Shown here: positions 1-64,000 of the stretch, one piece after another
How positions within the stretch are numbered: the first letter of the stretch is position 1
Layout of the letters: the number at the start of each line of letters is the position of its first letter
DNA from: an uncultured Chloroflexia bacterium
GTDB taxonomy: Bacteria; Chloroflexota; Limnocylindria; Limnocylindrales; CSP1-4
Reading direction: 5' to 3'
DNA length: 64,000 bases
Assembly: GCA_963788685.1 (NCBI GenBank)
Contig: CAWBHP010000012.1
Coordinates: 5,574-69,573 of the forward strand
The notes under the pieces: generated by a model
What the model was told of the DNA's origin: nothing
Seen by the model: only the letters and a program-made list of their open reading frames with translations
Database searches by the model: none
Translations under genes and position numbers: made by a program

Positions 1-1
1 C

Positions 2-409
2 GACGACGCGGGTGAGCTGACCGCGATCGTCTTCGAGCGCGCCCTTCACGCGATCCCGAGGTACCGGCCGGCGGGCGGCGGCTTCGTCGCCTGGCTGATC
101 CGGATCGCACGGAACGCATCCATCGATACCCACCGACGCGCAACCGCGGTCCAATTCGCGGACGACCTCACCGACGCGTCCTCGACGGGCCCGGAGGAGG
201 ACGTCCTGGCCCACGAGGCGCGAGCCTCGCTACTCGCCTCCGTTGGGGATCTGCCGCGGATCCAGCGCGAGGCGATCGTCCTTCGTTACGCGGCTGGACT
301 GACCGCCCGCGAGATCGGCGAGGTCCTCGGCAAGACTGATCAAGCCACCCAGAAGCTGCTTAGCCGCGCGTTGGCTTCGCTCAGGGAGACCTACCGTGAC
401 GACATCTGA
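2..409 (+). CDS. ECF RNA polymerase sigma factor, 5'-partial
   Basis: Manual translation from base 2 gives region 2 (FVAWLIRIARNASIDTHRR) and region 4 (LPRIQREAIVLRYAAGLTAREIGEVLGKT), ending at TGA 407-409; overlaps the next gene. Confidence 0.9.
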   Translation, partial: DDAGELTAIVFERALHAIPRYRPAGGGFVAWLIRIARNASIDTHRRATAVQFADDLTDASSTGPEEDVLAHEARASLLASVGDLPRIQREAIVLRYAAGLTAREIGEVLGKTDQATQKLLSRALASLRETYRDDI

Positions 410-1458
410 CGGTTCCGGCGCCGTGTTCGGCGCGGACCTCGCGCTCGAGTCGAGCCTGAGCGCTCTCTTCGCGGTCGAGATCCCGGCACCCGTCCTGGAC
501 CGCCTGGACCAACGCATCCGCGAGCGTCTCGAGACCTGGGCTCCTTCTCCCGGCCGGCTGTCTCGCTTCCGCCCGGGCCGTCGGGCGGGCGTCATCGGGA
601 TCCTCGCCGCTGCGCTGGCGATCGGGGGCGCCAACGGCAGCCTCCAAGCCCTCTATATGGTCGTCGCCGGGCCATTCGATCTCCCCTGGCACCGTGGCGT
701 CGAGCTGAACCTTTCGCAGACAGTCGATGGCTACCGCGTCACCCTCGATCGGGCATATGCCGACGCGACCCGGCTGGCGCTCGCGATCTCGGTGGTCGAC
801 GAGCGCAGGCGCCCCGGGATCACCCAGATCGAGGCATTCGGGACGGTCGTGACCGACGCGGCAGGGGAGTACGGCGGCATCGGCGCCACCTCGAACCCGG
901 ACGGCGCGTTCGCTGCGGTCAACGTGGTCGTGGAAGACACCCGCTGCCTTGCCGTTGCCGTCGGGACCAAGGGCGTTCCACGTCGTCCTGCCGTCCATCC
1001 GGGTCCGCGACGACTCGACCCCACCGCCCGACGCTGACGCGGTCGGCTGGAACCCGTGGCACAACGTGGCGGGCCCCTGGACCTTCGACTTCGAGATGAA
1101 CGTCGACGGCGGCACGACCGTGACGCCGAACGCGGTCGCTGACGCGAACGGCATTCGTGCGACGGTCACCCGACTGATCGCGGCGCCGAGCATCGTCCGG
1201 GTCGATCTACGGCTCGAGGGGAAGCCCGGCCCGAGCGGCTGGAATCCCGTCGGCGAGGCCCGCCACAACGGGCAGGTCATGAAATTCGTGGTCGGCTCGC
1301 TCGACCCGAACGGATCGATCGCGCTGATGACCGACGGCGGGGTAGGGGATGCGTCGGGCCACTGGATGGTGACCCTTACTTCGCTGACGGCCGACGACGA
1401 TCCGAACGACCCCAACACGGCGAGGGGCCCGTGGGTGATCGAGTTCGATGTGCCGTGA
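396..1458 (+). CDS. Probable anti-sigma factor / DUF4179-like membrane-anchored protein, split by one frameshift near 930-950
   Basis: ORFs 396..1037 and 949..1458 join into one protein with a TM segment (VIGILAAALAIGG) then SQTVDGYRVTLDRAYAD, typical of DUF4179; coupled to the ECF sigma gene. Confidence 0.65.
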
Positions 1459-1629
1459 TACCGGTCAACGCCGCCCTCGCCTGGGGCTCAGCGCTTTCCG
1501 AACCCTGGGAGGGCCGCGGCCTGCTGCATCCACGACCGCGGGGTGAGTGAGTCGGCGCAACGACGTCGTACCATCGTTCCCACGGCGTTGTACCGGACCG
1601 CCTAACCCAACGTTCAGGAGGTCCAAGAC

Positions 1630-1848
1630 ATGTCCCGCCGAGCAGACCCGCAACGCCTCGACGAGGCCCGCCGAATCGCTACCCGGAATCGCCTCATGGG
1701 TGCGGGGTTGACCGACGCCAGCGCTGACGCCTTGATGGCCGCATGGGAGGCGCGTGAGCCCCGAGAAATGCGCGAGCGCGGCGGGGCGTACTGGGCCGAG
1801 GCGTGGGAGTGGATTGTGGCGGAACGGAACCCGCCGGGTCCCAGATAA
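1630..1848 (+). CDS. Small hypothetical protein (72 aa)
   Basis: AGGAGG RBS upstream of the ATG; Trp-rich helical ORF; no recognised family. Confidence 0.65.
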   Translation: MSRRADPQRLDEARRIATRNRLMGAGLTDASADALMAAWEAREPREMRERGGAYWAEAWEWIVAERNPPGPR

Positions 1849-1956
1849 GTCGCAGCTAATGGGCCGATAAGCCCCAGCGAAGGGGCGCCCTATAGGTTGC
1901 CGAGCGAGTCCGGACGGTCCAGAAGCGGTTCCAGTGATTCGCAGGAGGCCAAGCCC

Positions 1957-2556
1957 ATGCGTCCCAGGTCACGTTTGCGACTCCTCATGGCGGTCGCCAC
2001 CCTTGCATCTGCGTTGGCCTTGCCACCCGCCGCGAGCGCGGCTGATGGCGAGGTGATCCAGTTGGGCACCAACATCTCGGGCGAGGTGTACATCAACAAC
2101 GGTCGTCCTCGGTTCCACTTCGGCAACGTTGGCAACTGCCCCGGCACGCCCCCTCCGGGGGCGAGCTGCTACGTCGAACTCCAGTTCATTCACCGCTGCG
2201 CCGAGCCGTGGTGCTTCTCGGACGAGGTCTCGGGTTGGTTTCGCGTGCCAGCAGGGCAGGACTGGTTCCAGGCACCGATCTGCGCCGACGGAGGCAACCA
2301 CTGGAAGGTGAACTCTCGTCTCCACTGGACGTTCCCGAGCATCCACACGATCGAGATGTGGGGGCAGACCGAGTGGAATGCCGTTGCCGGTACCTACGGG
2401 CTGATCGCCAAGGCGATCTTCGACGTCAGTCTCCAGGTCGGTCTCAGGATCTCGGGGGGAACGAGAATGAACGTCATCACGGCCTCGAATGCTGTATCCA
2501 GTTACGGGCAAATCGCCGAGTCGTTCGGCTACCCGCAGGGTCCGCCTAGCTGCTGA
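1957..2556 (+). CDS. Secreted Cys-containing hypothetical protein
   Basis: AGGAGG RBS before ATG 1957; signal peptide MRPRSRLRLLMAVATLASALALPPAASA; six Cys in the mature part. Confidence 0.7.
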   Translation: MRPRSRLRLLMAVATLASALALPPAASAADGEVIQLGTNISGEVYINNGRPRFHFGNVGNCPGTPPPGASCYVELQFIHRCAEPWCFSDEVSGWFRVPAGQDWFQAPICADGGNHWKVNSRLHWTFPSIHTIEMWGQTEWNAVAGTYGLIAKAIFDVSLQVGLRISGGTRMNVITASNAVSSYGQIAESFGYPQGPPSC

Positions 2557-2640
2557 CCCGTCCACTCGACGGCGCTCCGGCCCGAGAATGGCCGGGGCGC
2601 CGTTCCCCGACACCCACGCAAAAAAGGGAAGGACGAGCAT

Positions 2641-3177
2641 ATGTCTCATCCGCGGCGCAACCACCTCAGTCCGTGGAGTCTCCTCCCGTTTCTATTCCTT
2701 GTCGCGACCGCAGGTTGCGGCCTCGGCCAGGCTCCAGATGCCGAGCCGTCGCCGAGCTACTGCGACGGTGTCAGCACCGAAGTCGGGGGTTGTGACGCGG
2801 ACCGGCCGACCTTCACGGGTCGGACCTGTTCGGAGGTCGCGAAGGAGTTCGGGCTCCAGCTCGATAGGCGCCTCGTCGAGATCCACACGGGGCCCGACTC
2901 GGCAACGGCGAGCAAGGCGGTGCGAGCGGGCCACTACACGAGCGTCGCCGCCAGCCTCGCGAATCTCCAGCTGAGGCGGGCGGGCCAGATCAAGGAATGC
3001 TCGGCGGGCGCGTTCGTTGATGAGGCAGAATCCGTGTTCTCGAGCGAACTACGCGCACACGCAGGTGAACTGCTGCACGATGGCGACCCCGTCACCTACC
3101 TCGCCTGGCGCAAGACGATCGTCGACATGATGTCCATCATCGACATGGAAGAAGACGCTCCGCTGCCCTCGGCATGA
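2641..3177 (+). CDS. Putative lipoprotein
   Basis: Hydrophobic signal with lipobox-like VATAGC; several Cys; clean 178-aa ORF. Confidence 0.7.
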   Translation: MSHPRRNHLSPWSLLPFLFLVATAGCGLGQAPDAEPSPSYCDGVSTEVGGCDADRPTFTGRTCSEVAKEFGLQLDRRLVEIHTGPDSATASKAVRAGHYTSVAASLANLQLRRAGQIKECSAGAFVDEAESVFSSELRAHAGELLHDGDPVTYLAWRKTIVDMMSIIDMEEDAPLPSA

Positions 3178-3279
3178 CGCCGATTGCGAGCGAGTTCTGC
3201 ACGTTCGCCGGGACCTCAGTGGGTGTGCGGCGCCATGAGCACGAGGTACCTGGGCACCCGGGTCCGGACCCGATCTAGC

Positions 3280-3699
3280 TCACGCGTCGGCCGGAAGCAG
3301 GCGGAACGGCCGGTCGTGCGGGCCGCTGATCGCGCGGAAGTGCCGCTCGTCCAGCGTCAAGACGTCGACGGTCTGGTGTCGGCCTGCCAGGACGACGATC
3401 GACGCATCGGCAAGCCCAAGACCGAGATCGGCGAAGCGGTCGAGAACGTCGGTCGCGCGCGAGACATCGTCGGCGTCGAACGGCGCGAGCTCATATGCCC
3501 CATCGGCGACTTCAGCGAGAAACGAGCGAGCGACGTGCGGAGAAACGTGGCGGGCGAGCAGGTAGTCGAGCTCGGCGAGAACAAAGGGCGAGAGGACGCG
3601 AGGACCGCCGGCCTGCTTCAGCGATGCGGCCGCGGCCCGATGGTGCACTTCGGATGCATCGAGGGCCGCGAGGAGCCCGCTCGTATCCAGCAGGATCAC
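3280..3699 (-). CDS. vapC: PIN-domain toxin (VapC family)
   Basis: N-terminal ILLDTS, LAELDY, LGLADASIV and TLDERHF are PIN-domain motifs; overlaps the upstream antitoxin. Confidence 0.92.
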   Translation of the reverse strand: MILLDTSGLLAALDASEVHHRAAAASLKQAGGPRVLSPFVLAELDYLLARHVSPHVARSFLAEVADGAYELAPFDADDVSRATDVLDRFADLGLGLADASIVVLAGRHQTVDVLTLDERHFRAISGPHDRPFRLLPADA

Positions 3700-3917
3700 T
3701 GCTCCCCGAAACCCTCGAGCAGGTCGTCCGCTCGCGTCGCTAGATTGGCCTGCCCGCTCTCGAACAGCGGGATCGTCGGCTCGGCGACTCGATGGCCGGA
3801 TGTCACCGTTTCGACGCCTTCGCGGATGAGCTCCGCCTCGCTCTTCCCGGTCGCACGCGCGGTCGAGGCGAGGGCGCGTCGCTGCGCGGTGGTCAGGTAG
3901 ACGGTGGTCCGTTCCAT
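3696..3917 (-). CDS. vapB: Ribbon-helix-helix antitoxin (VapB/CopG-like)
   Basis: MERTTVYLTTAQRRAL...GKSEAELIREGV is an RHH signature; 4-bp overlap with vapC. Confidence 0.85.
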   Translation of the reverse strand: MERTTVYLTTAQRRALASTARATGKSEAELIREGVETVTSGHRVAEPTIPLFESGQANLATRADDLLEGFGEQ

Positions 3918-4062
3918 GCCATACACCGTACCATACGTTTGGATCGACGACATGGCGCGGACGAACTCAGGGTAGGGGAGGATGATGCTCACCGATCGAC
4001 CGACCGGACGGGCCACGTTCGGCAATGCCACGGAGTGCTACAGGGCTGCGTGAGAACACCAG

Positions 4063-4434
4063 ATGCCTGACGACACACGAATTGATCGCTGGTTATGCGC
4101 GGTTCGCCTTGTCAAGACCCGGCCCATGGCGACCCAGCTGTGTGAAGGCGGGCACGTCCGCGTCAACGGCAACCCGGCCAAGCCATCGACAAAGGTTCGT
4201 GCCGGCGACGTCGTGCATGCCCTGATCGCCGAACGTGAGCGCGTCGTCGAGGTCGTGCGGCCGATCGAAACGCGCGTCGGCGCGCCGGCCGCCGCCACGT
4301 GCTACGTCGACAACAGCCCACCGCCGGTGATCCGAGAGATCGCGCCCGGCATCAAGGCGGTCCGTGGGGAGGGCCGGCCGAGCAAGCGTCTTCGCCGCGA
4401 GCTCGAGCGGATTTGGCGGGATGGACGGGGCTGA
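4063..4434 (+). CDS. hslR: S4-domain RNA-binding protein, Hsp15 family
   Basis: RIDRWLCAVRLVKTR...HVRVNGNPAKPS S4 motif and C-terminal GRPSKRLRRELER typical of Hsp15. Confidence 0.9.
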   Translation: MPDDTRIDRWLCAVRLVKTRPMATQLCEGGHVRVNGNPAKPSTKVRAGDVVHALIAERERVVEVVRPIETRVGAPAAATCYVDNSPPPVIREIAPGIKAVRGEGRPSKRLRRELERIWRDGRG

Positions 4435-5006
4435 TGGCACAGTTGCTCTTCATCCAGGGCGGCGGCGCAGGCACGCACGACGAGTGGGACGACAAGCTGG
4501 TCGACAGCCTGCGGCGGGAGCTCGGGGACGGGTACGAGATCCGGTACCCGCGAATGCCCGCCGAGGACGACCCGAGCGACGCAGCATGGGGTCCAGCCAT
4601 CGCGGAAGCGACTGCCGCCCTCGAGGACGGCGCCGTCGTCGTCGGTCATTCGGTGGGCGGGACGCTCCTCATCCAGGCGCTCGCCGAGCGGCCGCCGGGC
4701 GTGAGACTCGCGGCAATCGTGCTGATCGCTGCGCCGTTCGTGGGCGACGGCGGGTGGCCGGGCGAGGAGTTCGAGCTGCCCGACGACCTCGGCGTGCTCC
4801 TGCCGGCCGGGGTCCCGGTCCACGTGTTCCATGGCCTCGAGGACGACGAGGTCCCGCCTGCGCATGCCGACCTGTACGCGCGCGCGATCCCGCAGGCGCA
4901 GGTGCATCGGCTGCCCGGGCGCGATCACCAGCTGGGTAACGACCTGGGGGAGGTGGCGACGCTGATCCGGACGCTCCAGAAGGCCTCTGGCGGAGAGGAG
5001 GACTAG
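4434..5006 (+). CDS. Alpha/beta hydrolase (RBBP9/YdeN-like)
   Basis: GHSVG nucleophile elbow, HGLEDDEV and a C-terminal His (GRDHQ); start overlaps the hslR stop. Confidence 0.85.
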   Translation: MAQLLFIQGGGAGTHDEWDDKLVDSLRRELGDGYEIRYPRMPAEDDPSDAAWGPAIAEATAALEDGAVVVGHSVGGTLLIQALAERPPGVRLAAIVLIAAPFVGDGGWPGEEFELPDDLGVLLPAGVPVHVFHGLEDDEVPPAHADLYARAIPQAQVHRLPGRDHQLGNDLGEVATLIRTLQKASGGEED

Positions 5007-5040
5007 CGTCAGCTACGGTCAGCGTCTGCTGCTGGAAGGG

Positions 5041-6117
5041 TCAGCCCGATGCCTCCGTAACGTCGCGCGGATCCGTCAATCCGAACTCCGTCGTCAGCCG
5101 AGTCGTCGCGGCCCACGAGCCGCGGTCCTGGTTGCAGAGGACGACGATCGTGGTGGCCGCCGCCAGGTGGTGGGCCACCATCGTCGACACGCCCGGATCG
5201 GCGCCACCGTGGCCGAGGATCGTCACGGCGCCGTTCTCCACGACCAGCTCCAGGCCGTAGCCGTACTGCTCGAGGTCGGCCGACGGAGGCGCCTGTGGCG
5301 ACATCATCGCGGCCAGCAGGGGAGGGGAGAGGAGCCGGCCGCCGAGGAGCGCGTCGATCAGCCGCGCGAGATCCTGCGCCGACGTGATCATCCCGCCGTC
5401 GGGCATCCCCCTGGCGGTGAGGCTGAAGATGTTCGACCGCCAGGTGTCGGGCGGACCGTCGGCGTGCAGGTAGCCGTTCGCGTAGCGCCGCGGGTCCTGG
5501 TCGAGCTCCTCGAACGCCGTGTCGACCATGCCGGCCGGCCGAAGGACCTCGTCGGTCGCCACGTCGTAGAACGACCTGCCAGTCGCCGCCTCGATCACGA
5601 GGCCGGCGAGGATGAAGTTCGCGTCGGCATAGACGTATTTCTCGCCGGGCGGCCGCTGCGCGGGCAGGTCGGCGAAGAGGGGCAGCATGTCAGCCGGCAG
5701 CCGGGCCTTGCTCCCTGGGATCCGATCCAGAGCCCCGACGAACGAGTCCCACGTCTGGGCCGCGTCGTCGTGGTAGTTCGGCAGCCCCGAGGTATGCGAC
5801 AGGAGATGGTGGAGCGTGTGCTCGGGAGTCATGGCCTTGGTCCGGTGCTCCGCCGGCAGGACCTCGATCAGCGGCTGGTCGAGTCGGAGCTCCCCGCGAT
5901 CGACAAGCCTGAGCGCGGTCGTCGCGGTGACCATCTTGGTGACCGAGGCGACCCCGAAGCGGGTCTCGCTCGTGATCGGGACCTGGTGGCCTCGGTGCGC
6001 AATGCCGCCGGCGTACTCGAAGAGGGGAGCGCCGGCGGTCCAGACGAGGGCCACGCCGCTGAATTCGTGCGTTTCGACCCGGTGATCGAACCATGAGCGC
6101 AGGGCATCGGGGTCCAT
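5041..6117 (-). CDS. Serine hydrolase, beta-lactamase class C / DD-peptidase family
   Basis: ASVTK (SxxK), LLSHTSG, Y-x-x-x-N region and GHGG motifs. Confidence 0.88.
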   Translation of the reverse strand: MDPDALRSWFDHRVETHEFSGVALVWTAGAPLFEYAGGIAHRGHQVPITSETRFGVASVTKMVTATTALRLVDRGELRLDQPLIEVLPAEHRTKAMTPEHTLHHLLSHTSGLPNYHDDAAQTWDSFVGALDRIPGSKARLPADMLPLFADLPAQRPPGEKYVYADANFILAGLVIEAATGRSFYDVATDEVLRPAGMVDTAFEELDQDPRRYANGYLHADGPPDTWRSNIFSLTARGMPDGGMITSAQDLARLIDALLGGRLLSPPLLAAMMSPQAPPSADLEQYGYGLELVVENGAVTILGHGGADPGVSTMVAHHLAAATTIVVLCNQDRGSWAATTRLTTEFGLTDPRDVTEASG

Positions 6118-6140
6118 CGAGGCATTGTGACGCTCATCGG

Positions 6141-6368
6141 GCGCCGGTGCTTCCTCAGATGATCTGCGCCGGCGGCTGACACGGAGACGAGGGCGCCGCG
6201 ACCCGGGTGATGGCGGCGCTCGATGAAGCCCAGGTCGGTCGCGTCCTCCCAGACCGGCAGGCGCGGGCACGACGTCCGCCACGCCTCCATCGTCTCCAGG
6301 TACGGGCGCTCGCCCGGGCCGATCCACTCGAGGAGGTCGAGGATCAGGTTGTCGACGGTCTCGGACAT
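6141..6368 (-). CDS. Small hypothetical protein (MSETVDNLILDLLEWIG...WRTSCPRLPVWEDA); end uncertain
   Basis: Recognisable small conserved-hypothetical sequence embedded in ORF 5868..6764. No stop separates it from the upstream OGG-like gene, and its frame runs on into the hydrolase. Confidence 0.55.
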
Positions 6369-7263
6369 GGGGTCGCGGGGTCCCGCCCATTGGCCGCCTC
6401 GTGCGTCGGCCATCGATTGGAAGATCAGGTACTCGAGAGCCTCCGGCGACAGTTCGAGCGCGTGGGCCCCGGCGTGCATCTGCTGGAGATAGCCCTCGTA
6501 GATCGGCAGCGACCAGGATGCCGTGGCGAGGTCAGGTCGGCCATTCGTCGCCAGCCACGAACTCACCATTTCATCGTGGATGAGGGCCGACGGACGGGCG
6601 CCGACGGGCTGGCAGAAGGCGATGAACTTCATGCCGAACGCGGGCCCGAGTCCCTTGACACGGCAGTCCTTCGCCAAGCGGCCGTAAGCCGCCGCCGCGC
6701 CCTCGTCGCGCACGGATGTCGCGACAGCGAGGAGATGCGCTCGAGTCGTGGGGAGGGCGATCATCTTCGCCGTGAACGGGGAGGGGCCGTAGCCGACCCA
6801 AGCGAATCCCAGGTCATAGTCGCGATCGAAGGCAGCAGAGCTGACCTCTTCGCCGCGGCGGAACGGGCCGCGATGCGACAGGACGAATGCGCGACGAGAC
6901 GGGCCAGCTGCGATCAGCTTCGATGCTGGGAAACGCGTTCATCCAGCGGTCGCACGGCCAGGCGATGGCGATCTGGTCGGGCCGACCCGTGGTGATCCAG
7001 TGGCGGACCAGATCCTCGAGGGCCCGAGGAGGCGGGATGAGGCCTCCTACGCGGGCGAGACGCCCCTTCAGCAGGGGAGCGCGGGGCCGTCCAGTCCGCT
7101 TACTGTCTGATGCTCGAGGAGGTCGGTCGCCCGAGAGCCAGTCCACGAAACGTCTCGCGTCGCCAACGTAGGTGCTGATCGTGCCCGGGGTTCGCCCCGC
7201 GGCGACCAGTTGGTCCTCGTATTCGATCAGTGCTTGGTCCAGCTCGTCCTTCGTCCAAGTCAC
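6369..7263 (-). pseudogene. OGG-fold (8-oxoguanine glycosylase-like) protein with an N-terminal integrase-SAM-like domain, frameshifted
   Basis: N-terminus TWTKDELDQALIEYEDQLVAAGRTPGTISTYVGDARRFVDWL. After frame changes near 6900-6810 it reads (MTW)GFAWVGYGPS then KGLGPAFGMKFIAF...ALIHDEMV, an HhH-like OGG-fold pattern. Confidence 0.55.
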
Positions 7264-7546
7264 CGCGATCCGCCCAATCTGCGCAGGTCCGCCAGGATGG
7301 CCTCGATGTAGTCGAGTCGCGCGACGCCTCATTGACCTCGCCGCGTCCCGCGCGATCAAGAAGCGGGACGCTCAGCTCGAAGTCGGCCTTCGTCAAGTTT
7401 CGCGGTCGACCGGTCGACTCGGGGATGACCCGAAGCGTGTTACCAAGAGCGACAGCAGTGAAACCGGCCTTTCGGGACCTTGTGTGGAGGCGGGTCGAGG
7501 TCCGATAACGGCTGAGGACATCCGACCACGACGGCTGCAGAGTCAT
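7260..7546 (-). CDS. Hypothetical protein, one frameshift near 7315
   Basis: MTLQPSWSDVLSRY...EVNEASR then YIEAILADLRRLGGSR* in a shifted frame; ATGA and GTGA overlaps with both neighbours. Confidence 0.5.
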
Positions 7547-7762
7547 CGCAGGCGGTACTGGCCGCGCCGACTCGTTTAGGAATCGCTTGCTCGGCGGATA
7601 GGTCGAAGACGATTCCCGGGGTTGTGAGGTCGGCCATCTGGACCGTAATGTCTACCCGCCGCCCGGAAAGCGGGCCTCAACCCAAACCTTGACCTCCCGA
7701 GCTCCAGGCTCGCCGCCAAGAGCTTCCATTGCCTCGCGGATCGCCTCTGCTGCAGTCGTCAT
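7543..7762 (-). pseudogene. Small helical / wHTH-like hypothetical protein, disrupted
   Basis: Manual translation MTTAAEAIREAMEALGGEPGAREVKVWVEARFPG...DITVQMADLTTPGN...TYPPSKRFL.RVGRGQYRLR*, needing frame corrections. Confidence 0.45.
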
Positions 7763-7777
7763 CTCGTCTCCGCGTAG

Positions 7778-8701
7778 TTATCCGAGGAATACCGTGTCTG
7801 CGTGCCACTCGAGCAAGTCGCTCGATGGCGACAGTATCTGCGCGACGGGTGTTCGAATCTCCTGTCCATCAAGCGCTTAGTAGTCGCGGCCGTTCTCAAA
7901 CTCGGCGTGGATCCGCTTGCTTACTCGGACCCGCCATCCGGTGTGACAGTTACGTAGCCACGATCGAACAGCGTGTGAAGGTCCGATCGCAGAAGTAGCC
8001 CGTTGGAGACCTCATGTGGCCCCGCCTGGCCGTATGGCCGTATTGGCTGCTTCAAGCACCGGGAGCGTCCGCTCATTCGTAACGACGCAGCGGCGTTCGT
8101 ACGCGTCGGTGACCATCACCCTGAACGCGCCCTGACCCAGGCGCGGCCGCACCAGACTGGGCGCTCCGTAAGCGGGAGTGGGAACGTCTGATACACCGGG
8201 AAAGGGCGGCGGCCGCATCGCAGCGAGGGCGAATGAAATGCGCTCCCAAAGGACCTGACCTTCTCCGACCGCTAAATCGTAGGACTTACCGCGTGTGAGG
8301 TTCGAAGCCCAGTCTGACGGCGGTTAAATCCAGAGCTCTTCCGGAAGGAAGAAGGGTTCGACAAGGACCGTCGATCCTATCAACGTTAGGTCCGGATCAA
8401 TCTGACGCTCGCTGTATCCCTTGATGCGGTTGACGAACTCGAAGTAGGTAGCCGTCCCATTGTTCTCGCCGAACGTTTCCCAAGCGAACCTCGGCGTGAC
8501 CGTCGTGTGATGAGCAAAGAATCCGCCACCGACAATCCAGCCGCCGCTTCGAACGTGGAACTTAAGGAGCCAAGGGCTGCCAAGCGGCAAGGAGATCGCC
8601 GGCCTCTTGTCGGGCGCCCAGAAATTCACTTCCTCCAGCGGTGCGCGCGACGCGAGGAACTGGAACCACTCGCGGTCCGTGTTTGCGACCCAATACCGCA
8701 C
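7778..8701 (-). pseudogene. HNH endonuclease (putative type IV modification-dependent restriction enzyme), disrupted
   Basis: N-terminus MRYWVANTDREWF...EEVNFWAP; C-terminus RLGQGAFRVMVTDAYERRCVVT...LEAA..PY...HEVSNGLLLRSDLHTLFDRGYVTV...LEWHADTVFLG*. In-frame TAA at 8324-8326 and near 7878, plus a frameshift near 8050. Confidence 0.85.
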
Positions 8702-8781
8702 GAGGGCAGTCTAACGAGCGCAAACACCCATCGCGTACACTCCCAATTGAATCGCCGGGCAATCACAGCCGGGGAGGGAAC

Positions 8782-8946
8782 ATGAGCCGCCGCCGAGGCC
8801 GATCGGGCCGACCGGCAGGCCGTAACAAGCTGATCGAGATCGTTGTTACGCTGGCGTTCCTCGCCCTGCTGATCGCGGTGATCCTGCCTTGGGCCGGACA
8901 GGGTCTTGCTGCAGGGTTCGGCAGCATCATCGAACAGTCACGCTGA
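8782..8946 (+). CDS. Small single-TM protein (54 aa)
   Basis: GGGAGG RBS; basic N-terminus then hydrophobic helix IVVTLAFLALLIAVILPW; 13 bp upstream of the DUF2075 gene. Confidence 0.55.
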   Translation: MSRRRGRSGRPAGRNKLIEIVVTLAFLALLIAVILPWAGQGLAAGFGSIIEQSR

Positions 8947-8959
8947 ACGGCAGCGGACC

Positions 8960-10996
8960 GTGCACCTCTACCAGGGGACCAGCCAGCAGTTCATCGCCGA
9001 TGCGACGCAGGCGCGGCTCGCGAACCAGGTCGCTGAGCGCTTCTTTCACGAATTCCGGTACAAGCCCGGGCCGTCCGAGGTCAGGTCGTGGCAGAACTCC
9101 CTTGGCGCGATGGCGAATGTCCTCCAGCTGGCCGATCTCCGCGACCAGGGGATCCTCGTCGAGCTCAAGCTGCCGCTCTCGTCGAAGCGCCTGGATGTCC
9201 TGATCACGGGGCAGAACCCAACAACCGGCGACGCGGCCGTCGTCGTTGAGCTCAAGCAATGGACCCAGGTCGGCCGATCCAACATCACCGACTGCGTCAC
9301 GATCGAGATGGGCGGCCGCGAGCGGGACCACCTCCACCCGTCGCGCCAGGTCGCCCAATACCAGCGCTACCTGCTCGACACCCACCCGGCGTTCACCGAG
9401 GGCGGCGTCTCGCTCGACGCGTGCGCGTACCTCCACTACGCGACCCACGACCCGTCGTCGCCGCTCTATGGCAAGGACTTCGCGGCACTCCTGGCGACGA
9501 ACCCATCGTTCTCGGGCGACGAGACGGACCAGCTCGCGACCTACCTCGACGATCGCGTCGCCGGCCCGGACGAGGGCGGTGCCATCCTCGATCGGGTCGC
9601 CAACTCGGCCTTCCGCCCGCACAAGCGCCTGCTCGACCACGTCGCGCGAGTCATCCGCAACGAGCCGGTCTTCACGCTCCTCGACGAACAGCAGGTCGCC
9701 TACAACGCGATCATGGATTCGGTCCGATCGGCCGGCCAGAACCAACACAAGGTCGCGTTCATCGTCGCCGGCGGGCCCGGGACCGGGAAGTCGGTCCTCG
9801 CGGTCAACCTCGTCGCGGAACTCGCGTCGCTCGGACTCAGGACGATCCACGTCACCGGCTCGAAGGCGTTCACCGAGAACCTGCGCAAGATCGTCGGCGG
9901 CCGGGCGAGCGTCTTGTTCAAGTACTTCCGCGACACCGCGACCGTCGACGAGCCGATGGACGTCGTCATCCTCGACGAGGCCCACCGGATCCGATCGGTC
10001 AGCACGAGCCGCTTCACGCCGGCGACGGCGCGCACGGGCAAGACCCAGATGGAGGACATCCTCGACTCGACGCGGGTGTCGGTGTTCTTCATCGACGACC
10101 TCCAGGTCGTCCGACCCGGCGAGACCGGCAGCACCGATTCGATCCGCGAGGAGGCCGCCAAGCGCGGCCTCGAGGTCCGCGAGTTCGAGCTCGAGGCGCA
10201 GTTCCGATCGAACGGCTCGGACTCGTTCATCCGCTGGATCGACAACACGCTCGAACTCGATCGGACGCCGCAGGTCCTCTGGCCGATGGACGACGACTTC
10301 GACTTCCGGATCGTCGGCAACGTCCGCGAGCTCGACCAGATGATCCGCGCCAAGGCAGGGGAGGGGGCCACCGCCCGACTCGTCGCCGGCTTCTGCTGGC
10401 CGTGGTCCGACCCCGACGACGTCGGCGAGCTCGTCCCGGACGTCAGGGTAGGGGACTGGTCGATGCCCTGGAACGCGAAGTCGGACGCGCGGAAGCTCGG
10501 GCCCGGGATCCCGAAGTCGGACTTCTGGGCGAGCGCGAAGGAGGGGATCGACCAGGTCGGCTGCGTCTACACCGCGCAGGGCTTCGAGTTCGACTACGTC
10601 GGCGTGATCTTCGGCCCCGACCTCGTCTACCGGCCGATGGATGGGGGATGGGTCGGCCAGCGCGACCAGTCGCACGACCGCGTCGTCCGCAGCGGCGTCA
10701 CCGAGCAGCAGTTCACCGACTTCGTCAAGAGCACCTACCGCGTCCTGCTGACCCGCGGCCTCCGCGGCTGCTACGTCTACTTCATGGACGCGCCAACGCG
10801 GGACTTCTTCCTGAGCCGAATAGAGCGCGCAGCCCCCCGGAACCGGTTAGTCCCGAACACGAGCAACCGTACGGATCGTGAGTCGGCTCGACATCGGCGA
10901 CCTTGCCGACACAGCGCTCCTGAAAGCCGTCTGGAAGCGCCGCTTGCGTCGGCGCCTCAAAACAACTCGATTTCGGGACATGGAGCTAGCCCGTGA
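8960..10996 (+). CDS. DUF2075 (Schlafen group 3-like) PD-(D/E)xK nuclease-helicase fusion
   Basis: N-terminal E..KRLD...VVELKQW nuclease motif, Walker A GGPGTGKS, Walker B VILDEAHR, late motifs YTAQGFEFDY and YRVLLTRG; GTG start at 8960. The true stop may be near 10850. Confidence 0.88.
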   Translation: MHLYQGTSQQFIADATQARLANQVAERFFHEFRYKPGPSEVRSWQNSLGAMANVLQLADLRDQGILVELKLPLSSKRLDVLITGQNPTTGDAAVVVELKQWTQVGRSNITDCVTIEMGGRERDHLHPSRQVAQYQRYLLDTHPAFTEGGVSLDACAYLHYATHDPSSPLYGKDFAALLATNPSFSGDETDQLATYLDDRVAGPDEGGAILDRVANSAFRPHKRLLDHVARVIRNEPVFTLLDEQQVAYNAIMDSVRSAGQNQHKVAFIVAGGPGTGKSVLAVNLVAELASLGLRTIHVTGSKAFTENLRKIVGGRASVLFKYFRDTATVDEPMDVVILDEAHRIRSVSTSRFTPATARTGKTQMEDILDSTRVSVFFIDDLQVVRPGETGSTDSIREEAAKRGLEVREFELEAQFRSNGSDSFIRWIDNTLELDRTPQVLWPMDDDFDFRIVGNVRELDQMIRAKAGEGATARLVAGFCWPWSDPDDVGELVPDVRVGDWSMPWNAKSDARKLGPGIPKSDFWASAKEGIDQVGCVYTAQGFEFDYVGVIFGPDLVYRPMDGGWVGQRDQSHDRVVRSGVTEQQFTDFVKSTYRVLLTRGLRGCYVYFMDAPTRDFFLSRIERAAPRNRLVPNTSNRTDRESARHRRPCRHSAPESRLEAPLASAPQNNSISGHGASP

Positions 10997-12690
10997 CCCA
11001 CTCGAGTACCTAGGCCTTGAACGGGTACTCAATTCAGCGATCGAGGACCTCGTCCAGCAATTGCGTGATGGGTCCTACCGCCCACGGGCTCCAGAGTGGA
11101 TCCGGACGGCCAAGCGGGTGGGCCTAACTCGTCCACTGGCGTTTCTTTCGCCTCGAGATCAATTGGTCTTCAAGACGATCGTTGCATTGGCCGAGAATGA
11201 CCTACTCCTTGGAAGTCCCAAATGGACCCGACTTGGGCGCGCCGACCCCGGGAACGAGGACGACGACACCACGCTAGCTGAGAGTGGTTGGTTTCGATCT
11301 TGGCTCCGCCGCCAGGGCCAGCTTTGGGTCATCGACGAAACGTACGACTGGCTAGTCGAAAGCGATGTATCGAACTTCTTTCCATCAGTTCAGATCCAGG
11401 ATGTCTGCGCGTTCGTCCAGGACAACTCTCGCCTTGGAAATCGGTCTCATTCGCCTCCTTGAATACATGCTTCAGACGTTCTCCCCAATGGCCGCCTACC
11501 GCCCCTCTCGAGTAGGAGGATTACCGCAGGAGGGTTTTGACGTCAGCCGCGTGTTGGCGCACCTCTACCTTCGTCCATTGGACGAAGAGTTCGACTCCGA
11601 GGGTCAGGACGGGCGATACACGCGATGGGTAGACGACATCGCTGTGGGCGCAGATACGTGGGACGAGGCGCTCCGCATTGTCCAACGAATTCAATCGACG
11701 CTCGAAGGAATCGGCCTGTACCCGAACTCCGCTAAGACCCGCATCATTTCAGGTGGCGTATTCAGCCGCGAATACATGAAGTCCGAGAACGATTGGCTTG
11801 GAGAATTTGAAGACACCATCAAGTCCGGTGTACCGGACATCCCGGAATTTGGACGCCGGCTGCGGCGCCACCTCGAACGAGAGGATCGCCCTCGAGCATG
11901 GCCGCGGGTTCTGAGGAGGTACTACACGTATTCCCGACGCCTCAGGCATCCCTACCTTCTTGAAAAGTGGCCCAGCCATATTGATGATTCGCCAGACTCT
12001 GCTCGTTCGATGTTCGACTATCTCGCCACGTACCGCCTAACCGCGGCTCGGTTCAACCGCCTACTTGTCGTGCTCGATCGTTTCGGAACGGTCTACGAGG
12101 ACATTGAAATCCTCGCGCATGAGTACCTTGCGCTCGCTCCGTCGGTCGACTCGGTCCGGATCAACGGGCTGATTGCGGACTGGGCCTACGGGATCGTCGA
12201 ACGCGAGGCCGTACCCAGGCCGAGGATCGCCGCGGCGGCTTGCGTCACGCTCGGAAAGTTCGCAGATGGCCCTCGCCTGGATCAGCTCGCCCGGCTGTAT
12301 GGCAGGTGGAAGCGCGATACCGTTCTTAGAACTCAAACTGCAACGATCCTTCTAGCGGCCGGGCGAATTGATATGGCAGAGGTAACCCGCCTTCTCGGCC
12401 GATCGCAACTCGAGACCATCGAGAATCTTGAGTTCCTCATTGCCGTCGCCGGCGGCGAAAAGCAAGCCGTAGGCATGGCGCTGTCCGCCATGGAACCGGT
12501 CAAGAAGTACGGCCCGGATCGGGTCATGACCAAGCCGCGACTTATGTTCCTTGCGCCGTTGCTTAGAGCATCCGCACCTAGCCAATGGACAGCTATTTCT
12601 GGCCGATGGAAGAGGTCGCTTGGATCTAACCCGGACGGGCTTCGCGACCATGTTGCTGAGCGATGGTTATTCGGAGATTGGCCCTCGTGA
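10878..12690 (+). CDS. Reverse transcriptase of the UG/Abi (defence-associated) type with a helical C-terminal domain; one frameshift near 11440
   Basis: ORFs 10878..11462 and 11365..12690 join to about 600 aa with RT motifs KRVGLTRPL, SDVSNFFPSV (motif A), GLPQEGFDVSRVLAHLYL (motif B), YTRWVDD (motif C) and GLYPNSAKT; no intron maturase or HNH domain; about 300-aa helical tail. Confidence 0.88.
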
Positions 12691-12727
12691 CGCTTCAATG
12701 CGTGCGGCGATGGTTAGGGTGGGGAAG

Positions 12728-13918
12728 ATGGACCTAGAGGAGGCGCTCGAGCAGTTCGATCTCACCGCGGCGAACCTGTCGCGGTTAGAGGAGGTCTGGT
12801 CGGAGCTGGAGGGCCTAATCCCGACCGGAATCGCGTTCCTTGACGCCGGTCCGGAAGGGCGTCGCTATCGAGAGTTGACACGAGCCTATAGCGAGATCGC
12901 AAGCGCACTGCCTGCAATCTCAGGCTACCGAGTTGAGGTGACTCCGATGGAACTCAACGCGATCGGCCATGCCCGGCTTGACGCGGCGGAGCTAGGAGAG
13001 CCGTGGATCGAAGTGTCTCTAGAAGAGGACATTTACGGCCCGTCGAAGGCGATCGAGGAGTACCGCTTCCGGTTTGAGCGCGCCCGTCGCGATCTTGTGC
13101 GTGACCACGTGTCACGACTGTCCTCCGAGGTCGCCCAACACCTCGCGGAGTTGGCTGACGCCTACCCCTCGGATGGGATAAAGATTGAAGACCCTCGTAT
13201 CGCAAGCGTGAGGGGGGCGATTCGCCAAGTCGAGCGCCTTGCGGGCGACCAGGTCCCACGGACCAAGGCGTGGTCTGATCTCCTCCGGCACCTCGGATTC
13301 CACGAGGGCCAGGACATTCACGCCATGGCAACGGTCGATTGGCCAAGCGTGAGTGCTGACCTCGCGAGGGCGCTCTACACGGAGCTTGAGCCGCTACCCG
13401 TTGCCACCAGAGACCTTGATGACGTGCTTCGATCGAAGCCCCAAGGAAGCGTCTCGATCGACCTGCAATGGGCTGATCTCTCTCCTGACGACTTTGAGCG
13501 CGTCATCTTCAACCTCATCAGTGCGGCGGATGACTATGAGAACGCCCAGTGGTTGACGCCAACGAATGCCCCCGATCGCGGGCGTGACCTCGCGGCCGAG
13601 CACGTGCGGAGCGACACGCTCAGCGGCCCATCGCGCGAGCGCGTAATCGTGCAGGCACGCCACTGGTTGCAGAAGTCGGTCGGGCTTCCTCAAGTTCGAC
13701 AGCTCCTTGATCAGATGAAGTTATGGGAGCCTCCTCCCGTGCACACGCTGGTCATCGCGACCAGCGGACGGTTCACGACAGATGCCGTCTCGTGGATCGA
13801 GCGACACAACAATGCCGATGACCGACCGGTAATTGTCATGTGGCCGAACAGTCACCTAGAGACCTTGGTCGCGAGACGCCCTGAGCTGTCGGCGCTGTTC
13901 CCGCGTCGCAACCGGTAG
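12728..13918 (+). CDS. Mrr-like (Mrr_cat) restriction endonuclease with a long helical N-terminal domain
   Basis: C-terminal WADLSPDDFERVIFNL...PDRGRDL...IVQARHW...LVIATSGRFTTDA...MWPNSHLE matches the Mrr catalytic domain layout. Confidence 0.85.
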   Translation: MDLEEALEQFDLTAANLSRLEEVWSELEGLIPTGIAFLDAGPEGRRYRELTRAYSEIASALPAISGYRVEVTPMELNAIGHARLDAAELGEPWIEVSLEEDIYGPSKAIEEYRFRFERARRDLVRDHVSRLSSEVAQHLAELADAYPSDGIKIEDPRIASVRGAIRQVERLAGDQVPRTKAWSDLLRHLGFHEGQDIHAMATVDWPSVSADLARALYTELEPLPVATRDLDDVLRSKPQGSVSIDLQWADLSPDDFERVIFNLISAADDYENAQWLTPTNAPDRGRDLAAEHVRSDTLSGPSRERVIVQARHWLQKSVGLPQVRQLLDQMKLWEPPPVHTLVIATSGRFTTDAVSWIERHNNADDRPVIVMWPNSHLETLVARRPELSALFPRRNR

Positions 13919-13925
13919 CCCGGCG

Positions 13926-13955
13926 GGCAGACGCAACTAACGGGCATCCGGTAGC
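13926..13955 (-). repeat. Highly degenerate copy of the dif-like site
   Basis: GGCAGACGCAACTAACG-GGCATCCGGTAGC aligns with 14064-14094 at 24 of 31 positions with one gap. Confidence 0.45.
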
Positions 13956-14063
13956 CGTGGACCGGCCTCGTCGAGCCAGCATCCAATCGCAGGATCCGTC
14001 CGCTGGGAAGGCTTCGACGGCCGGGCCCGACAGACCTTGAGGCACATCCACTCACGTGTGCGT

Positions 14064-14094
14064 GGCAGACATAACTCACGCGGCAACCGGAAGT
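14064..14094 (-). repeat. Degenerate dif-like (Xer) site: XerD-type arm and spacer kept, XerC-type arm altered
   Basis: GGCAGACATAA CTCACG CGGCAACCGGAAGT versus TGCAGACATAA CTCACC TTATCGGAAGT at 15134. Confidence 0.65.
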
Positions 14095-14114
14095 AGGCGG
14101 CCAGAACGACTGAT

Positions 14115-14266
14115 GCCCGCACGTGCTGCGGGGACAGCAGCCCACGCCGGTCGTCCGGTCGTCCGAGAGACCGCGCCCGGCATCAAAGGCCGTCCGTGGC
14201 GAGGGCCGGCCGCGCAAGCGTCTTCGCAGCGAACTCAAGCGAATGTCTCGAGCGCGAGCGGGCTGA
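14115..14266 (+). pseudogene. Degenerate second copy of the 3' end of hslR
   Basis: Aligns with about 4290-4434 (CGCGCCCGGCATCAA, GAGGGCCGGCCG.GCAAGCGTCTTCGC, same GGCTGA stop); has an 8-bp internal duplication and a 1-bp insertion. Confidence 0.8.
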
Positions 14267-14342
14267 TGCTGATCGGTCGTGCCGAAGTCCCGCCTGAGAG
14301 TGCCGCGTGCCAAGGCCGGGAGCGCTGTGTATCGTGCACCGC

Positions 14343-15040
14343 GTGCCAGATCAGAAGCAGGCCACGCTGAATTGAGAGGGCGTTGTCCGTGCTGTCATCG
14401 CGTTCGTGGCGTTTGTGTTTGGTGTCTGGGCCTACGACCTAGTCGGGCCGATTGCAGGGACGCTCTCGCCGCTCATTCAGGCCGCGATCGTGACCGCGAT
14501 CGGGGCGACGGTGGCCGCTCTCGCGGCCCGGTATGCCGTCGTCAAAGCGTCGCAGCTCGCCGCCGCCGAGTCCCGCGAGGACCGACAACAAGCGCGCGAA
14601 GATCATTCGCGGACCGGGTGGCTAAGGTCGCGGCGAGACTGATGAATGCGGGCTTCGACCTCGCCGCGGCCGTGCAAGGGCACCTGGCCGATTGGCGGGA
14701 TGGGGAGCCCCACCTGACCGAAGTGCCTTCGATGGAAACCATCCGCCGCCTGGTGTTCGAACTTCGAATGATCGTTCGCACTGAGCGCACGTACCAAGCC
14801 GTCGTCGCCTACTCGCAGATGCTGTACGACGTTGCTGAATTCGACCACGATGCGGACGCCGGGCCGTCGCTCGACAAACCACGGCATGACGCCGTCCGGC
14901 TCGTGCGCGCGGTCTGGGAGCTGATCCGGGCCCGAAATGGATTCGCGGACCAGTTGAAGCGCAAGCCGTATCCCGCTGACATCGACGCGCGATGGGAAAT
15001 GACAACGGATCGTCTCCAGGAGGGCCCTAGTCGAGCTAGA
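14343..15040 (+). pseudogene. Membrane-anchored hypothetical protein, disrupted
   Basis: GTG start, in-frame TGA near 14373, two TM helices (VIAFVAFVFGVWAY; LIQAAIVTAIGATVAAL), a frameshift near 14610, then a helical domain in ORF 14279..15163; end uncertain. Confidence 0.45.
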
Positions 15041-15133
15041 GGACGCCGTGCGCGCCGAAACCAACCGGTCCAGGCTGCCGCGCGACCAGGCCGACTAGCC
15101 GAGAACGGCCCAAACGGGTCCACAGTTCGGCAT

Positions 15134-15161
15134 TGCAGACATAACTCACCTTATCGGAAGT
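15134..15161 (-). other. dif-like XerCD recombination site (candidate chromosome dimer-resolution site)
   Basis: The minus strand reads ACTTCCGATAA GGTGAG TTATGTCTGCA: 11-6-11 layout with ATAA/TTAT inner ends. The left arm resembles Bacillus dif ACTTCC...AA and the right arm starts with the conserved TTATGT. Confidence 0.75.
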
Positions 15162-15245
15162 GATATCGCAAGGGTGAGATAGCTGGAAACGCCCCGGTGC
15201 GCATGACGCGCTGTAACGAGCCCGCCCCGGATGCGTCTCCAGGTC

Positions 15246-16181
15246 ATGCGTCCTCGATCCGCGATCTCGATCCTGATCCTGATCTCCGTCGTCGCCCTCG
15301 GAGCGTGCGCGAGCCCGGCCCAGGGCGACATCGAGCGCGGCCAGGAGCTGCTCGGCGCGAACAAGCGTGAGGAAGCCTTCGCCGCGTTCGACGCCGCCGT
15401 CGCTCTCGACCCCCAGAACGCTGTCGCATTCGCCGGGCGTGGCTGCTCCAGGCCCTTGCCGGACACAGTGGCGGCGATCTCCGACCTGGACCGGGCAATC
15501 CAACTCGACCCGACGAGTGCCGACGCCTATCGCTGTCGTGCAGAAGCGCACCGTGCTGCCGGGGACCGCGTGGCCGCGCTCGCGGACGCGCGGCAGGCTC
15601 TCGACCTCGGACCATCCCATGCATACACGCACGTCACGCTCGGGAATGTCCTCGACGACCTGGGTCGAACGGCCGAGGCCATCGTGGAATACGACAAGGC
15701 GATCGAGCTCGAACCGACGCTGGCCAACGTCTACAACCAGCGAAGCATCGCCCGCAACCGACTCGGTGACGAAGCCGGCGCCGCGGCCGATGTCGACAAG
15801 GCGATCGAGCTCGATCCCGACTATGGCCCGGCGTACGCCGTCCGAGCGATGTCGTCGGTCTTCGACGGCGACTGCACGAGTGCGCTCGCAGATGCCGAGA
15901 AGGCGATCGCGCTCGATCCCGAGTTCCCGAGCGGGTACGGCGCTCGCGCCATCTGTCGGAGCGAGGCGGGCGACCTGGACGGAGCGCTGGCCGACGCGGA
16001 CCAGGCGATTGCCCTTGGCCGGATCGACGCCTTCGCCTACTTGGTTCGCGGCGTGGTCCGGGCCGACCGCGGCGACGAGGACGAGGCCCGCGCCGACCTC
16101 CTCCGTGCGATCGACCTGGCACCGACAGCCGAGTTTGTCGCCGAGGTCCGCACGATGATGGCCGAGTACGGCCTCGACTGA
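15246..16181 (+). CDS. TPR-repeat lipoprotein
   Basis: Lipobox ALGAC; many TPR units (A..D...AI.LDP...AY..R). Confidence 0.9.
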   Translation: MRPRSAISILILISVVALGACASPAQGDIERGQELLGANKREEAFAAFDAAVALDPQNAVAFAGRGCSRPLPDTVAAISDLDRAIQLDPTSADAYRCRAEAHRAAGDRVAALADARQALDLGPSHAYTHVTLGNVLDDLGRTAEAIVEYDKAIELEPTLANVYNQRSIARNRLGDEAGAAADVDKAIELDPDYGPAYAVRAMSSVFDGDCTSALADAEKAIALDPEFPSGYGARAICRSEAGDLDGALADADQAIALGRIDAFAYLVRGVVRADRGDEDEARADLLRAIDLAPTAEFVAEVRTMMAEYGLD

Positions 16182-16355
16182 CGGCGGGCCGCGCGCCCTG
16201 GGAGGCCCTTCCGTCCCGCGCCGTGACACCGGCGAGACAGCCGGGACTAGACTGGCCTCGATAGGGCGCTGAGCGCGCCCGGGGGAGCCCCGGCGCCAAG
16301 GGGAAGGCGCCCGCGCATGCGGCGGCCAGCCGCATCCGGGCCGGGAGGGACACGG

Positions 16356-17795
16356 ATGAAACGGCTCCTCGCGCTCATCGCGTCGCTCGTGCTCGTCGCG
16401 GCCCTGCCCGCCGCGGCGTCGGCCGGGCGGGTGACCAGGTTCACCGACCACAACGTCAACATGTTCTGCGAGGGCATATCGGCCACCAGCGGAGGCGGCT
16501 TCGCGTTCTTCTCGGCCAGCGTGTCGGACCAGTTCGGGAGCGACGCCTTCATCGACTTCTGGTCGAGCGGCGAGCCGTCCGGCCCACCGGACCTGTTCCG
16601 TGATCCGGACCAGGCGGCCGTCGTCACCTGGAACGGCAGCGTCCTGTCAGGCTCGATCCCGCTCGTGAACGGCAGCGGCGGCGCGGCCGGCTCGGCGACG
16701 TTCTCGGCGACGCTCACGCCCTGCGGGCGATCCGTTTCCGTTCGACGACCGCTTCCGCGACGGCAACACGTGGCACCACTTCACCGGCGTCAGCCAGCCG
16801 ATGCAGACGAGCGGCACGCTGTCGGTCGGTGGTTCGACGTTCTCGCTCGAAGGGTGCTTCGCGGACGAGACGACGGTCACGGTGTTCGAGACGAACCCCC
16901 GCTCGTTCGTCGGCCACTTCTCGAACCGCGACGTCGGCTGCGACCTGACGAACGCCAGCGGCGACACGGGCTTCCTGTTCACGAGCCTCGAAGAGGGCGA
17001 GGTGTTCATCGATTCGGGCGCGTTCCCAGCGAACGGCGCGGTCGGCACCGGGCGCCGTCGGCAGCGCGACGCTCAGCAACGGCGTCCTCGACGCGACGCT
17101 TGAGACCTACAACATCGAAACGGGCGAGCCCCTCCCCGGCATCGCGACGATCCATCTCGAGATCGTGGGTTCGGGCGAGCCGTTCGAGTACCTGCTCAAG
17201 TACGCGACCGGCCGCGAGGTCGCGCAGGGCGTGATCCTCGACCTCGAGGGCACCCTCACGATCGGGGCGATCCACGTTCGATCTCGGCGACTGCTTCGGG
17301 GTCGACGGCCGAACGAAGGTCATCGATACGTTCCCGAGCGGGCCGAAGCCCGGCGGCAAGGTCCCCGCGAACGACCTGCCCGGCGGGGCGAAGCTCCTGA
17401 CCGTCGGCTCGAAGACGTCGGTCGCGACGAAGGGCGCGTCACCCGATCGCGAGGCGCCGTACGAGTGCCTCACCCTCGAAGAAGATGGTGGTGTCTTCGA
17501 GGTTCCCGTCGGTAGCACGGTCTGGTACAGGATCGTGGGGACCGGCGGTCCGATCACGGTCGATACGGCCGGCAGCGACTACGACACCGTCATCGCCGTC
17601 TACACATCCAACGGCTCGGGCGGCTTCACGCCGGTGCCGGGGGCGTGCCTCGACGATGTGCCGATCCAGCCGATCGGCCGCACGCTCCAGGCCGCCGTAA
17701 CCTGGAATTCGCTCGCCGGGACGACCTACTACGTCCAGATCGGCGGCTATCCACAGTCCTTCACGTACGGCAACCTGCGGGTGGCGGTTCGCTGA
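16356..17795 (+). CDS. Secreted beta-rich hypothetical protein with a C-terminal PPC-like domain; several frameshifts
   Basis: Signal peptide MKRLLALIASLVLVAALPAAASA; ORF pieces 16317.., 16801.., 17165.., 17535.. are contiguous; C-terminal TAGSDYDTVIAVY...AGTTYYVQIGG. Confidence 0.6.
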
Positions 17796-17884
17796 CGGAA
17801 ACCGCACCTCCGGACGGAGACGTATAAGGGGATGTCGGCCGAGAGCCTGCCGGCATCCCCTGCTCCACAGAGAGGTTTTGCATC

Positions 17885-18410
17885 ATGAGCTCCAGACTCC
17901 TGATGGTCGCAACGATCGTCGTCGCCGGCATGGCGGTGGCGGCTTGCAGTAGCCCGGGCGCTTCGACGGCGTCCCTCGCGGCTCCGACGACGCGCCGCGT
18001 CCCAGGCCCCGCCGTCGGTCGCCGCGTCCGAGGCACCACCGTCGGTCGCCGCGTCGCAGCCCGCCGCGGCCGCGACCGTCGAGGCCACGGAGGTCGGCAG
18101 CCTCGGCACCGTCCTCGTTGCCGGATCGAACGACATGACGGTCTACATCTTCACGAGCGACGTGAAGGACAGCGGCAAGAGCGCCTGCAGCGGTGGCTGC
18201 ATCACGAAGTGGCCGGCGCTGACCGTGGCGGCCGGCGAGACGCCGACGGCCGGACCGGGCGTGACCGGCACGCTCGACACGATCACCCGGGAGGACGACG
18301 GCACGCTCCAGGTGACCTACAACGGCCTGCCGCTCTACTTCTACGAAGACGACGCGGCGCCCGGCGACGCCAACGGCGTCTACACCGGCTGGGAGGCTGT
18401 CAAGCCCTGA
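17885..18410 (+). CDS. COG4315 / Lipoprotein_15 secreted repeat lipoprotein; frameshift near 17990
   Basis: Lipobox AVAAC; motifs MTVYIFTSD...CSGGCITKWP and QVTYNGLPLYFY..D..PGD.NG. Confidence 0.85.
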
Positions 18411-18424
18411 CCCATCGGCCGTTC

Positions 18425-18467
18425 AAGGGGCCCGACCGTCGCATCGCGCGCCGGAAGGGCCCCTTTT
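18425..18467. terminator. Putative bidirectional intrinsic terminator
   Basis: AAGGGGCCC...GGGCCCCTTTT inverted repeat between convergent genes. Confidence 0.55.
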
Positions 18468-18472
18468 CGATG

Positions 18473-19187
18473 TCAGGCGGCCGCCGCCCTGATCCGCCCG
18501 ATCGCCTCCCCCACTCCGCCGCTCCACGGCTGACCGTGGCCCGGGAGCAGCCAGGCGGCCTCGATTCCGTCGAGCCGATCGAGTGACGCGAGGGCCTGCG
18601 CCGGGTCGGCGCTGAACGGCGCGATCATCGGTCCGGTCTCGCCGGTCGTCACCGCGATCGTCGCGAGCGCGTCGCCCGCGAACAGCGCGTCGTGCGAGGC
18701 CACGTGGAGCGCCGCGGATCCCGGCGTGTGACCCGGGACGAGGATGACCCGTGGCGCGCCAGGGACGTCGAGCGTCGCCCCGTCGCCGTACGTCGCGACC
18801 TCGGTCAGGTTCGTCGTCCGAAGCGCGCCGTGGGTCACGCCGAACCAGAGGAACCGGAGCAGCGGGACGAGCCGCGTCGGGCCCGTCGTGGCCGCGGTTC
18901 GGGACCTCGCCGCGGGCGAGGGCCTCATCGAGCTCGTGGACGCTGACCGGCAGGTGGCGCTCGCGCCGGGCCCGTTCCGCGAAGCCGATATGGTCCGAGT
19001 GGCCGTGGGTGAGGACGACGGCGCGGACGTCGTCGAGGCTGCGGCCCATCGCCGCGAGCTCCGCTGGCAGGTCCGCCCAGTAGCTTGGCAGCCCGGCGTC
19101 GATGATCGTGACCTCTCCTGCTTCTTCGACGAGGTACGAGTTGACGAGGCCGCTGCCGATGCGGTGGATCCGAGGCGCGATCTTCAT
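18473..19187 (-). CDS. MBL-fold metallo-hydrolase; frameshift near 18900
   Basis: IIDAG, THGHSDHIG, PGHTPGS, LFAGD and LPGHG motifs across two frames. Confidence 0.9.
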
Positions 19188-20206
19188 CGCGGAGCCTCCG
19201 CGTTGCTGCCGGTGACGATGACGAGGGCGGGACCCTCGAGGGAGCCGTTCGCCGCGGCGGCCAGGATCCCCGCCCAGGATGCCGCTCCGCCGCCCTCGAC
19301 CGTCATCCCAAGAGCAGCCGTCAACTCCGCCTGGGCGTCGCGCAGCGCCTCGTCGGACACGAGGATCATGTCGTCGACGCGGCCCTCCATCTCGGTGAGC
19401 GCTTCAGGGATGGGGACCCTCGTCGCGATCCCGCCGGCCCACGTATCGGCTGCGTCGGTCTCGATCGGGCGCTTGGCGCGCCACGACAGCGTCATCGACG
19501 GCGCCTTCTCCGACTGGACGCCGACCACGCGACAGGTTGGCAGCGCGTCGCGGAGCCAGGCGCCGACGCCGACGATCAGCGCCCCGTTTCCGACCGGCAC
19601 GAACGCGGTCCCCAGGCTGGGGAGCGCTCCGTCCGCTGAGCCATCGGTAAGCTCGACGGCGAGGGTCGCGGCGCCGGTCGCGACCCACGGATCCGCGCCG
19701 TCGACGAGGAGGAATGCCCCCTCCCCTGCCGCGAACCGCTCCGAGGCGGCCCGTGCCGCGTCGAAGTCGCTCCCCTCCTGGACGACGCGCGCACCGAATC
19801 GCCTGATCCGGGCGAGTTTCGTCGGGTTGGCGTGCTCGTCGGCGAAGACCACGACCGGAACACCGAACGCCCGGCCGGCGAACGCGCAGCCCTGGCCGAA
19901 GTTGCCGGTCGACGCGACGACGAGCGGCCGGCCCTCCCCCACCCTGCCCTCCTCGGCGAGGCGGCGCACGGCGAGCCACGTTCCGCGGCCCTTGAACGCA
20001 CCGATCGGGTTGGCGCACTCGATCTTGACGACGACCTCGACGCCGGCTCGCTCGCTCAGGCCCTCGCTGACGAACTGGGGCGAGGCGACGAAGGCCGGGT
20101 GGATGAGCTCGCGGGCCGCCCTGATCGTCGTCCCGGCGAGAGGCGGCCCGAGCGCCGCGACCCGTTCACCCGGGTCAGATGAAGATTCCCAGCGAAGTCC
20201 TGCCAA
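19184..20206 (-). CDS. PLP-dependent threonine/serine dehydratase-like enzyme (PALP family); start uncertain
   Basis: KIECANPIGAFKGRG (PLP lysine), ASTGNFGQ and VPVGNGAL motifs. Confidence 0.85.
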   Translation of the reverse strand: MAGLRWESSSDPGERVAALGPPLAGTTIRAARELIHPAFVASPQFVSEGLSERAGVEVVVKIECANPIGAFKGRGTWLAVRRLAEEGRVGEGRPLVVASTGNFGQGCAFAGRAFGVPVVVFADEHANPTKLARIRRFGARVVQEGSDFDAARAASERFAAGEGAFLLVDGADPWVATGAATLAVELTDGSADGALPSLGTAFVPVGNGALIVGVGAWLRDALPTCRVVGVQSEKAPSMTLSWRAKRPIETDAADTWAGGIATRVPIPEALTEMEGRVDDMILVSDEALRDAQAELTAALGMTVEGGGAASWAGILAAAANGSLEGPALVIVTGSNAEAPR

Positions 20207-20240
20207 CCGAGCGCTCCCCGCGGCTTGCCGGGCACAACAA

Positions 20241-20807
20241 AACGCCCAAAGGAACTTCGATCACTAGATGCTCCAACCAATACAAGTACCAGTCAGATCA
20301 CTAGATGTTCGATGCCCCTTCGGGCAAGACCTACAGTAGGGGCCGGACCTTGCGCCTGCCTAGTGGCTTATCCACGACTTCTTGCATTCGTGCGACCTTT
20401 TCGGAGGGCTTATCCACACCTTCCCACGATCGTCGCGTTGCGTGGGACGGGCCGGATCGCCGTAGGTCGCCGCAGTGCGCATGCGATTGAGCGTAGGAGT
20501 GCGGGGGGCCGCGATCAACGCGGGTCGACCAGGAGGAGCCACAGCCGGCGGGTCGCGTTGGGGTCCGCGACCCGCCAGGGCTGCCCTCGTCTGGCGAGAA
20601 TCTCGCAAGAAATGAGAACGCCCGAAGGAACCTCGCTTCCGTAGCCTCCAACGCTAATGCAAGCACCAGCGTCGTCGCTTTCGAACTCGTGGCCCCTTCA
20701 GGCAAGACCTACATTACGGCCCGGCCCGGCCGATGCCTAGAGGGTTATCCACGAGTTTCAAATCTTCCGGCGGCATTTCACGAGCGTTGTCCACAGGGTT
20801 CCCACGA
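20241..20807. repeat. Two imperfect direct repeats of about 190 bp (20241-20429, 20617-20807) with DnaA-box-like 9-mers
   Basis: Shared blocks AACGCCC.AAGGAAC.TCG, GCCCCTTC.GGCAAGACCTACA, TGCCTAG.GG.TTATCCACGA and TTCCCACGA. Boxes at 20368 (TTATCCACG), 20410 (TTATCCACA), 20745 (TTATCCACG) and 20787 (TTGTCCACA). Confidence 0.75.
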
Positions 20808-20840
20808 CGCGTCTCACCTGACGCCGAAACGCAACCCGCA

Positions 20841-21335
20841 TCACTCCTCGAGCGGCCACTCCTGGGAGTCGTCGAGGATCGGGATCCCGCGCTCGTCGCA
20901 GGCGAGGGCTGCAACGTCACCGTGCGCCCCGGGCTCGCGCCAGACGATCCAGTGCTGAAAGGTAATGACGAGGCCAGAGCCCGCCCAGCCGGCGACCGCA
21001 GACCCGAAGGGGTCGCCGATGATGCCGATACGCCATTCTGGCCGCCAAGCCGTCTCGATCGGTTTCACCCCATCCTTGGTGACGATGTTGCCGTGAGCCG
21101 ATTGGCCGTCGGGCTCTGGGTGAAAGGTGAGAAGTCCGCCGGCGTCGGCGAGCTCCAGGCGCCCGAGGCGACCGTCGGGCAGAAGCTCGAGCATCCCGGA
21201 CGGGCCCATCAACCCCTGGTGGATCTCGTGCATCCATCGCCACCGACGTCCCTGCTTGCCCTCGGCGACTGACCAGAGCACAACGTCATCGTGCGGGAGA
21301 AGACCTCGGCCGGCCCGGCGCAGCCAGTCGGTCAC
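20841..21335 (-). CDS. Hypothetical protein downstream of hflX
   Basis: GTG start overlaps the hflX stop; ORF with WSVAEGKQGRRWRW...ELLPDGRLGRLEL. Confidence 0.7.
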   Translation of the reverse strand: MTDWLRRAGRGLLPHDDVVLWSVAEGKQGRRWRWMHEIHQGLMGPSGMLELLPDGRLGRLELADAGGLLTFHPEPDGQSAHGNIVTKDGVKPIETAWRPEWRIGIIGDPFGSAVAGWAGSGLVITFQHWIVWREPGAHGDVAALACDERGIPILDDSQEWPLEE

Positions 21336-22657
21336 TCGGTCAGCGTCGGCCCTGCGCCGTTGCTCGCGTCGGCGCGGAGCGACTCGGCCCATCGTTCGGC
21401 TGTGGACGTGAGCTCGCCCGCCAGCACGGGCGCCGCCCGGCCGTGGACGCGGACATCCTGGTTGCCGTAGTCGAGCTCGACCGTGCCGCGCTCGCGGGTT
21501 CGGGCCAGAAGCTCCCCTGCCGTGTACGGGACGCGGACGTCGACGTCGACCCACAGCGAGGCAAGCAGCGCCGCGATCTCGGCTCGCAGCGTGTCGAGCC
21601 CGAACCCCGTGAGGGCGCTGACGAGGACACTGCCCGCGAGCGCCGGCGCCGGAGCGTCGCCGTCCTGGGCTGCCTTCTCGACCAGATCCGCCTTGTTGAA
21701 CGCCACGAGCCGCGGCTTGTCGCCGGCCCCCAGCTCGTCGAGGACGGTCTGGACAGTGGCCCTGTGCTCGCGCAGATGCGGATCGGAGGCATCGACCACC
21801 TCGATCAGCACGTCGGCCCGGTTGACCTCCTCGAGCGTCGCCCGGAACGCGTCGACGAGCTGGTGCGGGAGCTTGTGGATGAAGCCGACGGTGTCGGTGA
21901 CGATCGCCGTCTGCCCGTCGCCGAGCTTGACCTGGCGCGAGGTCGGGTCGAGCGTCGCGAACAGCTTGTCCTCCGCCTTGGCGACCTCGCTGCCGACGAG
22001 CGAGTTGAGGAGCGTCGACTTGCCCGCGTTCGTGTAGCCGACGATGCCGACGGTCGGGATCAGCCGGCGGTCGCGTCCTCGGGCAGCCATCGATCGCTGC
22101 TGGCGGACCTGGTCGACCCGCTCCTTCATCTTCGAGATGCGCGTCCGGATGATCCGGCGGTCGGTCTCGAGCTGGCTCTCGCCGGGTCCGCGGGTCCCGA
22201 TGCCGCCGCCGGTCCGCGACAGGTGGGTCCAGAGACGGGTCAGGCGTGGCAGCTGGTACTCGAGCTGGGCGAGCTCGACCTGGAGGCGGCCCTCGTGGGT
22301 CTGGGCGTGGAGGGCGAAGATGTCGAGGATGAGCCGGCTGCGGTCGATGACCTTGACCTTGAGCAGGCTCTCGAGCGCCTTCTGCTGGCTGGGCGACAGC
22401 TCGTCGTCGGCGACGAGGAGGTCGAACCCGGTCTCGCTCTTGGCCTGGGCGAGCTCCTCGGCCTTGCCCTTGCCGACATACCAGTTCGGGTCGATGTGGC
22501 GGCGGTTCTGCCACTCCGCGCCGACGACCTCCGCCCCGGCCGTGGTCGCGAGGTTGGCGAGCTCGCCGAGCGACTCCTCGGCCGACCAGCCGCTGTCGTC
22601 ACCGGTGTCGACCGCGACGAGGAAGGCCTTCTCCGCGGGCGGAGCGAGATCGATCAT
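21332..22657 (-). CDS. hflX: GTPase HflX
   Basis: LILDIFALHA, GRLQVELAQL, GYTNAGKSTL, DTVGFI, NKAD motifs. Confidence 0.97.
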   Translation of the reverse strand: MIDLAPPAEKAFLVAVDTGDDSGWSAEESLGELANLATTAGAEVVGAEWQNRRHIDPNWYVGKGKAEELAQAKSETGFDLLVADDELSPSQQKALESLLKVKVIDRSRLILDIFALHAQTHEGRLQVELAQLEYQLPRLTRLWTHLSRTGGGIGTRGPGESQLETDRRIIRTRISKMKERVDQVRQQRSMAARGRDRRLIPTVGIVGYTNAGKSTLLNSLVGSEVAKAEDKLFATLDPTSRQVKLGDGQTAIVTDTVGFIHKLPHQLVDAFRATLEEVNRADVLIEVVDASDPHLREHRATVQTVLDELGAGDKPRLVAFNKADLVEKAAQDGDAPAPALAGSVLVSALTGFGLDTLRAEIAALLASLWVDVDVRVPYTAGELLARTRERGTVELDYGNQDVRVHGRAAPVLAGELTSTAERWAESLRADASNGAGPTLTE

Positions 22658-22718
22658 GTTGTTCCTGCTGGGCACGGCGGAAGGATACCCGGTCAGGAAC
22701 TCGCGTCTGAGAGCCCGT

Positions 22719-24398
22719 AACGAGTCGAATGACATCCTCATCCCGACGATCGCCGCCGCCGTCGCGATGCGCATCAAGCACGAGACCTGGGTCCTGGACG
22801 ACGGCAACCGTCCCGAGGTCGCCCGCCTCGCACGGAAGCTCGGCGCCCGATATCTGACCCGCCCCACTCACGAGCACGCCAAGGCCGGCAACATCAACCA
22901 CGCCCTCGGCAAGATCAAAGCCGACTTCATCGCAATTCTGGATGCCGATCACGTCGCCTCGGACCAGTTCCTCGTGCGGACGCTCGGCTACTTCGACGAT
23001 GCGGCCATCGCCGTCGTTCAGACACCGCAGGAGTTCTACAACACCGACTCGTTCGAACATGCCTCGGGCGAGGGCGAGGCGCGCTTCCACGAGCAGGCTC
23101 TCTTCTACCGCGTGCTCCAGGCCGGGAAGAACCGCTGGAACGCGGCGTTCTGGTGCGGAACCGGGGCAGTCCTTCGGATGACGGCGCTTCGCGAGGTCGG
23201 CGGCGTCGCGACCGAGACGATCACCGAGGACATCCACACGACGATCCGGCTCCACCGCCGTGGCTGGCGAACGGTCTACCACAACGAGGTGCTCGTGCGC
23301 GGCCTCGCTGCCAGCGACGCAGCCACGTACAACCTCCAGCGGCTGCGCTGGGGAACCGGTGCAATGCAGGTCCTGCGGATCGAGAACCCGCTCGTAGTGC
23401 CGGGCCTGACGATCCCCCAGCGCCTGGCCTACGCGGCGACGCTCCTCGGCTGGTTTGACGCCTGGCGTTCGCTCGGCTATCTGCTCCTGCCCGTCGTCGT
23501 CCTCCTCACGGGAGCGGTCCCGATCCGGGCCGAGCCGTGGACGTTCGTTGCCTTCTTCGGCCTTACGTTCGTGCTCGGCCAGATGGCTATGCGGATCCTC
23601 AGCCGAGGCTGGCACCGTTCGATGCTCTCGATCGTTTTCGAGCTCGTCCGGATGACCCCGAACATCGGGGCGACACTGACCCTCCTCAGGCCCGGCCGGA
23701 TCGGATTCCGCGTGACACCGAAGGGCCGCACCGGCGACTCCCGCCGCCCCGCCCCCGAGCCGCTCCTCCTTCGAGTCACGGCCGTGTTGAGCGTCCTCGG
23801 CCTCGCCTGGTTCGCTCTCACCCTCCTCGGCCGGACGCCGACCCGTTATGAGGTCCCATGGGCGGCCTACGCGACGGCCGGCTGGCTCGTCCTCAACACC
23901 TTCCTGCTCGTCGCGGCAATCGGGCGGGTCCGCGCGCTTCGCTTCGCCGGCGAGCGACGGGCGAGCCATCGCTTCGAGACTGTCCTCCATGGCCGGATCG
24001 ACAACACACCGTGCGAAATCCACGACCTATCGCTGACGGGGGCCCGAATCGAGCTAGGTCGGCTGCCGATGATCATTGCATCCCCGAACGCTGGCGGGTC
24101 GCCGAGCCTCGAGCGCCACGTGCTCACTGTCCCGATCGATGGTCATGAGATCGTGCTCGAGGCCGTGTCGCGATCCGAGCGACGTGATGGCGTCAGGACG
24201 ATCGTCGGGCTCGAGTTCCTGCCCGACCAGGATGCGGCGCGGGCACAGCTGGCGCTCGCACTGTTCGCCACGACGCGGCCGCCGGTCCAATCGCGTCTCC
24301 CGCGCCCTACGCCGAATGCGCTGTCAGCGGGGATCAAACCGCTGCTTGACCAGAGCTCCCTGGCCCGCTCCACGAGCGCGGCCGCGGCCGTCGCCTGA
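22719..24398 (+). pseudogene. Cellulose-synthase-like GT2 glycosyltransferase (BcsA-like) with a PilZ-like domain, 5'-truncated
   Basis: LDDG, HAKAGN, DADH, FWCGT, TED, QRLRW motifs, TM helices, then RRASHR...DLSLTGA PilZ motifs. Homology begins abruptly at NES of the expected PTYNE motif, with no N-terminal TM region or start codon. Confidence 0.8.
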
Positions 24399-25283
24399 CT
24401 ATCAGCGGCGTCGAGCCACTCCATCCCGGGCTCCGAGCGGAACCACGTTCGCTGGCGCTTCGCGAAGCCGACGTTGCGGCGTGCGTCCTCGGCGATCGCG
24501 CCCTCGACGGTCATCGTTCCGTCGAGCACCGCCCACGCCTCGCGGTAGCCGATCGCGGAGAAGGCGGGAAGCGTCGGGTCGAAGCGGTCGCGCAAGCGAG
24601 CGAGCCTCCTCGATCAGCCCGGCGTCGAACTGGGCCCGGGCCCTGGTCGCAATCCACGCGCGGTGCGTGTCGGGATCAAGGCTCAGCCCGATCCATTTCG
24701 TTGGCCCGTCGTAGCCTCGCGGCAGCGGTGTCTCGCGATCGCCCTCGAGTTCGGCGATCTCGAGCGCGCGGACGACGCGTCGGGGGTTCTTGAGGTCGGT
24801 TCGGGCGGCTCGTCGAGGCGCGGCGGCCTGGAGCCGGCCGACGAGCGGCTCGAGCCCGTCTCGCACCAGGTCGTTCTCGAGCGAGGCTCGCAGGATCGCG
24901 TCGGACGGCAGCGAATCCGTGTCGATTCCGCGGGCCACCGCCCGCAGGTAGAGCCCCGTCCCACCGACGAGGATCGCGATGGCGCCACGCGAGGCGATCC
25001 CGGCCAGGGCCTCACGCGCGTGAGCTGCGAAGTCGGCCAGCGTGAACGGTTCGTCCGGCTCGACCAGGTCGAGCCCGTGGTGCGGCACGCCGGCCCGATC
25101 GGCCACGGACGCCTTGGCGGTGCCGATGTCGAGCCCGCGGTAGACCTGGCGCGAGTCGGCCGAAATGATCTCGGCGGGGACGCCGTCACCGGCCAGAGCC
25201 TGGGCCATCGCGATCGAGAGACCGGTCTTGCCCGTCGCCGTCGCGCCGGCGATCACGAGGAGGGGCGGAACCGCCGCGCTCAC
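24143..25283 (-). CDS. miaA: tRNA dimethylallyltransferase; frameshift near 24597, natural stop unclear
   Basis: GATATGKT, ADSRQVYRGLDIGTAK, VGGTGLY, IGYRE and AKRQRTWF motifs. Confidence 0.95.
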
Positions 25284-26890
25284 CCGCCGACGACCGCTCC
25301 TCGGAGCGAATACGGTCCGGCATGATCGACGCGAACCGGGACCGTTCGGCCCACAAGGTCCGGCTCACCGACGAGGTGGACGAGCTTGTTCTGGCGCGAG
25401 CGCCCCGAGAACGTCGTGCCGGCGACGGCCGCATCGGGCCCTGGGTGGTGGTCATGGCTCCGCGGCGGGACGACCGTGTCGACGAGGACCTCGACCTCGC
25501 GCCCCAGCCAGGCCTCGTTCCGCTCCATCCCGATCGCTTCTTGGACTGCCAGCAGCTCATTCAGGCGGTGCCGCTTGACGTCTGCGGGGACGTCGTCGGC
25601 GAGGTGCGTCGCCGGCGTCCCCGGCCGCTCCGAGTAGGCCGCGGCGAACACCTGGTCGTAGCGGACGGTCTCGAGCAGGCGCAGGGTCGCCTGGAACTGC
25701 TCCTCGGTTTCGCCGCAGAACCCGACGATGACGTCGGTCGAGATCGAGATCCCTGGAACGGCCTCGCGGATCCGAGCGAGGCGTTCGAGATAGTGCTCGA
25801 TCGTGTACTGGCGGCCCATCCGCCGCAGCACGGCGTCGTCGCCGGACTGGACCGGCAGGTGGAGGTGCTCGCAGACGGAGCGGCACTCGGCCATTGCCGC
25901 GATGAGCCGGTCCGACAGGTCCCAGGGGTGGGAGGTCACGAACCGAAGGCGCTCGATCGCGGGCCGCCCGTCGGCCGTCCGGATGCCGTCGATCGCCCGG
26001 ATGAGCTCCGCCAGGTCCGGCCGGCCGTGGAGGTCGAGCCGGCGGCCGGCCCAGCGCTCGGCGTCGACGTGGCCGAAGCGCGGTTCCGCGTCGAGATCGT
26101 GGCCGTAGGAGTTCACGTTCTGGCCGAGGAGCGTCACCTCGCGATAGCCGGCCGCGGCGATCGACCGGGCCTCCTCGACGATCTCGTCGAACGGCCGGCT
26201 GCGCTCGGGACCGCGGCTGAACGGGACGATGCAGTACGTGCAGGTCTTGTCGCAGCCGTAGATGATCGGCAGCCACGCGCTCGTGGCCGATCCGCGGGCG
26301 ACGGCGCCGACGGCGACGGCCTGGGCGCGGGTCGCGGCCAGGTGATCCGCGACGCCGACGAGCGTTCGACCGACGACGGTGGTAGCTCCTGTGAGCCCGA
26401 CAGGCGCCTGCGCCGACGCGAGACCCAGCCGGTCGATGAGCTCCGGCTCCTCGTCGGGCCGGAGGAACAGATCGACGGCCGGGTAGCGCTTCTTCAGACC
26501 CGCCCGATCCGGCTCGCGCACCGAGCAGCCAGTCAGGACGATCCGCAGCGCCGGGTTCGCGGCCTTCAGGCGGTCGAGATGGCCCTGTCGCCCGATGACC
26601 TTTTGCTCGGCGGCCTCGCGGATCGCGCAGGTGTTGATCACGATCAGGTCGGCCTCATCGAGCTCCGGCGCCTCCTCGAGCCCGGCGACCAGCAACCGGC
26701 CAGCCATCTCCTCCGAGTCGCTCCGGTTCATCTGGCAGCCGAGCGTCCAGACGTGGAAGCGTGGGAGAACTCGCGCCTCCGGGCGGTATTCGTCCAGGCG
26801 CAAGTCCTCGGGGCGAATCTGCTCGCGCGGAGCATGCCCCGCCGCTGGGGCGAGCTCCGCATCGAGCATCGGCAACTGGCGGAGCGTCAT
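25280..26890 (-). CDS. miaB: tRNA methylthiotransferase MiaB
   Basis: GCQMN, NTCAIRE, radical-SAM CDKTCTYC, HLPVQSGDD and a TRAM domain. Confidence 0.97.
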   Translation of the reverse strand: MTLRQLPMLDAELAPAAGHAPREQIRPEDLRLDEYRPEARVLPRFHVWTLGCQMNRSDSEEMAGRLLVAGLEEAPELDEADLIVINTCAIREAAEQKVIGRQGHLDRLKAANPALRIVLTGCSVREPDRAGLKKRYPAVDLFLRPDEEPELIDRLGLASAQAPVGLTGATTVVGRTLVGVADHLAATRAQAVAVGAVARGSATSAWLPIIYGCDKTCTYCIVPFSRGPERSRPFDEIVEEARSIAAAGYREVTLLGQNVNSYGHDLDAEPRFGHVDAERWAGRRLDLHGRPDLAELIRAIDGIRTADGRPAIERLRFVTSHPWDLSDRLIAAMAECRSVCEHLHLPVQSGDDAVLRRMGRQYTIEHYLERLARIREAVPGISISTDVIVGFCGETEEQFQATLRLLETVRYDQVFAAAYSERPGTPATHLADDVPADVKRHRLNELLAVQEAIGMERNEAWLGREVEVLVDTVVPPRSHDHHPGPDAAVAGTTFSGRSRQNKLVHLVGEPDLVGRTVPVRVDHAGPYSLRGAVVGG

Positions 26891-27807
26891 CGCCCGATCG
26901 CATCGTGGAGACGGTCGACGACCATCGGGGGCACGTTGAGCGTGGCATGGGCCTCGGCGTACGTCATGAGGTCGCCATGGTAGTCGGAGCCACCCGTCGC
27001 GACGAACCCGAGCCTCTTGGCGACGTCCGAAACGAGCGCGACCGTGTCGTGGGTGAACGTGCGGTAATAGACCTCGAGGCCGCGCAGGCCGGCGTCTCGC
27101 AACTCGCGTAGAAGCCCAAGTTGGCGGGGAGCCTCCGAGAAGTGGGCAAGAACCGGCAACCCGCCGGCAGCGGTGATTGCCTCGATCGCCGCGACCGGCC
27201 CGAGACCCTCGCGCGGCACATACGCCGGCCCGCCCCAGCCGATGAGCCGCCGGAACGCATCGTCGACGCTCGTCGCATGACCGGCCGCCATCAGCGCCCG
27301 CGCGACGGTCGGCCGGCCAAGGGCATCGTCGTGGGCGAGATCGATGTCGGCGACGTGGGCGTCGATCGGCATCCCGATCTCGGACAGGAGCGCCACGGTC
27401 CGCTCGAACCGGCGCCTGCGCGACACCCGCTGGGCGGCGAGCGCGGCTTCGAACGCGTCATCGGACGGGTCCATCCCGAACCCGAGGATGTGAAGCTCGC
27501 CGTCCTGGAGCGGGATGCCGCGCGCGATCGCGTTGATCTCGACGCCGGCGATCAGCTCGAGCCCTGCCGGTATGGCATCCGGTGAAGCCGTCAGCTCCCG
27601 GAACCCGCCGAGCGTGTCGTGATCGGTGATGGCCAGGACCCGGACACCGGCCGCGGCGACATCGCGGACGAGTGCAGCCGGCTCGAGGATTCCGTCGGAC
27701 CGCTTGGTGTGCGTGTGGAGGTCGACGATCGAGGTTCCGCCGCCCGCGATCGGTGCGGGCGAGACGGCATGTCGCCCGGCTCGTCGAACGGGCCGCGGCC
27801 CTCCCAC
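26887..27807 (-). CDS. PHP-domain phosphoesterase; start uncertain
   Basis: DLHTHTKRSDG, AITDHDT, GGSDYHG motifs. Confidence 0.92.
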   Translation of the reverse strand: MGGPRPVRRAGRHAVSPAPIAGGGTSIVDLHTHTKRSDGILEPAALVRDVAAAGVRVLAITDHDTLGGFRELTASPDAIPAGLELIAGVEINAIARGIPLQDGELHILGFGMDPSDDAFEAALAAQRVSRRRRFERTVALLSEIGMPIDAHVADIDLAHDDALGRPTVARALMAAGHATSVDDAFRRLIGWGGPAYVPREGLGPVAAIEAITAAGGLPVLAHFSEAPRQLGLLRELRDAGLRGLEVYYRTFTHDTVALVSDVAKRLGFVATGGSDYHGDLMTYAEAHATLNVPPMVVDRLHDAIGR

Positions 27808-27809
27808 GC

Positions 27810-28694
27810 TCAGCCTGCGGCCTCGACGAGCCGCTGAATGCGTTCGATCGCGAGCGCCCGGCCGGTCTTCGGGTCGATGTCGATCTGGGTCGCGTTGAAG
27901 ACGACGGGGCCGTCGCCGACCTCGAACCGCGTCGGGAGGGCGTTGATGAACCGCGGCAGCACGGTTTTCGGATCGAAGCCGATGACGCTCCAGACCGGGC
28001 CGGTCATGCCGAGATCGGTCTGATAGGCCGTTCCGCCGGGCAGGATCCGCTCGTCGCCGGTCACCACGTGGGTGTGGGTGCCGACGACCGCCGACACGCG
28101 ACCGTCGAGGTGCAGCCCGAACGCGTTCTTCTCCGATGTGAGCTCGCAGTGAAAGTCCACGAGGCGGACCCGCGGAAGGGGCTCGGGCGACTCATCGAGC
28201 AGCCTGTCGGCGTCCGTGAACGGGTTCTCGATCTGCTGCATGTAGGTTCGGCCCTGGAAGTTGAGGACAGCGATCTCCGTGCCGTCCGCCGCGTGGTACG
28301 TGCCCCAGCCGCGTCCCGGCACGCCGGTCGTGCCGTAGTTGAGCGGCCGCAGAACGCGATCCGACGATTCCAGGTAGGGATAGATCTCGCGCTTGTCCCA
28401 GATGTGGTTGCCGGAGGTGATGACGTCGACGCCCGCGGCGAGGATCGCATCGGCCGTTGAGGGAGTAAGGCCCATGCCGCCGGCGACGTTCTCGCCGTTC
28501 GCGGTGACGAAGTCGATCCGGCGGGCGTCACGCAACTCGGGAAGCAGTTGTTCGACGGCGACCCGGCCCGGTTTGCCGATCATGTCGCCGATCATCAAGA
28601 CGCGGCAGGCGCCGGGCGGCTTCGTGGTGTCGCTGTTCGCGACGTTGCCGAGCCTGGTCAGGCCGGGCTGTCCCCCATCCCCTGTCGCCGTCAC
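27810..28694 (-). CDS. ymdB: YmdB / TIGR00282 metallophosphoesterase; start uncertain
   Basis: IGDMIGKPG, NGEN.AGG.G, TSGNHIWD, DFHCELTSEK, GTHTHV motifs. Confidence 0.93.
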   Translation of the reverse strand: MTATGDGGQPGLTRLGNVANSDTTKPPGACRVLMIGDMIGKPGRVAVEQLLPELRDARRIDFVTANGENVAGGMGLTPSTADAILAAGVDVITSGNHIWDKREIYPYLESSDRVLRPLNYGTTGVPGRGWGTYHAADGTEIAVLNFQGRTYMQQIENPFTDADRLLDESPEPLPRVRLVDFHCELTSEKNAFGLHLDGRVSAVVGTHTHVVTGDERILPGGTAYQTDLGMTGPVWSVIGFDPKTVLPRFINALPTRFEVGDGPVVFNATQIDIDPKTGRALAIERIQRLVEAAG

Positions 28695-29623
28695 GCCTCT
28701 GCCGCGCGGCGGGCGTCGGCAATCGTGTCACGGGCTTCGGCGACGGCCGCCCGCACGATGCCCGCGGCGGCATCGGCATCGGCCTGGCCAAAGACGACCG
28801 ACTCCGCCCGACCGTAGGCAGCCAGCGTGAGGCGGGCGAGTCGCTCCGGCTCCGTCGGTGTCCGGCCGAGCATCGCGAGGGTCTTCTCCACCTGGATCGT
28901 GTGCTCGCGGATGTGGCTCGACCAGCGGCTCAGGCGGAACCCGACCGGGACGGCGAACCCGGACCAACGGGCGCCGTAGTCCAGCCGATCCTCCGACAGG
29001 CCCGCCAGCCGCTCCACAGACAGGTCAAGGACCGCGTTGAGGCGGTCCCGAATCTCGTCGAGCGTTCCCTCCTGCTCTGCTGTCTCCTCGTCCGGCAGGT
29101 CGGCCCAGAACTCGTCACCGAGGCTCGTCGGCAGGTCAGGGTCATCGAGCGCGAACCCTCGCTCCTGCCACCACGCGGTCGCCCAGCCGTAGGCCCGCTG
29201 GCTGTTGACGACGTGACCGAGCGTCTGCCGGATCGACCATTCGCCGCCGCCGGGGTCGGCGTCGATCGTCTGATCCGACAGCGACGCAACGAGGCCGTGG
29301 AGGTCCCAGCGGGCGGCGGTAGCCGGGGCAATCAGGGCGGCCGCGAGGCCCCGGTCGCCATCGGCGGCACGCAGGAGCCGCGTGGCTTCCACCTCCGCCC
29401 GCTCGAACAGTTCGTGGAGCCGGTAGATCCCGTATCGGACGTCGCCCTCGCCGCCGCCGATCCACGCCCAGTCACGTTCGAGCGTGGACTCCGGGATCGC
29501 GAGGATGTCGGCGACGATCGCTGGAAGGTCGGCGCGGGCGTCGCGGATCGCGTTGGGCAGCGGCCGTGCCAGCTCCGCGTTGGTATGCCGAAGGAGCGGC
29601 GCGTCAGCGGTCGAGATGGACAT
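28691..29623 (-). CDS. DinB-family protein
   Basis: EWSIRQTLGHV and HIREH DinB_2-like motifs. Confidence 0.7.
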   Translation of the reverse strand: MSISTADAPLLRHTNAELARPLPNAIRDARADLPAIVADILAIPESTLERDWAWIGGGEGDVRYGIYRLHELFERAEVEATRLLRAADGDRGLAAALIAPATAARWDLHGLVASLSDQTIDADPGGGEWSIRQTLGHVVNSQRAYGWATAWWQERGFALDDPDLPTSLGDEFWADLPDEETAEQEGTLDEIRDRLNAVLDLSVERLAGLSEDRLDYGARWSGFAVPVGFRLSRWSSHIREHTIQVEKTLAMLGRTPTEPERLARLTLAAYGRAESVVFGQADADAAAGIVRAAVAEARDTIADARRAAEA

Positions 29624-29632
29624 AGCCGAAGT

Positions 29633-30622
29633 CTATCCCGGCGCCTCTGCTCGCGGCGCCGGCCACACGTCCGAATCCCGATCAGGTAGCGGCGCACCTG
29701 GCTTCGCGAAGGTCCAGGTAGGTTGTCCGTATTCCTCCTGCTTCGCCACCCAGCTGCCCATGTCCTCGCCACCGAGCCGCACTGTGTAGATCGTCCAGAC
29801 GAGCGCGCCCGAGGTCGCAGTGGCCGCGACGGCCCCGCCACCGGCGCCCGGACCGCCGAGCGCGTACGCCGCCAGGATCCCCAGCCGCTGCCGCCAGGAG
29901 GTGCCGCGCCAGGCCTGCAACGATCGCCGGACGTTCGCTCGGATTCGGCTGACCACGATCCGCATCGTCATCGTGGCCTCGCGCCCGCCGAGCTCGAACG
30001 GTGCCACGCGCGGTCCGAAATGTACCGGGCCGCCAAGACTGATCCTGTTGCCATCAGACCAGAACGTACGCTCGCCGGCCTTTTCCGTCCCCAAGTTGCC
30101 CAGCCGGATGACGTGTGCCTGCCCGTCGATGCCGAGCTCCCACCGATGAGGAGCATCGTCCTCCAGGCGCAGCGGTGCCACGCTCAGAGACCAGCGGAGG
30201 TCCTTGGCGCGGCTTCCGTACAGCGCTCGGTTGGCCTCGTCGACCGCGGTGACGATTTCCGTTGGCGTAGCGTCATTGGCGATGAACCGGCGAGTGTAGT
30301 AGCGGGTACCGGAACTCGCCCGTTCGAGCCCCCAGCCGAGCGTGGTCAGCTGAGCGCGTCGAGCGACAGGACGGCCAACCGGGATCGCTGCGTCCAAAGT
30401 CGCCCCATCCGCGCCCGAAGGCTCAACCTTCACCTCGTGCATGCGACGGCCCAGAGGTTCCATCTGAAGTACGTAGCGAAGGCCGTCGCGGCGACCGCGC
30501 GCCAAGGGATAGTCTCGAATGAAGTCCTCGATGGCCGATGCCAGCTCGTTAGAATCGGCGGCCACAGCTTGCAACCCGAATTCCCCGAACCATCGGACTT
30601 TGCCAAGCGACGTCACGTTCAT
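29633..30622 (-). CDS. Hypothetical protein with atypical codon usage
   Basis: Open 329-aa frame; no confident family. Confidence 0.55.
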   Translation of the reverse strand: MNVTSLGKVRWFGEFGLQAVAADSNELASAIEDFIRDYPLARGRRDGLRYVLQMEPLGRRMHEVKVEPSGADGATLDAAIPVGRPVARRAQLTTLGWGLERASSGTRYYTRRFIANDATPTEIVTAVDEANRALYGSRAKDLRWSLSVAPLRLEDDAPHRWELGIDGQAHVIRLGNLGTEKAGERTFWSDGNRISLGGPVHFGPRVAPFELGGREATMTMRIVVSRIRANVRRSLQAWRGTSWRQRLGILAAYALGGPGAGGGAVAATATSGALVWTIYTVRLGGEDMGSWVAKQEEYGQPTWTFAKPGAPLPDRDSDVWPAPRAEAPG

Positions 30623-30693
30623 TTGAGTCTTGACGCGGCGCGTCTTTCGACCGTTGCAGCCGGACCCGTCGGGCTAGCCCGACTCGTCCTACA

Positions 30694-33600
30694 TCACTCC
30701 GGGGCCTTCCGGGCGCCCTTTCGCTTCTTCGGTCGTGGAATCACGAGTGCGCTGGCCAGAATGCCGATCATGAGCCAGGCCGCTGCGATCATGGTCGCAT
30801 CGGGCGAACCACTTGGCCTGTTCGGAATCGTTGTCGTCGGCGGGACCGTGGGTGGTGGAGGCGTCGGAGCACCCGCGATCGTGACCGTCTCGCTCTCGAC
30901 CGCCGAGTCCACGCCGCCGGCAGAGGCAGTCGCGATATTGGTCACGCCGTCGGCATCGACGTCCGCCTGGGTGACCGTGTACGACGCCGTGCAGGTGATG
31001 CTCTCGCCCGGGTCGAGGTTCGCATCGAGGTCGCCCACCGTGGCGAGGTCCGGACAGGTCACCGTCGTCTTGTCGTCGGTCACGACGACCGGGCCTTGAA
31101 GCGATACGTTTCCGGTGTTGGTGACGACGTAGTCGTAGTCGATGACGTCGCCCGCGGTGTCGAACGTCGCGGGGCTGGCCGTCTTGACGAGCGACAAGCC
31201 GGGGCCGGTGGCCGCCGTCACGGTCACGCTGTCGGTGTTCGAGGTGACCGTGCCGTTGCGTGGCCGTCGCGCGTGTTGGTGACCGAGCCGGCGTCGAGGT
31301 CGGCCTGGGTGACCGTGTAGGACGCCGTGCAGGTGATGCTCGCGGCCGGGGGCGAGCGTCGGCGGTCGCCGGGCAGCTCTCATCGGTGGCCAGGTCGTCG
31401 TCGACCGTGAACGGCCCGCTCAGGGTGACGTTGCCGCTGTTGGTGACGAGGAACTCGTAGCTGATCACGTCGCCGACCGCCGCGTAGGTCGCGACGATCG
31501 GCGCTCTTCGCGATGGTGAGCGCCGGGCCGGTGGCTGCCGTGACGGTCGCGGTGTCGGTGTTCGAGGTGACGCGTCGCCGTTGCGTGGCCGTCGCGGTGT
31601 TGGTGACCGAGCCGGCGTCGAGGTCGGCCTGGGTGACCGTGTACGACGCGGTGCAGGTGATGGTGTCGCCGGGGGCGAGCGTCGGGCGTCGCCGGGCAGC
31701 TCTCGTCGGTGGCCCGGTCGTCGTCGACCGTGAACGGCCCGCTCAGGGTGACGTTGCCGCTGTTGGTCACGATGAAGCTCGTAGTCGATCACGTCGCCGA
31801 CCGCGTCGTAGGTCGCGACATCGGCGGTCTTGTCGATGGTGAGCGCGGGGCCGGTGGCCGCCGTGACCGTCGCGCTGTCGGTGTTCGAGGTGACGTGTCC
31901 CGTTGCGTGGCCGTGGCGGTGTTGGTGACCGAGCCCGGCGTCGAGGTCGGCCTGGGTGATCGTGTAGGACGCGGTGCAGGTGATGCTCGCGGCCGGGGCG
32001 AGCGTCGGGGTCGCCGGGCAGCTCTCATCGGTGGCCCGGTCGTCGTCGACCGTGAACGGGCCGCTCAGGGTGACGTTGCCGCTGTTGGTGACGATGAACT
32101 CGTAGCTGATCACGTCGCCGACCGCCGCGTACGTCGCGGGGTCGGCGCTCTTGGCGATGGTCAGCGCCGGGCCCTTGACAGCGGTGACCGTCGCGCTGTC
32201 GGGAGGCGAGGTGACGCCATCGCCAGAAACGGTCGCGGTGTTCGTGACCGAGCCGGCATCGAGGTCGGCCTGGGTGATCGTGTACGACGCGGTGCAGGTG
32301 ATGCTCGCGGCCGGAGCCAGAGTCCCGACTGCCGGGCAGCTCTCATCGGTGGCCCTGTCGTCACTGACAGTGAACGGGCCCGAGAGCGGGACATCGCCGG
32401 TATTGGTGACGAGGAACTCGTAGTCGATGACATCCCCGACCGCGGAGTACGAGATCGGGTCGGCGCTCTTCACCAGCGATAGCTCCGCGCTAGCGACGGT
32501 CGCCTGGTCCGTGCTCGAATCGTTGGTGTCGCCGGTCCTCGGGTCGGTGACTGACGCGGTGTTCGAAATGACGGCGCCGATGGGCGCGCTGCCGCTCACG
32601 AGCTGGGTGAAGGTCAGGACCTCTTGTCCGCCAGCCGGCAACCCGGAGGCGCAGGTGACTGTGCTGCCCGACAGGTTGCACGATCCCGCCGGCCCGATGG
32701 CCGACACGAGGCTCGCCGCCCCGACGTTTGTGGACGGGAACACGTCGGTAACGACCAGCGGGTTCGCGTCGGTGGCGGTCGGGCCCACCATGGCCCCTGG
32801 ACCCTCGTTCGTTACCGTCACCGTCCAGGTGATCGTGCCGCCCGCCCGGACCAGCGATGGGCTGGCGACCTTGGTGATGGCCAGGTCATAGCAGGCGATC
32901 GTCAGCGACGCGCTGTCCGATCGGGTGGCGATAACGCCAACGAGGTCGGTCGTCCCGGACGTGGTCGCGCGATCCTGCACGCTGGCCGTGTTCGTGATCG
33001 TTGCGCACGGCGCCGTGTTGGCGATGATCTGCTCGTACGTGATCGTGATCGACTCGCCCACATCGAGGCCGCGGAGACCACCGGTCGGCGCGCCCGGCGC
33101 GCCCGGCGCACCGCTGTAGGCGCGCGAACAGTTGGTGGTCGCCGGCATCGTCGAACCGACCGTGACGCCGCTGCAGGTGACCGGTCCACGCGTCAGATTC
33201 GGATTGGCGCCACCCGACACATTGAACGTGAGGACCTCGAAGGCGGGCGCGGGAGCTCCGTTTGGACCGACCGGGAGCAGGTCGGTCAGGTCGACCGTGT
33301 CACCCCGCGTCATCGGGTCAGGACCCGCATTCGTGATGGTGACGGTCCAGATGACAGCGCCGCCCGCGTTCACCGTGGCCGATGAGACCGACTTGTCGAC
33401 CGTCAGGCCATAGAGGCACGGCACCCAGTCAATGGCGATCGAGCCCGTGGCGCCGGGGCCGACGCCAGCTGGTGACGCTGGTCCGGCCGCGCCCGAGACT
33501 GCTGTCGGTGCCGCCCCAACGACGGTGGGTGAGGTCAAACTGACCCAGCTCGAGCCGCCGCCGCCGCCCGCGCCGGACACCGCAGAAGAGATCGTGGAGG

Positions 33601-34408
33601 CTCCGCCGCCCCCGCCCGTATAGCCGCCCCCGCCGCCGCCGCCGCTGTCAAAGTCGGGGTCCGGGCCGCCGTTCCCGCCGGTTCCCACGCCGATTCCCCC
33701 GCCCGCCGCACCGTTCAGCGCTGCGTTTGCGGTGTTCGTTCCGCCCGCGCCACCGGCAGCAACCTGGCCACCCTGACCCCCGTTCGCGGTGGCGCCGGCA
33801 TCGACGCCGGTCTGTCCATTCGAGCCCGGCGAGACCGTGCCCGCAGCGATCACGGCGAACCCGCCGCCCCCACCGAAGCCCGCCGGTGCCGCGTCATGGG
33901 CCGCCCCACCGCCACCGCCGCCGCCGGCGACGAGCACCGTCGAGCCGGCGAGACTGACGGACGTGCGACCGCCACCGCCGCCGCCCTGGTGGATGTTGCC
34001 GATCGTCCCGCCGTCGCCGCCATCGCCGACGGCGCCGTCACCGCTGCCACCAGTCGGAATCGCGCCGCCGCCGCCAACGCTCCCCCCGAACGACTGTCCC
34101 GGGAGCACGCCGAACGTCGCACTGATGCTGGCACCTGCGCCACCGACGCCACCGGTCTCGGCAGCCGCTGGAGACGACGCACCCCCGCCGCCGACGGCAG
34201 TGACCCGTGCCGCGCATGTGCCGTCCGGGACCACGCCTGCCGGGAGCGCCCCGGCGATGGTCCGACTGACCGCTCCAGGCCCGGGTGCCGGGTTAGCCGA
34301 CGCCGTCGGGGCGATCGCGAGCGAAACGCCGACGAGAACGAAGCCGATCAGGAACGACGAACGCGTCCGTCGGGCAATGCTCGACCGGGACTTGTCGACG
34401 TAGGCCAT
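30694..34408 (-). CDS. Large cell-surface protein: Gly-rich N-terminus, DUF11-like Ig domains, tandem Ig-like repeats, C-terminal TM anchor; multiple frameshifts in the repeat region
   Basis: Signal peptide, long GGGGG tracts, DL.ITK...[14 protein letters not shown]11 pattern, repeated YEFxVTNxGNVxLxGPFTVxDD units, tail PTVPPTTT...hydrophobic...PRPKKRK. Confidence 0.85.
30880..32460 (-). repeat. About five tandem intragenic repeats of about 320 bp (about 107 aa)
   Basis: GTGACCGAGCCGGC recurs near 31279, 31604, 31925 and 32244; a more divergent fifth copy lies near 30940. Confidence 0.85.
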
Positions 34409-34510
34409 GGCAAGGCACGCTCCTTGGGGCAACTGGGCGACGGATCGAAGCGGCCACGGATCGAAGCGACGTCGGGCCCTATCCTAGCCGAGTCGCTTGC
34501 GCGCGATTCG

Positions 34511-36040
34511 CTACTTGGCGTACTCCACGGCGCGGGTCTCGCGGATCACCGTGACCTTGATCTGGCCCGGATAGGTGAGCTGCTCCTCGATCTTCCGCAC
34601 GATGTCGCGCGCGAGCCGAGTCGCGGTGAGGTCGTCGATCTCCTCCGGTCGAACGAGGATCCGGACCTCACGGCCTGCCTGGACGGCGAACGACTTCTCG
34701 ACGCCGGCGAAACTCTCGGCGATCGCCTGGAGGTCCTCAAGCCGCTTGACGTAGGTGTCCATCGTCTCGCCCCGGGCACCCGGTCGCGATGCACTGATCG
34801 CGTCGGCGATCTGGACGATCGGCGCCTCGAGGCAGGCGTACTCGACTTCCTGGTGATGGGCGGCGATGCCGTTGATCACCTTGAACGGCAGGTTGTTGCG
34901 CTGGGCGATCTGGGCCCCGATTGCGGCATGGGGACCCTCGACCTCGTGATCGACGGCCTTCCCGATGTCGTGGAGCAGGCCGCCCATCTTGGCGATCTGG
35001 ACGTCCGCGCCGATCTCGGCCGCGATGACGGCCGCCAGCCTTCCGGTCTCGATCGAGTGGTTGAGGACGTTCTGGCCGTAGCTGGTTCGGTACTTCAGGC
35101 GGCCGAGCAGCTTGATGATCTCGGGCGGCAGCCCGGGCACGCCCGAATCGTAGGCGGCCGTCTCGCCGGCCTGGCGGATGATCAGGTCGACCTCGGCCTT
35201 CGCCTTGGCGACGACCTCCTCGATCCGGCCGGGATGGATCCGGCCGTCGCCGATCAGCTTGGTCAAGGCGACGCGGGCGATCTCGCGGCGAACTGGATCG
35301 AACCCCGAAAGGACGACCGACTCCGGCGTGTCGTCGATGATCAGATCGACGCCCGTCGCCTGCTCGAGGGCCCGGATGTTGCGCCCCTCGCGGCCGATGA
35401 TCCGGCCCTTCATCTCGTCGTTCGGCAGGTGGACCACGGTCACCGTGTGCTCTGCCGTGTGGTCGGCGGCGACGCGCTGGATCGCTGTCACGATGATGTC
35501 GCGAGCCTTCTCGTCGGCCTCGTCGCGGGCTTTCCGCTCGATCGCGCGGCCGAGCTTGACCGCGTCGTGTTCGGCCTCCTCGCGGACCGCCTCGAGCAGG
35601 AGCGCCTTGGCGTCCTCGGCTGAGACGCTGCTCACGCGCTCGAGGGCGGCTACCTGCTCCTGGTGGGCCTTCGCGACTTCCTCCCGGGCACGATCGATCT
35701 CGCGCTCGCGCTCAAGGAGCTTCTTGTCGCGCTGTTCGAGCATGTCGGTGCGCTGATCGAGCTGCTCGTCGCGCTGGAGGAGCCGCCTCTCGAGGGCCGA
35801 CAGTTCGTTGCGGCGGGTTCGGGCCTCGTCCTCGGCTTCGCGCTGCATCCGCAGCTTCTCGTCCTTCGCCTCGAGGATCAGCTCCTTCTGGCGGGCGCGG
35901 GCCTCGGCTTCGATTCGACGTGCTTCGGCATGCGCGGCCTTCATCGATTGCGAAGACCAGTAGGTGCGCGCAAGCATGCCGAGCACGGCTCCGCCGACGG
36001 CGCCCAGGAGGGCCGCCGCGGCGATGACCGGTAGTTCCAT
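34511..36040 (-). CDS. rny: Ribonuclease Y
   Basis: N-terminal TM, coiled coil, KH domain ([13 protein letters not shown]) and HD domain (LLHDIGKA). Confidence 0.98.
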
Positions 36041-36317
36041 CTTCGTCCTCCCGTCCGGTCGGTGCGCGACCGGAGGAACTTGTGCGTGAGGACGGCGCGC
36101 TCGTGGCGTTGATTGTTACGACGGGAACGCGGTGGCTCCCCTGGAGACGCACCGTTGGGTCACGATCGCGCCGTTTTCTCGTTGCGGGCGCCGCTCGGGC
36201 GGCGCATGGGTAACTCTGCGCGTAGCCTACGGCCGCCCGGCGGCAGGGGTCAAACGCCGCACGTCTGGCCGCCCACGCGAGCGGCGCGCCACGCGAACGG
36301 CCCGCTCGGCCCGCATC

Positions 36318-36475
36318 TGGCCAAATATTCGTGGGGAGACTGTTAGGCGAGATGACGCAAGCTCGAACCTCCCGTGCGGCACCGTCTGTAAGCCGCTGAA
36401 GGCTAATTCCGCGAGATCAGGCCGTCCCAACGGCCTCCGACCTGGCCTAACAGTCCCCGGGTGCATATTTGGCCA
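36318..36475 (-). ncRNA. Candidate structured ncRNA (6S RNA-like rod) upstream of rny
   Basis: 31-nt arms (36318-36348, 36445-36475) pair with 11+11 perfect bp around a 9-nt internal mismatch; internal hairpin AGGCCGT-CCCA-ACGGCCT; position upstream of rny is a known 6S neighbourhood. Strand inferred. Confidence 0.45.
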
Positions 36476-36550
36476 AGTAGCAGCCGCGCGCCGAGAGATC
36501 GAGCCGAGTGGTCGCCGACCGGGTTGCGGCGGGGCGTCATGATGGGCTCC

Positions 36551-37326
36551 ATGCACATCTCCCCGCGCCTGCCCCGCGTCCTGCTCGCGCTCGCCCTTGC
36601 CGCGGCGCTCGCCGCCCCAGGCACCGTCGCCGCAGGGCGTCGGGAGCCCATCGTCGCCGCCTTCGGTCCCCTCTCGGGGATCGTCATCGCCCTGGATCCC
36701 GGTCATAACGGTGGCAACGCCGCCCACGCGGCGGAGATCCGGAAGCCGGTCTGGATCGGGAATGGCTACAAGCCGTGCAACCAGGTGGGAACCTCGACCC
36801 TCAGCGGCTATCCGGAGCACGCCTTCAACTTCGATGTGGCCCTCCGTGTCAAGGCCAGCCTCGAGTTCTACGGCGCGAGCGTCTACATGACGCAGGACCA
36901 CCGACACGGGTTACGGACCGTGCGTCGACGTCCGCGGCCAGTTCGGCGCGAAGGTAAGGCGCCGACCTGGCGGTGAGCATCCACGGCGATGGGTCGAGTG
37001 CGTCGCACCGGGGCTTCTTCGTCATGAAGCCGGGACTCGTCGCCGGGTACACCGACGACATCCGGGCCGAATCGGCCGTCCTGGCGACCGCAATGCGCAA
37101 CGGTTTGACCGACGCCGGCCTGACGATCGCCAACTACTACGCGACGAACGGCCTCGTCACCCGGACGAACCTGGGCACGCTCAACTGGTCCGACGTGCCG
37201 ATCGTGATGATCGAGCTCGGCAACATGAAGAACGCGACCGACGCCGGCCGCATGACGACCCGACAGGGCCGGACCCAGTATTCGAACGGGATCGTCTACG
37301 GGATCCGGCGCTACCTCGGCAGGTAA
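36551..37326 (+). CDS. N-acetylmuramoyl-L-alanine amidase (Amidase_3); frameshift near 36900-36960
   Basis: Signal peptide; IALDPGH, EHAFNFDVAL, SIHGD and IELGNM zinc-amidase motifs. Confidence 0.9.
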
Positions 37327-37339
37327 CGCGACCGATGGA

Positions 37340-37915
37340 CTACTCGGGCGAGTTCCCCGGGTCTTCGTGGTCGCGGATCGAGGCTGCGGACGCGCTGGCA
37401 CAGGTCGTGGGATCGAAGCCGTTTCGGGCGAGGAGCGCGTAGGCTCGCTGGCGGCGGGCTCGCGGATCCGCGACGCGCTCGAGCGCACGCGCGTGGCGAG
37501 CGAGCAACCGCTCGGCGGCGGCTTCATCGGCGGAAGGAACCGCGTCCTCGCCGGCGTCTGACGCTGTCGCCCGCCGCTCTTCGAGAGCCGCAACGATCAC
37601 GCTGCGCTCGACGCCACGAACGCGGAGCTCTTCGGAGAGGGCCCGCTCCCCGCGCGGCCGCGCCCGGTCGCGGGATTCGATCCACGTCCGCGCGAACGTT
37701 TCATCGTCGAGCATCCCGAGCTCCGTCATGCGCTCGATGGCGCCCTCGATCAAGTCGGCCCGGTAGCCGGCGGACGTCAGCCGACGGCGGACCTCTCCGA
37801 CAGACCGCGCCCGTGCCTCGAGGAACCGTGCGGCCGCCTCGAGCACCACATTCGGATCGTCGACGGCCTGCTTCTCGGCGCGCCGGTCGGCGTAGGAGCG
37901 GCGCTCGCGTGCCAC
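37340..37915 (-). CDS. recX: Regulatory protein RecX
   Basis: RARSVGEVRRRL, GMLDDETFA, ALLARNGF; downstream of recA. Confidence 0.9.
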   Translation of the reverse strand: MARERRSYADRRAEKQAVDDPNVVLEAAARFLEARARSVGEVRRRLTSAGYRADLIEGAIERMTELGMLDDETFARTWIESRDRARPRGERALSEELRVRGVERSVIVAALEERRATASDAGEDAVPSADEAAAERLLARHARALERVADPRARRQRAYALLARNGFDPTTCASASAASIRDHEDPGNSPE

Positions 37916-37925
37916 GGCGCTCAGC

Positions 37926-38417
37926 TCAGAACGGCTTCGTGATCATGAGGACGAACACGACCAGGATTACGACGAGTTCGTAGGCATGCGCCGCGAACAC
38001 AACCGGATCGCGGAAGGCCGTTGTGAGCTCCGGCGTCACGACACCCTTCGCGGTCGCCTCCTCGAGCGCGGCTGCGAACACTCGCCCGCGCGGAAGGAAG
38101 ACCAATGGGATCACCGGGATCACGGACAGATAGATCACGATTGAGACGAAGAGCCAGTCGACGGGTGCGTTCTGGAGTGGCCCAAGAAAGGGACGACCCT
38201 GCGCGATTGCGGTCGCAATGCCGAGGATCAGGACGATCGGGGGAATCCGGATCGCGACCCACTCAAAGCGATCGCTCAGGCCGAGAAGCGTGTGTACGGC
38301 GCTGATCTCGGTGCTTCGCGCGGCCTGGATGAGCGTCATCCATCTGCCCACGAGCGCCGCCACGATCCAGACGCCCAGCAAGGCGTGGAGGACCTTCAGG
38401 ATCGTGGCCGGGTCCAT
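37926..38417 (-). CDS. DUF2269-like membrane protein
   Basis: Four hydrophobic helices, LKVLHAL at the start and LMITKPF at the end. Confidence 0.75.
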   Translation of the reverse strand: MDPATILKVLHALLGVWIVAALVGRWMTLIQAARSTEISAVHTLLGLSDRFEWVAIRIPPIVLILGIATAIAQGRPFLGPLQNAPVDWLFVSIVIYLSVIPVIPLVFLPRGRVFAAALEEATAKGVVTPELTTAFRDPVVFAAHAYELVVILVVFVLMITKPF

Positions 38418-38430
38418 CGGGTACGAACCC

Positions 38431-39537
38431 CTACTCGGCCTCGGAGATGCCCTCGACCGGCAGCGCGACCTCGTTGATCTTGCCCCGGATCCGGCGGTCG
38501 ATATCGGCGGCGATGTCGGCATTGCCCTTGAGGAAGTCCTTCGACGCCTCGCGGCCCTGGCCCAGTCGCGTCTCGCCGAACGTGAACCACGCGCCGGTCT
38601 TCGACACGACGTCCATCGCCACGCCGACGTCGAGCAGGCCGCCTTCCTTCGAGACGCCCTCGCCGTACATCACGTCGAACTCGGCGACCCGGAACGGCGG
38701 CGCGACCTTGTTCTTCACGACCTTGACCCGGACCCGGTTGCCGACCGACTCGGTGCCGGTCTTGATCGTCTCGACCCGCCGGATGTCGAGGCGGACGCTC
38801 GCGTAGAACTTCAGCGCTCGACCGCCGGGCGTGGTCTCCGGGTTGCCGAACATGACCCCGATCTTCTCGCGGAGCTGGTTCGTGAAGATGAGCGACGTGT
38901 TGGAGCGGCTGACGGCACCGGTGAGCTTGCGCAGCGCCTGGCTCATGAGCCGCGCCTGGATGCCGACGAACGAGTCGCCCATCTCGCCTTCGATCTCGGC
39001 GCGGGGCACGAGCGCCGCGACCGAGTCGACGACGACGACGTCGACGCCGGCCGATCGGATGAGGGTCTCGGTGATCTCGAGCGCCTGCTCGCCGGTGTCC
39101 GGCTGGCTGACGAGCAGCTCGTCGACGTTCACGCCGCAGGCGCGGGCGTAGCCCGGATCGAGGGCATGCTCGACGTCGATGAAGGCCGCGACGCCGCCGC
39201 GCGCCTGGGCCTCTGCGATGACGTGCTGGCAGACGGTCGTCTTGCCCGACGACTCCGGGCCGAAGATCTCCGTGATCCGGCCGCGCGGGATGCCGCCGAC
39301 GCCGAGGGCGAGGTCGAGGGCGATCGAGCCGGTCGGGATGAAGTCGACCTGCTGGCGCGAGACCGCGCCCAGCTTCATGATCGAGCCCGTGCCGAACTGC
39401 TTCTCGATCGAGAGGATCGCGGCGTCGACGGCCTTGCCGCGCTCCGCCTGAGCTCGCTCGGCGATGCGGTCGCCGTTCTTCTCGGCGGTTTTCTCGCCGT
39501 TCCGCTCGTCCACGCTTCGCTGCCCGGTCATCGCCAT
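38431..39537 (-). CDS. recA: Recombinase RecA
   Basis: [39 protein letters not shown]. Confidence 0.99.
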
Positions 39538-39604
39538 CGTGTCGTCACGCTCCTGTCGCTCCAACCATCAGCCGACAGGCCGTGCCACGGGCCTCGCGGG
39601 CGGT

Positions 39605-39770
39605 TCAGCCCTCGTCGGTCTCTTCCTCGACCGGCTTCGGCTTGCGCGGCTTCCGGATGAGCTCCGCCTGCTGGGGCGGAGGCTCCGAGAGCGACGTCAG
39701 CTTCGGCAGGCCGAGCTTGTCCTTCGGCTTCTTCTTCGACTTCGCGGTGGGGACGATCTCGCGAGCCCAT
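39605..39770 (-). CDS. Small Lys/Pro/Glu-rich hypothetical protein; probable frameshift near 39745
   Basis: MGSRDRPHREV joins KKKPKDKLGLPKLTSLSEPPPQQAELIRKPRKPKPVEEETDEG*; GGAG RBS before ATG 39770. Confidence 0.5.
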
Positions 39771-39812
39771 CCATGCTCCTCCGCGGTGAAACGCAGACTA
39801 CCGATCGGTCCT

Positions 39813-40974
39813 TCACGCGGACTTCTCAGCGACTGCATCGCCGCTTATCCGGCCCGCGCGCACTCGAAGTTCCGACATGTCGGCTGGGAAAGTTCCGGCC
39901 CGGATCGCGGTCCGGATCCTGTCCATGAAGTCTAGGGTGAAGGTGAGGTTGTGACAAGTCGCGAGCCGGTATGCGAGCAGCTCCTTCGCCCGGAACAGAT
40001 GGGCGATGTAGGCCCGCGAGAAGCCCCGACAGAGGATGCACGGGCAATCGGCCTGGACGGGTTCCGGATCGTCGAGGAATCGCTGGTTGCGGAGGTTGAT
40101 TCGGCCGCCCGGGATCCACAGCTGGCCGTTCCGGGCGACCCGGGCCGGAAGGACCGAATCGAACAGGTCCACTCCCCGGTGAACCGCCTCGAGCAGGTCC
40201 GCCGGCGACCCCAGCCCCATGAGGTAGCGCGGCCGCGGATCGCCATCGAGCAGCGGCACGGCGACGTCCAGCGTCGCGTCGCGCTGCTCCGGCGTCTCGT
40301 CGCCGGCCAGCCCGCCGAGGCAGATCCCGTCGAACGGCAGGCTCGCCACGAATCGCGTGCTCTCCGCGCGGAGATCCGGCTCGAGGCCGCCCTGGACGAT
40401 GCCGAACAGCGCCTGGTCGTCTCGCGTGTGGGCGGCGAGCGAGCGCTCCGCCCAGCGATGGGTCCGCTCCGTCGCCTCCGCCACGACGGACCGCGGCGAC
40501 GAGCGGCGTCACCGGCTGATCGAACGCGACCGCGACATCCGACCCGAGCGCCTCCTGGACGGCGATCGCAACCTCCGGCGTGAACCGGTGGAGCGACCCA
40601 TCGAGGTGGCTCCGGAACGTGACTCCCTCGTCGTCGACGACCCGCAGGTCGCCGAGCGACACGACCTGGAAGCCGCCCGAGTCCGTCAGGATCGGCTTGT
40701 CCCAGCCCATGAACTGGTGCAGGCCGCCGAGTCGGGCGATCCGCTCGTGACCGGGCCGGAGGTAGAGGTGGTAGGTGTTCGCCAGGATGATCGACGCGCC
40801 GGTCGCGGCGATGTCTGCGGGATCGAGCGCCTTGACCGTCGCGTTCGTGCCGACGGGCATGAACTGGGGCGTCTCGACGACGCCGTGGGTCAGCTCGAGC
40901 CGGCCGAGGCGGGCGCGGGTCGACCCGTCGGCAGGCGGCGGAACGAGGACCTCGTAGCGTGCGGCGCCAGTCAC
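39813..40974 (-). CDS. tgt: tRNA-guanine transglycosylase; frameshift near 40490
   Basis: [46 protein letters not shown] motifs. Confidence 0.96.
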
Positions 40975-42041
40975 TCCGCGGGGGCGTCCCAGAAACCCGG
41001 CATGTCCGGTTCGCCGCGGCGCGGGGGCGGGATCTCGAACCCGAGCTTGGCGAGGTGGGCGCGTGCCGATTCGGTCGCGATCCGGCCCTGGGGCGTCCGG
41101 TCGAGGAACCCCAGCCGCAGGAGGAACGGCTCGTAGACGTCCTCGATCGTCTCGACCTCCTCCGACAGGACGGCGGCGAGCGCCTGGACGCCAACCGGCC
41201 CCGAGGCGAACTTCTGGATGATCGCGGCCAGCAGCTTGCGGTCCGTGGAATCGAGGCCCTCGTCGTCGATCTCCATCTGGCGCATCGCCGCGGTCGCGGT
41301 CGCCTCGTCGACGCGGCCGTCGCCGTGGACCTGGGCGTGGTCGCGGGTTCGCTTGAGCAGGCGGTTGACGATGCGCGGCGTGCCCCGGCCGCGGGCCGCG
41401 ATCGCTCGCGACGCCGCCGGCTCGATCTCGACGTCGAGAATCCGGGCGGAGCGTTCGACGATCGCGGTCAGGTCGTCCTGCTCGTAGAAGTCGAGCCGGT
41501 ACGTCGCCCCGAAGCGGTCGCGGAGCGGTGAGCTGATTCTCCCCGCCCGGGTCGTGGCCCCGACGACCGTGAACGGCTTCAGGCTGAGGCGGAGGCTCCG
41601 CGCGGACGGACCCTTCCCGATCATCACGTCGAGCGCGTAGTCCTCCATCGCCGGGTAGAGGATCTCCTCGACGGCGCGGTTGAGCCGATGGATCTCGTCG
41701 ATGAAGAGGACGTCGCGCTCGTCGAGCGCGGTGAGGATCGCCGCCAGGTCGCCGGCCCGCTCGATGGCCGGCCCGGACGTGTAGCGGACGTTGACGCCGA
41801 GCTCGCGGGCGATGATCGTCGCGAGGGTCGTCTTGCCGAGGCCGGGCGGGCCGTAGAGGAGGACGTGATCGGCTGCCTCTCCCCTCCCCTTCGCGGCCGA
41901 CAGGAGGACCGACAGGTTCGCCTTGACCTCGCGCTGGCCGATGTACTCGTCGAGCGTTCGGGGCCGCAGGGCGCCTTCGACGATCCGGTCGCCCTCGTCC
42001 ACGAGGTCCGGCGCGAGGATCCGGGAGAGGTCGTCCGTCAT
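40971..42041 (-). CDS. ruvB: Holliday junction branch migration helicase RuvB
   Basis: [40 protein letters not shown]. Confidence 0.99.
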
Positions 42042-42139
42042 CGGTCGCGAGTGTAGCACGCAGATCAGCCATATAGCACGTCTGTTCGACGCGCTCGAAT
42101 CCCCACCCGCCGCTAGGCATTCCTGTCAGAATGCCTGCC

Positions 42140-42616
42140 ATGCGACTCTCGCGCCGCTCCGAATACGGCCTCCGCGCCCTGACCGACCTGGTCCGCAGCG
42201 GACCGGGCACGACGGTGCCGCTGGGGACTCTCGCCCGGCGCAACAACCTGCCGCCGAAGTTCCTCGAGCAGATCATGGCCCGGCTCAAGCGCGGCGGCAT
42301 CGTCGGGACGACGCTCGGGGCGCACGGCGGCTACGCGATGGCCAGCGATCCGGCGACCATCTCGATCGGCCGGGTGATCCGGCTGCTTGATGGCGCCCTG
42401 GCGCCGCTGCCCTGCGTCAGCCTTCGCTTCTACGAATCGTGCTCGTGTCCGGACCAGGCCACCTGCGCGCTGCGGGACGTGATGCTCGATGTCCGGGATG
42501 CGACGCTCGCGATCCTCGACAAGCAGACGCTGGCCGACCTGGCTGCCCGCGAAGGCCGAGCGTCGATCGATCCGGCCGGACTCCACGCCGAGGCGCTGGC
42601 CGGCCGGCGACCCTGA
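42140..42616 (+). CDS. Rrf2-family transcriptional regulator with a Cys cluster
   Basis: [22 protein letters not shown]....GAHGGY.MA, PLPC...CSC...C. Confidence 0.92.
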
Positions 42617-42632
42617 TTCGGGTGGCTGCCGC

Positions 42633-44258
42633 GTGATCAGGAAGCTCGCGCACGACGGCTTCGCATCCTTCGTCGGCTTCGGCCGCGGCATCTGGCTGTT
42701 CCCGCTCGACACGATGTTCCGGACGGTCGGCCTGCGCTATGGCTGGCTCAAGGCCCTGTTCATCGCGACGCCGGCGCCGCTCCTGCGCGGGATCGGCCGG
42801 CTGCGCGCCGAACGAGCAGCCTGGCGGGCAACCCGCCGGGTGCCGGCCTACGGGCAATACCTCCGCGAGTCCGGCGTCGATGTCGACGGCCTGTTCCCGC
42901 TCGGGAATCCTTCGTCACCTGCCCGAGACCGACAAGCGGAGCTACGTCGACCGATACGGGCTGATCGAGCGGTGCATCGGCGGCGCGGTCCCCTACCCGG
43001 GCACGACGATCGACGAGTCCAGCGGCTCGACGGGAACGCCGTACAACTGGATCCGCGGCCGGAAGGAGCGCGACGTCGCCCATCGCAACATCGGCTTCTT
43101 CGCCCGCTACGCGTTCGGGACCGAGCCGCTCGTCACGATCAACGCCTTCTCGATGGGCGCCTGGGCGGCCGGCTTCAACATGAGCCTCGGGATGATGCGC
43201 CACGGCATCGTCAAGTCGATCGGCCCGGACCTCGACAAGATCCTCTCGACGCTGACGTACCTCGGGCCGACGTACCGCTTCCTGATCTCCGGCTACCCGC
43301 CGTTCCTGAAGCACCTGATCGACGAGGGGTCGACGGCGCGGCTTCCCGTGGGCGGAGTACGAGCTTCACGCGCTCGTCGGCGGCGAGGGCATGACCGAGG
43401 AGCTCCGCGACGTCCTGCTCGCCCGGTTCGACTCCGTCTATTCCGGCTACGGCGCGACCGACATCGAGATCGGGATGGCCGGCGAGTCGCCGGTCGTCGA
43501 TCGCCGTCCGACGGCTGGCTCGGGCGCGGCCCGACATCGGCCTCGCGCTGTTCGGGACGGACTCGCGCCTGCCGATGGTGTTCCAGTACAACCCGCTGAT
43601 CCACTTCATGGAGGTCAACGACGACCGCGAGGTCATCTGCACGGTGTCGCGGCTCGATCTCCTCTCGCCGCGGATCCGCTACAACGTCCACGATTCGGGC
43701 GGGATCGTCGACTTCGGCTCCGTTCGGAAGACGCTCGCCGGGTTCGGCTTCGACCTCGACCGGCTCAACGAGGCCACCGAGGTCCACGGGCCGCGCGGTC
43801 CGCTGCCCTGGGCGCGCCCGATCCCGCTGCCGTTCCTGTGGATCCACGGCCGGCGCGACGCGACGATCAGCGTCATGGGCTCGAACATCTACCCCGAGGA
43901 CATCGAAACCGTCCTCTACCGCGACCCCGACGTCGGCCCGCGGATGCACTCGTTCATGCTGTCGGTCGTCGACGACGCCGACGGGACGCCGCGGCCGTCG
44001 GTCGCGCTGGAGCTCAGCGATCTCGATGGCGTCGACGACGCCTGGCGGGCGGCCGCCGCCGAGCGTCTCCGCGACGGCCTCGAGGCGCTCAACATCGACT
44101 ACCGCTCGTCCCTCGGCGAGTTCCCCGGCGCGATGCTGCCGATCGTGTCGACCCACCCGATCGGCGGCGGCCCGTTCGCCGCCGACGCGGGGCGCATCAA
44201 GCAGCGCCGGATATCTCGGCGCCCTAGTCCCGGAGCAGGCTCCGCAGAGCTGCCTTGA
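42633..44258 (+). CDS. Phenylacetate-CoA ligase / CapK-like adenylate-forming enzyme; frameshifts near 42900, 43340 and 43530
   Basis: ESSGSTG P-loop, YGATD, IRYNVHD.G, GRRDATISVMGSNIYP motifs. Confidence 0.8.
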
Positions 44259-44823
44259 CCCGATCCTCCAGCGTTCCGCCGATCGTCGCGTCGGCCAGGG
44301 CGATGCGGGACGCCTCCCGCGCCTCGGCCAGGGAGTAGCCGAGCGCCTGGAGCGCGGCCACGACCTCGCTCTCCGCGGCACCCGACGCCCGCCGCCGGCC
44401 CCGACGCTGGCCGCGATGCCGGCCGCCGAGACCTTCTCCTTGAGCTCGAAGATGATCCGCTCGGCGAGCTTCTTGCCGATGCCGGGGATCGAGACGAGCA
44501 CGGCCTGGTCCTGGGCCATGATCGCGAGCTGGAGGTCGGCCGTCGGGCGCGAGCCCGACGATCGCGAGGGCGACCTTCGGCCCGACGCCGGTCACGGTCA
44601 GCAGCAGCGTGAAGAACCCCAGCTCCTCGGCCGACCGGAAGCCGTACAGCGCCTGCTGGTCCTCGCGGACGAGGTGGAACGTGTGGAGCTTGAGCGTCGA
44701 GCCGGGCGCCGCGGTCGAGAGGATCGCCGGCGAGGCGAAGACGCGATAGCCGATCCCGCCGACCTCGATGACGAGCGAATCGAACGCGACGGCCCCGACA
44801 CGCCCTTCGACGGAGGCGATCAC
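44224..44823 (-). CDS. ruvA: Holliday junction DNA-binding subunit RuvA; frameshifts
   Basis: [49 protein letters not shown]. Confidence 0.95.
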
Positions 44824-44842
44824 GATCTGGGCGTGAACGAGG

Positions 44843-45449
44843 TCAGGATGCCGGCCGCTCCGTGGCGCGCTTCTCGCGGGCGAGCGCCTCGCGGACGGCC
44901 CGGTCGTAGGCCGACCCGCCGCGGTCGATCGGGGCATTCGCGCCGCGATCGAGGACGCCGGCCGTCGCTCGGCCCGATCTGGCCCACCCGGTTCGCGATG
45001 CAGACCGCGATCGCGAGCGCGTCCGCCGCATCGTCGGGTCGCGGCACATGGCTCATCCCGAGGACGAGCTGGACCATCCGCTGGACCTGCTCCTTGTCGG
45101 CGGCGCCGTAGCCGGCGATCGCGCTCTTGACCTCGTTCGGCGTCGCCTCCGGACCGGCCGGTCGTGCTGGGCCGCCGCCAGGAGCACGACGCCCCGCGCC
45201 TGCCCGACGGCCATCGCCGTCTGGGCGTTCTTGCTGAAGAAGAGCCGCTCGACGGCGACCACCGCCGGCTGGTGGAGCGAGATCAGCTCGTCGAGCAGCG
45301 TGTGGATCGCCAGCAGCCGCTCCGGCATCGGCAGGTCCGGGCTGGTCTCGAGACAGCCGTAGTCGATCGCTCGAAGCTTTGCCGCCGTTCCGTTCGACGA
45401 TGCCGTAGCCGAGTGCCGCGGTCCCCGGGTCGATCCCGAGGATGATCAC
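44843..45449 (-). CDS. ruvC: Holliday junction resolvase RuvC; frameshifts
   Basis: [34 protein letters not shown]. Confidence 0.93.
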
Positions 45450-46199
45450 CCGGCGACCTCGGCGAATACGTCCTCGGGGATGTCGAAGTTGGCCGTGACC
45501 CGCTGGACGTCCTCGAGATCCTCGAGCATCTCGACGAGGCGCAGCGCCTGGCGCGCCTTCGTCGAATCGAGCTCGACCGTCTGCTTCGCGATCATCGCGT
45601 TCTCGGCCGAGTCGACCGCAATGCCGGCCGCGTCGAGCGCGAGTCGGACGCGCTCCAGGTCGGCCGGGCATCGTGTAGATCTCGATCGTCTCGGGGTCCT
45701 CGGTGTCGACGTCCTCGGCGCCCGCGTCGATCGCGGCCAGGGCGACCTCGTCGGGATCGACCCCGTTGCGTGTGACGGCGATCAGACCGCGCGGCTCGAA
45801 CTGCCAGGCGACGGCCCCCGATCCCGCCAGCTGGCCGCCGGTCTTCGTGAAGATCGAGCGCACCTCTGCCGCGGTCCGGTTGCGGTTGTCGGTCGCTGCC
45901 TCGACGAGGAGGGCAACACCGCCGGGGCCGTAGCCCTCGTAGACGATCTCCTCGAACTGCTCCGCCTCGCCGCCGCCGGTCGCCTTGTCGATCGTCCGCT
46001 TGATGTTGTCGGACGGCATGTTGACCGAGCGGGCCTTCTCGACGGCCAGCCGGAGCCGGTAATTGGCGTCAGGGTCGCCGCCGCCCTGCCGCGCTGCGAC
46101 GCTGATCTCGCGGGCAACTTTCGTGAACAGCGCCCCGCGTTTCGCGTCCGTCACGCCCTTCTGGCGCTTGATCGTGGACCACTTGCAATGACCTGACAT
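45446..46199 (-). CDS. yebC: YebC/PmpR family regulator; frameshift near 45665
   Basis: [39 protein letters not shown]. Confidence 0.96.
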
Positions 46200-46331
46200 C
46201 GCGGGCCGGAGTATAGCCGACTATCATGGCCAGACCGCGGCCGGCCCCTCCCCGCCAGGCCGCACCGAGAGCCCCGATCAGAGCCCCGCCGATCGTCCCG
46301 GCAGCCGCGCAATCGTGAGGTACGACCGTCG

Positions 46332-48427
46332 ATGACGATGAAGAACGTCGACCCCGCACATCTCCGAAGCATCGTCCTGGCAGGCCATGCCGGCGGTGGC
46401 AAGACCACGCTCGCCGAGCATCTCCTGTTCCAGGCCGGTGCGATCCAGCGACTCGGCAAGGTCGACGACGGAACGGCCCATCTCGACTACGAGCCCGAGG
46501 AGCAGAAGCGCCGCGAGTCGCTCAGCCTGGCCGTCGCGACCTTCGAGCACGACAACACGCGGATCACCCTCGTCGACACGCCCGGCTACCCGGACTTCGT
46601 GTCGGAGGTCGTCGAGGGCTTCGCCGCAGCCGACGGGGCGCTGTTCGTCATGGACGCGTCGGCGGCCGGCGTCGAGGCCGGTCTCGAGAACGCGGTCGCG
46701 CATCGGCCGATCCACCGGCCGCGCCGCCTGCTTCTTCATCAACAAGTCGGACCGGGAGAACGCCAACCCGACGGCCGCGCTGGACGCGCTCCGAGCCGCG
46801 TTCGGCAACAAGATCGCGCCGCTCCATCTCGCGATCGGGGCCGGCGAGTCGTTCGAGGGCTACGTCGACCTCGTCCATCGGAAGGCGTGGCGGTTCGACG
46901 GCAAGACCGAGGTCGAGATCCCGATCCCCGAGGAGTTGGCCGACGAGATCGCCAGGCGCCGCGATCAGCTCCTCGAAGCCGCGGCAGAGGCCGACGACGA
47001 CGTCCTGACGAAGTACCTCGAGGGCGAGGAGATCAGCGACGAGGAGCTCGACGCCTGCCTCCACCGCGGCGTGCGCGACTCGATCCTCGCGCCGGTGCTC
47101 GTCGGGAGCGCCGCGAAGGGCATCGGCATGGCGGCGCTGCTCGACGCCTTCATCCGCTACATGCCGACCGCCGCGGAGGAGCCGCCAGTCCCGGCGAAGA
47201 ACGCGAAGTCCGGCGACGAGGTCACGATCACCCCCGATCCGAACGGCCCGCTCGTAGCCCGGGTCTTCAAGACCGCCGCCGACCCGTTCGTCGGCCGGTT
47301 GACCTACCTCCGGGTCCTCTCCGGCACGCTCCACGGCCAGGGCCACGCCTGGAACGCGAACCGCGAAGAGGACGAGCGGATGGGCCAGCTGCTCCTCCTC
47401 CACGGCAAGGACCAGGAGCCGATCGGCGAGCTGCTGGCCGGCGAGATCGGCGCAGTCGCGAAGCTCGCGACGACCGAGACGGGCGACACGCTCTCGACCA
47501 AGGAGCAGCCGATCATCCTGCCGCCGCTCGATTTCCCCCAGCCCACGCTGTCGGTCGCGATCGAACCCCAGACGAAGGCCGACCTCGACAAGATGGGCGC
47601 GGCGCTCCAGCGGATGCTCGAGGAGGAGCCGTCGGCGCGGGTCGAGCGATCGCCGACCGGCGAGCAGCTGCTCGTCGCAACAGGCGAGGCCCACATCGCG
47701 GTCATCGGGGAGCGGCTGAAGCGCAAGTTCGGCGCGGCGATCCAGACGAAGACCCCGAAGGTCCCCTATCGCGAGACGATCCGGGGCACGACCAAGGTCG
47801 AGGGCAAGTACAAGAAGCAGACGGGCGGCCACGGGATGTTCGGGCACGTCTGGCTGGAGATCGAGCCGAACCCGGGCGGCGGCGTCGAGTTCGCCGCGAA
47901 AGTCGTCGGCGGCTCTGTGCCGAAGGGCTTCTTCCCGGGCATCGAGAAGGGCATTCGCGAGGCGGCCTCGGAGGGCGATCCTCGCCGGCTACCCGCTGTC
48001 GGACTTCAAGGCGACGCTGTACGACGGCTCGTTCCACACGGTCGACTCGAACGAGCTGTCGTTCAAGATCGCCGCGTCGATGGCCCTCAAGAAGGGCGTG
48101 ATGGACTGCCGGCCAGGCCTGCTCGAACCGATCATGTCGATCGAGGTCCGGGTCCCCGAGGAGTACATGGGCGACGTCAACCGCGACCTCAACACGAGGC
48201 GGGGTCGGGTCATGGGGATGGACACGCTCGGTGACGGACTGCAGGTCGTCCAGGCCCAGGTGCCCCAGGCGGAGCTGTTCACCTACGCGACGGAGCTGCG
48301 CTCGCTGACGCACGGCCGCGGGACGTTCACGGCGGTCCTCGACCACTACGAGGAAGCGCCGCAGCACGTCGCCGAAAAGGTGATCGAGTCACACAAGAAG
48401 GAGCTGGAAACGGCCGGCGGACACTAG
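46332..48427 (+). CDS. Elongation factor G-like GTPase (EF-G2 / FusA2 type); frameshifts near 46720 and 47980
   Basis: GHAGGGKTT, DTPGYPDF, NKSD, GEAHI, VPYRETI, KKQTGGHG, LLEPIM; switch I reads RRESLS instead of RGITI. Confidence 0.93.
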
Positions 48428-48458
48428 TCGGGCCGCCCGCCGGCTCGAGCCTGTGTTA

Positions 48459-48480
48459 GCGTGTTAGCGCGCTAATACGC
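48459..48480. promoter_or_regulatory. Candidate HisR (TrpR-family) operator palindrome
   Basis: GCGTGTTAGCGCGCTAATACGC is a 22-bp near-perfect palindrome with a TTAG..CTAA core, 17 bp upstream of a TrpR-like gene; an extra half-site TGTGTTAGC precedes it. Confidence 0.55.
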
Positions 48481-48497
48481 TGAGGAGGCTCGCCGTT

Positions 48498-48800
48498 ATG
48501 GCCGACGACTGGAAGACGCCCGATTCGAGCGCCCTGGTCGACGCGCTCCTTCGTCTCGAGACCCGCGACGAGGCCGAACACTTCCTCCGCGACCTCTGCA
48601 CGCTGACCGAGATCCGGGAGATGGCCCAACGCTGGGCCGTTGTCCGGCTCCTCGACGCCGGCCTCCACTACGCCCAGATCAGCCGGGAGACCGGCGCCAG
48701 CACGGCCACGATCACCCGGATCGCTTCGTGGTTGCGGCACGGCGAAGGCGGTTACCGGGCGGCCCTCGATCGGGTCCGAACCTCCACCGAGCGCAACTGA
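48498..48800 (+). CDS. YerC/YecD TrpR-like repressor (probable HisR)
   Basis: FLRDLCTLTEI..MAQRW.V..LL.AG..Y..I..ETGASTATITR...GEGGY; directly upstream of hisC. Confidence 0.92.
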   Translation: MADDWKTPDSSALVDALLRLETRDEAEHFLRDLCTLTEIREMAQRWAVVRLLDAGLHYAQISRETGASTATITRIASWLRHGEGGYRAALDRVRTSTERN

Positions 48801-48803
48801 GCG

Positions 48804-49947
48804 GTGAGCCCGACCCCGGTGACCTTCGCCTCGCCCGACCAGCCCGCCTCCTACAGCTGGGAGGCGACCGACGAGGAAGTCGCGGCTCGCTACAACCTGC
48901 CGATCGAGTCGATCGTTCGGTTCGACCTGAACACGTCGCCGGCGCCGCCGGGGCTCGCCCAGCGGCTGCTCGCCGAGGGCCGATTCGAGGCGCCGCTCTC
49001 GGAGTACCCGCCGTCCGACTACCGCCGGCTCGTCGCGGCGGCGGCGTCGACGTACGGCGTGGCCCCCGAGGAGATCCTTGTGGGTGCGGGCGCCGACGAG
49101 ATCCTCGATCTGATCGGCAAGGCGTTCCTTCCGGCCGGCGGCGAGGCCGTCATCCCGGCGCCGAGCTATGCGATGTATCGCGTCATCACCGAGCAGCGCG
49201 GCGCGCGAGCCGTCAATGTCCCGCGGCTGCCCGCGGAGGCCGGATGGGCGATCGACGGCGACGCGGTTCGCGCGGCCGCCCGAACGGCGCAGGTCGTGTG
49301 GCTCTGCAGCCCGAACAACCCGACCGGCCTCGCCGAGCCGCCGGGTGCGATCGAGGGATTGCTCGATGGCCTGGCCACCGACGCGGCGGCCGACGGCCGC
49401 CAGCCACCGATCGTCGCCCTCGACGAGGCCTACGCGGAATTCACCGGCGACTCGCTTCTCGTCGCCCGCTTGTCGCACCCCAACCTCGTCGTGATCCGGA
49501 CGGCCAGCAAGGCCTATGCGCTGGCTGGGCTGCGGGTCGGCTTCGCGATCGCCCAACCCGCAACGATCGCCCGACTCGCTCCCGTATCGCCCGCCGGGCT
49601 CCGTCTCCACGGTCAGCGTGACGCTCGTCACGGAGGCCCTCCTCGAGCCAACGGCGATGCGGGCCAATGTCGCCCGCGTGGAGGCCGAACGCGAGCGCTT
49701 CGCCAACGCCCTGGCCGGCGTCGGCTGGTCCGTCGGACCGTCCGTCACGAATTTCCTGCTCGCCCGGTTCGACGACCCGACCGCGGCCTCCGCAGCGGCC
49801 AATGCGCTCCTCCGCCGCGGCCTCGTCCCGAGGACGTTCCCGGCGGGTCATCCCCTCGCCGACTCTCTGCGCCTCACGGTCCGAGACCGAGCGGAAGACG
49901 ATCGCCTGATCGCCGCAGCAAGGGAAACCGCCGCGACCGGACCTTAG
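48804..49947 (+). CDS. hisC: Histidinol-phosphate aminotransferase; frameshift near 49590
   Basis: GADEIL, CSPNNPTG, DEAYAEF, RTASKAYALAGLRVG, TNFLL. Confidence 0.9.
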
Positions 49948-51238
49948 CGAACGAGCCGCCCGACGTGCAGCTTGCGCTTGCCGATACGGACCGGCAGCCA
50001 CTCCCCGCCGATCGGCTCCGGGACGGGATCGTCCGGCGAGGCGACACGCACATCCCCGACGGTCAGGCCTCCGCCAGCGATCAGCCGCCGTGCCTCACCG
50101 AGTGAGCCGAACAGCCCGGCATCGACGAGAAGACGGGCGACCCCGCCCTGCCGCTGCTCCGAAGTGAAGTCGAAGCCGCCTGCATCCTCGTGCAACGTCT
50201 GCAGGACGTCGGGATCGACGAGCGGTTTGCCGCGCGAAGGCCGCCTCGGAGGCGGCGATGGCCCGCGCCGTTTCAGCGTCGCCGTGGGTCCGGGTCGTGA
50301 TGTCGTCCGCGAGTGCGCGCTGCGGCGCCACGGCCTTCGGGAGCCGCCTGAGGTCCGCCTCGAGCGCCTCGATCTCGTCGCGCGACTTCAGCGTGAACCA
50401 GCGCAGGTACGTCCCCACGTCCCGGTCGTCGGTGTTGAGCCAGTACTGATAGAAGGCGTATGGCGACGTCCGCTCCGGATCGAGCCAGACCGACTCGCCG
50501 CCCTCGCTCTTGCCGAACTTCGCCCCGCTCGGCGACAGCAGCAGCGGATACGCAACCCCGTGCGCGCGCTCGTCGCCCTCGGCCCCGCCGCCTCGACGCC
50601 GGATCAACTCGAGGCCGGCGGTGATGTTGCCCCACTGGTCGGCCCCGCCCATCTGCATCTCGACTCCCTGGGTCCGATAGAGATGCTCGAAGTCGGCCGC
50701 CTGGAGGAGCATGTAGCTGAACTCGGTGAAGGAGAGCCCGCGATCGAGTCGCGTCTGGACCGAGTCCTTGGCGAGCATGTACGGGATCGTGAAGTGCTTG
50801 CCGGTGTCCCGCAGGAACTCGATCAGGCCCGTCTGCCCGAGCCAATCGAGGTTGTTGACGAGGACCGCCCCGCCGGCACCGGGCGTGAAGTCCAGGAATC
50901 GACCCAGCTGCGAGCGGATCGCCGTGACGTTCGCCTCGAGCGTTTCGGGGTCGAGGAGGTTCCGCTCGGCCGATGTCCCGGACGGGTCCCCGATCATGCC
51001 CGTCCCCCCGCCAAGGAGCGCCACCGGCGTGCCGCCATGGCGCTGGAACTGGAGCAAGCCCGAAGATCGGGACCAGGTGGCCGACATGGAGCGACGGGCC
51101 GCTCGGATCGAAGCCGTTATAGCCTGAGATCGGCCGGCCGCTCGCGAGGCGCGCCGGCAGGCCGGGGGTCGTGGCGTGCAGCATGCCCCGCCATTCGAGT
51201 TCAGGAAGCAGGCCGCCCAGGCCGTCGGGGGCCGTCAC
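49944..51238 (-). CDS. tyrS: Tyrosine-tRNA ligase; frameshifts
   Basis: GFDPSGPSLHVGH (HIGH), GGTGMIGDPSG, SYMLLQAADF, QMGGADQWGNI, KFGKS, C-terminal S4 domain. Confidence 0.97.
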
Positions 51239-51315
51239 ACGCCGCGGAGCCGAGCCGTCTCGACGCCTGAAATGAGGGGGGTCACCACGACCCCTATGCT
51301 ATCGTGCGGCCAGAT

Positions 51316-53994
51316 ATGCACACCAGCCTTGCGCGGCGCCAGCGCCATAGACGTGTTGGCACCCGCAGGCGGCCCCGCGGATCCTCTGCCGTCAAGAGGA
51401 CCGTGATCGCCATCCCCATCGTCCTGTTCCTCGCCTTTCTCGGCGCGGGTCTGGCGAGCCTCCTCGGGGTGACGGCCGCCTACAGCTACTACAGCGAAGG
51501 TCTGCCGGACCCGAAGGTGCTCCTGACCGAGCTCGAATTCGACCAGCAGACGAGAGTCACCGATGCCTCGGGTGAGATCGAGCTCGCCCGGCTAGGCGAG
51601 CGCAAGCGCGAGGTCGTGACGTTCGCCGAGCTGACCGGCGAGGTGCTCGATGCGACGACCGCGATCGAGGACAAGGACTTCTGGGACAACCCGGGCTTCG
51701 ATCTCGCGGGCTTCCTGTCGGCCACGGTTGACACCGTCAACGGCCGGCCGCGCGGCGGCTCGACGATCACCCAGCAGCTCGTCCGGGCGCGGCTCCTGCC
51801 GCCGAGCGCGTTCGCAGGGAGCCGCGAGGAGCGGAAGATCCGCGAGATCATCCAGGCGCTGCGGCTCACCCAGGAGTTCCCGGGCAAGACGGGCAAGCAG
51901 CAGATCATCACCGCCTACATGAACCAGAACTTCTACGGCAATCAGTCGTACGGCATCAAGGCCGCGGCGAAGACGTACTTCGGCAAAGCCCTCAAGGACC
52001 TCACCCTGGCCGAGGCGGCGATCCTCGCCGCGATCCCCCAGTCGCCGACGGCGTTCGCCCTGACGACGCACGCCGAGCAGGTCTGCAGCGAGACGGTCGA
52101 CGAGGGCGTCGAATGCCCGAAGTTCCAGCTCGTCGTCCCCGCCGACTCCGCTGTCGTGGTTCGGCGGAACTACATCCTCGACCGGATGAAGACGGAGAGC
52201 CCGCTGAGCGGTTCGCGCCACACGGTCGACGAATACGAGCGAGCCAAGTCCGAACCGGTCATCCTCGCCCCGCAGATCCCCGTCCAGTGGCGCGCACCGC
52301 ACTTCGTCTGGCAGGTCCGCGATGAGCTTGGCCGGATCCTCTGCCCGGAGGTTCCGGTCGACGCCTGCGAAAAGATCGACACCGGCGGCTACACGGTCAC
52401 GTCGACGCTCAACTGGTCGATGCAGGCGACGACCGAGAAGTGGGTCTACGTCGCAGCGCGGGCGACGAACTTCAAGGACACGACGATGTACCTGAAGAAC
52501 CTCAAGATCCCGTCGAGCGACTACGAGTGGCTCCTCAAGCTCAAGGGCAAGAACATCCACAACGGCGCGGCGGCGGTCATGGACTACCGCACCGGCGAGG
52601 TCCTCGCGTACGTCGGTTCGGGCAGCTACACGAGTCCGGGCAACACCAAGTTCCAGCCCCAGTTCGATGTCCTGTCCAAAGGCTGGCGCCAGCCGGGTTC
52701 GGCGATCAAGCCCATCAACTACGCGATCGGCATCGACGACCACACGATGACCGCCGCGACGATGTTCATGGACGTGGTGACCGATTTCGGTGGCCGATTC
52801 ACGCCGACCCAGGCCGACAACCTCGAGCGCGGGCCTGTGCGTCTCCGCTCGGCCCTCCAGTTCTCGCTCAACATCCCCTCGATCAAGGCCGGGCTGATGA
52901 ACGGGCTCGACCGCTTCTTCGAGCGGTCGCGCGACTTCGGCATCGACTACATGCCCGGCGCGCTGCCGGTGACCTCGATGGGCATCGGGACGCTCGAGGT
53001 CCACCCGATCGACCTCCTCGGCGGATACGGGGCGATCGCGAACAATGGTGTGCTCGCGCCGCGGACGACGATCAAGAAGGTCGTCGACTCCGAAGGCGTA
53101 ACGATCTGGCCGGACCCGGAGGTCGGGCCGCCGGCGGATCGCCCGTGATCAGCCCCCAGGCGGCGTACATCATCACGGACATCCTGGCCGGCAACACGGA
53201 TCCCAAGGTCAACCCGTACTGGGGTGAGTGGGCCGTCTATGACGGCCGGAGCCGCCGCCCGGCGGCCTACAAGACGGGAACGACGAACGACAACCGCGAC
53301 GTTCACGCCTACGGCTACCTCGCGCCGCCGGAGGACCCGAAGGCGCCGGCCCTGGCGGTCGGCGTCTGGATGGGCAACAGCAACAACGACCCGAACAAGG
53401 ACACGCTGTCGCTTGGCTCGTCTGCCCCGCTCTGGTCGCGGATCATGCGCGACGTCAGCAAGGGCATGCCGATCGAGGGCTGGAAGGCGCCATCGGGGCT
53501 CGACGTCGTGACCGTCGACGCCTTCAGCGGGCTGCGGCCCGGTGCCGTTCTCGGCGAGGACGGTCAAGGAGCTCTTCATCGAGGGAACGGCCCCGACGCA
53601 GGCCGACAACATCCATCGCGGCGTCGAGATCGATTCCGCCACCGGCAAGCTCTGGCAGGACGGTTGCGCCGGTCCCCGGAAGGTGGTCGGAGCACTCGAC
53701 TTCAGCAGTGTCGAGGCGAACTTCCCCGCCTGGGGCAAATACACCCGGGGCTGGGTCAAGCGCGCCTCGCGAGGGTCCGGGGTCGCGGGCGGTCCGGAAG
53801 GCACAAGGACGGCCTGCTTCTACGGCGGCAAACACTTCCCGTACGGCAGGACGTGGGGCGGGATCTTCGCCCCGACGGAGCTGTGCACGATCCCTGAGCC
53901 GTCGGAGGAGCCGTGCGGCCTGCTCTTCGGCCTGCCCTGCCCGACGGACACCCCGAAACCGCCAGGTCCGCCGAACAAGACGCCGAAGCCCTAG
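51316..53994 (+). CDS. Class A penicillin-binding protein (transglycosylase-transpeptidase); frameshifts near 53140 and 53530
   Basis: AIEDKDF, GGSTITQQL, RKIRE, YGIKAAA, GSAIKP (SxxK), SLN and KTGTT motifs. Confidence 0.93.
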
Positions 53995-54054
53995 CGGTCG
54001 ACCTCGGGCGCCGCGGAGCGCGCCTCGGACCTGGGCCGCGCGGCAGTCCTGGCT

Positions 54055-56400
54055 CTAGAGCGTAATGATCGAGGCGCCGTCGCCGCCCTCGCCCCGTTCG
54101 CCGGCGCGGACGCCTTTGACGAGCGGATGGCTACCCGCCTCCGCCCGGACCGCGTCGCGCAGGGCGCCGGTGCCCATGCCGTGGATGATCAGGACCTTGT
54201 CCAGGCCCGCTAGCGAGGCATCGTCGAGATAGCGATCGAGCGCCTCGAGCGCCTCGTCGACCCGGGCGCCGCGCAGGTCGAGCGACGAGGCCACGCTGCG
54301 GGCCCGATCGACGCCCAGGGACGCCGTTCCGGAGTCCCACTCGCCGGATCCCGTGTCTCGCCTGGACGGAGCCTGCGCGGACACCTCGAGATCGCTCACG
54401 TCGACCGTGACCCGCATCCCGCCGGCTTCCAGGGTCGCCCGCTCGCCACCGCGCTCGAGGGCCGCGATCCGGCCCTCCCAGCCGCCGGTCCGGCTTCGGG
54501 CCCGCTCGCCGAGGCGCCACTCGTGCGGAGGCGGTGGCGGGGCGATGGGCTCCGCGGTGCTCTCGGGGAGGCGCCCGAGCTGGCCTTCGGCGCGGGCGAC
54601 GGCGGCATCGAGCGATGGGGCCGTGATCGTCTCGCGCTCGAGCGTCCGGCGAGTCTCCTTGACGTCGTCACGCAGGTCGGCGACGAGCCGCTCCGCCTCG
54701 TTTCGGGCCGAGCGGACCAGCTCGTCCCGCTCCTGGCGTGCGCGCCGCCGCTCCTCCGACGCCTCGCGCAACGCTTCCGTGGCTCGCAGTTCGGCGGCTC
54801 GCGCCCGATCGAGGGCCTCGCTCGTTTCGCCCTCCGTCGCCCGGATCCGCGCCAGCGTCTCCTCGAACGCGCGCTCATTCTCGGACAGGCGTGATCGGGC
54901 ATCGGCGACGATCGCTCCGTCGAGGCCGAGCCGTTCGGCGATGGCGAAGGCCTGGCTGCCGCCGGGCAGGCCGATCGTCAGGCGGTAGGTCGGCGAGAGC
55001 GTGTCGAGATCGAACTCGACTGAGGCGTTGCGCGCGCCTGGCGTCGTGTGGGCGTACGCCTTGAGCTCCGCGTAATGGGTCGTGGCGGCGACGAGCGCCC
55101 CGGTCCTGATGAAGTGATCGAGGAGCGCCTGGGCAAGCGCCGAGCCCTCGGTCGGGTCCGTCCCCGCGCCGAGCTCGTCGAGCAGGACGAGCGTGCCCGG
55201 CCCCGCCGCCTCGACGATCCGGGTGATGGATCGAAGGTGCCCCGAGAACGTCGAGAGCGACTGGGCGATCGACTGCTCGTCGCCGATGTCGGCAAAGACG
55301 TCGCGAAGGATCGGCAGGCGGCTGCCGGCATCGGCGGGGATATGCAGGCCCGCCTGGTGCATGAGCGCGAGCAGGCCGATCGTCCGCAGCGTCACGGTCT
55401 TGCCGCCCGTGTTCGGGCCGGTCACGACGAGCGCCGTGTAGCCGTCGCCCATGCGGACGTCGATCGGGACGATCCGGCCGGTCAGACCGGGATGACGAGC
55501 GCCCAGCAGCACGATCTCCGCGCGATCCGTGGTCTCGGCGCGGACCCCGTCGAGTTCCGCGGCGAGTTGAGCCTTGGCGGCCCAGAAGTCGAACCGAGCC
55601 AGCGCGTCCAGCGTCTCGCGGAGCGGCTCGGCGTTGGCGGCGACGAGCGCCGACAACTCGTCGAGGATCCGCTCGATCTCCTCCTGCTCGGCGACCTGGG
55701 CCTCGCGCCACGCGTTGCCGAGCTCGACGGCGACGAGCGGCTCGATGAACAGGGTCTGGCCGCTGCCCGATGCGTCGTGGACGATGCCCTTGACCCGCGC
55801 TCGGGCCTCCGCCTTGACGGGCACGACGTAGCGACCGTTGCGGAGCGTGATGATCGGGTCCTGGAGCGCGCTCCCGAGCTCCGAGCCCACGAGGGAGTCG
55901 AGGCGGCGCCGCAGCCGATCGTAGGCGACGCGGACGGCCGCCCGGAGCCCTCCGAGGCGGGGCGAGGCCGTGTCGAGGATCTCACCCACCGGATCGAAGC
56001 TGCGCGCGAGCGTCGAACGCACCGCCGGGAGCGGATGGATCTCACGGGCCAGGCCGTGGAGGAGCGGCCGCCGGTCGTCGGCGAGGGACGTCTGGAGACG
56101 CGACGCCGCGTCGAGCGTGTCGGCGAGCTCGAGGAACTGGCTCGGATCCAGCCGGCCGGCGCGGGCCGCCCGTTCGATCGCCGGGCCGATGTCATGCGCC
56201 GAGCCGACCCCGACGCCGCTCCGCTCCGACAGCAGTGCCCGCGTCTGGTCGGTCTCGTCGAGGCCACGTGCGACGACGGCCGGATCCGACGACGGCTCGA
56301 GCCCTTCGGCGATGCGGCGCGACGGCGGGAATGACGTCGCCGCCGCGAGGCGTTCGCGGACCTGGGGGAACTCGAGCAGGGCGGTCGAGCGGGCGTCCAC
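54055..56400 (-). CDS. mutS2: Endonuclease MutS2 with Smr domain
   Basis: TGPNTGGKT, IGDEQSI.QSLSTFS.H, LLDELGAGTDP, TTHY, LDLRG...IHG.GTG.LR. Confidence 0.98.
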   Translation of the reverse strand: MDARSTALLEFPQVRERLAAATSFPPSRRIAEGLEPSSDPAVVARGLDETDQTRALLSERSGVGVGSAHDIGPAIERAARAGRLDPSQFLELADTLDAASRLQTSLADDRRPLLHGLAREIHPLPAVRSTLARSFDPVGEILDTASPRLGGLRAAVRVAYDRLRRRLDSLVGSELGSALQDPIITLRNGRYVVPVKAEARARVKGIVHDASGSGQTLFIEPLVAVELGNAWREAQVAEQEEIERILDELSALVAANAEPLRETLDALARFDFWAAKAQLAAELDGVRAETTDRAEIVLLGARHPGLTGRIVPIDVRMGDGYTALVVTGPNTGGKTVTLRTIGLLALMHQAGLHIPADAGSRLPILRDVFADIGDEQSIAQSLSTFSGHLRSITRIVEAAGPGTLVLLDELGAGTDPTEGSALAQALLDHFIRTGALVAATTHYAELKAYAHTTPGARNASVEFDLDTLSPTYRLTIGLPGGSQAFAIAERLGLDGAIVADARSRLSENERAFEETLARIRATEGETSEALDRARAAELRATEALREASEERRRARQERDELVRSARNEAERLVADLRDDVKETRRTLERETITAPSLDAAVARAEGQLGRLPESTAEPIAPPPPPHEWRLGERARSRTGGWEGRIAALERGGERATLEAGGMRVTVDVSDLEVSAQAPSRRDTGSGEWDSGTASLGVDRARSVASSLDLRGARVDEALEALDRYLDDASLAGLDKVLIIHGMGTGALRDAVRAEAGSHPLVKGVRAGERGEGGDGASIITL

Positions 56401-56406
56401 GGCCCG

Positions 56407-57137
56407 TCAGCCGGCGCGAGCCGCGCGACCGGAGCGACGAGGACGCGATCCCGAGACCGACGGATGCCCGGCGACGACGAATCGCCATGGCAGGTCTGTC
56501 CACGGCGCCCCGGCAAAGTCGATCCCGACCCGCGGCGTCGTCTCGATCGTTGGCGGGGACTCGCCGGGCGGGGCGGCCTCGATGCGGAGCGGCGAACTCG
56601 GATCGAGCAGGTCCAACCCGGTCATCGCCCGGTCGATCCCGAAGGCGGCCGCGACGAGTCCCGGGCCGCTCGCCAGTCGGTTCGCCGGTAGCCGCTCCAG
56701 CCGCGCCAGTTCGGCCATCTCGGCCACTCGTCAGACCGCTCGGCTGGCTGCCTCCGGCGACGCCGCCAGCTGGCCAGCCGGGCCGCGCGCATCGCCTCGG
56801 TGCCCTCGAGTGGCTCGACGGCACGCACGAGAAGCGCGGCGGGCCGGCCTTCCGGCTCCGTGACGATGTTCAGGCAGTCATACATCCCGTAGACAAGGTA
56901 CACGTAGGCGATGCCCGGTGGCCCGTGCATGACCGCGTTCCGAGCGGTCCGCCCGAACCGGGCGTGGGATGCCCGGTCCTCCTCCCCGATGTAGGCCTCG
57001 AGTTCAACGATCCGACCGACGCGCCGTGGGCTATCGGCGTTGTCGGGCTGCCCTCCGTCGCGGACGAGGCGCGCCCCCAGGAGTGCGGCGGCCGCCTCGA
57101 GCGTCGGCCGCTGGACGAGCGCGGCGGCCTCGTTCAG
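56407..57137 (-). CDS. mpg: 3-methyladenine DNA glycosylase (MPG/AAG); frameshifts
   Basis: [44 protein letters not shown]. Confidence 0.9.
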
Positions 57138-57725
57138 CGCGGGAAGGCGTAGAACGTCTTCAGGTCATCGGGGATGAGCAGGCCGAAGACGTTGTAGAAG
57201 CCGGGAATGAAGCGTGATCGGAAGATCTCGGCCGTCGTCGAGTCGTCCAGGAATTCGTGGAACCCACGCAGGAACGGCAGTTCCGCGCCGCTCTCGGGGA
57301 TCGTCGGTAATGGAGAAGAACGAGTCGAGGATGATGACGATGAAGGCGAGGAGGAACAGTCCCTGGATGATCCCGAGGATACCGCCCAACACCTCGTCGA
57401 CGAAGTTCGCCTTCTCGAAGAGCGGCTGATGGTGGTAGAAGCCCTGGATCACGAGGGTGAACGCGACGACCGCCGCGACGAAGACCATTCCGAAGCCGAG
57501 CATCACCGCGTACTCGTCCGGGAACTGGTTCCAGTTGCCCGCCAGGTAATTGCCGAGCGGATCCCGGAGGTTCGCCGCGAGCAGGAACGAGAACACCATC
57601 GATGCGATGCCCAGGACCCGGCGGATCGTTCCCTGCACGAAGCCAAGGACGAACATGCCGCCCAGGAAGAGCACGACCAACAGGTCGAACCGGTTGATCG
57701 AGTTGATGAATTCCCCGATATTCAC
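57134..57725 (-). CDS. cvpA: CvpA family (colicin V production) membrane protein; frameshift near 57300
   Basis: FDLLVVL...[23 protein letters not shown]; typical neighbour of mutS2. Confidence 0.85.
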
Positions 57726-57812
57726 GAACACTCCTCAGCGATGGCCAACAGAGCCCCTCGGCCGCGAGCGGGCCACAGCGTAGCAGCGTGGAATCCGCGG
57801 TCGCAACCGGAC

Positions 57813-60348
57813 TCAGGTCCTGATCCGGCCGCCGACTGCCGATCCGATCGCCTGCGTGATCGCTTCCACCGCGGCATCCACCTCCGCCTCGGCGAGGGTC
57901 CGATCGGGGGCCTGGAAGGTCAATCGGAAGGCGAGGCTCTTCTCGTCCGGGCCGAGCGGGGCGCCGCGATAGACGTCGAAGAGGCTCGTCGATCGGAGCA
58001 GTGGACCCCCGGATGTTCGGATCGTGGCCTCGACCTCACCCGCCAGTCGATCTTCGGCGACGACGACCGCGAGGTCGCGCTCCGCGGCCGGGTGGCGAGA
58101 CGGGGCCGCGGCCACGACCGGCGGCAGGCGCCCGCCTCCGATGCCGGCCACATCGAGCTCTGCTACGAGCACGCGGGCGCCGCGTAGCTCCCACTCGTCG
58201 GCGATCGCTGGGTGCAGCTCCCCGACCCAGCCGGCGAGAGCGAGCCGACCGTCGCGAGAGCCCCGGACGGACGCCGCCCGGCCCGGATGCAGCAGCGGCT
58301 CGCCGCCGAGGGGCGTGTACTCGACATCGGCGATCCGGAGCCGGCGCGCGATGAGCTCGATCGCGCCCTTCGCGTCGCCGAGGTCGTAGGGTCGCGCCGG
58401 CCGGTCCCACGAAGCAGGTTCGGCGGCGCCGGTCCCCGCGAAGGCCAGCCGCCACCACTCGCGAACCGCCTCTCCCGAATCTCCGCCCACAGGGTCGTAG
58501 CCGTAGCCCTTGCCGATCTCGAAGATCGTGACGTCATCGGTTCCGTGCCGGACGTTCGTCGAGACGGCTTGAACGATGCTGCCCACGAGCGCCGGCCGAA
58601 GCACGGAGTGGTCAATCGAGAGCGGGTTCGTGACGCTCACGATCCTGCCCCCGTCCGGGCTGCCGCCGTCCACGAGAGGCATCGCGGCTTCCCAGCGGAA
58701 CGTCGCCGCGATCTGGGGCGAGACGAGGGCGTGCGTGACGACCTCGGTCAGGCCCGCGCCGGCGAGCACCTCGCGGATCGCGTCCCGGACCTCGAGCGGC
58801 GGATGGCGGTATGGCGGCATCGGCGTGTGCGGCAGGATCCCCGGGATGAGCTCGTAGCCGTGGATCCGGGCGACTTCTTCCGCTAGATCGGCTTCGATCT
58901 CGATGTCCCGACGCCACGTCGGAACGGTCGCGACCAGCGCTTCATCGACGCCGGCCGAGACCTCGAGCGGTTTCGGGTCGGACGAGACCGCGATGGTCGC
59001 CTCAGGCGGCGCCGGCTCCGCCTCGATCCCGACGCGGGCAAGCAGGTCGCGCTGCTCGTTCGGCGGCAACGACGTGCCGAGGAGGCGATTGACCCGAGCC
59101 GGGCGGAACGCGACGCGCGCTGGCGGCGGCTCGTGGGGCGCCGTGTCGACGCTGCCCGTGGCGACGGCGCCGCCGGCCCACTCGACGATGAGCCGGGCCG
59201 TCCGATCCGCGCCCAGTCGGGCGAGCCGATACTCCTGGCCCTTCTCGAAGCGGAGGCTTGCCTCTGAGCGCAGCCCGTAGCGCTGGCCGGTGCGCCGGAT
59301 GCTGATCGGATCGAAGATCGCCGACTCGACGATCACCTCCGTCGTCGTGTCGCTGACCTCCGACGACGCCCCGCCCATGATCCCGGCGATGGCGAGCGGC
59401 CCGTCGGCATTGGCGATGACGAGCGTGTCGGGGTCCAGGTCGCGATCGATGTGGTCGAGGGTCTCGATCCGCTCGCCGGGAGCGGCTCGCCGGACGATGA
59501 GCTGGCGCGGCCCCTCGCCCCCGCCGATCGCGGCGGCATCGAACGTGTGGATCGGCTTGCCGAGCTCGAGCAGGACGTAGTTGCTCGCGTCGACGACGTT
59601 CGAGATCGGGTCGGACGCCGGCCGCCCGGAGGCGCATCTGGACGCGGTCCGGCGAGGCACCCACCTGCACGCCACCGACCCACCGCCCGACAAACCGCGG
59701 ACACAGCTCCGGGTCGCGGACTTCTACGGCAAGGAGGCCCTCGATGGGCGGGCCCGACTCGGGCGGATCGGTCTCAGGGAATCGGATCGACCGGCCCTCG
59801 GCGGCGGCGACCTCGCGAGCAAGCCCGACGAGACTGAGGGCGTCACCTCGGTTCGGCTTGACGTCGATGTCGAGGACCTCGTCGCCGTAGAGCTCGGTCA
59901 GGGCCATCCCAAGCGGGGCGTCGTCGGGCAGGATGAGGATCCCGTCGGCGTCGCCGGTCAGGTTCAGCTCATCGCCCGAGCAGAGCATCCCGTTGCTGAT
60001 CGCGCCCATCTTCTCGGTCCGCTCGATCCGCCGATCGCCCGGCAGGACGGCGCCCGGCAGGGCAACCGGGACCCGCTGGCCCGGGGCGATGTTCGTCGCG
60101 CCGCAGACGATCTCGAGGGGTTCGCCGCTCCCCAGCGTCACGGTCGTCAGCGACAGCCGGTCGGCGCGGGGATGCTTCTCGACCGTCAGCAGCTCGCCGA
60201 TGACGACGTTCTGCCAGTCGCTCCCCCACCGATCGATCGACTGGACCTCCATGCCGAGCAGCGTCAGCCGCTCAGCGAGCTGCTCCGGCGTGAGGTCAAC
60301 GTCGACGTAGTCGCGGAGCCAGCGGCACCAGAGCGGCACCCTCAACAC
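57813..60348 (-). CDS. pheT: Phenylalanine-tRNA ligase beta subunit; frameshift near 59620
   Basis: HPRADRL, VCGATN, SNGMLCS, PNRGDALS, NYVLLELGKP, ASLRFEKG, C-terminal FDX-ACB domain. Confidence 0.98.
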
Positions 60349-60416
60349 CGAACTGCCGCCCGCTCACCGAGGTCCGAGGCGACGCTCCTGCGAGCCATCG
60401 GCCCGAGGCTCACGCG

Positions 60417-61458
60417 TCACCCGAACTGCCGAGGAACCGCAGATCGTTCTCCATGTACAAGCCGAAGGTCGCCGACCGAGTGGCGAAGGTTGGCGATCCG
60501 CTCCACGCCCATCCCGAAGGCGAAGCCCTGGTACCGCTCCGGGTCGAGGCCGCCGTACTGGAGCACAACGGGGTGGACCATCCCCGCGCCGAGGATCGTC
60601 ATCCAGCCCGTCCGCGAGCACGCCGGGCAGCCGGACCCGCCGCAGACGAGGCATTCGACGTCGAAGGCAACGGACGGCTCCGTGAACGGGTAGTAGCCGG
60701 GCCGGAAGCGCGTCTTCTTGTCGGCGCCATAGAGGGCCTTGGCGAACTGGTCGAGGAGGCCCTTCAGGTCGGCCATGGTCGTGCCTTCGTCGACCATCAG
60801 GCCCTCGACCTGGAAGAACTCCGAGGCGTGACTGGCGTCGATCGCCTCGTAGCGGTAGCAGCGGCCCGGCAGCAACGCCCGGATCGGCGGCTGCTCCTGG
60901 TGCATGACCCGGATCTGGCCCGGCGACGTGTGGGTCCGCAGCAGGTGGCCCTCGACGTCGACGTAGAGCGTGTCCCAAAGATCCCGCGCGGGGTGGTCCG
61001 GCGGAATGTTGAGCATCTGGAAGTTCGTCAGGTCGTCCTCGACCTCCGGCCCCTCGTAGACGACGAACCCGAACTGCCCAAACACGCGGGCGATCTCATC
61101 GATCGTCGCCGGGATCGGGTGGAGGGCGCCGCGACGGATCGGGCGACCGGGGGTCGTGACGTCGATCGCCTCCCCCCGGAGACGAGTCTCGAGCGCGGAG
61201 CCGCGGAGGAGCGAGCCCCGCTCGGCCAGCGCGGCCTCGATCGCCTGTCGGACCTCGTTCGCGACGGCGCCTACCCGCGGCCGATCCTCGGCCGGCAAGC
61301 CGCCGATTCCGCGCAGGACGGTCGTCAGGCGCCCCTTCCGCCCGAGCACGTCGAGCTCGAGCGCCTCGAGCGCCGGGACGTCGGCGGCAGCCCCGATTGC
61401 CGCCAGCGCGTCGTCGCGCAGGCTCTCGAGATCGCGGGTCAGGTCGCGTCAGGTCCAC
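60417..61458 (-). CDS. pheS: Phenylalanine-tRNA ligase alpha subunit; frameshift near 61440
   Basis: HPARDLWDT, LRTHTSPGQ, FFQVEG, YPFTEPS, GFAFGMGVER. Confidence 0.98.
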
Positions 61459-61482
61459 TCATCCCTCATCGTATGAATCATG

Positions 61483-61511
61483 AACCCTCGACCGATGAAC
61501 GATCGAGGGTT
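61483..61511. terminator. Stem-loop between rplT and pheS (possible terminator or processing site)
   Basis: AACCCTCGA...TCGAGGGTT inverted repeat. Confidence 0.45.
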
Positions 61512-61531
61512 TTCGGGCCAGCCGTGCGGAC

Positions 61532-61882
61532 TCAGGCGCCCCGGACGGCCTCGACGATCTTCGTAAACGTTCCGGCGTCGCGAACCGCGACATCGGCCAG
61601 GGTCTTGCGATCGAGCTCGATCTCGGCCTTCCGCAGCCCGGCGACGAATGCGCCGTAGGTCATCCCGTTCTGGCGGGCGGCCGCGTTGATCCGGATGATC
61701 CACAGCTGGCGCATCTGGCGCTTCCGCTGCTTGCGGTCGCGCGTGGCGTACGCCATCGCGTGGAGGCTCGCCTCGCGGGCCGGCTTGATGAGCTTGGACT
61801 TGGTGCCCATCCGGCCTTCGGCGGCGTTGAGGAGGCGCTTGTGGCGCTTGTGGGCGGTTACGCCTCGCTTGACTCGTGCCAT
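61532..61882 (-). CDS. rplT: 50S ribosomal protein L20
   Basis: MARVKRG, RDRKQRKRQMRQLWIIRINAAAR, LDRKTLAD. Confidence 0.99.
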   Translation of the reverse strand: MARVKRGVTAHKRHKRLLNAAEGRMGTKSKLIKPAREASLHAMAYATRDRKQRKRQMRQLWIIRINAAARQNGMTYGAFVAGLRKAEIELDRKTLADVAVRDAGTFTKIVEAVRGA

Positions 61883-61897
61883 CTGGTTCGATCGCTC

Positions 61898-62095
61898 CTA
61901 GAGATACGGGAGCAGGCGTCGAACCTGCTTCTCGTGGACCTTGGCCATCAACGTCTTGCCGGCATAACGACGGGTGCGGCGAGACGACTTGATCTCGAGG
62001 TGGTGCCCGCGCCAGGCCTTGACCCGGATGTACTTACCGCTGCCGGTCACCCCGATCCGCTTCTGGGCGGCCTTGTGGCTCTTGATCTTGGGCAC
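61898..62095 (-). CDS. rpmI: 50S ribosomal protein L35
   Basis: MPKIKSHKAAQKRI..TGSGK; between infC and rplT. Confidence 0.98.
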   Translation of the reverse strand: MPKIKSHKAAQKRIGVTGSGKYIRVKAWRGHHLEIKSSRRTRRYAGKTLMAKVHEKQVRRLLPYL

Positions 62096-62102
62096 CGTTG
62101 TC

Positions 62103-62973
62103 TCACTCTCCTGTCGCTGCCGGCGGGTTCGCGGCCGGCGTTTCAGTCTTCTTCTTCGTTGCGGCCGGCTTCCGGGGTGTCTTGGCCGGTTCGGCTGTGG
62201 CGACGGCGGCTGTCTTCGGTTTCGGCCGGCGTCGCCTTGGCCGGTTCGGCTGTGGCGACGGCGGCTGTCTTCGTTGCGGCCGGCTTGGCAACCGGTGTCT
62301 GCTGCCGACCGGCTCGGGTGCCGGCGGCGGTGTGGTCTCCGCGGCTTCCGCGGCTACTGGTGTCGGTGTTGCTTCTGCTGGCGTCTGGGGCGCCTCCGCG
62401 CCGTTCGTCCGCGCCGGCTCGCCGGCTCTGGCGCGGCTTCACCGGTGCCTCGTGTTCCTTGGGCTTGTGGACCGAGGCGACGGTGAGGTGCATCGACTTG
62501 CCTTCGAGGAGCGGCGTTCGCTCCGGCGTTCCGTGTTCCTTGATCCTGTCGGTAAACCTGGCAAGCATGTTCCGACCGAGCTCCGGGTGGGTCAGCTCCC
62601 GGCCTCGGAAGCGAACGGTCACCTTGATCCGATCACCGTCCTCGAGAAACTCGATCGCCCGATGGACCTTCGTATCGAAGTCGCCCGAGCCGATCTTCGG
62701 CGTGAGACGGACTTCCTTGAACGTCACCGAACGCTGCCTGCGCTTGGCCTCCTTGTCCCGCTTCGTCAGCTCATATTTGTACTGGCCGAAGTCGAGAAAC
62801 TTGACCACCGGCGGAGAGGCCATCGGGGCAACCTCGACGAGGTCGTACCCCCGTTCCTGCGCCAACTCGAGAGCCTGGGCTGTGGGCATGACGCCCAGCT
62901 GGGCTCCTTCTTCATCGACGACCCGAACCTGTGGGATTCGGATCATCTGGTTGACGCGCAGGTCTCGTGCTAT
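62103..62973 (-). CDS. infC: Translation initiation factor IF-3 with an AUA start and a long Ala/Lys/Pro/Thr-rich C-terminal tail (frameshifted)
   Basis: LRVNQMIRIPQVRVVD, DLVEVAP, KEVRLTPKI, KVTVRFRGRE; ATA at 62973 preceded by AAGGGG. Confidence 0.96.
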
Positions 62974-63115
62974 GGCTGACCCCTTCGAGCTTGTTTCGGC
63001 AATTCCAGCGACCGAAACGAGGGCACGCAGCGGCCCGGGCGCAGTCGCCGCGGGACTATAGCACAGGGCCCGAATCACGGGCAATCGAAGCCGCGACCGT
63101 CGCTATCCTGAGGCT

Positions 63116-63346
63116 GTGAGCGTTGACTTCACCCTGGGGCTGGTCGCGATCGTGGCGGCGTGGGTGTCGGCGCGCCGTTGGTCGCGCGGCTACGTTGCGC
63201 ACTACGGCCGGCCGGTGCCCCCGAATTGGATGGTCACGCGCGTCGACGATGGGCCGCTCGAGCGGGAGAGACGGATCCTCATCGCGATCCTCATCGGCGC
63301 GGTGGTGGTAGTGCTCAGCGTCCTGTCGCGCGCCTACGGGACCTAA
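63116..63346 (+). CDS. Small two-TM membrane protein
   Basis: Two hydrophobic helices in a 76-aa ORF. Confidence 0.55.
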   Translation: MSVDFTLGLVAIVAAWVSARRWSRGYVAHYGRPVPPNWMVTRVDDGPLERERRILIAILIGAVVVVLSVLSRAYGT

Positions 63347-63359
63347 CTCAGTTTGGAGG

Positions 63360-64000
63360 TCACTTCAGGGCGCCGCCCATCAGGCCGCGGATGAACTGGC
63401 GGTTGAAGGCGATGTACAGCGACGAGCATCGGGATGATCGCGATCGTCAGCGCCGCGAGAACGGCGTTCCAGTCGGACACGAACTGGCCGAGGAACTGCT
63501 GGGTGCCGAGGGTCAGCGTCGCCGTCGATCGGCCGGGGGCCAGGATCAGCGGCCACCAGAGGTCGTTCCAGACCGGGATCATCGTCAGGATCGCCACGGC
63601 CGCCATCGCCGGTCGGGCCAGCTGGACGATCATCCCGAAGATCCGGAAATGGCCGGCGCCGTCGACCCTGGCGGCGTCCTCCAGCTCACGCGGGACCTCG
63701 CGGAAGAAGGCCGACAGGATGAAGACCGCAAGCGGCAGCCCGGCCGCCGTGTAGACGAGGATCAGCGCGAGATGGGTGTTGGCGAGGCCGAGCCCGACGA
63801 TCATGTTCAGGATGCTCACGGTGCCGAGGCGGATGGGGATCATGATCCCGAGCGCCAGGTAGAGCCCCAGCATCCGGCTGCCGCGGAATCGGTAGCGGGC
63901 GAGCGCGAACGCCGCCATCGAGCCGAACAGGAGCACGAGAACGAGGGAGACGCCCGTGACGATGATGCTGTTGCCGATGTAGCCGAAGAAGTCGCCCTGC
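63360..64000 (-). CDS. Carbohydrate ABC transporter permease, 5'-partial; frameshift near the C-terminus
   Basis: EAA motif ELEDAARVDGA, WNDLWWPL, RQFIRGLMGGALK*. Confidence 0.93.

Follow-up and report, generated by a model that had tools for sequence, protein, structure and literature searches.

In the present study, three co-oriented genes were confirmed at positions 8960-13918 of the window (the whole 64,000-nucleotide stretch of DNA that was analysed), encoding an Nhi-like DUF2075 nuclease-helicase, a reverse transcriptase (RT) and an Mrr_cat protein. These genes are probably three stacked, autonomous, single-gene anti-phage candidates carried in a 9.8-kb variable island by a chromosomal dif site. 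This reading is favoured because of the identity of the RT, the varied neighbours of its homologues, the occurrence of the arrangement in one clade at dif, a recombination boundary within the locus and the independent distributions of the gene families. The sequence-only reading of the same DNA had proposed a new three-gene defence module, with unrelated stacked defence genes as the alternative. Its domain calls and defence-island context were right, and its alternative is now the better supported, the trio being confined to one clade and the partner families being mostly RT-free.

The accessory island noted earlier was borne out by a direct repeat of about 113 nt, the 3' end of hslR, which flanks the 9.8-kb insert. 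The left copy lies at 4324-4436 (plus strand; repeat families D1 and D9) in an Hsp15-like hslR gene, for which the Hsp15 match is weak, and the right copy, 81-91% identical and found by repeat search, lies at 14155-14268 (plus strand). A 92%-conserved stretch at 4059-4434 was considered as a tmRNA integration site and was rejected, as it is hslR coding sequence. The GC content is 0.575-0.62 at 11-14 kb, compared with about 0.68-0.72 elsewhere, and none of the three genes is present in G285, a genome of the same genus. Divergent from the DUF2075 gene is an HNH_2-type nuclease gene (7781-8701, minus strand; located by tblastn) that is broken by in-frame stops; ORF pieces of just 125 and 68 aa are left of the frame, and in one tblastn alignment, spanning 311 aa, 64% of the residues were identical to those of the HNH_2 protein of locus L047, which is intact and 308 aa long. 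A GC3-based gene caller was used only for choosing neighbour ORFs, because low-GC3 island genes were missed by this caller. A scan for promoters and terminators performed at chance level, and no signal above chance was observed in the RT-Mrr spacer.

An intact dif-like site (GCAGACATAACTCACCTTATCGGAAG; 15135-15160, plus strand) was recognised by sequence comparison. The identical 26-mer is present in L012, L047 and L094, and copies with 1-5 mismatches are present in L098, L086, L042, L002, L048 and L049. A decayed dif-like copy (13926-13955, plus strand; from reading of the sequence) follows the Mrr stop by 8 nt, just as L098 and L049 carry an intact or near-intact dif directly after Mrr, and a second degenerate copy (14064-14094, plus strand; repeat family D18) keeps the XerD-side arm and the spacer, with the other arm altered. 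In L047, dif begins 2 nt after the RT stop; in L048, a dif-like site overlaps that stop; and in G221, dif abuts a DUF2075 fragment. At every clade locus where dif could be found, it forms the end of the island. Gene-by-gene Xer insertion, with dif scars at the DUF2075-RT and RT-Mrr junctions, was also considered and was unsupported, as local alignments did not exceed those of shuffled sequences (best candidate, the L098 spacer, p ~0.1). Since dif scars are missing between the genes, these genes were not recently assembled by Xer insertion. The hotspot provides a lead on the shuffling of defence genes, with the right edge of the island being the chromosomal dif, which abuts or overlaps the stop codon of the last gene.

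Concerning the individual genes, several results should be considered. First, the DUF2075 gene (8960-10881, plus strand) encodes an Nhi-like protein with an N-terminal PD-(D/E)XK-type motif followed by a DUF2075/SLFN-g3 helicase (PF09848 SLFN-g3_helicase, E=2.1e-85, 287.5 bits), and the helicase domain carries the Walker A and B motifs expected of Nhi and Nhi-like proteins. The GTG start at 8960 is consistent with the relatives, and D...ELKQW (within RLD...ELKQW), GGPGTGKS and DEAHR are invariant across 10 homologues. In PADLOC, the PDC-S41, Nhi and AbiO models matched in part, the Nhi model covering just residues 257-443 (E=4.7e-14). Residues 1-250 were covered neither by Pfam or PDB matches nor by a complete match to the PADLOC Nhi model, and a PDB sequence search with the protein gave no match; it is from the conserved motif alone that we infer the N-terminal nuclease domain. 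As assembled, the ORF extends to 10996. In the window, the 3' tail of this gene probably carries a second indel, because the DUF2075 stop of relatives overlaps the RT start (as GTGA in L042).

Second, the RT gene (10878-12690, plus strand) occupies two frames in this assembly, and the two ORFs (10878-11462 and 11365-12690) match positions 12-182 and 192-570 of the 589 positions of the RT_UG13a profile. This profile was the best PADLOC match for both the N half (7.7e-35) and the C half (6.6e-57), followed by UG21 (3.6e-13 and 8e-21, respectively), and by these matches the RT is a member of the UG13a group of Class 1 UG/Abi RTs (PADLOC label DRT). The earlier statement that the trio was unrecognised holds for the three genes together, which correspond to no named multi-gene system, and fails for the RT, which belongs to a described group. 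The scores were below the NCBIfam equivalog cut-offs for Drt3a (55.9 vs 200), Drt4 (24.2 vs 450) and Drt5 (19.9 vs 550) and below the NCBIfam cut-offs for the St85 retron (32.8 vs 235) and group II (70 vs 300) RTs. The frameshift previously placed at 11440 was located exactly: a one-base insertion (AA to AAA; 11438-11440, plus strand) gives GGAAATC at 11436-11442, compared with GG-AATC in the aligned sequences of L042, L047 and L048. This frameshift is probably an assembly error or indel, because the essential rpoB gene and the housekeeping miaA gene are likewise frameshifted in the same assembly, which has a CheckM completeness of 64% in 16 contigs. The catalytic motifs are present (motif A, SDVSNFF(PS); motif C, WVDD in RWVDDIAV), and D164, D253 and D254 are invariant across 29 homologues. 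Intact homologues are about 600 aa long, with up to 79% identity. In the predicted structure of the 79% homologue (pLDDT 86), the RT domain is fused to a C-terminal alpha-helical repeat (alphaRep) domain, residues ~300-600 being all-helical, and in Foldseek the best full-length PDB match of this model was AbiK, with DRT6 and DRT4 also matching at full length. An ncRNA partner was not observed: Rfam gave no match, neither a tRNA nor a tmRNA was detected in 1-20/30 kb, and the intergenic regions leave no space for such an RNA. A search of a plasmid collection for close relatives of the RT returned none above 29% identity.

Third, the Mrr gene (12728-13918, plus strand) encodes a protein of 396 aa, in which a helical N-terminal domain (~1-215) precedes a C-terminal Mrr_cat domain (PF04471; score 42.9 bits, cut-off 21). 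The start is placed at 12728, giving an RT-Mrr gap of 37 nt, because homologues begin with MDLE; the tight packing noted earlier is thus retained, and the spacer (12691-12727, plus strand) contains no dif-like remnant. The active-site QxK is QAR in the window (...GRD...VIVQARHW), leaving the D...(E/Q)xK triad incomplete. QAK or QCK is present in most homologues, and QAR or QCR is present in the subclade of the window; the K-to-R change is common to this whole subclade, in which the sequence is otherwise conserved. In the model, residues 1-215 form long helices with no winged helix and no significant PDB fold match. Only weak matches, to restriction-endonuclease folds and in the C-terminal part, were obtained in the fold search, and no match was obtained in a PDB sequence search.

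The neighbourhoods of about 50 RT-homologue loci were surveyed, and no neighbour gene is conserved across them. Only three genes recur, namely DUF2075 at 6 loci of the clustering (with L047 as a seventh, several being remnants), Mrr at 3 loci as well as L098/L099, and an MmeI-like gene at 4 loci; the other neighbours include an OLD-family nuclease, PLD-helicase-DUF3427, NERD-kinase, type I HsdR, SIR2, IS66 and methylmalonyl-CoA mutase. The neighbours are mostly unrelated, largely the outcome that the sequence-only reading had named as contrary to a module. All of the DUF2075-linked RTs belong to one clade (SH-aLRT support 96), and DUF2075 and Mrr accompany the RT in this clade only, about 40 other RT loci having neither gene; co-occurrence across independent lineages or contexts was not observed. 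The partner families show the same independence. In 15 further genomes from the phylum, neither an RT nor Mrr lies within ~8 kb of the DUF2075 homologues (46-79% identity), and in G333 a syntenic DUF2075 gene is followed by genes other than these. The Mrr family has at least 722 full-length homologues; no RT is located near the members with 71%, 63% and 47% identity, and most of those examined elsewhere are without an RT. The UG13a group itself was one of 16 UG/Abi groups for which a defence role was rated inconclusive, and no partner gene was named for it (Mestre et al. 2022, PMC9226505). Herein, UG13a RTs recur among Nhi-like, Mrr, TIR, SIR2, HNH, OLD, type I/MmeI-like restriction and PLD-helicase genes, and this repeated association with defence genes supports a defence role for UG13a. 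Moreover, intact UG13a orthologues from relatives are now at hand, such as those in the metagenome contigs L042 (DUF2075, RT and TIR genes) and L049 (RT and Mrr genes).

Herein, we suggest how three stacked genes might act, based on what is known of the families whose identities, distributions and place in the island were observed. The Nhi-like protein, with a PD-(D/E)XK-type nuclease and a DUF2075 SF1 helicase, would degrade phage replication intermediates, in analogy to Nhi. The UG13a RT would act alone, as an oligomer, in protein-primed and untemplated ssDNA synthesis, by analogy with AbiK, Abi-P2, DRT4 and DRT6, and a phage ssDNA-binding protein might stabilise or recognise this ssDNA, leading to abortive infection. 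In outline, the Class 1 RTs studied to date are described as single genes that produce untemplated, protein-primed ssDNA (PMC12783706; PMC13174585). The two-domain Mrr-fold protein may be a restriction-like nuclease or sensor in its own right, and the tight spacing probably reflects the co-inheritance of one island variant inside one bacterial family. Counted against this reading are the operon-like junctions, the persistence of the DUF2075-RT junction, the retention of RT-Mrr and the lack of internal dif scars, and the exchange of Mrr for TIR might be interpreted as a swap of effectors.

These same observations would be explained if the locus were a clade-specific functional operon, forming a new Class 1 DRT variant with several genes in which the RT is coupled to a neighbouring nuclease, which we consider unlikely. 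In such an operon, the ssDNA of the RT, or its activation by phage, might be sensed or processed by the Nhi-like protein, the Mrr-fold protein or both, with an exchangeable effector (Mrr or TIR). In addition to the start-stop overlap of DUF2075 and RT, the RT and Mrr genes are separated by only the short gap or, in L049, overlap by 11 nt. The trio or a pair is kept in the window, L002, L049, L098/L099 and L042, down to 61% identity for the RT and 50% for Mrr; RT-Mrr is retained in 4 of the 8 clade loci with a visible downstream side (the window, L098/L099, L049 and L002), and the junction of DUF2075 and RT is retained, together with the divergent tail of DUF2075, across RT alleles of just 61-79% identity. 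[quoted passage not shown] However, all instances come from a single RT clade and a single chromosomal hotspot, and they therefore amount to approximately one evolutionary event; for this reason, tight gene packing should be interpreted with caution, as its recurrence here stems from one hotspot and one lineage. Intact RTs also occur without either partner, in L047 (DUF2075 reduced to a 40-aa remnant) and in L048 (SIR2 upstream of the RT and no DUF2075), and neither partner is present in the relatives just outside the clade (L044, L046 and L050) or at any more distant UG13a locus. The K-to-R change is likewise found in RT-less Mrr members (P0067 and P0068). Furthermore, the nucleotide identity of the window drops from 97% to 72% against L042 and from 95% to 59-61% against L049, in both cases at a point in the 3' tail of DUF2075 that precedes the RT start by about 100 nt, indicating that a recombination boundary separates the RT from the body of DUF2075. 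The complete proposal, that the UG13a RT belongs to a genuine operon in which the Nhi-like protein and the Mrr-fold protein (with its Arg site, helical sensor domain of unmatched fold and exchangeability for TIR) read or process its untemplated ssDNA, is rather improbable; if true, Class 1 DRTs would gain a new, multi-gene type, carried by a defence island linked to dif. It is very unlikely that the RT frameshift, the DUF2075 indel, the HNH stops and the K-to-R change of Mrr are genuine lesions of a decaying island whose module is non-functional here: the HNH_2 stops compared with the intact L047 homologue, two indels inside 600 nt, the decayed dif copies and duplicated hslR fragment downstream and the QAR in place of QxK would fit decay, but the rpoB and miaA frameshifts in an incomplete assembly of 16 contigs point to assembly indels, the RT indel lies within a short A-run, both RT halves are otherwise open and 79% identical to the intact homologue, and the K-to-R change is shared by a conserved subclade.

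Three stacked single-gene candidates can finally be compared with known systems. Nhi of S. epidermidis and the Nhi-like proteins attributed to Millman et al. in 2022 are reportedly single-protein defences. The DUF2075 protein of the window shares their domain order, with an N-terminal PD-(D/E)XK-type motif preceding a DUF2075 helicase with Walker A and B, although it has no close sequence relationship to Nhi. The Mrr protein shares the C-terminal Mrr_cat domain (PD-(D/E)XK) of Mrr-type (type IV) restriction endonucleases and is solitary in the other contexts examined; compared with E. coli Mrr, its N-terminal domain of ~215 aa is helical rather than a winged helix, and the QxK Lys is Arg. The RT resembles UG13a as described (PMC9226505) in its length of ~600 aa, in its RT motifs followed by an all-helical C-terminal domain, and likewise in the lack of ncRNA space or an Rfam match and usually of a conserved partner gene, whereas the RT of the present clade is located between Nhi-like and Mrr_cat genes with operon-like junctions. 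The model of the 79% homologue aligns with AbiK over 596 of 600 columns, and DRT6, DRT4 (UG15) and Abi-P2 are also among its top fold matches, all with sequence identities of only 10-13%. By analogy with AbiK, Abi-P2, DRT4 and DRT6, the RT of the window would be expected to share their mechanism, protein-primed and template-independent ssDNA synthesis.

The three-gene layout that the sequence-only reading proposed as a candidate new defence module is confirmed in the present study by ORF analysis and alignment with relatives, and its coordinates, the 37-nt gap between the RT stop and the Mrr start, and the frameshift position were all right. First, in the DUF2075 ORF (8906/8960-10996, + strand), the SLFN-g3/DUF2075 helicase domain is complete (PF09848, E=2.1e-85), and the RLD...ELKQW (PD-(D/E)XK-like), GGPGTGKS, and DEAHR motifs are invariant among ten homologues. 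Second, two overlapping ORFs (10878-11462 and 11365-12690, + strand) represent the halves of one reverse transcriptase (RT), for which the PADLOC profile RT_UG13a (589 positions) was the best match (12-182, E=7.7e-35; 192-570, E=6.6e-57), with UG21 and every other PADLOC RT model scoring far below. Third, the Mrr ORF (12551-13918, + strand) contains a C-terminal Mrr_cat domain (42.9 bits, cut-off 21), and the gene start was set at 12728 because the homologues begin with MDLE. The GC content of the window, approximately 0.68-0.72, dips to 0.575-0.62 at 11-14 kb.

The RT carries motif A (SDVSNFF) and motif C (WVDD), whose aspartates are invariant in 29 homologues. Intact homologues are approximately 600 aa and up to 79% identical, and in the structure that AlphaFold predicts for the homologue at 79% (pLDDT 86), an RT domain precedes a C-terminal half made up entirely of helices. 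Scores against the NCBIfam Drt3a, Drt4, Drt5, retron, and group II RT models were far under the cut-offs. Because of the profile match, the motifs, the model with its fold matches, and these low scores, the RT belongs to group UG13a of the Class 1 UG/Abi RTs; it is a new member of an already known group, for which the defence prediction was inconclusive and no partner gene was named (Mestre et al. 2022, PMC9226505). The Mrr_cat protein belongs to a large family (approximately 395 aa, at least 722 homologues), common in Streptomyces, Nocardia, and other taxa, with a predicted helical N-terminal domain of approximately 215 aa for which a fold search with the model found no PDB match. In one subclade, which includes the window's protein, arginine replaces the conserved QxK lysine (QAR or QCR; protein alignment A2).

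Searching genomes and metagenomes with the RT family gave 41 RT loci, the eight closest homologues led to nine more, and ORFs lying no more than 5 kb from the RT were clustered all against all. Only three neighbours recurred, namely DUF2075 (6 loci), an MmeI-like protein (4), and Mrr (3); the others were mixed (OLD-family nuclease, PLD-helicase-DUF3427, NERD-kinase, SNF2 helicase, type I HsdR, SIR2, HNH, IS66 and IS110 transposases, NusA, and methylmalonyl-CoA mutase). At a seventh DUF2075 locus, L047, an intact RT stands beside a 40-aa N-terminal DUF2075 remnant only. All DUF2075-linked RTs fall within one clade of the RT tree (SH-aLRT 96), in which the trio is present in the window, L002, and L049. 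L098/L099, syntenic with the window, contain an 86% identical Mrr and a contig-edge RT piece (last 71 aa, 84.5% identical), and L042 combines a 79% identical RT and a 93% identical DUF2075 with a TIR gene at the position of Mrr. C-terminal DUF2075 remnants occur in L043 and L012, and L048 has SIR2 upstream of the RT and no DUF2075. The closest RTs that branch outside this clade (L044, L046, and L050) lack both DUF2075 and Mrr, no RT or Mrr lies within approximately 8 kb of the full-length DUF2075 homologues (46-79% identity) of 15 other genomes of the phylum, and no RT was found near Mrr homologues of 71%, 63%, and 47% identity. Four Mrr members are RT-linked; in the Mrr tree, three of them group with two RT-less members in a five-member subclade, and the fourth, L002, lies just outside. 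Of the 401 genomes sampled from the phylum, eight matched the RT model at E<=1e-20 (only two strongly besides the window's own), DUF2075 was found in 16, and the Mrr family was found only in the window's own, the single genome containing all three. The trio does recur, but its occurrences correspond to roughly a single evolutionary event at a single locus.

The island holding the trio is bounded in an unusual manner. Copies of a direct repeat of approximately 113 nt from the 3' end of hslR (Hsp15-like; 4324-4436 and 14155-14268, 81-91% identical, 9.83 kb apart) flank the insert on both sides, and the right copy lies past two decayed dif copies (13926-13955, 8 nt past the Mrr stop, and 14064-14094) and approximately 870 nt ahead of an intact, actinobacterial-type dif-like site (GCAGACATAACTCACCTTATCGGAAG, 15135-15160). 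In many genomes and metagenome contigs of relatives, a conserved site of this kind is the right border of the island, and it adjoins or overlaps the stop codon of the last gene, be it RT (L047, 3443, 2 nt past; L048, 5537, overlapping), Mrr (L049, 3329, overlapping; L098, 1496, 10 nt past), or a DUF2075 fragment (genome G221, just past). The distance is approximately 60 nt past a degenerate RT in L012 (11791), 364 nt past Mrr in L002 (13310), and approximately 6 kb past the RT in L042 (12365); further sites occur at L094:7791 and L086:2136, and the L043 contig stops directly past the RT, with the dif side outside it. Because the same dif ends the island across relatives, every clade locus with a findable dif represents one form of a single dif-adjacent hotspot within a single bacterial family. 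In G333, a genome of this family (L086 = G333:C3, reverse strand), the syntenic position is occupied by DUF2075 (82% nucleotide identity). Beyond it, and ahead of dif, lie in order a 228-aa protein with two TM segments, a second, short DUF2075 fragment, and a protein of 708 aa whose C-terminal part has HEAT-like repeats (weak HEAT_2 match), all of them with low GC3; this is the same hotspot with different cargo. These results suggest a Xer/dif-linked hypervariable defence hotspot, an organisation more unusual than the trio itself. The island also contains an HNH_2-type nuclease gene (7781-8701, - strand) divergent from DUF2075, with an EVE/PUA-like N-terminus and in-frame stops, 64% identical to an intact 308-aa protein of L047, and, upstream of it, a putative OGG-like DNA glycosylase domain (5868-6764, - strand; PF21790, E=5e-20).

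Nucleotide identity falls sharply in the DUF2075 3' tail, within the last 30 or so codons and approximately 100 nt ahead of the RT start (10760-10880), from 97% to 72% against L042 and from 95% to 59-61% against L049, each within approximately 150 nt, and from 85% to 66% against L002. This drop shows recombination in which the body of DUF2075 moves independently of the RT cassette, and exchange or homogenisation of that body among islands with anciently diverged RT alleles has been recent. Dif scars were looked for at the internal gene junctions and none were found, which rules out stacking through recent one-gene Xer insertions.

With a single RT clade and a single dif hotspot, a new three-gene module is not supported by these sequence comparisons. 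The likeliest reading, which we hold to be rather probable, is that the three genes would be separate defence candidates, each acting by itself, that were inherited together as part of a variable island; the three families are independent of each other apart from the hotspot, where intact RTs persist without either neighbour. A functional coupling specific to the clade is considered unlikely, although the gene junctions are operon-like, the junction of the DUF2075 tail and the RT is long-lived, RT-Mrr is kept in four of the eight clade loci whose downstream side is visible, and TIR substitutes for Mrr. True decay of the island into a non-functional state is a minor alternative and quite improbable, the RT frameshift being one extra base (GGAAATC at 11436-11442, GG-AATC in three intact relatives) that is probably an assembly error rather than the mark of a pseudogene, because rpoB (G000:C11:548449-551782) and miaA (about 24595; hflX and miaB intact) are also split over two frames in this 3.36-Mb assembly of 16 contigs (completeness 64%, contamination 0.36%). 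These features point to frequent indel errors, and any frameshift called in this genome therefore has to be backed by reads. A second indel is probable in the poorly conserved DUF2075 3' tail. The stop of DUF2075 and the start of the RT overlap in L042 (GTGA); in the window, the counterpart '...PYGS*' falls out of frame and the ORF continues for 119 nt inside the RT.

The three genes may also be compared with known systems. The DUF2075 domain order is that of Nhi and Nhi-like single-protein defences (10.1101/776245; 10.1101/2022.05.11.491447), with the match to the PADLOC Nhi model confined to the Walker region. AbiK is the best full-length PDB match of the modelled 79% RT homologue, and DRT6, DRT4/UG15, and Abi-P2 are also among the matches. 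Characterised Class 1 RTs such as DRT4 and DRT6 are described as single genes making protein-primed, untemplated ssDNA and triggered by phage ssDNA-binding proteins (PMC12783706; 10.64898/2026.10.21.760695; PMC13174585).

Follow-up and report, generated by a model that had tools for sequence, protein, structure and literature searches.

Class 1 UG/Abi reverse transcriptases (RTs) have a fingers-palm core that is followed by an alpha-helical repeat domain in the place of the thumb. The Class 1 enzymes studied so far synthesize DNA independently of a template, and some of them are protein-primed (PMC13174585, PMC9508834, PMC12783706). DRT4 is a single-gene system that produces random single-stranded DNA without a template (PMC12783706), and DRT3b, which makes poly(dCdA), is both protein-primed and protein-templated (PMC13174585). 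Among the named Class 1 UG/Abi groups is UG13a, for which a role in defence has been rated inconclusive (Mestre et al., 2022, PMC9226505). The locus described here lies in a 64,000-nucleotide stretch of an uncultured Chloroflexia bacterium (contig CAWBHP010000012.1), analysed as a whole and referred to below as the window, and its RT adds a member to this already named group. We propose, with a probability of about 0.6, that the locus encodes a UG13a-group RT of the Class 1 UG/Abi type which, by analogy with the characterized enzymes, would carry out untemplated DNA synthesis in phage defence.

The RT gene spans positions 10878–12690 (1813 nt; all coordinates are those of the plus strand of the window) and is split over two frames with no single ORF, whereas intact relatives are single ORFs of 599–612 amino acids. 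The original prediction read this span as one RT and crossed the break without mention. The first piece (10878–11462, frame 0, 194 amino acids from a GTG start) encodes the fingers and motif A (DVSNFFPSV, 11364–11390), ends at TGA 11460–11462 and is 87% identical to residues 1–188 of the intact relative P0001. The second (11440–12690, frame +1, open from 11356 and with its stop at 12688–12690) carries motifs B to E and a helical, alphaRep-like domain that begins after motifs D/E at about 11750. The catalytic aspartate triad, D164, D253 and D254 in P0001, is invariant in the family alignments and is present in the window RT. Much of the initial description of the protein holds: motif C does read RYTRWVDD (11614–11637, with the tryptophan codon TGG at 11626–11628, W251 in P0001 numbering), a helical tail of about 310 amino acids follows the RT, Pfam finds RVT_1 only, with no maturase, HNH, TIR or nitrilase domain, and the RT start directly adjoins the upstream ORF, with no intergenic space 5' of it. 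Motif B is GLPQEGFDVSR (11518–11550), as quoted; the Q is kept and E replaces the canonical G.

Both pieces have PADLOC RT_UG13a as their best match (7.7e-35 over profile positions 12–182 for the first and 6.7e-57 over 192–570 for the second), and P0001 matches the same profile at 8e-97 over 12–574 of 589 positions, the next best being UG21 at 1e-37. The bit score against RT_UG13a is 324 for this branch and 680–755 for core members; being under half of that of the core, it marks this branch as divergent within UG13a or as sister to it. With this full-length best match, the proposal that the gene encodes an RT of the Abi/UG type rather than one of a retron or group II intron was upheld. Rfam at E <= 1 found nothing between positions 6000 and 16000, neither a retron or group II intron RNA nor any other non-coding RNA; the abutting upstream ORF also speaks against a retron, as does the lack of a maturase/X or endonuclease domain among Pfam matches against a group II intron. 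Among the PADLOC matches listed there was no Abi profile, and the best non-UG RT profiles reached only E 1e-9 or weaker. Searches of phage and plasmid collections gave no close relative, the best plasmid matches being other kinds of RT at 24% identity.

The tryptophan in motif C had been singled out as a special feature of this gene, yet it is instead a hallmark of UG13a as a named group. It is not a read error, and other members have it too: of 163 family representatives, 100 have W at the aromatic position, 30 have Y and 19 have F. FTRWMDDIV is invariant in the UG13a core, from which part of the window branch differs in having reverted to Y or F; UG19 and UG20 have RYVDD. Since members of the family use W, Y or F at this position, the tryptophan probably fills the same aromatic role, and the change in template use first suggested for it is conjectural. 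A non-canonical motif B is likewise group-wide, with GLPQ-E in the window branch and GLPT-x-N in the core, which lacks even the Q. Tryptophan at the Y of YxDD, together with loss of the motif B Q-G, constitutes a group-wide UG13a signature, and a search of the accessible literature found no paper on WVDD/WMDD or on this combination in UG13a.

The fold was predicted from the intact relative. The AF2 model of P0001 (pLDDT 89.5, pTM 0.89) is all-helical over residues 293–599 bar one short hairpin. The comparison with AbiK, Abi-P2 and DRT structures that the original prediction had called for gave full-length Foldseek matches to AbiK (E 5e-9), DRT6, DRT4/UG15, Abi-P2 and AbiA, with a HEAT-like helical tail; G2L4, DGR and GsI-IIC RTs are also among the top fold matches. 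In sequence-profile comparison, the score of the RT core is E 7e-18 for group II intron RTs, 4e-4 for AbiK and 2e-3 for UG15.

The RT sits in an accessory island of approximately 9.8 kb, between an Nhi-like helicase and an Mrr-like nuclease. A repeat search found the direct repeats that bound it: the left copy (4324–4436) is formed by the 3' end of a gene with an S4 domain (4054–4434; Pfam S4, 1.3e-15), and the right copy (14155–14268) is decayed, at 81–91% identity. The upstream gene (8960–10996) encodes an Nhi-like SLFN-g3/DUF2075 helicase (Pfam SLFN-g3_helicase, 2e-85; PADLOC PDC-S41, Nhi and AbiO) which is intact over about 630 residues and 93% identical to the L001 helicase across residues 1–630. 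In DNA alignments, its tail (10850–10881) lacks a base that L001 and L007 have at about 10853, and so the window helicase misses the TGA at 10879–10881; with the tail frame-shifted relative to its relatives, the ORF extends 119 nt past the start of the RT. Downstream, a gene at 12698–13918 encodes a 406-amino-acid protein with a C-terminal Mrr_cat restriction-endonuclease domain (Pfam, 5e-11). This Mrr-like protein was considered as a conserved partner and rejected, since tblastn found it only in the window, L007 and L011. Neighbours of the RT in its relatives include NERD, TIR, HNH, HEPN/MNT, type I R-M, MmeI, SIR2, Macro and Mrr genes, and the RT was present in only two of 37 same-genus genomes. 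The many neighbouring defence genes and the patchy distribution lend support to a putative defence role for UG13a. The group is testable, as it has cultured carriers, namely Nonomuraea glycinis CGMCC 4.7430 and Arthrobacter sp. 49Tsu3.1M3.

The frame break in the RT lies at GGA AAT CGG (11436–11444), where the window has one base more than its intact relatives. Alignment with the DNA of the closest intact locus places the extra base within 11430–11444, most simply in the A-run 11438–11440, and in protein alignments the intact relatives read ...SRLG[IV]GLIRLLEYML... across this region. We consider a consensus error of a noisy, probably long-read MAG somewhat likelier than a real mutation. Such an error is plausible because the MAG has about one frame break of this kind per 4 kb: 153 frame jumps were found in 574 kb of paralogue-covered sequence from all contigs (about 1 per 3.7–4 kb), 134 of which are of the one-extra-base type seen in the RT, and C8 compared with C14 gave 91 single-base gaps in 9.7 kb. 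Within the window, GC3-based mapping of the coding frame was too noisy for counting frame breaks. Breaks are frequent in those family loci that come from the same contig_N long-read series (L007, L011 and L023), and the RT is in one piece in 19 of the 20 other metagenome loci of the family. Against an artefact are the presence of the same extra base in L007, a contig from a second sample (ERZ25039576) with 100% identity along 3.3 kb, and the length of the A-run, which is only 3. Both points also favour a real, recent pseudogene, in which a genuine, inactivating one-base insertion in the RT and a one-base loss in the helicase tail would belong to a decaying island, and we regard this as a serious contender, though a less probable one. 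In the sister genome G005 (L023), the copy at the syntenic position carries in-frame stops and several frame changes, and no more than a remnant of the helicase is left; the lineage is therefore subject to genuine decay. A neighbouring HNH-like gene also appears split. However, at about 1 break per 3.7 kb a gene of 1.8 kb has a ~40% chance of being broken by noise, the lesion is of the dominant type genome-wide, the sequence is conserved up to the break on both sides with no further lesion in 600 codons, and the terminal branch measures 0.14, no more than the 0.15 of P0001, the intact sister. Decoding of the break by the cell, through programmed +1 frameshifting or a four-base codon (CGGT = Gly) at AAT CGG TCT, is highly improbable. 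Reading CGGT in one step does give SRLGNGLIRLLEYML, which aligns with the relatives without a gap, and a +1 step is what the 134 of 153 genome-wide breaks would need; but there is no slippery motif at the break, and the genome-wide breaks have no common motif or homopolymer at their sites. A general four-base codon CGGN=G was rejected, as 16 in-frame CGG codons would break the gene, the first being the conserved Arg codon 3, and no excess of CGG, of another codon or of any k-mer was found at the 134 genome-wide +1 sites; a programmed +1 shift at the stop codon was rejected because the conserved IGLIRLL would be replaced. Whichever its origin, the window copy is unsuitable as a reference sequence because the gene is frame-broken and the assembly noisy.

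Another possibility is that the helicase, the RT and the Mrr-like nuclease work as a three-gene defence system, with the RT product controlling, or being processed by, the other two enzymes. In L001 the helicase stop and the RT start overlap as GTGA (4188–4191), seven independent loci besides L007 (the window, L001, L006, L011, L023, L116 and L118) have a helicase, or what remains of one, 5' of the RT, as do four of the five members of the RT clade of the window, and in L011 an Mrr-like gene also lies 3' of the RT. This is nevertheless unlikely. The helicase is absent from all 20 metagenome loci of the family and from L002, L004, L010, L012, L014, L115 and L117; it has eroded to remnants in L006, L023, L116 and L118 while the RT is intact in L006, L116 and L118; the gene downstream of the RT varies among loci (Mrr, TIR, UDG or none); and Nhi-like DUF2075 proteins act as single-gene defences (bioRxiv 10.1101/776245). 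The Nhi-like helicase is found upstream in one subclade only, most UG13a members stand alone, and the RT appears to be self-sufficient, with the helicase a lineage-specific partner or neighbour; what emerges is an ancestral link to an Nhi-like helicase in one UG13a subclade. A further alternative is that the enzyme is a templated RT copying a host, phage or unrecognized non-coding RNA, as do Class 2 DRTs and group II-like RTs. Because the core is closer in sequence to group II intron RTs than, by a wide distance, to the Abi polymerases, templated synthesis has to be considered, and the G2L4, DGR and GsI-IIC RTs among the top fold matches point the same way. We rate it as rather improbable, given that an RT with an alphaRep-like tail is typical of Class 1, that there is no Rfam match in 6000–16000 of the window and no upstream intergenic room in operonic loci, that motif B is without the canonical Q-G and the core group without the Q as well, and that every studied Class 1 enzyme is untemplated. 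More doubtful still is the idea that UG13a would produce an untemplated DNA of defined sequence or of some other unusual kind, as DRT3b does with poly(dCdA), with the tryptophan and the acidic or Thr residue of motif B selecting nucleotides and, in the window subclade, a translationally coupled Nhi-like helicase acting jointly with the DNA product.

For the preferred reading, an untemplated Class 1 polymerase, a mechanism can be outlined by analogy. The intact UG13a RT would oligomerize, like AbiK, Abi-P2, AbiA, DRT4, DRT3b and DRT7 (AbiK and DRT4 are seen as trimers or hexamers), and upon phage infection would synthesize DNA without a nucleic-acid template, with a tyrosine of the protein itself as the probable primer. 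The DNA product would be steered by the helical domain, and infected cells would undergo abortive infection or growth arrest. The priming residue may differ in location from those described: AbiK Tyr44 and Abi-P2 Tyr61 prime from an N-terminal fingers loop (alpha2–alpha3), whereas UG13a has no conserved tyrosine there. The family alignments contain no conserved tyrosine before residue 67, and the column of window Y44 is E, W, L or H in relatives. In the alignments, Y382 of P0001 (codon 12019–12021 in the window) is the one tyrosine that never varies in either UG13a branch, and its equivalent is, speculatively, a candidate priming residue.

Compared with known systems, the UG13a RT shares with group II intron and G2L4 RTs the fingers-palm core (TM to target 0.5–0.7) but is without maturase/X, endonuclease and intron RNA, and has the 310-residue helical tail instead. 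With AbiK, Abi-P2 and AbiA (PDB 7r06, 7r08 and 8oz7) it has in common the full-length fold, with a helical domain and no canonical thumb, a similar size and the logic of a single-gene defence; identity is only about 11–12%, sequence similarity to AbiK is confined to the palm, and AbiA has a HEPN domain that UG13a lacks. DRT4 (UG15) and DRT3b (UG8) have the same Class 1 architecture but belong to different UG groups, and DRT3b acts with a second RT and a non-coding RNA, neither of which is seen at the UG13a locus. The UG13a core has the same best profile over the full length, a protein of about 600 amino acids, an RT with a helical tail and the R-W-[MV]-D-D motif C; the window branch is only 20–25% identical to this core and would therefore be a divergent branch, or a sister to the group.

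The original prediction of a reverse transcriptase (RT) at 10878-12690 holds for its motifs and helical tail, but these 1813 nt are not an open frame in the ORF listing of the window. A first piece on the forward strand (10878-11462, frame 0, 194 amino acids, stop TGA 11460-11462) holds motif A (DVSNFFPSV, 11364-11390); a second, also forward and in frame +1, is open from 11356, ends at 12690 and holds motifs B to E together with the tail. Its translation contains the predicted motif B (GLPQEGFDVSR, 11518-11550) and motif C (RYTRWVDD, 11614-11637, whose Trp codon, TGG, is at 11626-11628). As both pieces fall in one PADLOC family, RT_UG13a, on successive stretches of its profile (positions 12-182, E 7.7e-35, and 192-570 of 589, E 6.7e-57), the matches identify them as one gene with a break close to profile position 185. 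Most of the 62 RT homologues found were intact (599-625 amino acids), the closest being 79, 73 and 70% identical to the window RT, and in the protein alignment they read ...FVQDNSRLG[IV]GLIRLLEYML... across the junction, where the window DNA is CGC CTT GGA AAT CGG TCT. In the DNA alignment with L001, the closest intact locus, the window has one additional base here, placed most simply within the A-run at 11438-11440; the sequence is conserved up to the break from both sides and neither piece carries a further lesion. The upstream helicase gene (8960-10996, forward strand) has one base fewer at approximately 10853 than L001 and L007, a contig from a second sample, in DNA alignments; its ORF consequently does not stop at the TGA at 10879-10881 and continues to 10996. 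In L001 the helicase TGA overlaps the RT start as GTGA. On the reverse strand, an HNH-like gene (8012-8701; weak PADLOC HNH match, 1.6e-4) is seen as two ORFs, 8324-8701 and 8012-8218, possibly through a further frame break, and L007 differs there by one base at 8522.

Whether the RT break is an assembly artefact or a real mutation was weighed against the quality of the metagenome-assembled genome (MAG), which comprises 3.36 Mb in 16 contigs and is 64% complete. The survey used tblastn of 1087 long ORFs against their own genome, which placed 574 kb under paralogue matches, and counted a frame jump wherever a match changed frame on the same strand with the query continuous. There were 153 jumps, about one per 3.7 kb and on all contigs, and 134 of these were of the one-extra-base type, as in the RT, against 19 with a base missing. 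This bias was strongly one-sided, and the jumps had no codon, k-mer or homopolymer context in common. An artefact is also favoured by two MAG contigs, C8 (1-9658) and C14 (185436-195053), which have 9.7 kb in common (91% identity); their alignment contains 756 mismatches and 91 single-base gaps, and the shared stretch could stem from a second strain that was binned with the MAG or from a noisy assembly of one region twice. Furthermore, RT loci of the same assembly series (contig_N names, MFD...bin MAGs), inferred to be long-read, are often broken (three pieces in L007 and in L011, four segments in three frames in L023), whereas, among 20 other metagenome loci of the family, 19 had the RT in one piece. 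A real mutation would better account for L007, a 14.7-kb contig of a different sample that matches window 11037-14354 at 100% identity, extra base included; moreover, the A-run at the site is only three A long, and the syntenic RT copy of the sister genome G005 (locus L023) carries in-frame stops besides its frame changes. On balance, we favour an artefact over a real mutation at about 60:40.

The comparison with L007 had another feature, an abrupt switch at 11036/11037 from approximately 10% divergence, with many indels in the helicase part, to complete identity for 3.3 kb. The divergent side comprises the helicase with the first 53 codons of the RT, and the identical side the remaining RT and the Mrr-like gene; by sequence, this looks like a recombination breakpoint within the RT gene.

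The genomic context of the RT appears to be accessory and of the defence-island kind. The gene is present in only two of 37 genomes of the same genus and lies inside an island of about 9.8 kb, flanked by two copies of the 3' end of an S4-domain (hslR-like) gene (4324-4436 and 14155-14268, 81-91% identity). Relatives of the RT neighbour NERD, TIR, HNH, HEPN/MNT, type I R-M, MmeI, SIR2 and Macro genes; no close relative was found on annotated phages or plasmids, and no Rfam match in 6000-16000. A 20-nt repeat, GC(G/A)T(G/T)GCAGACATAACTCAC, occurs twice to the right of the island (14060-14079 and 15130-15149), and an island ORF on the reverse strand (5868-6764) encodes an OGG-like 8-oxoguanine glycosylase domain (Pfam PF21790, 5e-20).

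Upstream of the RT is an SLFN-g3/DUF2075 helicase (Pfam 2e-85; PADLOC PDC-S41, Nhi, AbiO), the only recurring flanking ORF in all-against-all clustering of 19 family loci. Downstream is a 406-amino-acid protein with an Mrr_cat domain (12698-13918, forward strand), a position occupied by different genes: an Mrr-like one in the window and in L011, a TIR gene in L001 and a UDG gene in L004. A complete helicase gene is present in the window, L001 and L011. In L006 such a copy (1737-3559) lies 2.3 kb upstream, and a copy of the 3' end alone (5627-5956) directly adjoins the RT, small ORFs separating the two; L023 and L116 retain just a 3' fragment (residues 501-639, 77% identity), and L118 just the first 40 codons. 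The helicase was found neither in L002, L004, L010, L012, L014, L115 and L117 nor in any of 20 metagenome family loci. The 3' end of the helicase seems to travel with the RT (L006, L023, L116). In a maximum-likelihood tree the window RT groups with P0001 (an intact relative), P0002, P0003 and P0005 (support 100/99), and P0024 is placed in another clade. Four of the five members of the window's group carry the helicase or a remnant of it, so the pair looks ancestral in a subclade. The RT itself is probably self-sufficient, given that the helicase has been repeatedly eroded while the RT stayed intact in L006, L116 and L118.

The Trp of motif C, which had been suggested to affect template use, is the norm of the group. 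The family comprises 385 clusters at 50% identity (E ≤ 1e-30), and of the 163 representatives having both motifs, 100 have W at the Y-position of YxDD, 30 have Y and 19 have F, with WMDD 53 times and WVDD 44 times. In the distant loci L055-L075 (20-25% identical) FTRWMDDIV is invariant, although the retrieval pattern admitted only W or Y there. Four of their members, scanned or aligned, score 680-755 bits with RT_UG13a and have GLPT-x-N as motif B, in which the Gln of the canonical Q-G is missing too; these loci form the core of UG13a. The window's branch, with 324 bits on the same full-length profile, is therefore a divergent branch or a sister group. Because W prevails among the representatives and is invariant in the core loci, we regard it as a UG13a hallmark, neither an error nor an oddity of the window gene. 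In the divergent branch it alternates with Tyr and Phe, which suggests that the aromatic role is unchanged. The altered motif B, too, is shared across the group. The neighbouring groups UG19 and UG20 have RYVDD, and no paper pairing WVDD or WMDD with 'reverse transcriptase' was found in the searchable literature. In HIV-1 RT, G152, after the motif-B Gln, abuts the templating base, and the YMDD Tyr, Y183, touches the primer end. As a lead from this analogy, the acidic or Thr residue of motif B and the Trp would fit an active site that has ceased to accommodate a template-primer duplex. Two cultured strains, Nonomuraea glycinis CGMCC 4.7430 (RT_UG13a 5.6e-141) and Arthrobacter sp. 49Tsu3.1M3, have intact genes of the family (33-34% identical, RYMDD variants) and are usable for experiments.

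Pfam found RVT_1 alone in the window RT. A confident AlphaFold2 model of P0001 (33-sequence alignment; pLDDT 89.5, pTM 0.89) has a fingers-palm RT to about residue 292, then helices only to residue 599, save one short hairpin. At full length, Foldseek matched it in the PDB to AbiK (E 5e-9, 600-667 columns), DRT6, DRT4/UG15, Abi-P2 and AbiA which, with the RT_UG13a profile, bears out the proposed Abi/UG type. Taken alone, the RT core has a fold like that of group II intron, G2L4 and DGR RTs (TM to target 0.5-0.7), and by sequence profile group II intron RTs (7e-18) are nearer to it than AbiK (4e-4) or UG15 (2e-3). The UG/Abi RTs of Class 1 are defined by exactly this layout of RT plus alphaRep, and UG13a is listed among the groups with an inconclusive defence role (Mestre et al. 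2022, PMC9226505). The window RT is probably a divergent new member of this known, uncharacterised group.

AbiK, Abi-P2, AbiA, DRT4, DRT3b and DRT7 synthesize DNA without a nucleic-acid template, and several Class 1 enzymes use a protein tyrosine as primer and form trimers or hexamers (PMC9508834, PMC12783706, PMC13174585). Since all Class 1 enzymes studied so far work without such a template, an intact UG13a protein would most likely carry out template-independent DNA synthesis on phage infection. The residues invariant in both branches (P0001 numbering) are K79, R85, D94, D164, L216, P217, A228, H229, L232, D236, R250, D253, D254, L281, N284, K287, N305, R348, Y382, K461, P541 and L559; D164, D253 and D254 are the catalytic Asp residues. 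AbiK and Abi-P2 prime from Tyr44 and Tyr61 of the N-terminal loop, whereas the family alignments contain no conserved Tyr there; the sole invariant Tyr, Y382, lies in the helical domain and might, speculatively, be the priming residue, as the priming Tyr of DRT3b, Y666, is also far from the N-terminus (PMC13174585).

Follow-up and report, generated by a model that had tools for sequence, protein, structure and literature searches.

Why should the terminus of a bacterial chromosome carry several dif-like sites in series? The stretch of DNA analysed here (the window, 64,000 nucleotides), from an uncultured Chloroflexota genome, contains three such sites on the + strand, designated A (13926..13956), B (14064..14094) and C (15134..15161). 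A preliminary description made from the sequence had located all three, and each was found where it had been placed. It had taken C for the chromosomal dif and A and B for degenerate copies of it, and had suggested that a neighbouring defence island was built up by repeated Xer-type insertions.

The chromosomal dif and two further dif-like sites

Site C, TGCAGACATAA-CTCACC-TTATCGGAAGT, is the dif of a Limnocylindria-type Chloroflexota chromosome. Its conserved block (15136-15161), CAGACATAA-CTCACC-TTATCGGAAGT, has an 11-6-11 architecture with ATAA/TTAT inner arms, and these 26 nt are conserved between random flanks across 104 aligned Chloroflexota loci from more than 100 MAGs. The site occurs once in the source genome and once in each of 10 MAGs of the same genus. 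Coding strand and the polarity of the KOPS-like word GGGNAGGG both converge and switch at dif. In the relative G004, 80% of coding lies on the + strand to the left of dif and 84% on the − strand to the right, with GGGNAGGG counts of 27:4 and 7:23, respectively; in the window these counts are 9:0 and 0:10. GC skew was flat over 400 kb around dif in G004, and coding-strand bias and octamer polarity were used instead. In the complete 4.15-Mb chromosome OY969796.1 the only dif lies 52.8% of the circle away from dnaA, so that strand asymmetries and distance from dnaA both place it at the terminus. The identification of C as the genuine terminus dif was thus upheld by its single copy, its conservation, the converging strand polarity and its position opposite dnaA in a complete relative.

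The source genome, which is 64% complete, encodes XerC/XerD candidates as well as an FtsK gamma domain (FtsK_gamma, contig C11). The two Xer-like recombinases lie on contig C1 and have XerD and XerC as best NCBIfam matches, both below the equivalog cut-offs and one above the subfamily cut-off. They are the only two tyrosine recombinases of the genome, which confirms for this family the earlier statement that the window encodes no integrase; no transposase or recombinase domain was found among the ORFs of window 1-16200. Twelve non-Chloroflexota matches to a 19-mer of the dif core, in Bacteroidota-type records, were set aside as an unrelated conserved coding region, and two dif-bearing contigs in one MAG (L039, L068), considered as a two-dif IMEX, look like two binned organisms.

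Site B (GGCAGACATAA-CTCACGCGG-CAACCGGAAGT; in full GGCAGACATAACTCACGCGGCAACCGGAAGT) agrees with C exactly in a 15-mer, GCAGACATAACTCAC, and in the terminal CGGAAGT, but in B these two stand 3 bases further apart; the left arm and outer right arm are the same as in dif, whereas the spacer exceeds that of dif by 3 nt and the inner right arm diverges. The genome has no second copy of site B. When up to 3 mismatches were allowed, the 15-mer matched three times in the window against 0.61 expected, and with up to 2 mismatches no further occurrence was found in the 3.36-Mb assembly. Scanning with both arms (13 nt of the left and 7 nt of the right, maximum 20) gave B and C 20/20 and A 15/20. Both genome scans put the motif at this locus only, as had been anticipated.

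Site A, GGCAGACGCAACTAACGGGCATCCGGTAGCC, starts 8 nt past the stop codon of an Mrr-type nuclease gene and aligns with the alternative (alt) site class described below, from which it differs by the changes ATAA to GCAA and CGGAAGT to CGGTAGC. Based on the 32 matches scoring at least 15 on both strands of the whole genome, the probability that a chance match falls on the strand of B and no more than 300 nt from it is about 0.003; A is a weaker relic of the alt type. The reported A-B identity of 24/31 was reached, but only when one 1-nt gap was allowed. The 107 nt between A and B (13957..14063) contain no ORF, yielded no homology in the relatives compared and are possibly the remnant of an older cassette. 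A fourth candidate at window 3270, with 24/32 identity to B, was rejected, since it is the 3' end, conserved in the same form in relatives, of a PIN gene on the minus strand.

Alternative sites and cassettes in related genomes

Judged by its sequence, B belongs to a distinct alt-dif class and is no randomly decayed dif; in place of the degenerate copy first proposed, it represents a conserved alternative site type that recurs in relatives. Such sites were found in five other genomes of the family (G208, G006, G071, L131 and L139), at distances of 0.55-1.07 kb from dif, on its strand and to either side of it. The nine alt sites that could be aligned have CAGACATAAC..CCGGAAGTAG in common with a spacer of 8-9 bp, that is 2-3 nt more than the 6 of dif, and the inner right arm GCAAC in place of TTAT. 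The expected resemblance of B to the dif-like junctions of elements of IMEX/GGI design was borne out: one arm is retained together with the spacer next to it, and the other arm has diverged. A scan of 107 Chloroflexota dif loci gave five secondary sites that share the strand of dif and lie no more than 1.1 kb from it; a sixth match, on the opposite strand, looks like chance, and a reversed-pattern control gave one match.

The class is sporadic (3/43 genus genomes, 4/401 family genomes). Its pattern is carried by six genomes only, all MAGs, and the genus and family scans found no alt site away from dif. The exact pattern had no match in JGI metagenomes or IMG/VR and none on viral contigs, and these viral and metagenome scans revealed no free form of a cassette. 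A looser pattern returned 10 short metagenome contigs, mostly with AT-rich flanks and none with a nearby dif. One contig of this set, L155, is GC-rich and alt-like.

In the five other genomes each alt site brackets one small cassette, which holds one of two VapBC types, TacAT or an ORF without assigned family. A VapB/PIN cassette is present in G208 (alt-cassette-dif) and G006 (dif-cassette-alt), a MazE-like/PIN cassette in G208 and G071, a TacA/GNAT cassette in L139 and a cassette with one uncharacterised ORF in L131. The order alt-cassette-dif is found in the window, in cassette 1 of G208 and in L131, and the order dif-cassette-alt in G006, G071, L139 and cassette 2 of G208. The cassettes measure 0.55-1.07 kb, all too small for a recombinase gene. 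Cassette gene direction is constant relative to site polarity on both sides of dif, which fits a circle with a single site.

Two cassettes recur. The VapB/PIN cassettes of G208 and G006 are 91.3% identical and collinear with the positions of alt and dif swapped, whereas outside the cassette the core genes of these genomes are 79-85% and the adjacent flank 71-74% identical. The MazE/PIN cassette shows 89.6% identity between two genera as against 79-83% for core genes. The excess of cassette over core identity could in part reflect selection and not transfer. With four sites within 2 kb, G208 also demonstrates that serial sites recur; in this genome the 33 nt that follow the right arm occur twice, next to dif and again next to alt site 2b, which points to extended homology or a history more complex than clean site-specific exchange.

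Comparison of relatives for variable cassettes bounded by the motif, as the preliminary description had proposed, revealed turnover exactly at such sites. Most turnover beside dif in relatives is without a recognisable alt site, and no close relative with the same flanks and without the cassette was found. In the window and the five other genomes alike, then, a dif-like site stands in direct repeat with the chromosomal dif, the bracketed DNA encodes no recombinase and carries toxin-antitoxin pairs or uncharacterised ORFs, and presence is variable with the same element in different genomes (3/43; two shared cassettes), as in IMEXs.

The cassette of the window (14095..15133, + strand) contains an S4/hslR-like fragment and an orphan gene, and has a GC content of 0.664 against 0.694 for the core. 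The orphan gene (about 14376-15097, possibly on to 15160, + strand) encodes a protein with a hydrophobic, probably membrane-spanning N-terminus. No Pfam family matched it, and its single match among 5.8 billion proteins comes from the near-identical strain L180, a second assembly (96% identical) in which the gene is called as an open 224-aa ORF. Between 13900 and 15200 the window and L180 differ by three single-G indels. Since the two assemblies differ at 111 gapped positions over 11.7 kb, the frameshifts in the orphan gene may be assembly errors. The gene had been called a disrupted membrane protein, a reading that the open gene call in L180 puts in question, and the related statement that only decayed genes lie between the sites is doubtful.

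The S4/hslR-like fragment (about 14114-14263, + strand) is the 3' third of a paralog and aligns to window 4290-4434 and to the hslR of relatives. The full-length paralog, an intact S4-domain (hslR-like) gene at 4063..4434 on the + strand (Pfam S4, E = 1.2e-15), is the only full hslR copy in the source genome. Relatives have one or two hslR copies near dif; G004 has two intact copies, and G005, the closest relative, one intact and one decayed, with one copy located directly to the right of dif at about 70 nt. This dif-hslR arrangement parallels the fragment to the right of B. No alt site was detectable to the right of the dif-hslR pair in G005, and a similarity between the left flank of B and the left flank of dif in G005 was too short to count. 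The fragment beside B is perhaps more simply read as a decayed paralog; simple integration at dif predicts none there unless the element brought an hslR copy with it.

To the left of the sites lie genes for an SLFN-group-3 helicase, an RT-like protein and the Mrr-type nuclease (8906..13918, + strand; Pfam matches). In G018, G005, G208 and L139 the helicase likewise lies to the left of dif, as does the RT in G005, so that much of the defence island is inherited neighbourhood. On the + strand of window 1-30000 a threshold of at least 14/20 returned only position 3270, A, B and C and no left boundary for the island. The proposal that the island, about 5 kb, was built by Xer insertions is therefore not sustained, with no bounding site even at this loose threshold and helicase and RT positions shared with relatives. 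Site-bracketed DNA in the window is limited to about 1 kb (B-C) and the 107-nt remnant (A-B). On the other side, a TPR-repeat gene (15231..16181, + strand; Pfam TPR families) fills a slot of variable content to the right of dif, and the conserved right flank begins beyond this slot, at about 16225. None of the five relatives compared has the gene, synteny with them is back at 16225-18100, and no alt site was found at the right end of the gene.

Candidate mechanism and competing explanations

From the sites and the class they form, their location at dif, the cargo and the presence of two cassettes in more than one genome, one with its sites swapped, we infer a circular intermediate, catalysis by Xer and a choice of exchange point. 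We favour, with a probability of about 0.6, small, non-autonomous, IMEX-like cassettes without integrase that are inserted at dif by the host XerCD, with limited stacking. The host XerC and XerD would resolve chromosome dimers at site C, at the terminus, under FtsK/KOPS guidance. The alt site would be the attachment site of the element itself, keeping one recombinase-binding arm, the first 4-5 bp of the dif spacer and the outer half of the other arm, and B would be the junction of an inserted cassette. A circular cassette with one alt site would recombine with dif; exchange on the conserved-arm side of the heterologous spacer would give alt-cassette-dif, and exchange on the other side dif-cassette-alt. 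Because the spacers of alt and dif differ, probably only one strand pair would be exchanged and replication would complete the event, as for CTX/TLC-type IMEXs. As dif would be regenerated, a further cassette could enter, and site A with the 107-nt spacer would be left over from an earlier one. The toxin-antitoxin cargo may stabilise the insert against Xer-mediated loss.

The strongest competitor, which we nevertheless consider unlikely, is another recombinase acting in trans, for example an integrase supplied by a helper phage or plasmid and directed at dif-like sequences, the likeness to dif being target mimicry. The link of Xer to these events does rest on inference, the alt inner right arm is without the TTAT kept by canonical Xer arms, and a helper could be missing from a genome that is 64% complete. 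On the other hand, the genome yielded no tyrosine recombinases besides the two Xer-like ones, alt sites retain both outer dif arms unchanged, a hallmark of the elements known to exploit Xer, and the insertions are always at dif itself.

Slightly less likely again is local duplication followed by decay, by which B and A would be drifted remnants of duplications of the dif region (dif plus hslR paralog) with no mobile element involved. It would account for the hslR fragment some 20-50 nt after B, given the intact hslR beside dif in G005, and for the duplication of a 40-nt right arm plus flank in G208. Independent decay, however, cannot yield one and the same right half (GCAAC-CGGAAGTAG, longer by 2-3 bases) in six genomes whose cargoes are unrelated, and the cassettes show no relationship to the dif flanks and are shared between genera at an identity above that of core genes.

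It is very improbable that the 10 kb from 4434 to 14115 are a classical-integrase island in the 3' end of hslR, with the hslR fragment as displaced attR and the dif-like sites incidental. Positions 14115-14266 are indeed a direct-repeat copy of 4290-4434, stop codon included, but the two copies have an identity of only about 78% across some 150 nt and no integrase was found in between. Second hslR copies in G004 and G005 make a decayed paralog simpler, and the pairing of hslR with a downstream hydrolase is conserved in G005, which indicates that nothing was inserted right after hslR. Finally, chance resemblance or an assembly artefact has a negligible probability and is effectively refuted for B and C: despite many single-base indels in the window assembly relative to its sister and the weak 15/20 of A taken alone, all three sites are identical in the independent assembly L180, the same 3-nt-longer spacer is present on contigs of G006, L131 and L139 whose names point to short-read k-mer assemblers, and the controls were near zero.

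Relation to known systems and significance

In the favoured reading, insertion of IMEX-like cassettes by the host XerCD, the nearest counterparts are TLC-phi-type IMEXs and difGGI, which reside at chromosomal dif in direct repeat, have no recombinase of their own and regenerate dif, so that arrays are possible; in TLC-phi attP and difGGI the XerC arm and spacer are conserved and the XerD arm is divergent (PMC5357621). The cassettes described here resemble them in the direct repeat at dif, the dif-like site with one divergent arm and the lack of a recombinase. They differ in being single-operon units of 0.55-1.07 kb where those are phages or a 57-kb island, in a spacer of 8-9 bp instead of 6 bp, in the outer half of the divergent arm, which is still identical to dif, in insertion on either side of dif, in having no XafT-like activator and in their host phylum, Chloroflexota.

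The dif modules of Acinetobacter comprise one or two genes, in many cases a toxin-antitoxin pair, between 28-bp Xer-type sites (pdif or XerC-D sites), and are recombinase-free and found in varied contexts on Rep_3 plasmids, and include a 768-bp toxin-antitoxin 'add' module (PMC6449649). Small recurring units of toxin-antitoxin type between Xer-type sites, without a recombinase, are common to both systems. The Acinetobacter modules, however, are on plasmids with inversely oriented sites and 6-bp spacers, whereas here the sites are chromosomal and direct and one of them is the functional terminus dif; no inverse pdif pair on a plasmid was found, all sites being chromosomal and on the same strand as dif.

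Integron cassettes are similar in having a fixed platform and small cassettes in one orientation, each with its own recombination site and commonly with toxin-antitoxin cargo. Integrons, in contrast, have IntI, attI and a folded attC that is an imperfect palindrome; here IntI and a folded palindrome of attC type are absent, the platform is dif and the arrays consist of only one or two cassettes. Neither of the two Xer-like tyrosine recombinases, the only ones in the genome, is encoded in the window.

Most of the known elements that exploit Xer come from a few Proteobacteria (Vibrio phages, the gonococcal island, Enterobacter) or from Acinetobacter plasmids. What appears to be the same principle is found here in an uncultured Chloroflexota lineage of soil and freshwater, reduced to a single operon with one variant site, and this site has a defined grammar (8-9 bp spacer, altered inner arm, both outer arms kept) with outcomes on both sides of dif. 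Tentatively, the terminus dif of Limnocylindria-type Chloroflexota might serve as an integrase-free platform for gene capture, in which circular alt-site cassettes enter on either side by XerC-first or XerD-first single-strand exchange, are held by toxin-antitoxin genes and pass between genera. Such a platform would correspond, on the chromosome and with direct repeats, to integron cassettes and to the dif modules of Acinetobacter. For this lineage the analysis supplies a dif consensus and the KOPS-like polarity word GGGNAGGG. If the proposed mechanism is correct, the cassettes would offer natural substrates for studying how the length of the spacer and the sequence of the arms direct exchange to XerC first or XerD first, and a simple signature by which such cassettes could be found in metagenomes; toxin-antitoxin genes, and possibly defence genes, would gather at the terminus without an integrase.

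The dif site and its variant copies

The window corresponds to C12:5574-69573 of a 3.36 Mb assembly of 16 contigs with approximately 70% G+C, and the records of its relatives are those of uncultured Chloroflexia or Candidatus Limnocylindrales MAGs. The intact dif-like site noted in the preliminary description (site C, 15134-15161, TGCAGACATAA-CTCACC-TTATCGGAAGT) and its two variant copies, site B (14064-14094, GGCAGACATAACTCACGCGGCAACCGGAAGT) and site A (13926-13956, GGCAGACGCAACTAACGGGCATCCGGTAGCC), were all present on the + strand. B and C match perfectly over a 15-mer and again at the terminal CGGAAGT, with B being 3 nt longer in between, and A was identical to B at 24 of 31 positions with one gap. 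The suggested genome scan found the motif confined to this locus, as the 15-mer had no further occurrence in the whole genome assembly at up to two mismatches and B and C were the sole matches at 17/20 or better in a two-arm scan. Site A scored 15/20, a threshold reached 32 times in the genome on both strands, giving a probability of about 0.003 for a chance same-strand match within 300 nt of B.

The sequences of A, B and C were unchanged in L180 (ENA ERZ25039576 contig_101142), which was assembled independently from a sister strain with 96% identity. Over 11.7 kb (window 4511-16212) the two assemblies differed by 336 substitutions and 111 gapped positions, including three single-G indels in the B-C interval, and the genes that were broken differed (the helicase was split in L180, the orphan gene in the window). 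This many gapped positions between assemblies of near-identical strains makes pseudogene calls in the window unreliable without polishing; the sites stand as noted, B and C firmly and A as a weaker relic, and the earlier statement that only decayed genes lie between B and C is doubtful.

Site C is the chromosome's dif site. Exactly one copy (at up to three mismatches) was found in 10 of 25 same-genus MAGs (58%-92% complete) and two copies in none, and the exact 19-mer core occurred once each in at least 107 Chloroflexota loci. Among the matches listed, the 104 loci with alignable flanks contained a conserved 26-nt block from CAG to AAGT, with background level beyond it; twelve core matches in Bacteroidota-type records, also among the matches listed, were unrelated conserved coding sequence. 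The complete chromosome OY969796.1 (4,153,430 bp) had one site, at 2,367,709, which is 52.8% of the circle apart from dnaA at 172,751. In the related genome G004, GC skew was flat over 400 kb around the site; in this region the + strand carried 80% of the coding to the left of the site and the - strand 84% to its right, with the cumulative coding-strand switch less than 10 kb from the site. GGGNAGGG, the KOPS word of E. coli, was oriented toward dif both in the window (positions 1-64000; 9:0 left, 0:10 right) and in G004 (C6 594470-994469; 27:4 left, 7:23 right), and is a KOPS-like word for this lineage. The most skewed form of this word was GGGGAGGG. As had been reported, no integrase of the tyrosine recombinase family was encoded in the window; the two Xer-like tyrosine recombinases of the genome (best models XerD and XerC) are both encoded outside it, as is an FtsK gamma domain. 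One MAG (MFD05442.bin.2.302) carried a perfect dif on each of two contigs, L039 and L068, with similar right flanks, left flanks only 66% identical and, on the right side of dif in one of them, an inserted membrane-protein gene of 2.2 kb; it was set aside as probably two organisms binned together.

Alternative sites and the cassettes they bracket

When 107 Chloroflexota dif loci among the matches listed were scanned for a second site, five were found, each sharing the strand of dif and lying 0.55-1.07 kb away. A sixth match, in the opposite orientation, appears fortuitous, and a reversed-pattern control gave one match. The second sites shared the dif arms and also B's alternative middle. These alt sites read CAGACATAACTCAG-ATCGCAAC-CGGAAGTAG in G006 and at alt1 of G208, ...CTTAG-ACGGCAAC-CAGAAGTAG in L131, ...CTCAG-TTCCAGC-CGGAAGTAC in L139, ...TCGTTCGTGAC-CGG(A/G)(A/C)GTAG at alt2a and alt2b of G208, and CCGACATAACAGAGCGGGCAATCGGAAGT in G071, a genome of another genus. 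With 11-nt arms assumed, the alt spacer is 8-9 bp and the right arm CAACCGGAAGT, compared with TTATCGGAAGT in dif. Judged by its sequence, site B is a member of this recurring alternative site class.

Alt sites are sporadic: the exact pattern was found in 3/43 genomes of the genus and, with three mismatches allowed, in 4/401 genomes of the family, every match being beside dif. The carriers were six genomes only, all genomes being MAGs, and several had contig names that point to short-read k-mer assemblers, which rules out long-read artefacts as the source of the extra bases. The motif GACATAACTCA-N(5-10)-CCGGAAGT was also present on JGI metagenome contigs (L149-L158) with various spacer lengths and mostly AT-rich flanks (GC-rich in L155); other lineages may have these two arms in their dif or dif-like sites as well.

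Each alt-dif pair brackets one small unit. G208 contained four sites in 2 kb, in the order alt1, VapB/PIN, dif, 190 nt, alt2a, MazE-like/PIN, alt2b. The order was dif, VapB/PIN, alt in G006; dif, MazE-like/PIN, alt in G071; dif, TacA/GNAT, alt in L139; and alt, an unknown 169-aa ORF, dif in L131. In the window, A is followed by 107 nt, B, an S4/hslR 3' fragment with an orphan hydrophobic protein, and dif. Cassette genes had one direction relative to site polarity in all, on either side of dif. The VapB/PIN units of G208 and G006 were 91.3% identical and collinear with alt and dif positions swapped, compared with 79%-85% for core genes and 71%-74% for the flank adjoining the unit; the MazE/PIN units of G208 and G071 were 89.6% identical, compared with 79%-83% for core genes. 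Comparison with relatives thus revealed the cassette turnover beside dif that had been anticipated, with cargo varying across five other genomes. The orphan protein (14376-15160) has a hydrophobic N-terminus and a reading frame which extends into the dif site; it had no Pfam family match, and one match, in L180, among 5.8 billion proteins.

The defence island and the hslR copies

The defence island (8906-13918) encodes a Schlafen-group-3 helicase, an RT-like protein and an Mrr-type nuclease. The RT-like gene (10878-12690) consists of two overlapping ORFs (10878-11462 and 11365-12690) which, given the assembly indel rate, may be one gene. The proposal that Xer insertions assembled the island was not borne out, since the two-arm scan found no further dif-like site bounding it and the helicase is likewise present on the left side of dif in G018, G005, G208 and L139, as is the RT in G005. 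Mrr was not seen in these four genomes and its gene stops 8 nt short of site A; at most, it might represent a former cassette that has lost its left site.

S4-domain (hslR-like) genes occur near dif in most genus members, often duplicated. The window has an intact copy (4063-4434) and a fragment (14114-14263), G004 two intact copies, and G005 one decayed copy left of dif. The fragment to the right of B recalls the layout of G005, in which a second, intact hslR adjoins dif on its right side. Integration of the defence island into the 3' end of hslR is a weak alternative, given the lack of an integrase, the mere 78% identity of the repeats and the full second copies in relatives. Clean integration at dif would leave hslR right of C rather than within the cassette, which implies an hslR copy on the element itself or later rearrangement.

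In G208 the right arms of dif and alt2b are followed by an identical 33 nt. The resulting 40-nt direct repeat (30957-30997 and 32030-32069 of the oriented 60-kb join) flanks a 1.07-kb insert; it would not be expected from clean site-specific exchange and suggests a longer stretch of homology at that junction. Gene turnover directly beside dif in relatives was mostly without a recognisable alt site. A PIN-domain gene (window 3280-3951, - strand) has conserved counterparts on the left side of dif in G005, G004 and G011, and in L139 it lies directly right of the dif-TacAT-alt unit, so gene order was reshuffled with orientation relative to dif kept.

A model for cassette insertion at dif

In mechanism the cassettes come nearest to TLC-phi-type IMEXs and the gonococcal island, whose sites keep one arm with the spacer and diverge in the other arm (PMC5357621). 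In size and cargo they come nearest to the Acinetobacter dif modules, one of which is a 768-bp toxin-antitoxin unit, although these are defined by lying between inverted sites on plasmids, which the present cassettes do not. Integrons are excluded by the lack of IntI, and no report of such cassettes in Chloroflexota was found in the literature searched.

The most economical model would be a circular cassette with one alt site recombining with dif via host XerCD. No free circular form was found in viral or metagenome collections. Alt and dif differ only in the segment that runs from the common left arm (with CTCA) to the common CGGAAGT; exchange left of this segment would give alt-cassette-dif and exchange right of it dif-cassette-alt. 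Both arrangements were found, one cassette being known in both. Given the heterology of the spacers, the sites probably undergo a single strand exchange that replication then resolves, as established for CTX-phi and TLC-phi (PMC5357621) and applied here by analogy. Of the Xer-type stacking first proposed, the building of the defence island lacks support, and what stands is the B/C pair and the alt-bracketed cassettes of relatives, possibly with a limited stacking. Since dif would be restored after each event a second event could follow, and site A and the four-site cluster of G208 are consistent with such limited stacking.
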